Source: Phoronis australis (lineage: Eukaryota > Animalia > Phoronida). From it: a stretch of DNA of 64,000 nucleotides. The notes below the pieces were generated by a model. That model was not told the origin of the DNA. It saw nothing but the letters and a program-made list of their open reading frames with translations, and made no database searches. Below, piece after piece: positions 1 to 64,000 of this stretch (position 1 is its first letter; every line of letters begins with the position of its first letter). The stretch covers positions 260,727 through 324,726 of the forward strand of contig NMRA01000489.1 in assembly GCA_002633005.1 (NCBI GenBank). The letters run 5' to 3'. The position numbers were made by a program, and so were the translations under genes.

Positions 1-732
1 GTTGGTGGAGCTAGAGACGGTGGCTGCAGCCAACTGGTCCTATCTTGCTACTCATTCGAATGTAAGAGCTTAATGACTTGATCTTGATTGCTCATTGCTA
101 TACCCTCGTTTTTAAAATATTGAGAGCAAGCTCTTCATGACAGAGGCGAGCTTATCTCCTAATCTATGAGGAATATTTATGAGAATTTTTGATTTTTGTC
201 AGACGTTGGATTTGTTCTGAAATGTTTAGAAAGTTTAAAAATTATGTGTTAGTCTTCACCATATGTTTCGTGTGCATTTTAAAATGTTGATAATTAGGAA
301 TCATGGTATGTCACCTCACAAAAACGTTGGATCATTTTGCTATACTATTGAAAAACAGCCATGGAACCTACAAGGGGTTGGCGAGTGTGTAACGCCCTCA
401 ATAATAGATGATTTGCATGCAGGAAAGAAAAGTACTATGTGATGTTTTAGTTTGAGACAGATAGTAAAAATGAAACATTGGTAATTTCTGTCCCAAGAAG
501 CATTTGCCGTCAACATTTTTTGCAAGAACCTGTCTGGCTTAGTAGCAGTTGATCACAACACCTATAAACCCTGTTTGTACCAAAAACGACTTTTTACGTG
601 TATTTGCTCATATTAAGTAACTTCATGGTTCTCTTATCCTTTGCTCAACATGAAATTGGCTGCAAGCTTAAAGTAATTTTCATGGTAGTCATATTGCTTC
701 AACGGCTAAAATTAACTCATCGTAACAATCAA

Positions 733-929
733 ACTTTGTGTCTGCAGTTATACTCTACTTTCCTCTCAAGCTTAGGAATTACTTTGTGTCTGCAGTTATA
801 CTCTACTTTCCTCTCAAGCTTAGGAATTACTTTGTGTCTGCAGTTATACTCTACTTTCCTCTCAAGCTTAGGAATTACTTTGTGTCTGCAGTTATACTCT
901 ACTTTCCTCTCAAGCTTAGGAATTACTTT
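733..929. repeat. 48-bp minisatellite, about 4 identical copies
   Basis: Unit actttgtgtctgcagttatactctactttcctctcaagcttaggaatt at 733, 781, 829 and 877. Confidence 0.97.
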
Positions 930-1993
930 TAAATCTGAGTAAAGAACAAGATGAGACCAATTTTACATCGTTAAGAACTTTGCCTCAATGAAAAGTTGAT
1001 TTTTTGACAGAAGATGGAGGTTATTTGCACTTTAACATGTCTACTGTGTAGCAATATAATGGGACCCACTTTGCAACACCAAGGTAGCATTCCACGTTTC
1101 TTGTGATTGGTCATCGAAGCTGGAAGGTTGAATTATAAATAGGATTGAAGATTCACTGTTTTTGTTCCAAAAACAAACAGATTTTTTCCGCGAGTGCAAA
1201 CTCATGTCTTGAGTCTCAGGAACCCTACTGTGTTTGTTGACAATTTGACTTCCAGGGAACAATAATTCGCTTTGCTGATCAAATCAGTCACTGAATGCAA
1301 ACAACTGAGATTCCCAGGCTGTCTCTTTTCTGTTATCTGATCGCTGTTCTTGCATGCTGTTCAAGTATGGTTACCGGGCTGTGTTCTGTAGGTACAAGAG
1401 CCTAGCAAAAAGCAAGGTCATTAAAGACAATGCAAAATTCTGTGAGTGTAAATTGGTTGTTTCACAAGCCTGTATGGGAGCTAAATGGCCTACCTTAGCA
1501 AAACGATGACCATTGATATGACAACTCAAGCTAAGGTGATTCCGTCCCAAACAAAATCCATTTTCTTTCTGAATGGTGATTAAATATAAACTTATGCCAT
1601 GGCTTGTGTGCACTGACAATTTAGCTCATCTCTTACACTCAAATGTCCCGGAATAGATGCTTTTTGGGCTTGGAGGGTGTAACTCAATTACCCATGATGG
1701 CTTAGAATCTTATGGATTGTTGTAAACCATTGATGTCAGTTCGCACACAATGGGCAAGGTCATTGGAAGCATTTCTTTGTGAACCCTCTCAGCCATACAA
1801 TTGCCCCAGTTGACCTTCCTAAGTAAACACAGGGTTTATATTCTTGACTGAGAAGATAATTGTTTTATTGCCCCATATGGGTTTTTAATAGCCAAGTCCA
1901 GAATGATGTACACATTGCTAGCAAGGTTTTTCAAGTTTAATAAGGTAGGCCCAAGATGCTTGGTAATATTGACAAGCTTGAATAGCACTGTCC

Positions 1994-2151
1994 CAGGGGC
2001 AGATCCAGGATTTTGAGTTGGGAGAGGCCAGGGCAGAGTATTAGCCATGATTTTGCCCTCAGACATTCACACCCCCGAACTGCCAAATGTAATCTGGTAG
2101 CATTTTAGGGGGAGCCATGGCCCCCTTGTCCCCCCTTTAAATCCGCCACTG
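1994..2151. mobile_element. Small hAT-like MITE
   Basis: Ends caggggcagat... and ...atccgccactg, flanked by the 5-bp duplication tgtcc. Confidence 0.65.
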
Positions 2152-4667
2152 TGTCCAGGCCTAAATAAGGTTGCACATTTCACCGTTTGATTACTTTGAT
2201 TACGGTAGCATGTCAGTAAGGATTATTCAAGCTTGATGAATTGAGTGTCACATCGTTTACCCCTGGGTGCAAACAATGAGGCTGGAGACGTAGCATGTAG
2301 AAACCATTCCCTCCATCCCATGTTGTATGTAATTCTTGTGTTGTGCCTAGAGATTTGAGGTGAGATCAGAATTAGTTTGTGATTAATCCAAGTGGATTAA
2401 TGTTGACCATCCTATGAGGGCCTAATTCATTTACTTATGACTGTATATTCCCACAAAACGCTGCTGGTATATAATTGATCTTTCTATCCCGTTGTTGAGC
2501 TGTAGATGGCATCGTCCATTGTGTGCGCGTTAATTTGATTTCGTCTTTAAGTATGTTGACTTTGGGAATATTGGATATATTTGCTGCCACGAAATGTGAT
2601 TTTATGATAGAAATGTCTCTGGGTAAGCTAGTCAGGAAATTTGTTGCTTTGATCTGAAATTTGCGTAAAGATATAATAGTCAGTGAAACATGGTGATACG
2701 GACTGAAATAGTTATGATCATTTTTCTGTCTTATACATAATTATGAAGGGAATCTTACAGAGACCAAAATAACATCTAGTCTGAATCTGATGGTCTTTTT
2801 TGTCTGCAAGACCTATGTAACATCAACTGCTATTTCAGTAGAACATTACGTAGTAGTGTGTGCCATGCATGAAATACTTGGAATTAGAAATTTGATTACA
2901 AGGAACTTGTCATGGGCATACCAGATGTAGGAAACAGTTGTTGGGAGGGGGGGAGGGTGCAAAGTGAGGCTGCATGGTTGATTTCTCATTTGGTTGGCAA
3001 TACTGGATGGAAAATGGGTAAGGGTTCTCCATGACACAATTTTGGAGGATACAGTGTATTTTAGACATTGGCTAACTGTACAAAGTACCTAAGTATCCAT
3101 TTACAAATGATCAGTAAATGGCCATGCAAGAAAACCAAGGCATGTTCTTAGTATGTTGTTGCCGGTTTGAACTATTCACTGTAACTTTCTCCTAGCTAAT
3201 TGTAGACCCATGTGAAAACTCAGGACTTAATTGGGTGGAAGGAGTTATCATAGAAACCGATTATATTTTGTTATTACCTTCATCCTTGGTTTCCTGTTGT
3301 AATGAGAAACTTGTACTTTTACATGTTGGTATGCTTTTAACTGAGTGCTCAAGAATACTCAGACGTGATGGCATTGGACTAATCTTTGGTTGTTTTGTGC
3401 AAAGCTAATTGCCAAAATCATTATTTTTCAATTTTGAAAGGCTTATTATGTTGCTGTAAGTAACTTATTAAACAAAAGATCGTTTTATGTGATCTACACG
3501 GTACAAGCAAGCGAAGAGCAAGTGACTAAAATTTTCCTAATCTTTATTTTTGTTGCTTGTGCGCCATATTGAGTGCTAATTATAGGTGATTGGTTTAGAT
3601 TATTATTGATGTTTTAAGTCAATCACTTTCAAGTTAGGCAAAGAATGATCAACAACAGGACATTGCCATTTTATTATGCCTTTTGTGTTGCTTATATTAA
3701 TAAAGCCAACACCTGCCTTACAGGTTATGTGAACAGTATTATTATCTATAGAAAGAATGCATATGTCACCATTGTAGTTTAATGATTGCTGGCTAATAGA
3801 AATTTATGGTGAAATTTACTCAGTTTTTCTTTAGAAACCATTTCATAGAATGTCATTGAAACAAAATATGCTTTTGAAACTTGAGACCTCCTGTACCAGT
3901 CCATTACAGAAGTATCATTTTGATGTTATTTTCAAAAACATTTTTGTCAATTTTTTCTGTTAATTGCATTGGGGGACTTGCCTGTCCTTCCCCACTAAAT
4001 ACTACACCTATGTTTCTGACTTCACATTTATGACTGATGACTGATGCTTCCAGTCATCAGTCATCGAGTGTTAGTGATCTAAAACCTTTAATTACTTGAG
4101 AACTGTTCCCCTTACTTGTAATCTCATGGCATGCTGTTAAAAAAGCGGTCCCTTAATATTCCTTACTGTGATATGATTCTGTTTCCATTCTTAACAAGAA
4201 CATCAGAACCATCAGTAACTCAGACAACGCTTGAGTTTATCAAGCTTGCGTGGCCATTCATGAAATTACGAATTTGAATATGGTGCAGTTGCAGGCATCG
4301 CCTGTTACTAGGAGTTGCTTGTTCATTAGGCAATCAAGATTGGATAAGCAGAGTTATGGTTTTAAACCCAAAGCATCTCGATTAAGAATTCCACATTGAT
4401 GGGTGAACAGTGGTAATGTGCTCCTTAATTTTTTGGATGTGAGTACCGACATTGAATTCATTATTTTTGTTGCCAGCAGTTTCACAGTTTGACCTAATTG
4501 TAATATAGAATTTTCTTGAATTTACTTAGTTAGAATAAATCCTCAAAACACTTTATTTTTGTGTCAAAAGCATTCTTCTTCAATATCATACTGATATTCA
4601 GCCTGTTCTGTTAAAGAAATGACTTCATTTGCATTTGTCAAATATACAAATCAGTGATTGAATTTAC

Positions 4668-5189
4668 AGGCCCCTTCATACTAACGTCGGCATGTTGATG
4701 TTTTGGGGAGTTGCAGTCAGTATGAACGGTTCACTTTGGTCCTGGATTGAAGTTAACAGTGTCAGTTAACTTTGCAGTAAATAGGTGTTTTTAACAGTGG
4801 AGCGTCGATGCTGTGGAGCAATATAACAGTCAAGTTCGGTTTTATTGAAGTTATCGCCAGCGGGCCACCGTTATCGTTAAGAATTGAAGGGCACTGTGTC
4901 GTCGCTTATAGTTGCTTGTATTTTGCTCCAGTAATCACCAATCAAATTAGAAATAGGTTTTATGTAAAATGTCACATGTAAGTGTTCTCATGTCACATTA
5001 AAAAATCTTAGGGTGCATGGGATGCATCAGCGCTACCTTGTGATTTTTTTCAATGATGGCAGCATTTCCTTCCGTTTACTTGGATGCCGTTAACCGTACC
5101 GAAGCTGGTATGAATGATTCAATTAAATTCATTCGTAGTTTACATCGACGCTTCACTCCTACCGGATTTAAGTTAGTATGAAAGGGCCT
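4668..5189 (+). mobile_element. PIF/Harbinger-like MITE, copy A
   Basis: 18-bp TIR aggccccttcatactaac / gttagtatgaaagggcct (17/18). 3-bp duplication tac. Confidence 0.8.
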
Positions 5190-5578
5190 TACCAGACATT
5201 TTCTTAATATGTTAATTGCTGATGACCAGGGGTTAAGGGTAGTATTAATACAAGTATTCAGATTTTTGACTTTTGCAATTTTAATCTTTGTATTTTCATT
5301 TACATTTTTTGTGAAAATTATTGAAATTGTTTATGAATAATGTACATTTTGTGTCTGAAAATATTACCCTATGTCACTGCACAGTCCATCACTTGAAAAG
5401 TAATTAACTTAAAGAATACAAGATATCAGCACAGACTGATCTGAATTATCACACTGCAACACAAACCCCTTTTGTCAGAACAAACAATAGATCAGGCAGT
5501 TGTATTGGTTTTGGCTGGGGGATATGCTTATATTTTAAGAAAAAAACTCGAAATGCTGCTGAGTACAAGCAGATATTA

Positions 5579-6101
5579 AGGTCGCTTTCCCATGAGGAGA
5601 ACTTCGGATTAACAAAGCTTCGTTGAAACTTCGTTTACTTTTCCCACTTAACAGCGATATCGAAGTTATTGCAATGACAACAGACGATGCAGTTCATTCG
5701 TACTCTTAAACAAATATTGAGTAGTGGGTTCGAGGGTAACTGTATGCCATTTACAAGTATTTTTTAAAAATGATCAGTGTCATTCTTCTTCAGATATGCT
5801 TTCTTTTATTTATTTACGCCATTTATTGAGAGCACGTCGGCAAGCTACAATAAAAAAGAAACCTTTTGCAAGCCTGCGCGATCGTATATTCTTGACGTAA
5901 CCTCTACCGATAACTGTGAAGAAGCTTTCCTTTTAGTGTTTCTACTACATCGAAGCTTCGGTGAGTACCGAAGCTTAGCTTTTCAATCCTATTTTAAGCG
6001 AAGTTTCACATCCAAATTAAGTACCAGTCTGAGAGTTAACCTTTCCAGCTTACCGAAACTCTGGTAAAAGGGAAGTTTCGCTTATAACATGAAAGCGAAT
6101 T
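5579..6101. mobile_element. Harbinger-like MITE (different family)
   Basis: Imperfect TIRs aggtcgctttcccatg / catgaaagcgaatt in a tta/taa context. Repeated (g)aagcttcg motifs inside. Confidence 0.5.
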
Positions 6102-6294
6102 AAGCAAGTTATTTTGTAGCATGTTCAAGTTGTCTGTGCAATACTATGTAAGTTAAACCGTAGCTTTAAATGGACAGATCTTAGTTAAAGATGACCATAT
6201 TGTACTGTTTAGTGACTTTAAATATGCTATTCTTAATTAAAAATTGGATGGTGGTGGCTGTACTCTCGAGTTTATTTCTCTGCCATGTACTGTT

Positions 6295-6842
6295 TAATTA
6301 AATGCACCTGCATATTGTTATATGTGGGTGGGTGCATAATTTTTCAGTCTGTTTTTAGTGTGCGCTTCTCTATCTGCCAGTGCGCCTGAAGGATCATAAT
6401 ATTATGAAAATTTGCAAATTTGTTTTCCTGCTGAAAAGACCACGGCTGGTTTTCAAACGGGTCTGACTGTGGCACCTCCTTAGTGGAAATTTTGTTTTTT
6501 TGTCTATACACTGTATCTCCCTAACCCTTTGCAGAACACTGTCTTGTACTTTGACAGGTGTATTTTAGTGACAGCATATGACGACTTTTCAGTGGGATCC
6601 AACTACTGCTCTGTCTCCTCAGGTGTTTCAATTTTTTAATCTTTGGAGTTCCTTGACAAATTTTCATCAATTCAAATTAAGCACATAGTATGTTACTATT
6701 AGAGAGACGGTGATGCCTTCCCATGTCTAGAGAGGTTTGATGTATTCTGTGCCACCTAGAGGCCATTGATATACTAATCACACCCCAAAAACATTCTGTT
6801 TGTGGTGCAGTCCTGTGCACATTTCCTTGGAATTGGTCTTGT
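6295..6842 (+). mobile_element. DINE-1-like family 1, diverged copy
   Basis: Shares gccacctagaggcc and the 3' end gtttgtggtgcagtcctgtgcacatttc...tcttgt with 10677-11569. Confidence 0.6.
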
Positions 6843-9800
6843 CACTAAAATCACCCGATCTGAAGTCTAATACAAATTAACTTCAAATTCCTAGCAAGGT
6901 TTTTATTAAGTTAATATTTTTAAGCTAAAATCTCAAAAACAAAGTACAGTAACAGTAAGCTATATTGGCTTCATACTTGTAATTATTTTTCATTAATGAC
7001 TTGAACGTTTTTTAGAGTAGTGAAATTTCTTTTGGAAAAAAGTATTAAGAAAAATGTATCTTGGAATTAATTTTTTTTGAATAGTGATTCACAATCATTT
7101 TTTTACTTTATTTCGAGTTTTGGAAATTTTAATCATTTTAAAGAGGAGCACAGTTAATTCTTTAGCCAATCGTGGAGTGAGTTATGGCAAAAATTCCTGT
7201 CACTTGCTATAAGTACCACTGGCGGATTCAGAATGTCACAAGCATTAGGCAAATCTTATGCTACCGTAACAAGATTTGCATGCAAGTAGATGAGAAAGCT
7301 GTGCACTGTTTAGCCCAGGGTATTCAGCAAAGTCCTCAACATATCAAATGCTTGATGGCACTGTCACGGATTGAAGTGAGCTAGTTGCTATTCATGGGCC
7401 TGGCTAAACGTGCTGGATCAGATAATTGTGGTCGTAAACCAACATGCCTGTTTAACTTACGAGTTTCAACATCAAAAAACGAATAATAAGTAACGCAAAC
7501 AACTAACATGACTGTTTTTAAAATTTAAAAGTAAATAGTAGCCATCTTTAAATTTATAAAATTGGTGCATTATAACAGAAATTAGCAAATAGGTTTTCCT
7601 CAGCATCATGGCTAAGCAACGAGCATTAGTTTGAGAATTGATTATGATGGGCTAGTCCCAGTCTGGCTTAGGCTCGCTTAAGCATTGGGGTAACAAAATT
7701 CCAGTTGTTAGCGTACTAAAAACTGTGATGCTAGCCTTAAAAGGGTGAATGGTTAGAATTTTTCTTGTTCAGGGAATGGTGACTTGAAGGAAATGAGTAA
7801 ACCTGTCCCTGTTCAATAACATTGTAGGTCCTCCATTGCTTTTAATTGAATGGCTAAGTGGTTGGTCTATTCTCAGTTTGTCTTTGAGAAGTTATCTTAA
7901 ACTTTACTTTATGTAAATATCAGACCCCATCCCCGGGATCTCCCCTTTGCCAAACTACTGAGCCAGGCATTCCTGTGTAATCCACTGTTTACCCCCTATC
8001 CGCTGGCAGCTGTTAGTTGGTGTATAGTTCAATTAGAATTCTCTCCCTTGGGATCTGCCATTCGCATTGCTGCATGTCTTAGTAGACACCACCAACTTGT
8101 TCCTGATAATGTTTTGTAAGCTAATCAATATATAGATCTGCTTAGCTGTAGTCATTGATCTGATAATAGCAAGCTACTTAAAATAGAACGATCTCAAAGG
8201 GACTGTTAAAGTTTCTTTTTTCTTAATATGTTCAAAGGACTGATATAAATCATTAATTTGCTTTTTGTCAGTCTGGTACGACTATTGCTCTCTAACTTTA
8301 CTATGAATCAGGATCTTAAAGCTGTATTTCATCCTGGCTAAAGGCGAAAATTGAATAAGGCCTTTTGCGCTCGTTAAATTGGGTCATATTCTCTTAGGTG
8401 ATAGCATTTCATTTACGTTACCAATATAAACATGGAAACTACCGTGACCCAAGAAAACTGTTTGGACTTTATTGGGGTTGGCCAACCACAAAATTTTAAA
8501 TTTGAAAATGGTGCACTACTTGATTTGGAAACGAAGTGGAATCCTATCATGCTGTGGAATGAGAGTAAAAGGCTTACATAATTCGATTTTTCTTTCATTC
8601 AGCTGAAGAAGACAAAATGTAACTTAATTGTTACATGATGCTAGATGGCATGAAATCCTGTAGCTGTATTGTTGTAGCATATAACTTTTATGAAATAGGG
8701 CACTTAGCTATGGGTGAAGCATTCATTTTTACTTTTTGAAAAAATGTACTGTCGTATGTCTCTTTATTTAAGACTGCCAGTTAAAATAATTATAGGAAAA
8801 CAAGCCCGGTTGGCCTCATTTCACGTTCTTATTGGCAAGGAAACCATCTTTTGTAAATATTCTGCCACTAGGTGCTGTGCCACTGATCACTAATTAAAAC
8901 TGAAAAAGACATTAAGTGTCAGAATGACTTGCTTTCTGCTGGGAATTGTATTTATGTTACTAGTAATTGGATAAAGGCAATGGGCATTCAGAATTGAGAC
9001 ATAATCCAGCACTGTTCCAACCTTATTCCTTTAGCAATGTACTACATACATACAGTAAAAGTACAACAACTAGACAAAATACTATTTTACTGTCAAGTTG
9101 GTTCATTCCAGCTACTCTTTGATGGTGAATTCCACTTGCACTCAGGAAATTCCACGCCATTTTGTCTGATTATTTTTGGTTTGTACTATGTGAGGGCTTC
9201 ATAAGGTCTTGGATCTCTCTCTGCTCTGTAGCCAACATAGAACGGATTAGTGTGAAATTTGTTATCATGAGAACCTGGGAGGCTACTTGACTAATCTTGA
9301 TGGAGTCCTTCTGCATCTAAAAGATGGAGAACCCCACCTTTGCAAAACATGAAGGAAGGCATCTTTTGTAGACTGAGGTTTTATTCCAGTGACGTCACTC
9401 TTTTGTTTCATTTGCTCTCAAAGTTTTCACTTTGTAGGGAATTGATCCTTTTGTTGAGATTCTGGCAGTGAAAAACCTATACCGGTATGAGCGATTGTGA
9501 TGGACATCTGCAATCTGCAACACATAGAATCAATTAAAAAGACATAAGATTATCATTCTTACGGCCAAAAAATGTGTTTTTGGAATTATTGTTGGATGAG
9601 ATAAGCTTTTTGAAGTTATAAGGTTTGACCAGAGATATAAAATAACAAAATGTGTTTTTGTGCTTCTAGAAATCCTCTATCTCGTGGTTGTCTACCTGAC
9701 ATTTGCTGAAATCAAATTCACCAGTTAAATGCGCCTGATGTACTCTTTATCATGTGAGATTTAGCTCAGCCAGAAGGGCATTTGTCTAAGGTTCCTGATT

Positions 9801-10676
9801 TGAATACACAACGGAGCTTTTCTCAGGAAATCACTTTTCTTGTTGATAATCTCAGTGTAAAAAGAATTCTCAATTATGGATAGCCAGGGTTTCATCCACA
9901 CGCCAACAACACCTCAAGTCACACATGGCCATACATTTTCACAACATGAAGTTTTTCAAATACTCAAGTTATTTTCCAAAATTTAAGTTTTTGAGACACT
10001 TATGTTTGTTAAAAACCATTTCTCCAAATACTTAAGTTTTTCACACTTATTTTTTTCAGTGAAAAGGGATGCTCAACACCCATCAAGTCTTTGGCCTTAG
10101 TGTTATTACTGGGCTGGACTGTGATGGTCATTTCACGTCCCAGTCCCTGGGGCATCACTTAGTAGTTAATTAGGCATTAACCTAAAATCAATTACCAATG
10201 TCTGCTGTTTTCTTCTCATGGTTGTACAACTTATATGGTGTGTTACACTGACTCACGTATGCTAAATTGGCCATAAGCAAAGTTCACACCACTATGTTCT
10301 TGAGGCTACCATCTAGTCAATTCAATAGTTCAGCAAGACACCTGTGCTTCACACACCTAATTAGTAATTAAAGTGCCTTTATAAATTGTCTCACTGACTT
10401 CCAAAACATGTTTCTGAATAGCATGTTTATAAATATATAATATACAATATATAATATACAATATGCTAACCTGTTTTGTGCTTTTAGATTTGTATGGGTG
10501 ATACAATGCTTCCTGCACAAAAATGAATGCCTAAATTGGCCTTTTATATATTTCCGTATGAAAGTATTTATTTGCTCTATTTACCTTTTTGTGAAAAAAG
10601 TGAAAAAACAAAATTTCACTTACCATAACTCTCCACTTATTTTCAACAATATATAATTGCCAAAATTATCATTCCA

Positions 10677-11569
10677 TTTTTATGCGCCCACATATTCATA
10701 AGTTTTTTTCATGGATAGGAGCGAACTTTCAGACTGATTCAACTACCCTTGCCTCCAAGTGGCAATTTTAGTTTTTTTACGTTTACCTCTGTATCTTCAA
10801 AGGTCCTCAATGGATTTTTATAACATTTGGCATATAGGCATCTATTAGTAAGCTGATGCTATCCTTCTGTTTTTAAGTTCGATTCAAGGTATTTTGTGCC
10901 ATCTAATGGCCAATTTTACTGTTTATTTGGTGTCTGTCCCTCTGTCTACCAAACCACGCTAAGGATGATTTTGGAAATTGGCATTTATGTTCCTAATGTG
11001 AAGAGGACGGCTGACGATGATTTTCCGACGACCTCGACAACTGTAGCACCTCCTAGTGTCAGTTTTGTCTGCCCCTGTACCAACCAAACCGTTCTAAGGA
11101 TGATTTTGAAAATTGGCGTATTATGTTCTCAGTGTGAAGAGGATGGTGATGATGACAACTTCGACGACAGTGGCACATCCTAGTGGCATTTTTTTCTTTT
11201 GTTTTGTGCGCATAGCTGTATCTCCCAAACTCACTGCAGAATCTTTATTAAATTTAGTAACTGTATTTATTTGAAGTTAACAACAGACGCCGATGACTTT
11301 CAGATGAATGTGACGGAACACTGTGTCCCCTAGTGGCAATTTCATTTTTTTTTCGTTTTCCTTTGTTTCTCTGAAGTTCCTCAACAGATTTTTCTGAAAT
11401 TTGTTAGATAGCTCTCAATAAAAGAAACAATGGCATGTTACCGATTTCGGGTGGATTTGATGTATTTTGTGCCATCTAGTGGCCATTTTATGATTCAAAT
11501 CAACAATCCTAGAAGCACAGTTTGTGGTGCATTCGTGGGCACATTTCAACGCTCTGCGTTGCTCTTGTT
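10677..11569 (+). mobile_element. Helentron-associated / DINE-1-like non-autonomous element, family 1
   Basis: T-run start, subterminal inverted repeat atgcgcccac / gtgggcacat, 3' hairpin caacgc-tct-gcgttg, and end ctcttgtt. Internal degenerate tandem units carry cc(tc)tagtggc. Confidence 0.75.
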
Positions 11570-12020
11570 CAAAGGCCAGTTAGTTTGCTACAAGTAATGA
11601 AAACTTTTTACCAAATGATGTTGTTTTATGTCATCTAAACAGTACAAATGGGACAAGTAATGGATTAATTTTTTATCTTTATCTTTTTGGAGAAATTCAA
11701 CAAAATACAATTTTACTTGTTGGCCATATATTGTGTTCTAAATAAGTGAAGAATTGCCATGTATCTATCACAGACCTTAACATGTTTTACTGGATGATCA
11801 TTCACTGTCTGTGGACAACATGTTCAACCAAGGAACCACTAATATGTAGATTTATTGGATCAGTGGAACTCATACACCTTAAAGGATCCCAATTGTTCAA
11901 ATTCAATGGATGGTTGATCAAATGAGAGGATTAGTGTTCACTAGGTAGGTTGCCTCAGGGCAGAGTTCATCAGCTGTCTCACACTAGAAAAATCTAACCA
12001 AAATCATGAGTTCTCTTTAA

Positions 12021-12505
12021 AGGCCTTTTCATACTGATTTAACTCTGGTCTAAGCAGAGTGTTGATGTTAATGGAGAAGTTAACTGAACCGTTCATACTG
12101 GCTTCAGTAGTTAACGAACATTGACGTAAACGGTAGGTGATGCTGTCGTTATCAAAGTGATTGCAAGGTAGTGCTGCACGCAAAGATTTTTTTAATGTGA
12201 CAATTTGGGAACATTTACATGTGCTAATTGACATAAAACTTATTTTTAATTCCATTGGTGATTATTCGAGCAAAATATAAACAACTATTTGCAACTACAC
12301 TACCGACTACACTGACGATAACAGTGGCACCTGGCGATAACTTTGATGGGACAAAAGTTGACCGTTCATACTGCACTGTAGCATTGACGCTGCGCTGTTA
12401 TTGTTAACTAGAGTTGTTAACTTCAATCCAGGACCGAAGTTAAGTGCTCATATTAACCTCAAATCCCCAAACCATCGACGCGTCGACGTTAGTATGAAAG
12501 GCCCA
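12021..12505 (-). mobile_element. PIF/Harbinger-like MITE, copy B (inverted relative to A)
   Basis: TIRs aggccttttcatact / agtatgaaaggccc. Internal gttaacttcaatccaggacc is the reverse complement of copy A. Confidence 0.78.
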
Positions 12506-13030
12506 AAAAATACAAGTACGAAATCTCGCAGTCTTGCCTTTGTTGCGTAGTGCTAGCTTTATTGAACTCTGCCCTGATGTTGGTCATGCATCTTTCACCT
12601 ACTAGATGTTTAGTTGAGTTAATGAACTGTTGAACCATGCGGGTTCTTACATAATTTTTTGTTGGCAAATACCTCTCCCTCAGTATTTAATTTGCTCTAA
12701 ATTGATCAGATTTCTTGATATGTTGTCTAGGCTTTTGAATTCTGATCCATTGTATAGCATTTGCCTTGTGGCATTTATCTAGTTTAGACTCTACAGATCA
12801 CGCCCATTCGATACAATTTGTCATTTTCCGTGTGACTTTATTATTTACGTATAGAAGTTAAACTTGAGGCTTGTATGTTTGCCGCCAAATGGGACCTTCA
12901 TCTTTTCTAACGAAATTTTAATGAACTGGAACTGTTTTTCAACAGCCTAAAACCATACAGGTGTATGAATTAATGAAGATCAGATTTATCAGTTTCCTTC
13001 ACTGTGACCATTCACCACTAATTTCGCTAC

Positions 13031-13291
13031 ATGCTGTATTCAAAAGTTCAATTGCCAAATTTTGAAGATTTTTAGACATACTAAAACTCGTTGACATTTT
13101 TTAAAACTTAGAGGAAATTCATTTCCACTAGGCAACACACTTTTTAACCAATGGTATCATGATGTTGTATTCAAAAGTTCAATTGCCAAATTTTGAAGAT
13201 TTTTAGACATACTAAAACTCGTTGACATTTTTTAAAACTTAAAGGAAATTCATTTCCACCAGGCAACACACTTTTTAACCAATGGTATCAT
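13031..13291. repeat. 131-bp tandem duplication, 2 near-identical copies
   Basis: atg(c/t)tgtattcaaaagttcaattgcc...aatggtatcat at 13031 and 13162. Confidence 0.95.
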
Positions 13292-14183
13292 TCTTACCTT
13301 GAAACCCAGAACGATTGAACATTTTGGAAGCATCCTGCTTTCACTGCACTAAAACTCAGAACGAAGTTTGTACTTGTCAGCAAAAGTAAATGCTGCACTT
13401 CAACATCAAATACAGGCATTATGAAAATTTTCTGACATGTAAGCTCTGTTTGTTAATAGAGATCATGTGCTGCGTGACTGTCATCGTAAATAATCAGTGA
13501 GCGACAAAGAGAACTATAGTTATTAGTTCAAAGTGTACGTAGACAATTTGAGATGCATTTTTAATGCAGCGAATGGGAGATGGGATGGAGACGATTGTCA
13601 AGATATTTGTGACTATCCACGCAGCCTTGGAGTTTCATGGGATTGCCTAAATGTTTCCATTGGCCCAAAATATGGTTAACCCGTGAAATTTGGCTCATGT
13701 AAATGCACATGATAATCACACGGAAATGAACAAACTTCATGTCGAATGAGCCTGCTACAGATAGCTTTCAGCTTGAAAGTTTGCTCTCATATTATTCAGG
13801 TGAAGGTCCTTCTCCCTGTCAAAGGTATGAGCCATTCTGAAAATGATAAGAAACATACAGCTCTTTAGTTTTTTGAAAGCATCTTTCACTGTAGTGACCA
13901 AATTTCTAATTATGTCATGCAGGATAGGCCATGTAGCGATAGGAATGAAGCATTTTTGTTTTTCAGTTGTGGCCACTTTGATCTGTTTGTCGTTTTCGTG
14001 TGAATGTTTGAATATCCCTCTGCACTTAACAGTGCCAATTTGACACCATAAATGGTTGAAGTAACTCATAAAACATTGGAAAATATCATACTGCATTATA
14101 TTCATTCAAGAATTCCCCTGTCCATCACATACCTTAATTGGTAAGTGGTATTTCATGTCGCTGCTTTTCCAGAAAATGAAATG

Positions 14184-14331
14184 CAGAAAAATTGATTCAA
14201 ATACTGGAATTTGCTTACTTGAGTTAGCGACGCTGGATCTCTCTTTCACGGACTTCAGCTTGGCCGTGAGAGACGGACGCAACATCGCTAACTCAAGTAA
14301 GTAAATTCCAGTATTTGATTCAATTTTTCTG
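14184..14331. repeat. 148-bp palindrome / long hairpin
   Basis: 47-bp arms cagaaaaattg...gagttagcga / tcgctaactc...caatttttctg with 2 mismatches. Further inner pairing cacgg/ccgtg. Confidence 0.92.
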
Positions 14332-16054
14332 TTTTGATACCTCAACCTTATGTCTCAAAACTTCATGCTTTTATACCAGAAAATGGTTATATATTAGAGC
14401 ACTCCCTGTTTTGAGACCATTCCTTTTTTCACATGCTTTTTTAGTGAAAATCACAATTCGTTTTAATTGCCAACCCATTCTTTCAATGTTTGAACTCTTG
14501 TTGTTTAGTTCTTGTTTCTCTGAATTTTTTTTCTGGCTTGCATGCTTTGACTACTTTTGAAATGGCTTGTTGGAACTTAAAGAAGCATTTCAGTCTTGTT
14601 TATACAGCATTCACTTTAAATACTTTGAGTTCTTAACTAAAGAGTTTCAGCATTTCAGAACATTACTGTGTGTAAATAATCCTGAATTAGTGTCCAAACT
14701 GTGTTTCAAACTGAGTCAGGGCAACAGAATATCTGTCAAGCAATTTTCCCCATGTCATTTAACTCAGAGCCACTTCAGTATATACATAGGTAGTTACTGT
14801 TTCACGGGAACAAGACGTCACAACTCGGTAAATCAGTCAATTGACGTCATCAGTTTTACATGTGTATACTAGTTACTCAATGGAAATGGTCGTTATTGAG
14901 ACTGACATATTTTTGAATGGTTTAATTCCCTGTGTACCATTTTCAAGTTTCAGGGTTGGCCCATCTTCCATAAAAACAACAATTTTCAGATGCTTTTTTA
15001 CCTCTTGAGGGTTTTGTGTTCTTGGAACTGAAAACAACCCAGTCATGGTAAGGAAATTTTTAGACCTATTTTACAAGAGCAAAAACCCAAATGCAAATAC
15101 TGCTAAACAGGTCGAAATGCTGGTTTGATGAACACAATTCTGGCTGTATACCGTTCAAATTTCATCCGAGTTGTTGTTTTTCTCTCTTCGTTAATTCTGT
15201 TTTCAAATTGTCCAGATTCAAAAAGTCTGGCCTCTTTAAATTTGGCCTTAATAAGTCTGGCTTTGGAAAGGTTGCAATTTGAAACGTCTGCCCATGGAGA
15301 GTCTGAAAAAGTCAACTGTGGAAACATGGCTTAGCCTGAAAATGTCTATCCTTGAATAGTCTGGCCTACTGTGTCGCATGCTAATCACGGTGGTTCAAGA
15401 GCGTGGGTTTAACTCCTGCTTTGCATTGCTTTCAAGTAATTCTTATTACAAGATTCATTTAGTCACTAACTGTAGCTTAAATAAGTTGTTGTCTGGAAAA
15501 GCATGCTGTTTACCGGGTAGCAGACAACAGTGCCTAAGCATATAGGTTTCCTAGTCGATAATGTTTGGTTTTGTGGGAAGAGGATGGCAAACACACCAAA
15601 GCTGGTATATTGTGACAGATTGTGATTAATAAGGAGCAAAAAAGCCTATAGATTAGGCTGAATTAGTGCCAGGATTGCCAACATGTTGAAGTCCATGAAG
15701 AATAATGGACATTGCTAGTGACGCATCAGTTGTCTTGAATTGTTTTTACTAACTAATTATAAATTTTAAGTGCGTTTCAGTAATAGTTTTGTTTAATTTC
15801 ATTTTATCTCATTGAAAACTACCTTAAAATGCATATTTATTCAGATGTCTAAAATGTTTGTTTCTGTATGGTCTTGCCAAATAAGTGGTTTTTAATAAAA
15901 TTTTTATATTTTGCTTGTAATATTGTTTGATTTTCACCTCATTACCTTGAGTCTTGATATTCTTTGTACAGATTTTAAAGCGGCTATAAAGCTTTTGTTA
16001 CTTTAGTCACGCTAATTAAGACCACTTATGATGATGATTTAATAGATTTCAAAT

Positions 16055-16514
16055 TGTAGGTAATAGTCAACATTACATTGTAAGTTATAGTCAACATTAC
16101 AGTGTAGGTTATAGTCAACATTACATTGTAGGTTATAGTCAACATTGCACTGTAGGTTATAGTCAACATTGCACTGTAGGTTATAGTCAACATTGCACTG
16201 TAGGTTATAGTCAACATTGCACTGTAGGTTATAGTCAACATTGCACTGTAGGTTATAATCAACATTGCACTGNNNNNNNNNNNNNNNNNNNNNNNNNNNN
16301 NNNNNNNNNNNNNNNNNNNNNNNNNNNNNNNNNNNNNNNNNNNNNNNNNNNNNNNNNNNNNNNNNNNNNNNNNNNNNNNNNNNNNNNNNNNNNNTGTAGG
16401 TTATAGTCAACATTGCACTGTAGGTTATAGTCAACATTGCACTGTAGGTTATAGTCAACATTGCACTGTAGGTTATAGTCAGTACTACATTGTAGGTTTT
16501 AGTTAACATTACAT
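16055..16514. repeat. 24-bp minisatellite spanning an assembly gap (N at 16273-16394)
   Basis: Unit tgtaggttatagtcaacattgcac on both sides of the N run. True length unknown. Confidence 0.96.
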
Positions 16515-17242
16515 AGATGTGATTAACTGAGCTTGGAGAGAACTGCAAGATCGTTTGTTATTGCTTGAGGCAAAGCACTGCAAGTTCGCATTTATTCGCA
16601 TGGTATCTGGCAATAATAAACTGCCAGTTCCCATGCAAAAATAAAAATAACTTCTCATCTACATAAGGAACAACTTCAGACCAGTTTTATGCTTTTAGAG
16701 ATGCTATGTTTCAACAAAACCGTGAATATTCAAATTTGTAGCAAGCGCCACCTAGTGACTTGCTGGAGCACTGTGTGTACAAGTATAATCTGGAAAAGAA
16801 ACAATTTATAATTAAATTGCGGGTTTAAAAAACACCACAACTGATACGCTTAAAAACAAGTGTTGACACATAATAAACTTAATAATTCCAAATATTACGC
16901 AATCTTTATTTGATAGTGAAATAAATTAATAAAATATGTGCCTTGTTACATTAGTGTATTGAAATATTACCATACTGATTTACCTAAAAATAGTCTCACA
17001 AAACAAGACTTTCGCAAGATTGTAATGGTAACTGGTTCTCGGATGGTTTCTGGTACACCAGAAGACCCGGGGTTGTTTGTAAACTAGTACTTTGTTTGCA
17101 GATTCACCATTTTCAGTAGTCTGTACATCAAAGTTCTTTCACCGAATACAGGTACTTCATAGCTATTTTATATGTCAATTTAATTGTTTGTCTGCGCTCT
17201 GTACAAATAAGTGTGATTTCTAACATTTACCTCTGACTGTGG

Positions 17243-17529
17243 TAAACATTCTCAAATTTAGGGCAGTGAAAATTAACTTTTTTGCTCAATTTCTAAGCAT
17301 GTGCCCAATTTTAGAATTTGAAATCAATATTAATTGTCTCAAATTCAAGAATTACCTTCAGCAACAGACAACAAGACTTCAATATAAAATGCACCATTCG
17401 ATATTTGAGAAATAGGAAGAATACCAAAATTGCCCATGTCCCTAATCTTCAGAATCTAGAAAATTTAATTTCGTCTTGGATTCTGATGTCCCAAACTTAA
17501 ATTTGGAGACTTCACAAACTGGAGAATGT
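17243..17529 (-). mobile_element. MITE, diverged inverted copy of 43630-43961
   Basis: Ends aaacattctcaaattt / aaactggagaatgt. Internal similarity to the reverse complement of 43630-43961. Confidence 0.6.
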
Positions 17530-18198
17530 CATCCAAATTTAAACACAGAAATGCGTGCAACTAAAGAATAGCTAGAGTAAAAATTTAAAAGAAGTTTATG
17601 ATAAATTAATCTTTCTCATGATTTTGCCCGGAAATTTTGAAACAAATGAATTGATGAAAATTTTCTTGAGGGATCATTGTGCTTAGTAGACTCACATCAG
17701 TCTGTGACAAATAGGCTAATTTCATTGACTTGAATAATCCTAATTGGCAAGATTAATCACGTTAAAAGTGCAACCTAATAAATTCAAGCATAGATAATAT
17801 TACGCTAGCTTTTTAGGCTTCACTTATTCAACATTCATCATTAAGCTTGCATAACTTTGCTAGGAACGTGGCACAGGTACTTATTGTAGTGTATGAGCTA
17901 TGTTGTTACATGCGAAAGGTCAATCGCAGGTTAGGTGAGAAACTTGAGTCATTGAGCTTGGTGAGAGAGCAAGCGTGTATTGACTAGAGATCTTGTTTAT
18001 GCTTCCACAGCAATGGTTACCAAGAGACAAGAGTTTTCAAGCTTGGAATTGAATGTTGAAATGAGGGACTGGCCGAACAAGGTCATGGAAGGTTTTTTAT
18101 AAACAAGATTTCTGTTGTAATCCTAAGGTTTCTTTTTCAAGCTAATCAGACGATGGTTAGTAAAGGAGAAAGAAAATTCAAGCGTTGGAGATAAATAT

Positions 18199-19210
18199 CA
18201 AATGAATGCGCTCCGAGGAGCAACACTTGGCGAAATTAACAGAAAAGACGACGATAGAGATGTTACAGAAAAGACGACGATAGAAATGATGACAAAAAGG
18301 ACGAATATGACGATGATGATGGTGATGATGAACAATTCAAGTAATGATAACATTCACAAGACGAACAGAACATAAAGGCCAGACATCAGTAAGTATAGGC
18401 TACAGTCTCGAACGCCACTTGCCGAAATTAACTGAAAAGACGACGACGGAGATGAAAGCCCATTCAAAACTCTATCTAAATTGTTGGTATCGCCTAATTC
18501 CGTAAATTTTTCGAAGAAATGAAATTTTGAGTTTTTTTAAGAATTTCAAAGTCAAGTAACTCGAAAACGGTAAGTCTGAGAAAAAAATTGTTACAGGTCA
18601 GTTGAATGAGTATACTTCAAAGAATCCACATGCAAAAAATCACTTCTTTTTCTCTTCCTGTTTAAAATGGCACTCCAGCACGACTGAAAGTGGGTCAACA
18701 TACGCCAGATCCGCCATCTTGAAAGCAACTTCCGTTTTTGTTGGCTCTGTATAATAGCTTGTCAAGATATGAAACTAATACCTGCAAAATTTTGAAGGAA
18801 TTGGCCCGACAATGCGCCCTCTACAGAAGAAAACGTTTTTAGGCCAAAATCGAGGTGCGCATGCGCGATCACCGATATTTCCGCCATCTTTAAACGGAAG
18901 TAAACAATTTCTGGTATACATGTAGTGCACACCCGGTCCATTAGTTGTGATGATTTTCAGGTCTGTACGTAAAAAATTATAGCCTCCAGAAGCCTTTGAA
19001 TCTTAAAATGAAAACAAAATGGCCACCACAGCCGCCATCTTGGATCCGATTGTGACGAAAAACAATAGGCTTCTAGTACTTCCGGAACTACGTGTTCTAT
19101 GTAAATTTTGTGATGGTTGGATGAAAATTGCGACCTGTATCGTGCGAACAAACAAACAAAACAAAACAAACTTGATGGAAGAGCAACATACTTATTTCGC
19201 CAAGTAATAA
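18199..19210 (-). mobile_element. Helentron/DINE-1-like element, family 2, copy A
   Basis: Reverse complement of 45005-46127 along its whole length. Carries the ttcgccaagt subterminal repeats, gtttgttt microsatellite and terminal hairpin. Confidence 0.8.
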
Positions 19211-20221
19211 GGTGACGTACTACTATTTAGCTGGACTTACAATGCTCGGTCAAATTTAGCAACACATAAAAGTTCTGATCTTAAGTATTGTTGCTGTTTA
19301 ATTTATCAGAATGCTTCACTCAGCTCTCTGTCGGTGTAAAAGAAATCTTGCAAAACACAGAACAGATATCCTTGGTAATGTATTTATGGATAGACCAGAT
19401 GTCTATTATTTGCTATAAGTTATGCAAATTTTGAGAGTTGTAAATAATGAGTGTGACATTAGATGGCCAATTTGCTAACTGTATTGATTGTTGATAGCCT
19501 ATCAGGTTCTGATGAGATGTGTTGTCAGTCGGTCGTTTTCATCTGGTATTGGCTTCACGTGGGCTGGTGTGATGAATGTTGAAAACCGAATATGACTCTT
19601 ATACTCGTATAACCACACAAAAATGAAGAGTCCTTTCACTAAACTCAAATGTTTGAAAGTGACTTGTACAACAGAGTAAATTGTCAGCCATTTCAGTCAA
19701 GTTTCAACTCAGGAGTGAAATGAAGGATTAAGGAATCAATTGAAGATTGTTGCCTTTATAGCAAGGTAGGAAATAACATAGGAAATATAAACAATGATGA
19801 GATGCACGTCTTAATTACATATTCTATTTACGCATTAGTTTCAATAGCTTAATGCAACTGATAAATATATCTAATGGAATTAATGTTTGTAGATAGCCTG
19901 CTTTGTCCATTCAGGCTGAATGTGCATAGTCAAGTGATCTTAACCAACCAGGTGTATTTTGGTATTGTAGTCAACCGATATTTTTCTCATGTTTGGTGTT
20001 GTGCTGTTGATAATAATTTGCACAATTTTAATTAATCCTTTCTTTCTACATTTTCTTACATGTAAGTGACTTACTAAGACTTCACTAATTACGATTTCTT
20101 TAGAAGGTGCTATTTTCTTTAAGTTTAATGAGTCTTTGTCTAAAGGCCAGTGTTTCCAGTTGCTCACTTTATTGTGATTTTTTCGCATCAAAAAAATGTA
20201 ATGTAAAGGTGATTTTTAGGT

Positions 20222-20222
<1 letters not shown>

Positions 20223-20260
<38 letters not shown>
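20223..20260. repeat. (CA)19 microsatellite
   Basis: Read directly from the sequence. Confidence 0.98.
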
Positions 20261-20264
<4 letters not shown>

Positions 20265-20351
20265 TGTAAAAACTGTGTATGTATGTATGTGTGTGCCTTA
20301 TATGATGCCAATAAAATGGCATGAGCAAATTTTCCAACTCTCTGACTACTA

Positions 20352-20569
20352 CTTTAATAATAGTATGAGCAAAGCTCCGGAAATTGCTTTTGAATTATAT
20401 CCAGGTTTACTCTTATGCATTCATTCACCCCTAAGACTGAGCTCAGAGGAGTAGGAGACACCTTTCACCTTTGTGCAATGCTCGATTGTCAGCCAGTAAA
20501 ACCAGGATTTGAACCTAGGTCTCCCAAACAGGAGTCCGGAGCTCAAACCATTGAGCCACACTGACTACC
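20352..20569 (-). mobile_element. tRNA-derived SINE, copy A
   Basis: Minus-strand A box tggctcaatgg and B box ggttcaaatcc. Body shared with 42924-43136. Confidence 0.78.
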
Positions 20570-22076
20570 GCTATGTCCTCAGGAGCAATTTTATATTCTT
20601 GTTTTTGCCTCTGCATCTTTGGAGTTTTTTTACCGTTTTTTATGAAATTCAGCAGATATGCATCTTTTAAGGAGATGATGTCACCTTTTCTCATTTCTAT
20701 CTCATAGGCAAGCCTAAACAAACACTGCCAGGGTGTTACTTGGTGTTGTAGGTGGACATTTACCACTTGCGGTATGGCCTGGGTCTAGATGTTCTGTTTT
20801 TTTCTTTCTCAAATGTTGGCAGCTATGCATATTTTACAATTCAGTCCACAAAAGCTCACACTATGTATGGTGCTTGTTAATTCAAGACTTAAATTCACAA
20901 TACACACAAGTTACAGTTCAGCAATTCATGCTTTTGTCTTGATTGGTCTAGGGAGAGAATGCATAACTAATAGTGCTTCATCAAACCTTCATGATATGGC
21001 ACTGACAGTCCTTGACGCATACTAATTATAATCACTTGAATGGATGAGACGATGTAGACCCTGAGCCTGGTCATACCACAAGTGGCAAATGTCCTACCTC
21101 AATTTCTACCAAAGTTGTGGCTGAAGGTTGGCATATGTGTTACTATTGTGGAGACCGTGGCTTGTCTTGATATTTGGAAACATATGATTGCTGTGTCGTG
21201 TAGGGTTTTCTTTTGGTATGCATCAATGTTTACTTGTTACATTATTTGATGTGATTTCATGAAACTTAACAAGTGTCTTCTTTATTTTGAAGAAAGCCCC
21301 CTTGGTGTTGATTTATGGATAAATCTGATCAAGTAGTGTTTGTGGCACATCTTTGGCAACAGTGTCTTCCTTCCATGTCTGTGAAAGTTCTTTGATGGAT
21401 CCAGTCTTCATGAAATTTGACTTAAATATGCGTTCCTTTATGTGGAAGGAGGGCACATTAGATCAAACTACCCTAGAACTATAGAAATGGGCAACCCTAT
21501 CTTTACCATTTTTGATCATGGCTCACATCAATGCTAATCAGCATGATTCTGGTATATGCTGTTGCATTGTTTTGGTTTTCAGTGCATTTCACAATAAATG
21601 CTTTAGGAGATATAAGTTAGGTGTGAAGAGTTGGTTGATACAGTACATGGCTAGAATTAAATCAGACAAATACTGTTTCCCCATCATGACGGGTATTCTG
21701 TTAAGAGCAGAGCTCTGCTGATTACTGGCAATGATGCACTATTCCGGCCTCTAAATTCTACTGACTTGCAGAATGGTTGAGCCCAGCTCAATAATTCCCA
21801 TTCATTCTTGGTCACCAGGGATTCAGCCTACTCGATGAATTCTGGCTCGTCTTGTCTAAATGCTTTTGGCACGTACTGTAGTTTGCAGAAGCAAATGTGA
21901 AACCAACAGCACCGCAGGGAAGATACCATCTGCAAATTATATAGTTCTTTTTCCTAAAATGCCTAGGGGGCCACTCACTGATTTTGATTTATGGATTACT
22001 TTATGCTTTATATTTTCAGTATGATGAAACAAGTCGAGAGCCATCTAAGCAGGAAGTGATAGACATAGTGTGGACT

Positions 22077-22573
22077 ATGGTTGGCAATGAAAGCCAAGAA
22101 GCTGTCTTGAATTTTGGTTATGGAAACTCTTCAGACTGTTTTCACTGGCAGCAGGCACAGCACATTGTATTCCAACTCGCCAATGTTGTGTTCATGATAT
22201 CATTCCTTGCACCCAGTACATTTGCCTACCACATTCTGTTTCTGCGTGGTGTATCTTCCATTGGTTGTCTGATGATTGTCTTCTGGTCAACCATAGTCAC
22301 GTGTCTTCCAGACTACTTGGGCTGGAATGTAGCATTCCTTGCTGTTAACATGGCGCACATCTGTTACCACCTTTGTACAGCGTATCCAACCAGGTTTGAG
22401 CCAGAGATTGAAGACTTGTATAGAAGACTATTCAAGCCATTCGAGATGCCACGACTGACATTCTGTGAACTGTTGGAGCAAGGTGAAATCCACCAGATGG
22501 CCTCAGGTGATGTGTACGCTTCAGAGGAGGAATCGCCTTGTAGCGAGTCTTTGTCACTGCTGATATGTGGCAG
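22077..22573 (+). CDS. bves: Popeye domain-containing protein (BVES/POPDC family), coding exon 1
   Basis: Acceptor ttttcag|22020. ATG at 22077 gives MVGNESQEAVLNFGYGNSSDCFHWQQAQHIVFQLAN..., with two N-glycosylation sequons, three hydrophobic TM segments and the POPDC-type FEPEIEDLYRRLFKP and LSLLICGR motifs. Donor ag|gtatac, phase 2. The frame is open from 22020, so an upstream start exon is possible. Confidence 0.9.
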
Positions 22574-22986
22574 GTATACGTATGGCAAATAATGTCTGTC
22601 TTACAGTGTTTCTTTGGATTACAAAGGAGTTAGTGATGATAATCATCTAAGGCTAATGAAAGAACTGTTCCGGCGCGGAGTCATAATGGGCCCTGCATGG
22701 CTTCGCCCCTCCCTACAGGGAATATCTATATGGGAAAGCTTCCTGCGGAAAATGTTTTAAATTTTTATGTCTGAATGATACATTCTGTAGGCTATGAATG
22801 AGCACAGACAACAGATTGTTGATTGTTATATTCACTGATGGTATGAATATTGATATCGACATATCATTTAACAAATGATTGAAACTATCAGCTTTTTTAT
22901 GTTATAGTTCTTATCACTTGTTACATGATACAGTAAATATTCATATTATTTACAACTAGTTTTTTTATGTTAATGTTGGTTATTAA

Positions 22987-24283
22987 TTTTCATGTGCCCA
23001 CAAAAAATTTTGTTGTTGCATGTAGACAGCATTTTGTCGCTCTGTCCATTTGTCAGTACCTTATTTGCTTTTCCATTGGTCAGTGTGACAGATCATCATG
23101 AAATTTCAGGTACATTAGGTTACATGGTGGTTGTGTGTTGACACCAGTTGTTTTTTGTAATGATTTGACTATGGTGGCACCCTACATTGTCAATTTTTGA
23201 CATTGATAGTGATTCAATGAATTTTGCCAAAACTTGGAACAGATGTACATGTGTTGGGATTGGCTGGGTCTAGATGATTTTTGGGTGGATTTGACTATAT
23301 AGTTAGAGGCTGTACAGTTTTCAACACATGAAATTCTTTGTGTGTCACATATTTTGGCAAAACCTCGACTCAAAGATTTTTGACTGGGAAGCACAGTGTC
23401 ACCAATTGATTATCGGCCGGATTTAACGTACAGCGGAACCTCTTGTAGGCCATTTTAATTTTCACGAGGGACCTAGTACAGCTGAAAATTCAGTCAAGCC
23501 AAAACCCAACTAAATTTGTAAACTGAAGCACAAGTTTCAATTACCCCATTCAGCTGCCAACACAGTAGAGCGCCATCTGGTTGGGCTGCCAAAAGTCAAC
23601 AGGCATCAATTGTTTTATGACGTAATGAGGCGTCATAAAGCGATTACATAATAGGTGACCAAGTAGCCCAAGCAGCTGGACTGAGTTCAATGGGCTATGT
23701 GTTGGATGATCAAGTTTTATCTGGACAGGGTTCCTCATGAGCAAGACTTTCTTTGTCGGTCAGTTATTGTCAGAACAGTTTACCAGATTTTGATTGAACT
23801 ATTTATTGTTGTAGATGCAAGATGGGTATGCATGGGTATCAGTTAATTTTCGGATAGATTTGAATACTGTAGCACTGTCTACTATTTGGCATTTTAGTTT
23901 TTGACAAGATATTGCCTGTGTCTGTTGATTACAATCAAATTAAAGCTGTGCTACAGTTTTTCATGAAATTTTACACAAGGGCTTAGGACTGGGATGCTCC
24001 TACATCTTCATATAATAATTAGATGGATTGGACTGCCGTAGCACCTTCTATTGGCCATTTTAGTTTTTGACAAGTTATTGCTTGTCTGGTAATTGTAGTC
24101 AAAATAGATTGAAAAATTTCTTGATGGACCCCGACATTAAGAAGTGTATGGCAGTCAGTTGCTTCCTGCTTTGATATACTGGCCAAATTGTACATTGCAT
24201 GGTTGCATAAACATCCCTACAAGCATTATTACCATTTACGGTGCAGTCATGGATGCATTTCAACACTTTGTATTGTTCTAGTT
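22987..24283 (+). mobile_element. DINE-1-like family 1 relative in the Popeye gene intron (with a nested fragment at about 23430-23750)
   Basis: Start tttcatgtgcccaca and end gtgcagtcatggatgcatttcaacactttgtattgttctagtt. The nested segment gtttcaattaccccattc...gccatctgg recurs at about 49040-49100. Confidence 0.55.
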
Positions 24284-24573
24284 AAGTTGACTTCGGTGTA
24301 TACAATGTCATGAAGCATTTCCTAGGCTTAGATCTTAACTCAAACTGAGAATGGTTCCATTACGACTGCAGGCAATCGGAACATTTAGCAAATACACAAC
24401 TAAAAGTGATTACATAGTCGCTGTTCAGGCATTAATGACAACAATGCCTACAATTTGGGTGTTGATTTTGCAAGTATATTGCAGGGCAGCATAGTGGCAA
24501 CTGTGGTGGGTTCATCTGTACTCTATGTTGATTGTCACCTTCTTCAGTTTAGTGAATTATGTTTGTGTTTCAG

Positions 24574-24691
24574 GATAAAAGTCAGCTGTGAGAGCTTGTT
24601 CCTGCATTTTGTTGAGCCTGGTCAGTTTCTTGACTCTGTTGAGTTTGAAGCTCAACAGCTGTACTGCAAGGAACAACAACCGTTTTATCAG
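24574..24691 (+). CDS. bves: Popeye domain-containing protein, coding exon 2
   Basis: gtttcag|g acceptor completes Arg. Reads IKVSCESLFLHFVEPGQFLDSVEFEAQ...FYQ (FLDSxEF phosphate-binding cassette). Donor cag|gtact, phase 0. Confidence 0.9.
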
Positions 24692-24923
24692 GTACTGTAC
24701 ACAATGATGTTCATGTTGTTAGAACGTATGTTTAATATTGTGTTCCGGATGTCAACAGAGATTGGCCGGCTTTAATTACCCTATTCCCAATTCTCTGCAC
24801 CAGAAAACTGCAGATCTGCACTTTGGATTAGACAAACAGGAAACAATTTAATGCTGCACTAAAGTTAGTGTCAAATTATTTTATTTTGGTGTACACACTT
24901 TTACATGTCATAATTTATTCTAG

Positions 24924-25215
24924 GTTACTATAGCTGCTGTTGAGAAGAGTAAAATCATATCTTGGAAGTGTGATCACTTTAGGACTTACCTTTCTGTGAA
25001 CCCATTCATGGCTGCCATGTTCAATTGCATTCTGGGTAAAGATATAGCCAGCAAACTGTATCACATCCAGGAGTGGTTGATCAAAGACAACAAGCAGCTG
25101 ATTGGGCCCAGTGGGTCAGTGACTGGTGGGGTCAGAGGTTATAATAGCCAAAGGACTTACTGTAGTAATGACAATCCAGTCATAGAGACACGCATGAGGT
25201 TCACTGGACCGAGAG
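24924..25215 (+). CDS. bves: Popeye domain-containing protein, coding exon 3
   Basis: ttctag| acceptor. Reads VTIAAVEKSKIISW...MFNCILGKDIASKLY (conserved GKDIxxKLY motif). Donor ag|gtaat, phase 1. Confidence 0.88.
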
Positions 25216-25319
25216 GTAATTTATATACATGCTCTCGAGTATTAACTAAGGTAGAGAAAGTTTAAAATAGGCAGATATAGGACTTTGGTGGAGTGTTTGA
25301 AATTGCGAAATTTGCAAAT

Positions 25320-26980
25320 CAGGTGGAATAGGATACATGAAAATGTCCAAATTTGACTGACTTTGGAACATCTCATCGCATAAATGGCCAATTAAATTCA
25401 CACGAAAAGTGCCAGATACTGTTTATGCACTGTTCAAAAGTCTTAAGGAATTGTTTCACTTTTACATAAACAGTTATTGAAGATAGAACTGTTATCGTTA
25501 AAGAACTCAAAAAGTTGCACAAAACAAAACAAAACAAAAACAAAACGCAATGAACAGGTTTAGAAAATTGTACAGCGTTTTTGAGGTTTCGTCTTGAACA
25601 TATCAAACAAAATTTGGTCATGTCATTGATACCATTGCATTGCTATCAGACAAGAGTATGCCTTTCTTTTAAACTAAATTTGACTAAAATGACATGGCCA
25701 CACGACCCAATCAAGACTACATAGGACCGTATCAACAAGCCCAAGCATTTGACCAAATACCTACAGTCCGGAAGAATTAAACTGTGGGTAAAAGTATGTA
25801 TTTACTGAAAGTAGAAAGCCTGTAGAATTTGACATTTGATTTTATGCCAATCTGTGATTAATTGGGTCACGTGACCATATATTTTTAGTAAAACTTACCA
25901 ATGAAAAAGGAAACTCGGTATAATGTATGTTCATAGCAAAACAGTGATATTAACAACATGGCCAATATAAATGCTAAAGATGTACTCCCAAAAACGCTGT
26001 TAGTTTTCTGAAATATTGCAATATGTTTTACTTTTATATAACTTTTGAGTGTCTTGATAAAAAATCATGTACCTAGTCCTATTTTTGATAGCAGCCCTCT
26101 CACAAAATTGGAATATATTAAACACAATTCCTAAAAGCATAGTGGAGAACTGTGCGTAAAGCATAGCATGTAAAAGTTTAATGAATCTCATCGGTTATTC
26201 ATGAGATGTGATATTGTGAAGTTAGTCAAATTTGGACATTTTTTCTAGGGTCACACATAACCTTAATGATAGTTTGGTAATAAAGTAAAAAAATCAAATT
26301 CTACAGGATGTCTACTTTCAGATAAGATATACCTTAACCTTTACTTAGTAGTTTGCCCAATATTATTCAAGTTTGCCCAATATTATTCAAGTTTGCCCAA
26401 TATTATTCAAGTTTGCCCAATATTATTCAAGTTTGCCCAATATTATTCAAGTTTGCTCAATATTATTCAGGTTAGCCTAATATTATTCATGCTTTTTGGG
26501 CTTACCTTGCATAAGGTTATGTTGGACCCTAAATAAATGTCCCAAATTTCGCTAACTTCACGTCATCATATTTCACAAACTGCGACCGATCGGATTCATT
26601 TCAAGTTTTTAGATACCATGCTTTATGCGTTGTTCTCCTAAACAGTTGGGAATAATTTGTTTTTAAAATGTTCCATTATGCATGAGAGGTTTTCAAAAAT
26701 GCGACTTTTAGTGATTTTTTTGAAAAATCAAAATTTACATGAAACGAAAATGAAATGATTATTTAGAAAACTGTAACAATGTTTTTGCGATTTCATCTTG
26801 AACATGTATATCAAACAATATTTACCCATAAGTTCATGATACAATTGTTTTTGGCTTATGAAAATTGCACCAGTTTCTTTTTTGGCTAAATTTTACTAAA
26901 ACACACAGTCATGTGACTCCAGTTAAAGGGAGATTGGTCAAACATCAAATTCTACAGGACTTCAACTTTCAGAAAATGTA
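25320..26980. mobile_element. Cluster of three Kolobok-like MITE copies in alternating orientation
   Basis: The end motif aggttatg..gaccctag/aaaatgtccaaatttg occurs forward at about 25330 and 26512 and reversed at about 26220-26265. Confidence 0.55.
26351..26489. repeat. 20-bp minisatellite, 7 copies
   Basis: Unit gtttgcccaatattattcaa. Confidence 0.96.
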
Positions 26981-27619
26981 TAATATTATTAATATATTAT
27001 ACTACGGTAAAGTCGCGTGATTTTCGGACGGCCCGCCCGTATAGTTTTGAAGATATTAGGGCAAATACATGGACTTGTCACTAAGGTCCTACACTAAACC
27101 TTGAGGTTCCTCACTATAGCTTGGCTCACCTTACTAGCTGTGTGGCATGTCTTCTTAGTATTTTAAAGCACTTTAGTGTACCACACGAGCTACATTGTCA
27201 TGTGCAAACAGGACATGAAATGTGTTTAGTTTTGATCTCTAATCGGTTAGAAAACTAGTTTGGTGAAGTAATTTTCCATTAGATTGCGAGCTTGAATTAT
27301 GTTAATGGGCAGCCGTTTTATTCAAGCATGCGTGGCAATGGTCGCCAAGAGGCAAGATTTTAAAAGCATAGAATTCAATGATGAAACAAAGGCTGGTCCA
27401 ACAAGCTTATTCAGTATTGTTTGATAAGTCTGATTTAACCTTACTCATCGGTAGTCTCTTTTTCAAGCTAACGAGCAATGATTAACAATGGAGCAAGGAA
27501 ATTCAATCTTGAAGAAAATGTCAAATAACATGGCCATACTATTAAGCTTGAGCAAATTTGGTCAAATTTAGTCACTAACCTAACGGTTGAGTATGGACTT
27601 ACATTTTCTGTCATTACAG

Positions 27620-27696
27620 GGGAGGCGTACTGGTTTGGTCAAAAACAACAAAGTCATCTTTCGCTGTCGGATACTGCATTTGAAACCAGCGTGTGA
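27620..27696 (+). CDS. bves: Popeye domain-containing protein, probable last coding exon
   Basis: ttttctgtcattacag| acceptor, phase-compatible with exon 3. Reads GEAYWFGQKQQSHLSLSDTAFETSV, stop TGA at 27694-27696. Confidence 0.7.
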
Positions 27697-30600
27697 ATCC
27701 CGACGATGGGTTATATGTCTATGCAATCCATGTACGTGAATTGTATTCCACCGGTATTATCTGTGATACATTTTGCAGGAGAATTCATCAGTATATCCCA
27801 ATGACAACACTACGTTATTTATACAGTCACCTTATTCACGCAGTCGCCATGTTACTAAGAGCCTCCTTTTAGGATTTAAAAACAAATGCACCCTGCGCTT
27901 AGTCACAGCACAAAACGTGCTTTTTTGCCTGTCTCGTTATATTTATGTCTCAATTGTATTGTACCTAAAAAGAGGCTCTTTTTAAAATTACGATTGCATG
28001 AATAAGGTCTATTGATGTCTCATGACAGTAAAATGTTCATGACCTGCTATAATCTGTTATCTGTGCATTCAATCTGTTACCGTTTACAAACTATTTTAAT
28101 ATCATTAAAAACATAAAATTTTATGCTCTGTTAGTATACTACGTGTGACACTTTGGCTCAGTCATCAGACAGTGAGCTAAGACTGCATTACACAGAATAC
28201 CACTTTCTGAGTTAGTGGTGACCAAAAGCTTCTTCCTGAAATTGTACATCGTCCTCTCGGAGTCTGTGGTATACCCACAATGCTGCTGTGGGGCACTTGG
28301 TCCGCAACTGTACACTGCTGCCACGTTTATCACCATTTTGCATCAGTGTACATCATCAGTTTTACAACCAAAAAACGCACTCTACGATCCGTGGTAAAGC
28401 AATAGAATTTGAGGCATATCAGTAAAGGAATAACAGTTGCAATACGCATTAGGGCGAGCACAGGCTGATAGCTACGAACTGAACTGTTTGCCTCATTGCC
28501 AAGTGAATCGCAGCTGAGCTCAGGCATGTCAAGGCGAGAACAACAGAGTTAACTAGCAGGTTGTTCATCCAACTGTATTTTAACCTTGGCAAGAGCTGTC
28601 TGCTGAGCTGATTCATGTAAGGCAGATTGCTGAGCTCACAGCAATCTGTCCGACTGTGCTCACCCTCATTTCCCTTTTGTTCCGTTGTATTTAACTGATT
28701 TTTGTCGTTCAAATTATGAGATTCGTTTTTCAATGACGAATTTAGTTTTTAATAGACTGCACTGTCTAAAAAGGTTGGGGAAGAATGATGCCACGAACTG
28801 CCAACTATTATTTTTGGCAACTATCTGTTCCCCAATTCTCAAACATGTCCAGGCACTGTGGCTAATGGCTATTGTAGTGGTTGCCAGTTGGGGAGGCTAG
28901 ATGTTGTAGCTGATGTGTTCGAGGGAACTGCGTCTATGACTGTTTACTTTTTGTTTGCTCAACAGAGATGTTGGCTGTCAATAATAAACCAATAGTATTT
29001 TAGAATGCATGAAGCCAACCGTGCACTATATGACAGCGAGGAATGAGATTACAGGATTACAGGCATATTTTTGTTACCAATTTCAATTCAGACAAAGGTC
29101 AAGGGTCAAGTGTGGGAACACCTTTCTTGAAAGAGCAACTATGTCTTGTGAAGTAAAGACAGTTGTTTTTAACATCAGAATATTAATTGTTTTACGGCAT
29201 GTCAAGTGGTCTGAATAAAAAAAAAACATTTTTAACAAGAGTGGGAGTCACAGCAGCTTTTAACCAATGACATTATGAAGTTGAATATTTATTAACTTTC
29301 AATTCAAATTTTAAGTGGTGTTTATACATTCAAGTGAATAAATGAAAAGCAACGACATGGCAACAGCTTCATAATGAAGTAGTTCTGAAAAAAGTTGACA
29401 AAATCCCTACTTCTTGAAAATTGGCAAAGCTTAGTGGCAAAACATTTGATGTCTTGCTGTTGGCGGATATCCTCACTATGATGGAATGGCAAAAATTTGA
29501 AAAAAAAAATTGTCAACTTTTTTGAAAACTACTTGAATCAATCAAGACTGTTACAGATATGTACAAACTGGCAGCAATGCTTCCATGCAAGTCTCGTTAA
29601 AGCCTACTTTGAAAGGTACTTGTAACAGCAAAACTTAAGTCTCTTTAAATTAAAAACACATTATGGTGGAACAGTAAAATTTTATTCCATCAAAAAATTT
29701 CTAGAATATGATCAGTTGAAAACTTTGTATAGTATGGCTGTCATTAAAAACCAAGATGACATTTTGAATAATTTTGGCAGTGCAGCATTTGGAAAAACAA
29801 AAAAATTGAACACTACTTTTGTTTGAATTCAAGGAAACTATACGGAAACGCATATTCAGCATCACCAATGCCAAAAATTGACCTTATCACAAGCTCAGAG
29901 CCCTAGCGAAATATCGAGAAGCTAACAACTTTTACCTGGCAACGTGTTGTTTGTCAGATAAAATGGCAGCTTGGAAACTAAGGGTGTCAAGAATGCTGCG
30001 TTCTGATTGGTCAGTTATTGGCAAATGTAATGAATGGTTATACAAAGTTATCGCTTTACTTGAAACCCGGAATATTTAATGGTTTTCTATTAAGACCCCT
30101 ATTAAATGCAGCTACTAAATTTAATCTTTGGTTCCATGCTCTCTTATATCAAGTGAAATTAACTCCAAATATCACACAGCAGGACTTCAATTTCTAAAGT
30201 TTAATTGCCAGTCTTTCATAGTCACATTTTGACATCAACAATCTATGTGATACTACGACATTCTACTGGAACGTTCTACACAGTACTCCAGTCATGGTAG
30301 ACTATCTAAGGTGTTACTTCAACATTATAGAAAACAACAAGACCCACACAGTAGGAGTCCAGGTATAAGCACTGTAGGAAGGTCAAATTTCAGAATATAA
30401 TTGAGATGCCTCACACTGGCACAAACAACAACTTGAAGTTTTCACCTATTCAACATACAACATGGCTGACGAGTCAATTCTATTTTATCTAATTTCTTCT
30501 CAAAAAAGATAAGGAAAATTTAGTCTGTTGCTAACATGGGTTTTACTGCGTAGACAGACGTATGTCATAAAACATAGTAAATTTTCCAATTTTTTGCATG

Positions 30601-32361
30601 AAATAAGTGGGAATTACAATTACCATTAGCATTCCGTATAAAGATACAGAATGTCTTGGCTTGTCAATCTTTCCCAGTATTCATTCTACATAGATTGGTT
30701 CATTCCAAATTAAGAAAATAAAGGAAGTGATACTAAGTAGACGGGCTACTTTAAAACGGAAACTCCTAGCATTTCTTATTAAAGGGATATCTCCTATTAG
30801 TCCACGAATTTCCTCGTTTTTCTCAAACCATGCACATTTTTCTTAGTAATACACTTAATTATCAAAACAATAATAATTCACACAACGAGACAGCAGATAA
30901 TAACAATTCCAACTTCATAAAATTTGAACTGGTGTAAACTCTAGTGCTCTCAACTAGACCACTAAGTAACAGTAACAGTAAATATACAATCGCACATAAA
31001 ATTTCACGTTAAACTTGCCTTTTTATATACCTCATAATCCTGTTTTTGGAGCATATCCACCTTACCACATTTCTTGACCCATGTTGTCCATACTAAAATG
31101 GTCAGTCATGTATACACTAGCAGCTAATTTTCCAGTACGTACAAAAATTGTTCTTTGCTGAAAGGATTTGTTTACACTAAAGCTGTACAAGACAAAAGAA
31201 AACTGACAACATGACCTGTTATTCCGCATCATGAGGGCCGAGCACAAGCAGAATTCCATGACACACACCTCTTCGAACTGCGTCACTTTCCTCAGATTAA
31301 CATGTCAAGGAGTGCTCCTTTAAGTAATCTTCAGTAATTGTGTTTCAAGACACTAGCCACTCTGAGGTGACTGAAGAGTGCCTGACAGGCGCAGACAGTA
31401 AATTGAGCACTTTCACCAAACTTTACTCAGTCCCTTTAATTACTGGAGAATTAATAACTATTCAGGATGACTTTGTGCGAGAACACCACAGCATACTTAA
31501 GTGAAAGGGCTTGAAATCTAGAGTAATTCTCAGCGCTCCAGATAGTACTCAAGAAAGTGAAACCACCAATAATCTAGAGTAATTCTCAGTGCTCCAGCTA
31601 CTACTCAAGAAAGCGGGATCACCAATAATTCCTGAGTATAATTTCAAGCGAGCTTGGGGAAAATTACTCGGAAAATTATAGTTAAAAAAAGGACTCGATA
31701 CGTAAAAAATATTTTAAGCCTTAAGTTCACAATTTCATAACTTAATGTACAAATTACATACCCTGCAATTATTTACTTGAAAACCTTGCAGATGACAACA
31801 ACCTCCTTTACTGGACTGTAGAGTGCGCTAGGTTCTAAAATGTGCATAATTTTTTTGTGCCAAGGACTTCGATAACAACTTGAGAATAGTTCTTGAGTGT
31901 GAGTATGTCTTTAAGGGATTTGAGTTAAGTACGGTGGTCTCGAGTATAAACTGCGCAAGTGCACTTTAAAATGAAGTGTAAGTAATGTAAGGGTGTTAGA
32001 AATGTTTGGTGGTAATGCTTTTTGATTTTGGGACGAGGCTTGATGTTCGTAAAAAAATGTATTCCAACCCTAACCCCACACTAGTCACAACTAAAGGTCA
32101 TCACTGACACGTGACTAAACAATTAGTCATGACTACCGTAGAATGTGACAAGGATGCCTTATAATATACCAAAAGCACTCGAGCGAAACCTTTCATCCCA
32201 ACTGGGCGTGCAACTCTGAGTGTAATGGACACACGCACACTGCAGCCATACAATACAAATATGAATAAATAAATGAGCCCAGTCTCGGATCCATTTCACA
32301 GGCTTTATACAACTGTGCACCATCACCTCTCCATCACCTTGTCAGCCTATAAACACTGCTG

Positions 32362-32367
32362 CTATGT
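32362..32367 (-). CDS. bre-4: GT7 glycosyltransferase, candidate terminal exon (Thr-stop, then long 3' UTR)
   Basis: Strong minus-strand acceptor tctgtttgtttttcag|ACA TAG, phase 0, matching the exon 6 donor. Confidence 0.5.
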   Translation of the reverse strand, partial: T

Positions 32368-33533
32368 CTGAAAAACAAACAGACCATTCTTTATTTGGTG
32401 CAAAATACCAATGAATAGGACAACTTGACTTTTGAACTCATCTCAAACAGAAGGTTGTAGAATATTTGAACAATTTACACTGTATTAGTTTGAAGGAAGG
32501 CTAACATTTTTGGAGTTATCTTTACTAAATGCACAAATCCAAAGGCATATAATTATAGTTAGCTACTATTCCCTGGTCCTTGTATGCATACAATAGTGAA
32601 GAGATATATGACAATTCTCCACTTACTTTGCTAAAAAATAATTGTCAAAAGTGTTACTTTTCCAAAGCTGATTTGATGACATCCAAACCCTGCTAGTAAC
32701 AGGTTTCTTGATCTTTATTTTGTGGGGAAATTTGACAAAAAAATTTAATTTCTCAGCCATATTTTGTGTGCCCTAAAAAGCGAAGAGTTACCACTGTCAA
32801 TCCAACAACCTGTTTCCCACACCCTGTTACTGCATTTCACTTTCACGGAGCAAACAAAATGGTCCACAGTCTCTGTTCAATGCCGACTCAATAATTTGAA
32901 CACAGAAATTTTTCTCTTACCAAGGTACCTTAGGTAAGGATTAAGTTTATGCATTTTAGCCAATGACGGGAACATTTTATAGAAAATCCAATTTAAACAA
33001 AATTAGACCTAAAATGTCTAAATATACATATAACACTTATATCAGGATACCAGTGACTAAAGTTTATTTTAACACCCAAGCATGGAAGATTGCAATGCTT
33101 TCCACTAGTAATGACCTTTACATTGACTCAAATAAGACATGCCCGCACAAGCACGTGTACGAACACACACATTATATAGTGAGGTAAAAAAGAGCCATGT
33201 TATCCCCATGAGAAGCTTGCATAAAAGTTGGGCCATAATACTATAAATCATATTATTGCCGTCATTGAACACAGGAAAGAAAGATGTCCCCTAGGTATGA
33301 GCAACATCCCTAGTAATATATTGAGAAAACTCTCTCATGAACATTAAATGGTATTGTGTAGGCGCAGTCGCATAAATAATGGTGATGTTTATTAAAACAT
33401 TTTCATTTTGGTGATGAAATAGCAACTTCAGTTATCAACAAAACTAACAAAACAACAGATAACCTTGTTGGAAAAGATGCATTTCAACCTGTTTAGTGGT
33501 TAAAAACAAAAAAATGAATTATACCTCATTAGT

Positions 33534-33664
33534 AGTCTCATAATATCAGTCTCACAATATCAGTCTCACAATATCAGTCTCACAATATCAGTCTCACAAT
33601 ATCAGTCTCGCATCAGTCTCACAATATCAGTCTCATAATATCAGTCTCATAATATCAGTCTCAT
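33534..33664. repeat. 14-bp minisatellite, about 9 copies
   Basis: Unit agtctca(c/t)aatatc. Confidence 0.95.
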
Positions 33665-34037
33665 CACATTGCTTACACTGATACGGTTCTATTTCCATCA
33701 CCAACAAGTTAATATCAAAATCATCAAATGCCTTAAGAAAACGCTTCAGAGTTCACTGGGGTTGGACAACCCTGAAATTCCGAATTTGAAAATGGCCCAT
33801 ACGCGTTTATTTACCAATGACTTGAACTGGAATAATTATAGAAATAGGACCCTATCACGGTAAGGAATATAATTAGTCTGACTGATTTTATGAGGGTAAA
33901 CGTGCCAATTCCATTTTCGATTTTTAGCCAGTTAAGTAAGGCAAAATGCTGTTTCAACCGAATCAAAGGTAGATTTTAGTTAACCGTGCTTCATCCCCAG
34001 ATTTAAGCCACAGAATACAGTGACGTCACAGGCTTAC

Positions 34038-34176
34038 CTTCATGACTTCCTTCTCATCAATTTCAACGTTGACCCACGTGAATAGGGGCTTCAGTTCTAC
34101 ACCCAGCAACTTGTACTTGAGACTGTTTAGACCGTCTGTTTTAAAGCGCTGACTGCCGGTTCTAAGCATTTGAAAC
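34038..34176 (-). CDS. bre-4: GT7 glycosyltransferase, coding exon 6
   Basis: Reads FQMLRTGSQRFKTDGLNSLKYKLLGVELKPLFTWVNVEIDEKEVMK (DGLNSLxY motif). Strong donor aag|gtaagc, phase 0. Confidence 0.93.
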
Positions 34177-34466
34177 CTGCACACAATTTATGAACACTGA
34201 TTTCACTCTGAATGGATAAGACTTCCGTCCCAATTTTCAAAACTGGCAAAACATTTTAAATTTTACACCCTCAACTCCAGACTGGACTTCAATATGTAAT
34301 GTAACTGCACAGAGAAAAATACTGTCCTGACCAGCAAGTTTTACGTAGAGGAACTAAAGGAATAATAGTAAAAGTAACAACTGAGAAGTAGATACTGCAG
34401 CGCTATGACATCCATAGCAGCCAGCAGTCAAGGGGATCACTGTCTTACTAGTAACTAGTCACTCAC

Positions 34467-34571
34467 CGCTGTTCATTGGGTCTGTTACCATCGTCGTTTT
34501 TGTGAGAGATCATTTTATAGCGGGCAATAGCCAGTGGATAACGTGATATTCTATAGCCATTGGCTTTAATT
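34467..34571 (-). CDS. bre-4: GT7 glycosyltransferase, coding exon 5
   Basis: Reads IKANGYRISRYPLAIARYKMISHKNDDGNRPNEQR (metal-binding MxxH). Splice sites ctttcag| and |gtgagt. Confidence 0.94.
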
Positions 34572-36884
34572 CTGAAAGGAAAATGCAAATGATAACGAAA
34601 ACATAAGCAATTTATTATTATTATGAATGTTCATACCACCGACTCTGCTAGAATATGGTTCACGGAAAATTACCTGTCGGAGCCACAGAAGTTTTTGAAA
34701 CCCCTAACTTTCGGTCTCCCTGACAGTGCACAAGAAAGCATTGCAGGAGAATATTTTGACCACACACTCTTGTTTGGCAAGAGCTTGCTATAGTAGTATT
34801 AAACTGGCAAAAGTTCAAACCACAAACTGATCTTCAAATAACTCACTTTCTGTCAAATTTTAAAGTAATTCATAAATTTTTCTTGGACGCCTACAGTACA
34901 TCCAATGACACAAGTCACATGACAAGCATCGGAGCCGAGACATCTTTGGCCTGCGATACAACAACACTGAGCCACAGAATTCTGAGTGTTTGCCTTCCAC
35001 ATGGTAACTCAACACTCTGATTGGTTGTTTAACAGTTTTCAGCGGCAACCATGTTGCTAGAGTTTGGCTAGTAAGAAATGTTTTATTTGCACACATTAGG
35101 AAGGTAGCCTAAAGGTAACCGCATGTGATGGGGCACTGGTCGCGCATAATCAGCACACAATAGTTGTGGTATCGTGTATGAGAACTGAGTTACTGCTTCA
35201 CTGTCCGAGTCTCCCACAGCAACCAGTTTCTTATGTGTTGGATGATTTATGCCACGGCCAATCAAATACGGGCCATGAGTGGAAGATGTGCACTCAACAG
35301 CTCACGTCTCACAGGACATTCACTTGTGGGTATTCTAAATACGGCTATTTTAGGGTACGATTAGTCACGTGATGTGTAAGCTGATCACAGGAAGCTGGCT
35401 TTGGTTATAGAGCTGCATCGCAGCATAACTAAATTGCTTGTCTCATCATATGCAGCCCAGGCTGAAGCCAAACCCAATATCCAAACTGATGTCAAATTTG
35501 ATATTTTTGTTCTAACTTTAGTAAGAACTCATTGTCATGTCTTCCTGTATACATTATTACTTACACAGAGGGCACACAATCAAGATTATCTCAGCATTTA
35601 CGTTCAAATTTGAACTCAAAATTTCAAATTGTTAGCCAGCATATACAGGTCATTAAAAGCCAACCTGGATTATGTGCTCATCAGCAAAAATCACAAGCGT
35701 AAAATCTTCACGTCAACTTTATACTCATTGTCAGCTATCACAAACAGGTGGCGTGCAGACCAGACTTAAAAAATGTGCGATCTATATTTCCATGCCTGTT
35801 CAAGATTTACAAATATATGTTGTCAGTTTACATGAAATGAACATCTATTGCTTAAGGTGCGTGAAGGTGGTTGAAACCTGGTCTCCTAAATGCATGAAAA
35901 AGTAAGCTAGGATTCATCAAATTTACGCAAGCTCTGTGACGTATCTGTATCCTATGACAGACTTTCTACAATATTGTGGTGCATTGTTATCAAACTTTGT
36001 TGATAAATTATGATCATTTTTCATAAAATTGTGCTGAAATCCCAGGGCGAAAACTCTCCGACTGATGCGTCACTGCCTCGCGATTGTCGATAGGTCAACT
36101 TGAATTCTTGAACAAAAATATAGTTTCAAGACAAGAAATTACTTGAAGTCCTCCTTAAGTTTTCAAAATAGCATCCCTATGATTTTTAAGTTCCTGTCGA
36201 GTCGGGATTAACTGCAGATTGAGTCTAAATCTGCGCTAGATCGTACCCCGCAACACGAGACAAACCTCTGGACGAACACACGTTGTTGTCACGTGACGTT
36301 TGTTTTGAAGTTCGTCTGCGTGTGTGAGAGTGAGCGAGCGTGAATCATCAGAGCTCATTTTCCAGAATAAACACAATGTAACAATGAATCTAGGCGTGCA
36401 TTGTAACTAAAGAAATTAACGAAAAAGCAGTAAAGCAGAACGTGTTTTAATATTTAGCACCTGCTGGTCTCATCTGCTGGTCTCACCTGCTGGTCTCATC
36501 TGCTAAAAAACGCTCTAGAATTGTCTCGGTAAGACCGATATTAATGTCATAGAGTCGCCGGGTGACTGGATGTGTGACAGTCTAACAGTTATTTTCCAGA
36601 AGATTCGGGGTGTAAGGGTGCGAATGTGTTCACTATCAGTGGGTCATTTTGACTTTAAAAAACGGCAATTATGATTAATCAAATAATTCCTCTTAAAATA
36701 ACACGAGTTTTTTACGGTATCCGAAACTTTACGAAATTAGTGCCAATATTTATTTCTTGCCAATGCTACGCTACCCGTTTCATGAATAGATAGTTCCCGA
36801 AGACTAATGTCTTCGATGACGGGTATGTTGCGCATGCTTCCTGGCCACGTGCTTTTAACACCGATCAAGATTTTATTAGTCTTC

Positions 36885-37176
36885 GGGTACAAATAAATTT
36901 GGATTCCTGTAGAGGGAGATCTGTATGGGAAAGATACACTACAATCCCGTTGAGAAGTACGTTGCGTCTGTTCTGAAAGGCCAAACCATAGTGGGACATG
37001 TTACTCGCAAGTTCAGCAAAACTTTAGTATTCATTTTGAAGCACGGCAGAAGGTTGAAGTGTATAGTCACAGCTAAATACCGACATAGCAGCGAGGCTCG
37101 TGGTCAACAAATTCCACGCACAATGACTTTTTCAGGACTGTACGATCTTATTGATAAGTTGAAGATGTTACTGTAG
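36885..37176 (+). pseudogene. Decayed HIRAN-domain ORF next to a pogo/Tc1-like TIR
   Basis: YK*IWIPVEGD, then a frameshift, then NPVEKYVASV...IVGHVTRKFSK...LKHGRRLKCIVTAK...GQQIP...IDKLKMLL, which fits the HIRAN pattern. TIR-like cgcttattagggtgaatagcgta at 37254-37276. Confidence 0.65.
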
Positions 37177-37889
37177 AATTTTAGAACTGTAGGTAAGGCA
37201 TTTCTCGCTGGGCACTTATTTTAGCGAGGGGGGGGCGCTTAAAAGGGCATGGACGCTTATTAGGGTGAATAGCGTAATCAAAATCTGTTAAGATATGAAG
37301 TTTACTGTCTAGTAACTAAAAACTGATAATGAACACAAAGTAAAGCCAGTTTTGGCAATTTCCTGAGAACAGTAATTTTAACACATTGCGAACGTGTGAA
37401 AGGAGAGCAGCTTACTGAAGATTTGGCAAAAAAGGAAACTGGCCAGGCAAACGGAAGCTGTTTTCTTTTATAGCACTCAAATGGTGATGAATATGACCAC
37501 TGCAGACTAATGAAACACTGCAAATTAAGTACCGAAAACCTGCACTTTGGAAGATACAAATACGTGAATATTTTTGTCAGATTTTAATTCACTCATAGAA
37601 AAATCCAAATTTTCTCCAATACTAATCAATCTGAACACTGGTCTTCATATGAAAATACCCTCAGGAACAAGTCATGTGGCTATTCACCTCCAAGGCTAAA
37701 GAAAAAGAAAAAACAATGGAATGAAAACTTAACTGTCAGTCACAGATTTCAGATTGTATTGAACCTGCAAAGCTCATACTAAGAGTAGCCTTAAAAATGC
37801 GAAGACGCAAGATATTGTTCAGCCCTTGTACTTTTGACAGAACATATCTTCACCGCAAAATGCCCCTTTGCTGTCCTTGCAACCCCTAC

Positions 37890-38012
37890 CTGTTTGCCAT
37901 ATCGTCATCTTCCCCTCCCCAACCAAAGAACTTGTTGGCATAGCCGTTGACTTTTCTGAACTGCTCTGTTGTTAAGGCTGACACGCCTCCAAAAATATCC
38001 GCATAAGGCAGT
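37890..38012 (-). CDS. bre-4: GT7 glycosyltransferase, coding exon 4
   Basis: Reads LPYADIFGGVSALTTEQFRKVNGYANKFFGWGGEDDDMANR (GWGGEDDD motif). Splice sites ttccag| and |gtaggg; phases match. Confidence 0.96.
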
Positions 38013-38995
38013 CTGGAACACACAGAGCTCATCATTATTGAGCCAATCACTAAAAGACGAAACCTACAGACTGAACATTAGAATAATTTTTAAGGGTCTC
38101 GGCAAGACTAGTAAGACACTACATGTCACTCTGTTATGCCTGAACTTGGCATTACACTTTATGTCAAGATCAGGTACCGTACGTATATGTGAGTTTGGAA
38201 TACCTGAGTAAACTTGGCAAGTCCTTTCAAATAATCACAATGACGATCACAAAAAAATTGCACTGCGCCAAAGCAAATCATGTGTTAATAAAATAAATAA
38301 GCAACCTTTAATCGCTGTTTTTAACTATTAACGATCTTACTGAACAAAACAATAATTGATTAACCACTCACATAAATTATTCCCTGGATCTGTGACACAA
38401 GTTCCAGTAAAGGAGGGGCTAGCAATCACAAAAATTCTTTACACCACAGAACTGGAGGAACCTAGAGTTCCACGTTTATACTGAACAAGTTTCACCGGAT
38501 TGCTAAATTAATGGACTAATAATTCCAAGTACACCCATATGCAATCTTGAGATAAAGCGTATTTCCAAGTTCAAGCACAATGTGCTTCAGAACAACGAAA
38601 AGGAGACGGTGGATATATATACACAGTAACAGACACAAATTAGTCATTCTCTTGCGTAACTTAGACGAAGTTAAGCAGTGCAGCTGTTCCATTACTCAAG
38701 GTCGTGTGTTCGAGTGTCCCTGGACCACACTGTTAGGCCCTTAAGTCAGGTCTCTAGCTCAGTCCCAGTCACACCGCTAGACCCTTGAGTCAGATGTCTA
38801 CCTCCTCAGCTCGAATTTATCTAGTATATAATAAAAAAGCATAAAAATTGTTCCAAGTGATTACTGCAATGGACCCACATGAACGGCCTGTGCACGTCAG
38901 GTACAACGTGTGCCAGACTGTCAGCAATTTTCTTTATAGTATACATCACTCTTTTTCTATCCATAGAAAGGACAATACACCAAGCCAACACTTAC

Positions 38996-39183
38996 TTGTA
39001 GTTGAACTTATCTATGGAAACACTCATGTGACGCGGTTGAGCTGGACAGGAATAAATGTTCCTATCATCCTCTGGAATTAAGTCGACGTCGCTGAATATG
39101 AAACATTGATAGTTGTCCAGTTTGATACCTTCGGCAAACCCTATGTTCATCAACATAGCTCTGTTAAATCTCGTTGGTGGAGC
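38996..39183 (-). CDS. bre-4: GT7 glycosyltransferase, coding exon 3
   Basis: Reads FNRAMLMNIGF...CFIFSDVDLIPEDDRNIYSCPAQPRHMSVSIDKFNYK (FNRA, DVD and PRH motifs). Splice sites ttttcag| and |gtaagt. Confidence 0.96.
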
Positions 39184-40091
39184 CTGAAAAGTCAAGTATG
39201 GACTTAATAAATTTCAAGCGACGCGTTCAGCCTAAAGAGAACTAAGCACTTATTTAACTTGGAAAGATCCCATAGCTCAACAAAGATCACAGAGTTCAAC
39301 AAGCATAAATGGCTTAGAGAACAAAATATAATATATAAAAATACCATTGGGTGAGGGATGTTTAAATTGACTAACTAAAACGTAGGAGTCGGACATTCAA
39401 CCGAACATGGGAATTTGGAACTGAAATTTGGAAAATTCAAGGATGGGCATTCAGCTAAGAATGGGTACATGGACTACAAAATCAACTCAATTCTCCAATA
39501 AAATTGTTACAATTGCCATTTTGTAATAGGAAGTTGTAGGTTTTGTGTAAATCTCATGTCAATCAGATGAGAAATGCGACCCGTAGCGCATGAATAAACA
39601 AAATTCTCCTGAAATGAGATGGACAGCGCAACATTGATACTAAGTGAAATGAATTTCACCAAGTAATTAACATGAAAATACACCTGTGTCCAAAAGGGCA
39701 GATTTTTTATTGTAGTCAAGGAGGGTTTAACTCAATATCTTAAACGTGTCTCAGCTTTCACTTCTAAAGAGAAAAAAATCTCAGTGGACAGCACCATCCA
39801 CCAGTGTCACATGCACGCTCCCTAGGGGTCCAGCTGTTGCAGACTTTACCAGCCTGTGTGCTGGCGAGATGTGGGACAAACAGACAGGACGAACTGAGCA
39901 TGCTCACACGAGATTTTGAAAAAATGACAAGGTTCTTTCAGAAACATGCATTACTGCCCACAGCACCCTTATTTAGTCATGACCTATAAAATGTAATTCT
40001 ATGTTGGTTTCACGTTGTCAGCAGCTTGGCTAATTTTATGGAAGCCTCACGATGCCTGTTTGGCAAGTGATATTTGACACTTACCAAGTTC

Positions 40092-40690
40092 CCTTTTCAA
40101 CACTGCTTGTAGTGCATGTGCAGTGACATAGCTTGTGACTGGTTAAACCTTTTCAACACTGCTTGTAGTGCATGTGCTGTGACATAGCTTGTGACTGGTT
40201 AAACCTTTTCAACACTGCTTGTAGTGCATGTGCAGTGACATAGCTCATGACTGGTTAAACCTTTTCAACACTGCTTGTAGTGCATGTGCAGTGACAGAGC
40301 TTGTGACTGGTTAAACCTTTTCAACACTGCTGGTAGTGCATGTGCTGTGACATAGCTCGTGACTGGTTAAACCTTTTCAACACTGCTTGTAGTGCATGTG
40401 CAGTGACATAGCTTGTGACTGGTTAAACCTTTTCAACACTGCTTGTAGTGCATGTGCTGTGACATAGCTTGTGACTGGTTAAACCTTTTCAACACTGCTT
40501 GTAGTGCATGTGCAGTGACATAGCTCATGACTGGTTAAACCTTTTCAACACTGCTTGTAGTGCATGTGCAGTGACATAGCTCGTGACTGGTTAAACCTTT
40601 TCAACACTGCTGGTAGTGCATGTGCAGTGACATAGCTCGTGACTGGTTAAACCTTTTCAACACTGCTGGTAGTGCATGTAATGTGACATA
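40092..40690. repeat. 56-bp minisatellite, about 10.7 copies
   Basis: Unit ccttttcaacactgcttgtagtgcatgtgcagtgacatagcttgtgactggttaaa. Confidence 0.97.
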
Positions 40691-42495
40691 ATGGAAACGT
40701 GCACGCTTGCCAATTCATCATGTCACTCCCTGACATAACTAATTTGGTTGTTAAATGTTCATATTTCGAGATAAACTATAAGAAGTGAGGGATAATTTAG
40801 CGGTTTATCTAGACTAACCTGTAACCAGACTGGAAGCAGACGTAAGATATGAGCACACCCAAGACTGCATCTGATTGCCATATTGCTGGCAGTCTTATCA
40901 ACTACCTTATACAGCTTTAGATTACAATGACTTTTCTGCATACCACAGCAGTCGTCAAAAAGAATACATAGTCACTAAATAGTATAAACGTAACAGATTA
41001 CTGTTCGCAAAATGTGAATAGCAATTTTTCGGTTTTCGACAATTTGGAAGTATAATCAATCTTATGAAGGCTGCATTACATGTAGACACTTCAAAATGAA
41101 GTGTGTGTCCTTGGCATATTTTACATTTACCCAACTAGAGGCCTATTAAACCTGACATGCAACAATATATACTATACTCCCTCAGGCACCAGCATAGCTT
41201 GGAAGACACTGTCTTATAACTAATACTTGATCCAGCTATCAACATTAAAAAAGGAAGGAACTAAGGGACATGAAATCAAAAAACATGCTTACAGTTGGTA
41301 CATATACCTAATGGTATCTTTCCCTAAATGCAGTGACCGTAAGCACCATTTTTAATTTTACATCCTGCAAATACAGAATTTGTTAAATGCAATACACTTT
41401 TCATTGTTCAGTCTTTATTCCGTTACGTTCGTACTTTCGGAACAAAACTCTACTCTCAAAAGTATGAACGTAACGGAATAAAGACTGTGAACAATGAAAA
41501 GTGTCATGCGTTTAACAAATTCTGTATAACCGAAAACTTGCTCCCGAAGTACAGCCAATCCTTCAAATAATGGAAAAAATACCTCAACTTGGAACAATTC
41601 TATTTTTCACAGGCTTTGCATGTCGCTGCAAATGCTGAAAATTTTACCAAATTTTGTTGGTGATAGCTATAATGTACAAACTGTGATAAAAGCAAAGTAA
41701 AATTTTAAGAAAACAATATTTTTGATGAGAAATTACACAAATGAAATTCATGCGATGGATACTCAAACATTATAGGCCTCGAGATTTTCACGAGATAAAA
41801 ATCATGTCTGGATTTCATGTTGATCGATCGAAAAATGCAATTTGTAGCATCCATACAAACAAACAAAAACTTCACGACAAAGCAACATACATGCCTTTAG
41901 AAAAATTTCATTTCGCCAAGTAAAAACCTTCAAATGCAGTCAAATGGTCAAATTTGTGCCATAACAAAAATTGTCGGAGGACCTTAATAAGCCAACGAAC
42001 ACAAGAGTATCATGTAATCAGTGTATGTTTGAATCCATCAGACACTCGCATGAATGAAGCTTAACGTGCGAGTAGGTTGGTGTAATCTATGAATGGGTTC
42101 AAAGGCTTGATGTTGAGTTCAACAGTCGTTGTCTTCCCCAGGCCTCATGATAATTCAGCTCTGTTTATTTTGTCAATTATAATCAGAAGCATGTTGTTGA
42201 GAATCTGTACCAGTTGCAGTATGCTTGCAAAGGATTTCAGTCATATTGGTTTTGGACTTGTGGGACTTCACAACGGTAACTATGGTGGGCGTGGCCTGTT
42301 TTTCGGAACTAACCATCATATCCCAAACTGAAAAAGTTTTACCTTTTTAACTGCTTTGGTCAGTAATTGCTTCCTTCTCTTATAGCCAACCTTCAAAATA
42401 CACTGCACACTAATGAAACCCTCCAAGCACACTGAACTCACCCCATCAGGGACCCTAAATGTATCAATAGACACTGCTGCATGCTTTCCACTCAC

Positions 42496-42731
42496 CTGAT
42501 TCACCACTATTATTGCATAGTCTAGTCTCTGCTTCTGCAGCAGATCATGCACATTATGTAAGAAGACCCGCAAGTGTGCTTCCCTATTCCTGTATGGGAT
42601 GACTATGGCTACTTTGTGCTCTGCCTTGCAGTTCTTTGGTCTCCACCGCCCCCCGGGCTCCAGTTCTGGATGTAGCTGGGCCAGCTCGTCCAGGCTTGGC
42701 ACATTCTCAGTGAATACTTTGATACGACCAA
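42496..42731 (-). CDS. bre-4: GT7 glycosyltransferase, coding exon 2
   Basis: Reads VGRIKV...LEPGGRWRPKNCKAEHKVAIVIPYRNREAHLRVFL...LQKQRLDYAIIVVNQ (GGxWxPxxC and PYRNR motifs). Splice sites ttgtag| and |gtgagt. Confidence 0.95.
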
Positions 42732-42923
42732 CTACAACACAAGTGGAAAGTTATTAAATGAACATTTTCATGTGATCGCTTGTAGCTTAAGTCACAGGAC
42801 TGGAGCGTTGTTAAGACAAAAAAAGGTTTAGTTGGTTTGGATCTCTACCTGGACTCTTTTTGAGGTCTGTGCTAACTGACTAAAGGATAAAAAATAGCCT
42901 GTCTGCAATTTCAGCAAAGCTTT

Positions 42924-43136
42924 TTTTAATAATTATGAACACAGCCCCAGAAACAGCTTTCAGAATCCAGGTTCTCATTCACTCCCTTACACACATTCTC
43001 TAGTAAAACCGAGCTCAGAGGAGTAGAAGACACTTTTGTGCAATGTTTGATTGTCTGCCAGTAAAGCCAGGATTTGAACTCGAGTCTCCCGAACGGGAGT
43101 CCGCAGTTCAAACTACTGAGCCACACTGTCTCATCC
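42924..43136 (-). mobile_element. tRNA-derived SINE, copy B
   Basis: Minus-strand tggctcagtag and agttcaaatcc boxes. Shared gagctcagaggagtag...tttgtgcaatg body and AT-rich tail. Confidence 0.78.
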
Positions 43137-43629
43137 AAGGTCTTGGGTTTCTTTTTGAAAAACTGCACAAGGGCATGCAAGGTTCAAAACGCTATATTTT
43201 TGAAACTCTTTGGCAAGCAATGAGGAAAAATACTGCATCATTTTTGCTCGTTACATGGGGATTTTCATTTTTGAAAAAGTAGGCATTACACAAAAAATAC
43301 TGCACCACTGACCAAATTCTCCAAACAAAAACAGCCCAGAATCAGTTAATATGCTGTTTTTGGACTTAATGAACATTTTGACTTGATCAACTACAAAACA
43401 AGACAGTGAATGGTTGGATAGTTCAAGAATTAGAGACGTGACAACAAAGGATATATCAAGTGCAGTGTCCTTGAAGAACATCTGGATATGACAAGGTGCA
43501 ACACATAAGTCATGGTCATAGACTATAATGTGCATACAAATTAGTCAAGTCACAGGTGAAAATAAATGAACATCCTGATGTGACCAATTACAATTTAAAG
43601 GTTGCAGGTGGAGAGCTGTCAAAGAAGGT

Positions 43630-43961
43630 AAACATTCTCCAGTTTAAGAGTCTCTAAAATTTGAAACACTGAAATTCATGCACAAAATGAATTTTCTTGA
43701 TTCTAAAAACTGAAGCATGGGCGATTTCGGTGTTTATCATTTCTCAAATTTTGGGCACTGCATTTTTTATCGACAGTCTGGAAACAGACTTGGCAGTAAA
43801 CAAAATAAATGAAAAAAACTGCCAACACAACCTTTTCAAGCATCCTCACAGTGCGTAACATCCAAGTGAATCAATCAATATTGCATATTTATAAAACTTG
43901 GTGCAAGTTCTGACCTTGAGCACAATAATTGTTTCTCACTGTCCCAAACTGGAGAATGTTT
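43630..43961 (+). mobile_element. MITE with perfect 16-bp TIRs
   Basis: aaacattctccagttt / aaactggagaatgttt. Confidence 0.72.
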
Positions 43962-45004
43962 TACAAAATAAACATCTCAATGTGACCAATTACAACACAT
44001 AAAGTTGAAGGCCTTTTAAAAAGAACTTCATATGGAAGGCATTGTAACCAAGAAGGGTCTAGACGCTAAATAAGCAAATATTTCCTTTTTTTAAATAACT
44101 GCAGGAGTATTGTCTGACTGCGAAGAAAATAATTACTTTGAACAGTATTAACATAAGCTGTCCTCCCTTGTGATACTAAACACACCTGACTGGTTCTACC
44201 TGAAGACAGTGACACCAACAACAAAAGAGAGTAAGAACAGATTTTTATATTTGATACAGCACAGGATATTGCTCTGCTTTCAGTGCTTTTACTTCAAGTA
44301 TAAAACGCCTTGTATAACCATGATGACATTACCGTGGTTATGTCTACGTGTAATTGAGCCAGAGCACAGCTGGTAATTATTTCTGTCTTACCTGTACCCA
44401 TAACACTTGTGCTGGGGCAAGTTACCCAGAGTTACCATACTTCAACAAGGTGGGGTAAGTTGTCATGACATGTTGGTCAAGTTGCCCCAGCACAAATAGC
44501 GGCCACATCAGTACTAAACCTAGCAACAACTTGTCCCATAAATAACTTGTTCTAGGGTGACTTGTGTGGATGTGCATTCAATATTAACTAAGACAACATT
44601 GTATACACACCCAAAGAAAAGAAACAAGGTATCTCCTGAGCTTGACCAAGACTGCACTACGCTCACGCAAGAAGCGATGTTAAAAAAATACTTGAAATAT
44701 TTTATTTGCAAGGATTCTATAAAAGTCTTGCTGTGAAGAGCCCAAATCTCCTAACCATGAGTTGTGATGTCATATGATTAAGATACAACACATGGTGGGA
44801 GATTTGTAAAACAGTTACTATACATGACAAACTAAAAGTCATTAATCACTAGAGTGTCACATGAGAGATCAAGTAGAAACAAACAGCACTTCCGAGTAGT
44901 TTGACTGAAACAAAATTTAGACAAGCCTTGTTCCTGCCGCCAGTGTGCAGTTGGCTTTGTGCAAGCCCAATACGACATTCAAGTTCCTGACTGTATTCAC
45001 TTCA

Positions 45005-46127
45005 TTATTACTTGGCAAAATAAATTTCGCCAAGTATGTTGCTTTTCCAACAAGTTTGTTTTTTTCTTTTTTTTTTGTTTGTTCGCACGATACAGGTCGC
45101 AATTTTCGTCCGATCACCACAAAATTTACACATAACACGTAGTTCCGGAAGTACTGGAAGCCTATTGTTTTTCGTCATAATCGGATCCAAGATGGCGGCT
45201 GTGGCACTATGCAGATGTGCACTACATGTATACTGATAATTGTTTACTTACGTTCAAAGACAGTGGAAACATTGGCACTGGCGCATGCGCACCTCGATTT
45301 CGGGGAAAAAATTAACGTTTTTTCTTGTAGAGGGCACATTATAAGGCCAATTCCTTTGAATTTTAAGAGATATTTTCTTCTGACATGCTATTATATAAAG
45401 CCAAAAAACCAGAAGTTGCTTTCAAGATGGCGGATCTGGCGCATATTGACCCATTTTCAGTCGTGCTGAGGTGCCATTTAAACGGGAGGAGGAAATGACG
45501 TGAATTTTTCCATGTGGATTCTCTGAGGTATACTGTCTCTTTCAAATGAACTGTATTTTTTCTCAGACTTACTGTTTTCGAGTTATTTGACTTTGAATTT
45601 CTTTAAAAAAAGCAAATTTCATTTTTTTCGAAAAATTTACGGAGTTGCGTGATACTATCAATTTAGATAGTAGTTTTGAACTGACTTTCAGATGATATCT
45701 TTCATTTTTGCTAGGACATCTACTTTTTGAATTATTCGAGATTTTCTGATAGCATTTTTCCTTTGTTGAGCGCTCTTACTGCCTTGATGTTGGTTTAGCT
45801 TCTATAGAACAAGACTGTAGCCTATTTATTACTGATTTATGACATCTAAGTGCGTCATAAGAATGTTATGATGTTGTGCAGCATCATCACCATCGTCATC
45901 ACATTCGTCATCTTCGTCATCATCTCCGTCGTCGTCTTTTCAGTTAATTTCGCCAAGTGTCGCTCAAGACTGCAGCCTGATGTCTGGCCTCTACGTTCGT
46001 CGTGTGAATGTTATCATTACTTGAATTGTTCATCATCGCCACCATCAGTGTCATATTCGTCATCATCTCTATCGTCGTCTTTTCTGTTAATTTCACCAAG
46101 TGTCGCTCCTCGGAACGCTTTCATTTG
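45005..46127 (+). mobile_element. Helentron/DINE-1-like element, family 2, copy B
   Basis: 5' ttattacttggcaaaataaatttcgccaagta palindrome, gttt microsatellite, and 3' ttcaccaagtg plus hairpin cgctcctcggaacg then ttt. A short related end lies at about 41740-41926. Confidence 0.8.
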
Positions 46128-47406
46128 GAAAGTCACATCAGTCAACATGCCTGACAGGTGTCATTACTTTACATCATACATTTATGTAATGCTGCAAAAC
46201 CAAAATACGGCATTACTTTTCAAGCCATTTAAAAATTAATGCTGTAACGAATACATAAAATGCTGCTTGTTTATTTGTAACTTTGTCTCTTCTATGTACA
46301 TATTACACAATTCTAAATATCCTATAGACCTAAGCAGTGTACACATGAAGACAAGTGCCCAGTATGTAGGACAAGTTTTGAAATTTTAACAGCAGGTTAG
46401 TGAACACAGGGACTAGGTTTATATAAGAATTGCCATCACGAGACACACATCAACAGGGCAAAATTATGATGTGATGTGGTGTCCCTGAGTTCAGGAAGCA
46501 GCTTTTGTTGCCAAGTCATTCAAAGTCATATTTATTGCCAGTCAAAAGCCAGGACATGGCTGTCATAAAAATAGTTGAATGTCTTCTCTCTTTAAGTACT
46601 AGACAATCTAATTTGAGACAAGAACATGCCATTTTTAATGAAAATACCGTACTGCAACTACTGCCGTAGTAGCAAGTTTATTCAAAATCTGAAAACCAGA
46701 GTTCCTAATCAATACCTCAATCTTCCACCCCAATGGTTCCCCATCTGCTGAATAAATCGTTTGTTCATTAACATGTTGGCATATAACGTATTATGTACAT
46801 AGTTACAGATTTAATTGCTGACATTTAAACCCAGGTGTGTCGACAGTGTCACTACTCAGTTGTCTACATACTGTTTCCATGCATTGCACCCAAAAGGTAA
46901 AATATCATTGATGTAGGACACAATATGGAGATATGCGAAATTTTATTTCCTCATCTTTTACCCAAAATTAAATGTTTTCCACATTAATAACTTGTACCTT
47001 AGTTACCATAGATATCACCAGGCTATATTCTGAAAATTGTTGGGCACTTACAACAATGTTAGAGGCAATTAAAAAATAAAAAAGAACAATTCTGACCATT
47101 ATTTTTGTCAGAAAATTGGTGAGATTCTACTATAATTAACTTCTTTGACAATATTGTCAATTATCGAATTGTATTGTCTCACTTAATCAGCTGCCTCCGT
47201 TGCCAAAGATCACATTCAATAACTTTTCAATGCTATTAATTTTTGGCACGATCATAAAACTTCTTAATAATAGGAAATCCTAGACGAACACTGAAACTTA
47301 TTAAGTGCAGAAAGGAAATGCATATTTTCTCAGAAAACAAGATTTTTCATGGAGATTGCCATAAGTAACAGCATGATTATTTTCACACGAAACTTTTCAA
47401 TTCTGT

Positions 47407-47480
47407 ACATTTGACTGGCACTGCACATTTGACTGGCACTGCACATTTGACTCGCACTCTACATTTAACTCGTACTGTAC
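47407..47480. repeat. 18-bp minisatellite, 4 decaying copies
   Basis: Unit acatttgactggcactgc. Confidence 0.88.
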
Positions 47481-47494
47481 AAATTAATTCTTAC

Positions 47495-47828
47495 CTAACT
47501 TAGGCAACAGGCACACTGGCAAGTCAGCTGATCCGTTCTGTGAAGTTGTCACTGGTGTGGGTCCATTGGATGCTGACAGAGATTTAGCAACTGAATTTAA
47601 GGGTTGGCCAGTGACTGGGTTAGATTTAGCCTCTGAACTTGCACCGCTGCCATCTGTTGGCCAGCTACTGTTTTTGAGTGACGTATCAACGAAAAGAACT
47701 TTCTTGAACGAGTTGAAGCTCAGTGTAGCAAAGTTGAAGTTGTTGTACACGAGGAAGCTGACAAAATACTGTAGGCCGATGACAGCAAGGAAGATGACAA
47801 AAATAGCGACTTTGACCTTGGGTGACAT
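47495..47828 (-). CDS. bre-4: Beta-1,4-N-acetylgalactosaminyltransferase / beta-1,4-galactosyltransferase (GT7), exon with type II TM anchor and stem
   Basis: MSPKVKVAIFVIFLAVIGLQYFVSFLVY (short basic tail plus TM), S/T-rich stem, then LPVCLLPKL. Donor g|gtaag, phase 1. Upstream acceptor ttgtag| at 47853. Confidence 0.85.
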
Positions 47829-49382
47829 CCTGGATGGACACCGCTTGGCGAGCCTACAATGACAACCATTGAATGTAGTACAAGAACAACTGTATCAGTG
47901 ATCTCCAAACTGTTTGACCTGTCACTGCATCGAGTTTGAATTTGCCGTGACGAGTTTGGCTTGCTTACTTGTGTCAAGTCAGGAAAATCTAAGCAACAAC
48001 TTAGAAATTTTGGGAAATTAGTAACTTCTTATAATCAAATTAGGACATTTTGGTCCAATGGATTTATTAAAAGACTTAACATACGTACACATACTCACCA
48101 AAGTATGGACATGTCCTTTCTAGTTTTCAAACATGTGCATGAATTTTGTAATTCCAGTTGAGATTGAATTTTCTGATGTAGCGAATACTTTTACACACGA
48201 ATTTTAGCCTGGGTCGTAATCATTGATTTGTAGAGGAGCTCAAGTAGACACATAAATACGCCCTCACTTGCAATTGGGGCATATGTCTGTCAGGCTATAA
48301 AAACACATAGATAATCCGATTAATTATTCCTCACCAGTCCATAGATAGGTATTACAATGCAAGTTACACTTGAAACTTAACTAAATTCAACAAAAGGTTT
48401 TCACAAGAAATTTGCTACCTGGCAAGGCTGGCATCAGGTTTGTCAAGTGACACACACAAGTCAATTAGATCATTCAGTATTGAATAGCTATCATGCGACG
48501 ACCCATGAGCTAAGGCAGCAAAGCATGATTGTACCTACACTACACCACATCTTCTTGAACAGGCAACAGAACTTTATCAGGCTTTTGTTAGATCGTATTC
48601 CAATTACTGTCCACTTGTTTGGCATTTAAGTGCTGTTTTACAGGCAGAAAAATGGAAAAGATTCGGTTTTGTGTCCACAAGTTTGTGTTTAATGATTACC
48701 AGTCGCCTATTCAGCTTGGCTACCAAGGACAATTACTCCATTCCATTAGTGGCTCATTGAATGATGCGGCTAGCTTTAGAAAGTTTTAAAACACATCCAC
48801 CATGTCCGTCCTCTAAATTGCTTCATATTCCCCTCGATCATCCTATAACTTCCAGGAACAAAATGTCTCATTTGTCTCGAGAGTTCGTTATCTATTTACA
48901 CCTCAAACTGCATACACAATCGAGGTGTTTCTCTGTGGAAAAAATTGCCTGAATCATTCACATGTTGTAATGACCCGATAAAATTTAAATTCCTGCTGAA
49001 AATTCATGTCAAAACCCAATTACCGGTAGGTTTCTTGACTGAAGGGCAAGTTTCAATTACCCCATTCCCTGCCAACACAATAGAGAGCCATCTGGCTAGC
49101 ATCATAACATGCTCCAACTGAACAGAACTACTTGTGCCCTTTTCTTTGACCCAGATCTTCATAAGGAGGAAAATAACCAGGATCATCATATGGAGGACAA
49201 TCAGAAACCTCTTGTATGGTAGTTACATTGGCTGAGAACATGAATTTTGACAAACTGACACATCCCAACAGGTTGGTTGTACTTACATTGCAATTATTTT
49301 AAATGAAATAAAGTAATTTAAAAGATAAGCAATATATATAATCCCATAGTTTTTATTTTCAAAATATACTAATACATATATG

Positions 49383-51725
49383 GAGTGGCGGATCTACGTT
49401 TTCAGTAAGAGGGATTTAGGATTCCCGCAAATGTGCGTGGCGCCGAGCGGGGGGGAGGTTTCCCCCTCTCCTGTGTAAGACATTGTTTTGTATAGTGAAA
49501 TTTCCATGCATCCTGGTAAGTTTCTGGCACTTAACATATGTCTCTGGAGTTTTTCTTAAGATAATTAAAAACTCTTCTCGATTTCGTCACATGAACTTGG
49601 CTCATAGGTTTCGTGAAACCATATTGTGCACATCTGGGTATGATTCACGCCGCCAGCAAAATTTTTTGTTGGAACATCTCCTTACACACACCTTTTTTAG
49701 CATATGAAAAGTCGTATACGAAAAGGTGTGGTGTGTATACAGGGGTTTAGACAACTTCCAAATATTCAAGAGCATAAGGAGCACCGAAGGGGCGTAAAAA
49801 CTTGAATATCAGATGATCGCAACAGCCTCAAGCTGTAAAAGAACGAAGACCTCTACTGTTAGTCCGGAAATAAAAATGTGTTCTGTCTCGTTACGAGAAA
49901 ACTGGAGAACGATGGTGCTCTCAGCTCATAGTCTATTATTAAAAGCGATAATAAATAATTAAGTATCACTTTATTAAGCTGAATCGGGTAGACAACATTT
50001 GAAAAATGTCAAATGTTTCAGCAAACAAATCATCTAAAAACAGTTTCACGAAACCAAAACATCCTGTGCACTGTGGTGAAAAGATATACTGGGCTAGTTT
50101 GCAGAGGGACCAGATGTACACTGAGAGTACACAAAAAGGCTGACCTGGTAAGTCACGAGACCAAGAGTACACCTGTGGTTATTATCCCTATAAAAATAGT
50201 CGATCTGTCACGGGACCAAAAAGTACTGGCTGAGATAAATAGTTTTACAAAGCACACTTTGGTAAAAAAATCACAAGACTAGTTCGCCAAGGTAACAGAA
50301 GTACACTGAAACTCAACATCTACACATGCCAAGCTGGCCTGGTCCGTCGCGAGACTTACAAGTGTACTATGCAAAAAATTTTGTTTGAATTTGAAAACTT
50401 CTCTCTAGACACTTTTTAATCCCCAGTGGTTACTCATACATTAGTCCTATCCTTCCGTTGTCTAGACTGCCGAGGAATCTGTATATCGGATCCAATGATT
50501 TGCTCATTTTGGAACCATTCTGCCCAGATATCTTCGATGTTTGTTCCCAATGCTTGCACTTCGACAACTGCTGTGTCAATAAGCTTGTAAGCCTCTACAA
50601 TGTCAGCATCTCGTTTTGCAGCTCAGTTGGCACTAATAAGGCCCTTGAAGTTGCGAAGTCCATTCAAAAAGATTTACATGCACAACAAAATTTGATCCGT
50701 TCGTCATGGACTACTTCAATCCTTGACGATGTATCCCAGGACCTATTTGCATCTCTTGCAATTTTCGAAATAAACGTCCCAATGTCTGAACGCTTGAAAC
50801 CCGAAGTACTAACATCAAATAAATGGCCATGGGCATGAACGTTTCATCGAGTGGGCCTTTCTGCGGAAATTCACAGTATAGAAGACGGCAGTGTGCTTAT
50901 TGCAGGTAGAAAGACGGTAGGTGTTGAGGTCGGAACAAGGGCTCCTTAGGAGGCCCATTGAACATCGCACGAGTTCTGAAAGACTTTGTTGTGAAAGAAC
51001 AGCCTCCCCGCAATTTCTGGTACTGTACACTGTTGGCGAATGTGGTCAGTTTGTCAGTGAGTCCCCCCTTGGTCATTCCTTGTATAGACATAACTTGTTA
51101 CAGTGTATCTTCAAACGGACTCACGACCAGACCACGGCGCCCACCACAATAGCAATTTTTCGGAAAAAGAATTTTTTCAAAAATATTACAATCATGTACA
51201 TGTGCACTGTATGATATTGCGCAAGACAACTTAACAATACATCAGTTATAAACGTGTGGAGTGTAATAGAATGACACGGCATGACAGATGAGGTAAAAAC
51301 GTTGCACGTCAATTCGCCCGAATATCAGGGTTGCGGCACCACAGTATACCCCCTAATCAAATCGAAACATATCTTAGAGTAAAGAAGCTAGTTACCTAAA
51401 GAAATTAGCTATAGAACTGCTCTTTCAGCGGTGTATCCATCTAAAATAATTGGCTACTTCAGAAGTGTCAACGGAAGCGCGCGCACAATTGATCTCCGTG
51501 CGTTTTGCCGATGAGCAACGAAGACTCAGCAATTCACAATGCAAAAAATTATATTTTCAGAGTGAACCCCCCCTCAATTTTTTCCAAGTTGGTTTACTGG
51601 GGTATACACACGCTAGCGGTGCCCTTTTTGTTTTGCTGGAGACGTTTTTATTTTTTTATCATTTTTGGGTCCTGGCCCAAGGGGTGGTTTAGACACCCTG
51701 AACTCACCCCATAGATCCGCCACTG
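49383..51725 (-). mobile_element. hAT-like DNA transposon (deletion derivative)
   Basis: TIRs gagtggcggatcta / tagatccgccactg (13/14). Flanks atatg/atctg. GC-rich subterminal blocks and a transposase remnant inside. Confidence 0.75.
50435..50870 (-). pseudogene. Decayed hAT transposase (PRKRIR/THAP12-like) fragment
   Basis: Minus-strand frames give PTR*N (cf. TRW) and, after a frameshift, RDADIVEAYKLIDTAVVEVQALGTNIEDIWAEWF...IPRQSRQRKDRTNV. Multiple stops and frameshifts. Confidence 0.65.
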
Positions 51726-51952
51726 ATCTGATAGGGAAAAGGTAACAACTTTGCCTGAGAATATAAACATGGCTGTACAATAGTCTAGTTAATAAAAAAT
51801 GATACTCAGAATCTTGTGACAGTGTGAGATCTGTTAACAAATACACAACATCTATAAGTGTTGCATATCAACACATATAAATACCACAACTTCTATTTTA
51901 CATAATATACAAGTGTTTAGGTTGTAAGATTCTAAGTTAACAAAACATGATG

Positions 51953-52240
51953 AACAAAATATTTATTATTGGGGTAAAAACAGACCAGTATCATTGTGAT
52001 TACAGGAAAAAATATGCATACCTTTAATCACATTTTTTGGGCCAAAATATGAGAACGAATTTTAAAATCAGCTCATGTGTAAACAAGGACAACAACAACA
52101 AAATACTTATTATTGGAGGTAGAAACAGACCATTACAATTGTGATAATAGAATAAACTGATGCATACCTTTAATCACATTTGTTTTTGGCCAAAAATGAG
52201 AACGAATTTTAAAATCGATGCATATGTAAACGACGGCATA
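51953..52240. repeat. Diverged tandem duplication, about 145 bp x2
   Basis: Repeated aacaaaata.ttattattgg...atgcatacctttaatcacatt...atgagaacgaattttaaaatc. Confidence 0.85.
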
Positions 52241-52679
52241 TTTATGGACATGTCTCCCAAGAAAAAATTCACAATATTCCAATCAGGTGACACAGGTGTA
52301 GAACAGACTGTACAGGTACACAAGAGATAATAAATCGAAACGTCAATCAATATTTCGCTTACACATGGGCTGATTTTAAAGTTCGTAGGCATACCTTTTA
52401 GCCTGGTATTTAGGTCATGGCAGAAATATAATTTTTCACCCCTGTACTTGATTTCATATTCCAATATAAGATAGTACATAGTTTTTTTTTTCTGATTTGC
52501 TGATATACAACCTATCTTAATGGTTCTTTTGCTTTTGCCAGCCAGTCATAACCAAAATACCAATTACAGTCAGTTAACAACTGAATAAATAGTATTAAAA
52601 AATATTCTTTTGTTCAGGCTAAAATGCAAAGATCATGACATTAAAACTATACAGTAAATCCGGCTCAAGCACCAACTGT

Positions 52680-53300
52680 TTATTTTATTTATTTATTTAT
52701 TGTAATATTTGAAATGAGGGTAACCTATTCAAGTGAAGCACTGCTTTTCTAGAGGGCCCTCAACAACAGAATGTAATACAGTAAAATATAACAGGATAAA
52801 GTAGTAAAACAGTAATTAGATACAGGTAACAAAGCAGCAATTAAAACAGGTTGATGATGATGAAACTTTGACCAAGAGAGATGAAATAAAGAAATGATAC
52901 TAAATAGTTCAAGCATGTAGAATAAAGAAAAATGACATTATTAGAAAGGTAAGGTGTTAAAATGGGTATTAAGTAAATTACCGCCACTTTTCAAAATTAA
53001 TTTTGTAGTAATTGAATTGGGCCATTTAATTTCTGGGCTAAGAGAGTTCCATATTGCAGCAGCAGCAGCATAAATAAGATCCCTTGTCCGTCTCGGATTT
53101 CATTTTTTTAAAAGAAACGTTACCAGCAACAGAAGAATGTGTAAAGTATATAGCTTGACTGCTACTGAATTTGTGGCCAAGATATGTTGAAGCAACGCCA
53201 TTGACATATCTGTTACGTGAAACAGGCAGAGAGAAAATTAATTTCTTATTATTTTAATACAATGTGAAATTTGAGATTGCATCAACTTACATAAACATCA
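52680..53300 (-). mobile_element. 5'-truncated LINE (CR1/L2-like) 3' remnant
   Basis: (ttta)n tail, a 3' motif gggtaacctattcaagtgaagcactgcttttctagagggccc, and minus-strand YAAAAAIWNSLSPEIK resembling the LINE C-terminal WNxLP motif. Confidence 0.6.
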
Positions 53301-54231
53301 GGATTACTTAATAATCACTGAATCTTCAACATTGCATTTGCTCGTTAACTTTGTTATATTTGCTAAATACAGCATTGCACACAATTTCCATCTGTCAATC
53401 CTGTGTCTGGAATTGATCAGAATGACGATGCAAACTGAATTTGCATAATTTTATCTTGATATTCAGTCCGTTTTGGAAACATTGCTATGAGCTGTGAACA
53501 CCAGTGAGGGGCACCACTGATTTGTGTTTTTTATAAACGTTGGCCCAGTTACTAGTAGGTGAAAGAACGATGCACTTGGCAGAATAATCCATTTGTGTGA
53601 ACAAGTTGAGTTCAAGCACGTAGCTGTTAACAGTCACGCATGTTTAGACGTATCAACAAATTACCTCAAAAATATTTCATCAAAACAAAAATAGTGATAT
53701 CTGATCATATCTATCATACAAAAAAGGTATGCAGTAAAATGTAGCCCTATTGACCTCCGACCTGTGGACTGTCGGTGAAGACGCCTTATATGAACTGGTT
53801 TAAAAGGATCGTGGAGACCTTCTTTTCCTACCTAGCTCATGTAATTGCATATAGAACAATTTATAATATGAACATCTTTTAAGATGTTAACTTATTAAAA
53901 TACGTTATCAGGTACATTTAAAACCAGGGGCTTACACTTAGTTACAGAAACTGTAAACCTTATAAAAATACTAACCTGCTATTCCTTTACGAAGTTTCTC
54001 AAATCTCACAAACGCATCCTCAACAGAACCAAGCAGTAAAGCTAATAACAGCAAACAAAATGCTATGGAGTCTGACTGAATGTTAGTTTCCACCCGCTGA
54101 GCAACAATGCCTCCTACAGGCAGATGTCTTCCCATATACCTTCAAACTGGCTCTCACAACATCAGCTCATTTTCCTGAAAAGTAAAATGTGACCAAGTGT
54201 AATTTGACAGCGCTAAACAAGAGCAACGCTA

Positions 54232-54957
54232 AACAAGAGCAACCTTAAGTGTTGAAATACACACACGACTGCACCACAAATGGTATGCCTCTAGGGATTG
54301 TTTATTAGTATCATAAAAATCCAGACCCATAGATGGTGCAGAACATAACATCTCCTTCAAAGGGTTAAGGAGATACAGCCAAGATGCTAAACAAAACTGT
54401 CAATAGGGGGTACCACAGCAGTCAGATCCGCTTGAAAACTAATAACAGACGTGATCTCGGCATATTTTCATAACGATCATTGAGCAGTTTTGCAGATAAA
54501 GGGACACATACTAACAAACAAGACTCGTAAATAATAAATGGCCACCAGGTGACACAGAATACCGGTAAGTCAAATTGTGTCCCAAAAAAATTAAAATTTT
54601 AAAAGGATAGATAAGAAAACACCAAAATCAGACTCAAAAGTAATAAAAATAGCCACTATGGAGCACAAACTCCATCAAATCTGTTTGAAATGAAGGTGTT
54701 GCTGTCATCTCAATAAAAACACGTGAAAATCCATGAACGAACTAGGCAGATGCAGCTCTAGACAAAGGCAAAAAAAAAATTGCGACTACAGTAGGGCGTA
54801 TACCAGTAGTCGAATCATCTATCGCCAGCTTCATAGGAACACACCTGACAAATTTCACGAAGATCCAGCAAACCATTTAGGAGACACAAACGCCTGATAC
54901 CAGACAGACATTCACCCACATTATTTGGGTGCACAAAAGCATGTGCGCAAATCAAAC
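54232..54957 (-). mobile_element. DINE-1-like family 1 copy, minus orientation
   Basis: aacaagagcaac...gttgaaatacacacacgactgcaccacaaa is the reverse complement of the family 3' end. Confidence 0.62.
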
Positions 54958-57460
54958 GACTAGAAACGAAAGTCGAGAAATGCACCTTGTTGAAATACCC
55001 TGATTAGACAGCATTACATATGAAAACCTGGGGGTGTAACTGATCATTCAACAAAAGCAGTAAGAACAGAACGTGGTTCATACATTGGAACATCTGTCAC
55101 ATGTATTTGCGTATGTTTTAACGGTCAATAAAAATTCAATTCAACAAACACTAAACTACATCATTTGGTGCACAACAGTTGCAGGGTTCATTAAAGATGC
55201 ATTCTGCTCAGCTTAGGTGGCTAAAACAAGAATCGATTCGGGCCTTTCACTCATAAAACTAGTCTTGCAATATTCCTAAACAAGACTTGGTTTTATTTCC
55301 ATTAAGAACATCGAAACAGACAGCAACTCAAGAGAGTGCTTCAGGGTTTATTGCAAGCATTCAATAGTTTTTATGAAAAACACCTGTAGACGAATACAAT
55401 GAAAATTGTTTTATTTCTCATATAACTGATTGACTATCTTGATCTAGAATTATTTAATTAGCTAACCAAGTACTCTTCTTAACTCAATTAATTACAATGT
55501 ATTATGACTTACTTTTTATTAATTATGCATTCAGCATTGTAACATAACCTTGCACGTCAACATGGTACTTATGAAGCATGTATTTCTGTTGTATGTACCA
55601 GACATATAATAAACACATTCAATTACTCATCTAAACTTCAATTCAGTTCAAACAATCAATCAAACAAAATAATTGAAGATTGGATGAGGGTGGTACCGTA
55701 ATTTTCCACTTATAAGCTCAATATATTTTCCTGTAAGTAGGTGTGCGTCAAATGAAATGAATAAACGGATACTGTACGATAATTAACAGGTGTGCAAAAT
55801 CAACGAGAAACTAAGGATTGCCAAAATTTAAGAAAATGTACAAACAGTAATTGAGTTAGTTTATCCTGTTCCTACAGTTCTTTACCGCACTATTGGTGAA
55901 ACATATTTTCGAGCACAAGGCCCACTCATCCTTTCACCATATATGATGAATTAATGTGTGTATTAACAGTTAGCTGTATACAAACATTTCTCTAATAGTT
56001 TGTGCACTTTGTCAGCTTAGTGTTCCAATTAATAGAGACAAAAATGGCCACACAAACTACGTATTAGAGATGAAAATCAAGTGTTCGAATTATTAGAGAT
56101 AAAATATCGATAATCACAATTATCGTGGGTAACGATAGCCTCCGTGGTTTGGCAATATGAATTATTTTACACAAGTAACAAATTATTGTCTCGAAAGATG
56201 GGTTCGCTTCAAAATATAATACCTGAATGGTTTGGCACTTTATTTTCTTCCTATGTTCGCAAACTTCAAAACCTCAGCTTCAATACCTCTGCGATGCTGT
56301 CTACCGCGTTCAGTTTGTTCCGGCTGCAGTGCACTAGATTAAACATGTATGCCAAAAAATCAGGCCAGAGGAAGTGACTGTGGGTTTGCCAAACCTCAGA
56401 ATTTGAGTTAGGTGGTAAGCTCTCAGATTATAATTCGCTAACTCAGGGAAAGGTGTCAAATTCTCCCTATTTTGTTGAAATTCCAGACTTTGAACTAATT
56501 CTCCCAGTTTTCTCAACACTTGCAAAAATAGCATGGGAAAATATCCAGTGGAGTTTGTAAGGTTTGTGTCCCTTGGACTTTTCGTTTGTCAGCAGGCGTG
56601 ATTTCGCGCAACTTCCTCAAAATGGCACCAGGTGAAAGGAGCTCATGTGAACTGAGCCAGATTTTCCTGTATATGTTCAAATTATGTGGACTAAATTGTC
56701 TCCAGAGTCATGGTATGTGTTAACTATAATTCATTTATTTGAAGTTATTCACTATATTTTGAAATGAGTAGCTTTTTATAGGGTACACTATTGCCTGTGG
56801 CGTAAACGACGATGTCATTGCCTACTGTTTAATTTGTGGTAGTGTGCCACGATGGTGGTGCCCCTCTGCCTAGCCCAGGTGCAAAGTTGTATACTGTTAT
56901 ATAGCTTGGCACCATTGTGGGTAAAAACCGGCCAAATGAAACCCGACACGATATTATTATCATTGAAAACTAAAAGGTATGACACTAGTGACTAAAAATT
57001 CCACAAGTGCTTCACTTTAGTCATCCAGATCAAACAAATCTCAATGAATTTACACAAACCAGGGATTTAACAAATCATGAGCAATTGCTCTTTCTTCTGG
57101 TAGCAACAGCATCTTGTTCCAGCGAGTTTGCAACAAATTCGCAATTCAAGGGACACAATCTAACAAATTTCACCCGATACCTTCTCATACTATTTTGCAA
57201 GCGTCACGTGCGCTAGCGTCACGCACTTCGCTCAGTCTCGCGCTAGTTTTTGCGGAACTCACGTGACTCAGTTGACATACTTTGTGGTTATCGTGCGCAT
57301 GGTGAAAAAGTTAATGGCAACCAAAAAAGTGGAGTTGGAATTCTTTGCCAAAGTCACCTTAATTCTCACAACTAAGCTTCATCAACGATATGTATAGAAG
57401 TAGAAAGGACCAATGAAGAAAGTAAGCGCTTTTTTAAATGCTAGTTTTAATTATGTAATG

Positions 57461-58269
57461 TACCGCCGGAGGTCCTAAAGTCATGAGTGCCCTAAAGTCG
57501 TGAACGATCTCATTTCCTCTTCTGCACGGACCCGTGACATCTAGCGTTGTAGTTTCCAGCGATCGTCAGCTTAAGAACGTCAAACGAATACCCGGACGTG
57601 TTGATATTTACAATATGATAACAAACTGAGTGAGTGGTTCCTTTTTACAAATGTATCTTAAAAACAGCATATTTCACTAATCCACTTTTTTGTGCATTTT
57701 CAGAATATATTTTCGAAAATATATATCGTTCAGATTTGCTCAAACACGCGCTCCAGGGGTAGCTTGAACAATGTATCAAAATGTCCCAAAGTCAATCAAG
57801 TTTTGTAAAGCCAAAGCCATAAAATACAGAGAGATAATTGATGCTGGCTTCTTAGCGTTTTACGTAAACATCCTCATTGAAAACGTCTGTGCACATCGGA
57901 GTTGGGTGCAAAACACATAATAATTTATTTCAATTGAAATTGAATTAATAAACAATGCAATGCGTTTTTATGTCGTCCAGAATAACTGTAAGCAGTGTAG
58001 TTGACTTGTGTGGCCTTACTTCATGCATTTTGGTCTAAACGAAACGGTCACGACTTTAGGCCATCATTCAAAATGGCTGGCGATATGAGCAACCGTTTCA
58101 AAACTCTAGTTATGTAGGCAAACACAGGTTAAGACTGGAAAACACCTATATTTGTGAAGGCTGATACATGTCCGTGACATCACATGAGCAGTTGCTAACG
58201 GACACTGGGTAGTAGTACAATCAGCTGCTTTTTATGCTTTTATTCACGACTTTAGGTCACCGGAGTCTA
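57461..58269. mobile_element. Tc1/pogo-like MITE
   Basis: Imperfect TIRs ta-ccgccggaggtcctaaagtcatga / tcacgactttaggtcaccggagtc-ta. Repeated cctaaagtcgtga motifs and TA flanks. Confidence 0.7.
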
Positions 58270-58438
58270 TTTTTGACGAGGTGAAAACTCAAAATCGGTG
58301 GCCGGATTTGGCCTACCGCCTGTTTAAAATACATGGAAGGAAAGCAGAAAGTGATGGGAAGTATTGTAGCCCCTAACCGGCCAACCAAGGGCTACGTGTT
58401 TCCTGTAGGCTACTAGTAGTATACTACCCTCCCTGCCT

Positions 58439-58907
58439 CACAGGCGTCCTCAGCTTCTGATCGTCCCCAATACACTACATATAATACTACAAGGTATGCC
58501 ACTCCCGACGGATCGAGGTCAAGGACGGTACAGAAATTGCCAGTTTGTCGCGTAAAGTGACGATGTCGATAACGCCGTCCATCTGTAATTCATCGGTAAT
58601 TTCCGTACCGTCCTTGACCTCGAGCCGTCCAAGATGGAAGTGTGTTTTTTTTGTGAACATTTTTGTTCTTTGACTGCGAATTTCTTACGAAGTCGCAGGA
58701 ACAGGACACCGTGAATGGTATTGGAAGAAAGAACAATTGCCAATGGTTTGTTGAAACCTTGTTTTGTGTAAATTTATTGAGTTTTATGTTAGCTATGGAG
58801 GGCTGAAGTGAAGCACCCGTGGAATTTCTAGTCGGGAGTGTCATACCAACTGGTTCCTAGATTATATGTAGTGTATTGGGGACGATCAGAAGCTGAGGAC
58901 GCCTGTG
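58439..58907. mobile_element. MITE with perfect 47-bp TIRs (P-element-like ends)
   Basis: cacaggcgtcctcagcttctgatcgtccccaatacactacatataat and its exact reverse complement. 8-bp flanks ccctgcct/cactgact (6/8). Confidence 0.85.
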
Positions 58908-59039
58908 CACTGACTGGGCCTAGTCGTGAATTCTACCTTTTGCCGTGGTTGCGTGCCAGCGGCCAACTGCTCCCACCCAGCAAATTCCAAAAACAAAACG
59001 TGAAACGCTGTTCATCCACCTACCTACGCTACAGATTTA

Positions 59040-59660
59040 AGCAGTTTTAAATCGCTGAATATCCCAAACTCAGAGAGCTATTTTCACCCTCACTCTCGGA
59101 AACTCGACCGACATTCCACTTGGCTTCCGGTTGCAGTTTAAAGAAAAAGATACATTTCGACAACTGCTGGACGTTTCGTCTCAGATAATTTTTAGATTGC
59201 TACTAAACTCTAAATGGGTCACTTGAGTGTCACAGATATTGAAATCCAATTTAAAAGAACACTATAACACAAAATTTTGCGAAAGCGCAGGTTTTGAAAA
59301 ATGCAGTTCGGAGAGAACACGGAGAAGGCGACTGGTCAGCACGTCTTCCGTCTTCTGTTCAACTCTTGAGTTATAAAAGTGTACCGTACTGGAGTCGAGC
59401 ACCATCTTCAGCACCTTCATGTGATTGGCCCAAATCTTGCAAGAAGTGGAAATTTGATGGCTACTTCAAATAACCGTTATAACGTAAAGAATTTCAGTCT
59501 CTTTCTTATATATTGGCGGAGTTTCCTTTAAACTTGATGACGCAGAAGTATAGAATTTATATTGGTTGTGAATATCTGCGCAATTAAAGTGGATAAANCG
59601 ACTAAATCAAACCAACTTGACGTGACAGATTGACGACTCGCGGAGTTCGTTTCACCCCTG
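59040..59660. promoter_or_regulatory. Candidate (bidirectional) promoter region
   Basis: Local CpG enrichment, ETS-like cttccgg (59124), three attgg (CCAAT) boxes at 59424, 59512 and 59561, and tgacg half-sites. The apparent strand-composition switch falls nearby. Confidence 0.4.
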
Positions 59661-60017
59661 TTACAACTCTGAGATTAGATTCTGCTGAATTTGTCAAAGC
59701 ATCATTCTTAATCTCAGTCTTAGAATTCATGAGCGCTCTGAAGATGACTAAAATCAGTAGGCCTACATGATTCGCCACATTCTTGTTTAATGCAGTGGGA
59801 TGTATTTTCCAGTATTTTTGATAACTTTTTGAGGCCAGCATACCATCAAATTGCCACTCTTTGGAGGTGGTATGTTCAAGCAATGCATACAATGATATAA
59901 TAATTATAATATTATAATAAGACCAACATCTCAAAATGTCCGTGAATAACAAAATGACATTTTGTCTAGGTGTGAACTCAGCTCATCTTGCAACCTGACT
60001 TAGAAATTGGAATATGT

Positions 60018-60555
60018 TGTTGTAGATGTGCTTCCGGTGAATTATATGAGCCTCTGTTAGCTACTCGCTAACGGGCAATTCCCTATTAGCTGAATGGTTA
60101 GCACGCTTGCCGGTTTTATGGGGATCGCGGGTTCGATCCCCGGGTCGGGTGATCTCGGCTATTACAACAAATGGCGTAGTCGGCAAACGGATGATCTACC
60201 GATGAAGCACTGCCAACTAGTACCCACGGACCTCGGGACGGCGCGCGTGGAAGGTTCCAGGAGTCAAGGACCTGTATGAGAGACTACCTTGTGTTCACCT
60301 GTGTTGTGGTGGTAAAGGTACCAAGGGACGTTGATGACCTGTATGCGAGACATCCTGGTGTTCACCTTCCTGTCGCGTGCTCGTTCCGTAGGAAAGGGGG
60401 GAATGTTGTAGATGTGCTTCCGGTGAATTATATGAGCCTCTGTTAGCTACTCGCTAACGGGCAATTGCCTATTAGCTGAATGGTTAGCACGCTTGCCGGT
60501 TTTATGGGGATCGCGGGTTCGATCCCCGGGTCGGGTAATCTCGGCTGTTACTACA
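60018..60555 (+). mobile_element. Terminal-repeat retrotransposon in miniature (TRIM) with tRNA-like LTRs (Helenus-like)
   Basis: Two 152-bp direct repeats (60018-60169 and 60404-60555, 4 mismatches) bounded TGTTGTA...TACAACA. PBS tggcgtagtcggca at 60172-60185 is complementary to the tRNA-Ser 3' end. PPT aggaaaggggggaa abuts the 3' LTR. Flanks atgt/aagt. No coding capacity. Confidence 0.93.
60080..60150 (+). promoter_or_regulatory. tRNA-like Pol III internal promoter inside the 5' LTR (second copy at 60466-60536)
   Basis: A box tagctgaatgg (60087-60097) and B box ggttcgatccc (60130-60140). D- and T-arms can fold; the anticodon arm is degenerate. Confidence 0.8.
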
Positions 60556-61379
60556 AAGTTATCATTTTCTCGCAACACTAAAGAGATGTAATTTGTAGAA
60601 TGTTTCTTATTGCTACTGTGGTAAGACGACGAATTTGAGCCCTTTTTGATTCAGTTAATTAGGTTACACATTTCAGTTTTGCTTTTTAGTGGAGAAAGAA
60701 CAACTTTAAGTTGAACTTGAAGCCTTGGATAAGCTGTTAAGTGCTGGGAACAATGTCTGCAAACGGTCGTCAGTTATTTGGTTCAGCCATGTCTGTTTGG
60801 TTGCCTCCGGCTGCTGTAGATATCAGGTAAATAAATTAAAACTATGGTATGTGGTAAATAAGATATGTAGTCAGATGTGAATGGCTACTATTAGCTCTAG
60901 CCCATTTGATTATTTAATAAAAAAATGTTTTTTGAATTCTATCACCAGAATTGAGTTACAATTAGTTTTGGTAATTAATTATTCCATTATCTAAAGAAGG
61001 ATAGTCTGTTAATTGGTATATTAGCTTGAATGGTATGATTAATCAGGCACAAGATTTTTTTGGCTATTTTAAATAATAATTAGTCAACCAGCAGTGTTAT
61101 ATTATTTGATGTCCACGTGAATACTGTCATAACTTTCTGACTGTATGCTCTGCAAAAAGTTAATTGCTTTTAGGATACCGAAAAATTAATTATGTAAATC
61201 TTTCCTGGGTATCTAGAATTTGGTATTTCATGATATCATTTACTCTCTAAGACATTTAAATACAAATTTCATGACAGGCCCGTGTCCAAAATAGACCACT
61301 TGTAGGTTTCTCAACTGAGCAGCGGAAGTGGGACAAAATCGCCATCACCTTGTGATTACCTCTCCCAAGGTCTAACCTT

Positions 61380-62050
61380 ACAGGTAGAAAATCTGCATGA
61401 GGTCTTACAAACCCCAGGTGAATTCCTGCTCACACTGTGCAGTAGTGCTTAGCGCTTGGTCATCAAGTGAAGTGTGACAAAAATCCTCAATGCCTCTTCC
61501 TTGCTGTTGTCTAATTAGTGAATTGCCCAAATTACCAAAGACGATGCATTTGAAAAATTGCTCAATTTCATTATATAATCAAATGTAGCGAGTACAAATT
61601 TAATCAGACAACAATTTGACACAATTTATTTCTATGAACTTTTCTTCGCCTCTACATCTGTCTTTGCAATTCTTTCTTTCATGCTTGCAGTGATCTGAGA
61701 CAAGTGCCAGACCACCAGGAAGTGTTTGGTCATGAGTCTACAGACCAGAGCATTGTCATTGAGATATTGGAATATGTTAATGAGCCTGATAAAGAAGCTG
61801 TCAGGTTAGTTTCCTCTCCAGCAAAATTTGTGCCGGTCCATCCTTGTGCGTATGCTCTATGTGAGCATTCACTGGGTTGATTGTGTTAACTTGTAAAAAT
61901 GCTTGTGGAATCGGTCCAAAAGTTCACACTTTTCGATCTGTGTACTAAATCTGCACACTGGTACTCGAATATTTATGTACCAGTGTATAGCAAAAATACC
62001 TGGGCCATGTAACTTATACTTAACTATCATAACTTGACTATCTAGATGGA
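61380..62050 (-). pseudogene. Possible decayed Crypton-type tyrosine recombinase
   Basis: Ordered minus-strand fragments ELLDRFHKHFY, SIRTRMDRH, TKH/PGGL and LHSVSR resemble the DUF3504/Crypton motifs LDxxLxxFY, SIRAGIDRH, TKNHPGG and NHSxRAT. Heavily frameshifted. Confidence 0.4.
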
Positions 62051-62460
62051 GACTTATTAGACAGTGAAGTAGTGTTAAGTAAATTGGCGCAAGTCTCCGT
62101 ATCATGTGAAAAACGTCGTAACGTTAACACATTTTAGTGATTAAGTAGTTCACCGTTTTCTGTTTGATATTAGGCAAATTTAGGTACATTTGGTATTTTA
62201 AAGAATTACATCTTCAACTACAGTTTAAGTAGGTTTTTGTATTCAGTTAGTTGTGAGGACAGCTGAATGTTCTGCAGGTCGCAGTATGTTGGAGAAAGGC
62301 AACACTGGTTTCTGTTCGAAGTGGTGTCTTCAGATATATGTTTGCCTAGTTTGGTCAAGTGAAAATATGTCTGAATAAGCGAGCTTTGTGAACTTAAGTT
62401 TAACTTCCGTATGTTTCTTTGTATTTACTTCGGTATACATTCCCACATTTTTGGAGATAT

Positions 62461-62878
62461 TTACGGTTACGTAGGACCTCTTCAACAAGTCTGTGTTCAT
62501 TCCGCCAAATGTCTACAAAGGTAGTGTAGTATACGTTTTCAGAAAGTGAAAAGCCTGTAGTACTTGAGGTTTGACTTCCTACCAACCTGCCTTTGACTGA
62601 GTCATGTGACTGAGTCATGTGACTGAGTCATGTGACTGAGTCATGTGACTGAGTCATGTGACTGAGTCATGTGACTCATTTTTAGCAAAAAATAATGGTA
62701 CAATAGCACGTGCGTCCCGTCTTTGAAAGTCCTCAGTTCGTCGTTTTAAAAACAATTCTCTAAGGATTTTGGAGAACAGTGCATAAAGGTATATCTTATC
62801 TGATTATCAATTTATGAAATATGAGGTTCCAAATTAAGCCACATCAGGACATTTTTCTAGGGTCCTATGTAGCCTTTA
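62461..62878. mobile_element. Kolobok-like MITE (same family as 25320-26980)
   Basis: TIRs ggttacgtaggacc / ggtcctatgtagcc. The end ggacatttttctagggtc is shared with 26235-26262. Confidence 0.65.
62594..62678. repeat. 13-bp tandem array, 6.5 perfect copies
   Basis: Unit tgactgagtcatg. Confidence 0.97.
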
Positions 62879-62927
62879 GAATATGGTATTAATAAGGAAA
62901 TACTGATATCAGTTGATATCAATATAC

Positions 62928-63049
62928 AGGTTATCCCACATACATAGGAATACTACTGCCATATCCTATCGAGAATTCAGTTCATCTGGGAATGTCCCAA
63001 CGAGACCGAAGGATATCGCAGTAGTATTCCTATGAATGTGGGATAACCT
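62928..63049. repeat. 122-bp palindrome / long hairpin
   Basis: 40-bp arms aggttatcccaca...catatcct / aggatatcg...tgtgggataacct with 2 mismatches. Confidence 0.92.
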
Positions 63050-64000
63050 ATTTATCCCATATATTTGGACTTACTTGCATCATCGGGGCACTAACTTGTT
63101 GCCATGTGATATGGTTTGTTGTCATATGACATCATATGTATGCAAAATACGGAACCAAAACTGGTTAAGCTACAAGACAGTCTGTGAAAGTGTTGAATAA
63201 CCAGTCAAGTTTTGTTTTGTAATAAAATCATTGGAATTTTTAGATTGTGAAATATACAAGTTAAAGCTGCTTTGAACCATTCAATTATATCAAAAGTTTG
63301 TAGGAAACTTAGAAACAATCCATCTGGTAAATTTTAAATTAAAAATTGACATTCCCTGAACTGAGTTGTCTGCAATAGAAACATTTCCCCGTGTTGATCA
63401 CGGCATTGGAAAATAACGGTGGAAATTGTGCTGATTTGCAAAACTTGAGGTAAGGACTATCGCAATGTAGAAGTTATATGCCACGGCTGGCGACGGAGAG
63501 TTGAACGCTGTGAGCAGATGATTGCTTCAGTAAAAAACACATTCTCATTATTAGGACTTGATTTCTTGTAAAGACCTTAGATCCCAGGGTAGATGTACTG
63601 TATGCATCCATAACGAAACATTTTTGTTGGATTTGAATTAGATTTTGGCAGATTTTACTAGCCGGTGACCTTACTCAATTTGACCTATTTACATCTATGA
63701 TGACCCAGATTGAAACTTCAGCGAAGCCCAAAAATAGCCCCCTGATCACCGTGCGTCGTAATTTTCATCGGTAAATCTTTTCTGGTTTTAGAGCAGTAAA
63801 ACTGCTTTTTCAGGAACGATGCCTTGAATTACTGATTTAGGTAACCCAACTGAGCCCAATAAAATTTGGCGTTGTACACACGAATTTGCTCCACCACCAG
63901 ACTGCACACCTACCGTGAAATACGGCATCTACAATGATATACAGATTGACTCTACTTTCCCGTATATCACGGTTGAATACGTCACATACACAATGGCCAT

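What the first reader, a model, noticed from the sequence alone, without database searches (positions are those of the whole stretch)
60018..60555. Intact miniature LTR retrotransposon whose LTRs carry a tRNA-derived Pol III promoter
Seen in sequence: two 152-bp TG...CA LTRs differing at only 4 sites, a 14-nt PBS 2 nt after the 5' LTR, a PPT directly before the 3' LTR, 4-bp flanks matching 3/4, and a tRNA-like segment with intact A and B boxes in each LTR. Established: the PBS is the reverse complement of the metazoan tRNA-Ser 3' end including CCA, and plant Cassandra TRIMs embed 5S rRNA in their LTRs. From memory (to verify), tRNA-bearing TRIMs with 4-bp TSDs have been described in animals as Helenus. 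Inference: this is a young SINE/LTR hybrid, transcribed by Pol III but mobilised in trans by a Gypsy-type partner, and may be an undescribed family in this host.
Basis: partly seen in the sequence, partly recalled or inferred. Interest (0 to 1): 0.85.

Follow-up and report, generated by a model that had tools for sequence, protein, structure and literature searches.

The report
Helenus mini-retrotransposon with palindrome signal
This is a real, many-copy, gene-less jumping element of an invertebrate animal whose two end repeats carry a decayed tRNA copy, a kind named Helenus in 2024; a self-pairing 10-12-letter site just before its tRNA-like promoter, shared with fish and bivalve relatives, likely helps its RNA pair up for copying.

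Summary
The 538-bp element has two 152-bp TG…CA LTRs (4 differences), a 14-nt tRNA-Ser PBS, a 14-purine PPT, and an A+B box pair in each LTR (1 of 20,000 shuffles). DNA runs show hundreds-fold depth and many different flanks at the exact LTR ends. It fits Helenus (Kojima 2024); no listed family matches, so it is probably a new family. The scan noted Helenus before on other DNA (38 notes, at least 12 genomes). The 4-bp TSD (ATGT/AAGT) is inconclusive. RNA-seq shows only read-through; Pol III use and a Gypsy partner remain inferred. It lies 133 bp before the ATG exon of a Mog1 gene. Added here: each LTR has a 9-bp hairpin, then a self-complementary palindrome centred 8 nt before box A. By eye, 51 of 76 non-wasp animal Helenus LTRs in Kojima's data have a palindrome there, in over 20 different sequences; his text does not mention it. 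It likely marks a pairing signal at the RNA ends. A U3-dependent hairpin abutting the LTR's only T4 may explain termination in the 3' LTR alone. New member of a known kind; interest 0.4.

The parts
60018..60555 (+). Complete non-coding TRIM (Helenus type), 538 bp
   Evidence: no long ORF; many copies with discrete ends
60018..60169 (+). 5' LTR, 152 bp
   Evidence: loose read ends at 60018 and 60169
60404..60555 (+). 3' LTR, 152 bp, 4 differences from the 5' LTR
   Evidence: loose contig ends at 60404 and 60555
60053..60075 (+). U3 hairpin, 9-bp stem and 5-nt loop (copy at 60439-60461); in the full 3' LTR it can refold into a longer hairpin 60420-60499
   Evidence: a similar hairpin seen by eye in many Helenus LTRs
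60459..60470 (+). Self-complementary palindrome: 10 nt perfect, 12 with G.U, centre 8 nt before box A. The 5' LTR copy (60073-60084) is imperfect at 60081
   Evidence: only perfect palindrome of 8 nt or more in the element; background 0.35% strict, 3.9% lenient; most RNA reads have G at 60081
60080..60152 (+). Degenerate tRNA-like segment (copy at 60466-60538), not a functional tRNA
60087..60097 (+). Pol III box A (copy at 60473-60483)
60130..60140 (+). Pol III box B (copy at 60516-60526)
60114..60117 (+). Only T4 run of the LTR (copy at 60500-60503), at the anticodon position; candidate weak terminator
60172..60185 (+). Primer-binding site complementary to the tRNA-Ser 3' end with CCA
60269..60367 (+). 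Internal 32-bp direct repeat (60269-60300, 60336-60367; 88%)
60390..60403 (+). Polypurine tract
60014..60017 (.). Left flank ATGT; right flank AAGT at 60556-60559; candidate 4-bp TSD, 3 of 4
   Evidence: one contig reads T at 60014
60689..60826 (+). Host context: ATG-bearing exon of a Mog1/RANGRF-like gene, next exon 61691-61804; the element lies 133 bp upstream of its splice acceptor, in sense orientation
   Evidence: stranded reads, loose ends at 60689 and 60826; Pfam Mog1 E=7.5e-13

Best explanation
This is a complete, many-copy, non-coding LTR retrotransposon of the Helenus kind that is likely transcribed by Pol III from the tRNA-derived boxes in its 5' LTR, likely primed by host tRNA-Ser, and likely copied and integrated in trans by an unidentified Gypsy element. 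Shown: the anatomy, the many copies and the discrete ends. Inferred: Pol III starts about 13-17 nt before box A (near 60070-60074; usual tRNA-gene geometry, recalled), so the RNA begins with the self-complementary palindrome. It reads through the weak T4 at 60114, as T4 is nearly non-functional without an adjacent hairpin. It copies U5, PBS, the internal region and PPT, and then U3 of the 3' LTR. U3 is transcribed only there, and with it the RNA folds into a long hairpin whose base abuts the second T4 (60500), making that one the likely stop. [quoted passage not shown] The palindrome would pair two RNAs (a dimer for packaging) or the two ends of one RNA (strand transfer). My odds: Helenus-type TRIM about 0.95; Pol III makes the template about 0.7; palindrome acts by RNA pairing about 0.5; U3-dependent termination at T4 about 0.3.
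For: Anatomy. Multicopy: summed contig depth over the internal region is 15,767-28,730 against 40.7-49.8 on the flanks in X1, with the same pattern in X2. 1,561 records were laid in X1 (259 at 99% or more). Loose ends fall exactly at 60018/60404 and 60555, from 13-24 contigs per listed row, with flank agreement 0.38-0.43, meaning different flanks. Box consensus holds in the listed common variants (60138 C>T, 60142 G>A). Kojima 2024 defines Helenus by these features and links animal families to Gypsy by PBS and 4-bp TSD. Palindrome: perfect in the 3' LTR, homodimer -16.4 kcal/mol. By eye in Kojima's DataS1 (six motifs searched, four found), a palindrome of 10 nt or more (G.U pairs or one unpaired centre allowed), centred 7-8 nt before box A, is present in 18 of 18 chordate (one with an ambiguous base), 30 of 51 bivalve, 3 of 3 nemertean, 0 of 3 Lingula and 0 of 1 ctenophore families. 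The sequences number over 20, and departures from perfect pairing are mostly G.U on the RNA strand; lenient background is 3.9%. Ty1 dimerises through 5' palindromes (PMC6844567, abstract). Termination: 60404-60499 folds at -32.1 kcal/mol (18 of 1000 shuffles as good) and closes at 60499, while RNA from the predicted start folds no better than shuffles. A hairpin next to T4 makes it a moderate terminator (Xie et al. preprint, section 17).
Against: No Pol III start was seen. In RNA runs X6 and X7 reads lie on both strands, about 70% run on into unlike sequence, and the only listed pile-up is 5 of 17 molecules at 60061; this fits passive read-through, although such libraries are poor at short Pol III RNAs. 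The TSD matches 3 of 4, or 2 of 4 in one contig. No autonomous partner was found, as no genome is held. The T4 may be a plain relic of a tRNA-Lys(TTT) anticodon. Several related families (e.g. Helenus-1_CGi, LTR-11_DR) have no T4 in the LTR by eye, so the T4 model cannot be general. The long hairpin (z -2.3) excludes the short U3 hairpin that looks shared between families. The palindrome tally is by eye, the families are related, 25 of 76 lack it, and wasp and fungal families were not tallied. This copy's 5' LTR palindrome is imperfect (-4.2 kcal/mol).
Confidence: 0.8

Rival explanations
1. An ordinary Pol II TRIM whose LTR once took up a tRNA-SINE head; the boxes and the palindrome are passengers.
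For: RNA reads look like Pol II read-through. The tRNA fold is lost. Kojima states that Pol III function of Helenus is not validated. A tRNA-SINE family exists in this genome.
Against: Both boxes are intact at tRNA spacing while the arms have decayed. Common variants keep the box consensus. The same selective retention is reported across Helenus.
Confidence: 0.15
2. The palindrome is not an RNA pairing signal but a short 5' hairpin, a DNA-level site, or a by-product of fold-back during reverse transcription at the RNA 5' end.
For: It can fold alone as a 3-4-bp hairpin (-2.6 kcal/mol). By eye, 11 of the 51 cases have one unpaired central base. 25 of 76 families lack it.
Against: In the 40 even-centred cases the central four letters are themselves self-complementary, which a hairpin does not need. 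The sequence changes while the symmetry stays, unlike a protein site. G.U pairs are common, whereas fold-back copying would give perfect pairs (by eye).
Confidence: 0.35
3. A local duplication or assembly artefact: two SINE copies placed side by side.
For: The TSD is imperfect, and a scaffold joint lies 420 bp upstream (N at 59598).
Against: PBS and PPT sit at the exact canonical places. The internal region is itself high-copy. Read contigs run from both unique flanks 26-30 letters into the LTRs, just under the tool's 31-letter bar.
Confidence: 0.02

Closest known systems
Helenus (TRIMp3), Kojima 2024, Biology 13:119, PMC10886601 (main text parts 1-6 of 6 read; supplement parts 1 and 5-11 of 11 read, parts 2-4 only term-searched; figure images not seen)
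   Same: Short non-coding TRIM, tRNA-derived segment with boxes A and B in both LTRs, tRNA 3'-end PBS, PPT, size within 311-1263 bp, probable 4-bp TSD as in animal families.
   Different: No listed family has LTR 152 / internal 234 / total 538 or this PBS. The hairpin-plus-palindrome module is not mentioned in the text. The host class is not determined.
Mytilid Helenus-2 families (Helenus-2_MyGa, -2_MoPh, -2_LimFor) in Kojima's DataS1
   Same: tRNA-Ser-primed, LTR 141-156 bp, long internal part 226-268 bp, hairpin plus palindrome before box A; Helenus-2_MyGa starts with the same 8 letters.
   Different: Different PBS after TGGCG, different palindrome letters, and by eye no long shared stretch; not aligned by program.
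Cassandra TRIM of plants (Kalendar 2008 not held; seen through Kojima's introduction and passages of PMC7215508)
   Same: Pol III promoter inside the LTRs; transcription starts in the 5' LTR and ends in the 3' LTR with a short R (18 bp).
   Different: 5S rRNA-derived, plant, and experimentally shown to be Pol III transcribed.
biv-TRIM, Satovic 2019, PMC6934838 (parts 1-2 of 5 read)
   Same: TRIM of bivalves.
   Different: TDRs 202-218 bp, internal 77-80 bp, no clear PBS; not this family.
Ty1 PAL1/PAL2 dimer signals, Gumna 2019, PMC6844567 (abstract only)
   Same: Self-complementary palindromes near the RNA 5' end of an LTR retrotransposon.
   Different: Shown by experiment in an autonomous Pol II element; here only predicted.

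Membership tests
Helenus | TRIM under about 1 kb with two LTRs and no coding capacity | tested here: met
   538 bp, two 152-bp LTRs, no long ORF
Helenus | tRNA-derived segment in the LTR with box A (TRGCY..YGG) and box B (GGTTC) | tested here: met
   (1 of 20,000 shuffles); ARAGORN only at relaxed threshold
Helenus | PBS complementary to a tRNA just inside the 5' LTR | tested here: met
   14 nt to the tRNA-Ser 3' end
Helenus | PPT before the 3' LTR | tested here: met
   60390-60403
Helenus | 4-bp TSD (animal families) | tested here: inconclusive
   3 of 4 here, and a contig differs at 60014; paired flanks of other copies not obtainable
Helenus | Interspersed multi-copy family with discrete LTR ends | tested here: met
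   depth and loose ends in DNA runs X1 and X2
TRIMp3 | Transcribed by Pol III from the LTR | not testable with these tools
   RNA-seq shows read-through only
Animal Helenus | Gypsy partner with a matching PBS | not testable with these tools
   no host genome held
A named Helenus family of Kojima's list | Matching size, PBS and sequence | tested here: not met
   Table S1, Fig S2 and motif searches; line breaks can hide a motif
biv-TRIM | TDR 202-218 bp, internal 77-80 bp | tested here: not met
Cassandra / Ajax | 5S rRNA-derived segment in the LTR | tested here: not met
   no Rfam 5S match

The most novel reading that the evidence does not exclude
Most non-insect animal Helenus families, from coelacanth, sturgeon and carp to bivalves, ribbon worms and this host, form one ancient lineage. 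It is defined by a hairpin plus a self-complementary palindrome at the Pol III start: the palindrome is the R-region pairing signal for RNA dimer formation or strand transfer, and the U3 structure, transcribed only in the 3' LTR, turns a weak T run into the terminator. This would contradict the proposed separate origins in fish and molluscs, and would explain how one LTR sequence starts Pol III at one end and stops it at the other.
Probability: 0.4. Interest if true: 0.65.

Novelty: new member of a known kind. Interest (0 to 1): 0.4.

Why it matters
As a family it is one more Helenus. The added value is a testable cis-signal. Kojima notes that it is unknown how TRIMs depend on their partners and that Pol III use by Helenus is unvalidated. 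A symmetry-conserved, sequence-variable palindrome at the predicted RNA ends gives a concrete candidate for packaging or strand transfer, and a character that may join fish, bivalve and nemertean families. This copy's two LTRs differ naturally in the palindrome, so they can be compared without engineering.

Tried and rejected
No host genome was held, so copies, TSD pairs and a partner could not be searched. Sequencing runs: no RNA holder listed; RNA runs of the same species label were laid instead. A metagenome scan with the PBS region gave 11 loci, all chance matches of 19-26 nt. Rfam and default ARAGORN found no tRNA in the LTRs, so a functional tRNA is rejected. Self-priming by the LTR's tRNA-like part was not tested; Kojima found no such complementarity in Helenus. 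Two word-index protein searches for host lineage found nothing. A full search gave a chiton (46%) and an octopus (41%) protein as the closest named invertebrate relatives of the POPDC exon among the top 10 clusters looked up, with a salmon cluster (31%) ranked between them and 7 clusters unnamed: too distant to fix the class. The upstream exon of the Mog1 gene was not found in the window. Kalendar 2008 was not held. Earlier scan notes: none by sequence, place or relatives, and none holding all the palindrome words. biv-TRIM was rejected on size.

Full report
Observation. The element spans 60018-60555. Its LTRs (60018-60169, 60404-60555) are 152 bp, start TG, end CA and differ at 4 sites, JC distance 0.027. 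The 234-bp internal part starts AA and then a 14-nt PBS (60172-60185), holds a 32-bp internal repeat, and ends in a 14-purine PPT (60390-60403). The PBS letters equal the start of a human tRNA-Ser template oligo in PMC3299991 (one passage), so they are the complement of the tRNA-Ser 3' end with CCA. Each LTR has box A and box B 43 nt apart. In the window only one other such pair exists, a tRNA-SINE head with the same spacing, and 1 of 20,000 shuffles gives a pair. The tRNA body is decayed: no Rfam hit and no default ARAGORN call. There is no long ORF. The flanks ATGT/AAGT match 3 of 4. By hand arithmetic this is about 6% by chance, and one contig of run X1 has T at 60014, so the TSD is suggestive only.

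Is it a family? No host genome is held, so public runs were laid on it. In DNA run X1 the summed contig depth is 15,767-28,730 over the internal region and up to 188,558 over the LTR, against 40.7-49.8 on the flanks. X2 shows the same pattern. The tool warns that this is no copy number; it points to the order of hundreds of copies. Of 1,561 records laid in X1, 259 are at least 99% alike, 479 are 95-99%, 527 are 90-95% and 296 are under 90%. Loose ends fall exactly at 60018/60404 and 60555 with flank agreement 0.38-0.43, meaning many different insertion sites with discrete ends. Contigs run from both unique flanks 26-30 letters into the LTRs, just under the tool's bar for bridging. Only 40 of 229 variant rows were shown; among them the box consensus is kept.

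Expression and context. RNA runs X6 and X7 have reads on both strands of the element; about 70% run on into unlike sequence, and no start near 60080 is listed. That is what read-through of many copies in host transcripts looks like, and it neither shows nor excludes a Pol III RNA. Stranded reads define an exon at 60689-60826 spliced to 61691, encoding Mog1 (Pfam E=7.5e-13). 17 reads in X8 carry 5' sequence before 60689 that is not in the window, and sequence is missing at the N at 59598. The element therefore most likely sits in a 5'-UTR intron, 133 bp before the acceptor. Among ten clusters looked up, the closest named invertebrate relatives of the window's POPDC exon are chiton (46%) and octopus (41%) proteins, with a salmon cluster at 31% and seven unnamed. 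The host is probably a lophotrochozoan; its class was not determined.

Comparison with what is known. Kojima 2024 (PMC10886601; main text read in full; supplement parts 1 and 5-11 of 11) defines Helenus as TRIMs with a tRNA-derived LTR segment. Animal families have 4-bp TSDs and Gypsy-like PBSs, and Pol III use is unvalidated. This element meets every sequence criterion except the TSD, which is inconclusive. No listed family has its sizes or PBS. Motif searches of the supplement gave 0 hits for seven of the ten motifs taken from the element; three 8-letter motifs gave 5, 4 and 1 hits in other families (line breaks can hide hits). The nearest in plan are the tRNA-Ser-primed mytilid Helenus-2 families. 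biv-TRIM differs in size. The scan holds 38 earlier notes on Helenus-like elements in at least 12 other genomes and none on this sequence.

What is added here. Directly upstream of box A each LTR has a 9-bp hairpin (60053-60075) overlapping a palindrome centred 8 nt before box A. In the 3' LTR it is the only perfect palindrome of 8 nt or more in the element (10 nt, 12 with G.U). The 5' LTR copy differs at 60081, where most RNA reads have G (36 of 41, 15 of 18, 27 of 27, 19 of 19). I read Kojima's consensus LTRs by eye, allowing G.U pairs or one unpaired centre. A palindrome of 10 nt or more, centred 7-8 nt before box A, is present in 18 of 18 chordate families (one with an ambiguous base), 30 of 51 bivalve, 3 of 3 nemertean, 0 of 3 Lingula and 0 of 1 ctenophore families: 51 of 76. 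Three more bivalve families have 8 nt. Examples are GGGTTAACCC, GAAGATCTTC and GGGAATTTCCC (3, 2 and 6 hits). Over 20 different sequences occur, usually after a similar hairpin. The same lenient rule is met at 3.9% of window positions. Families that lack it mostly appear to keep an intact acceptor stem. Wasp families showed no such palindrome on reading but were not tallied, nor were the fungal ones. The tally was not computed, and related families are not independent. Kojima's text has no 'hairpin' or 'palindrom', a library search for Helenus + TRIM + palindrom gave 0 papers, and TRIMp3 in this sense appears only in his paper among 8 listed. His figure images were not visible and might show the region.

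Mechanism. By usual tRNA-gene geometry (recalled), Pol III would start 13-17 nt before box A, so the RNA would begin with the palindrome and U3 would be copied only from the 3' LTR. The LTR's only T4 lies between the boxes (60114, 60500). T4 is nearly non-functional unless a hairpin is adjacent (Xie et al., bioRxiv 2021.08.27.457903, abstract and section 17). RNA from the predicted start folds no better than shuffles (733 of 1000 as good), while RNA that includes U3 folds to -32.1 kcal/mol (18 of 1000) with its base at 60499. This suggests read-through in the 5' LTR and a stop in the 3' LTR, giving an R of about 45 nt (Cassandra's is 18 according to Kojima). A palindrome at both RNA ends could pair two genomes, as Ty1's 5' palindromes do (PMC6844567, abstract), or join the ends for strand transfer. 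Against this: the T4 may be a relic of a Lys(TTT) anticodon; some related families have no T4; the long hairpin excludes the short shared one; and none of these steps has been tested.

Verdict. A real Helenus-type TRIM and probably a new family: a new member of a known kind. Interest 0.4, lifted by the shared hairpin-palindrome module, which is testable and was not found in the searches named above.

Noticed in passing
window 20353-20566 and 42925-43131 (- strand): Two copies (74% alike) of a tRNA-SINE. The 'tRNA-Arg' called by ARAGORN and Rfam at 20492-20567 is its head, not a tRNA gene.
   Followed up: partly
window 60465 / 60165 (loose ends in RNA runs X6, X7): An expressed locus seems to hold only the LTR part from the centre of the palindrome to near the LTR end (19-36 reads per end, uniform foreign flanks). 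It may be a truncated LTR or a SINE-like relative; unexplained.
   Followed up: no
window 60689 (loose end in X8): The 5' sequence spliced onto the Mog1 ATG exon is absent from the window: a missing exon in a gap or upstream, or a trans-spliced leader.
   Followed up: partly
window 59598: The single N is a scaffold joint with missing sequence; read contigs continue with other letters on both sides.
   Followed up: partly
Kojima DataS1, Ajax LTRs: By eye, the Ajax LTRs also carry a GGAATTCC-like palindrome and a tRNA-type box A ahead of the 5S part, which hints that Ajax derives from this Helenus lineage.
   Followed up: no
window 21945-25265 (+), 42316-42750 (-): Exons of a POPDC/BVES gene and of a beta-1,4-galactosyltransferase (GT7) gene.
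   Followed up: partly
window 40092-40690 and 16055-16513: Tandem arrays of about 56-bp and 24-bp units.
   Followed up: no
window 62744-64000: A cluster of other high-copy repeats in the Mog1 intron.
   Followed up: no
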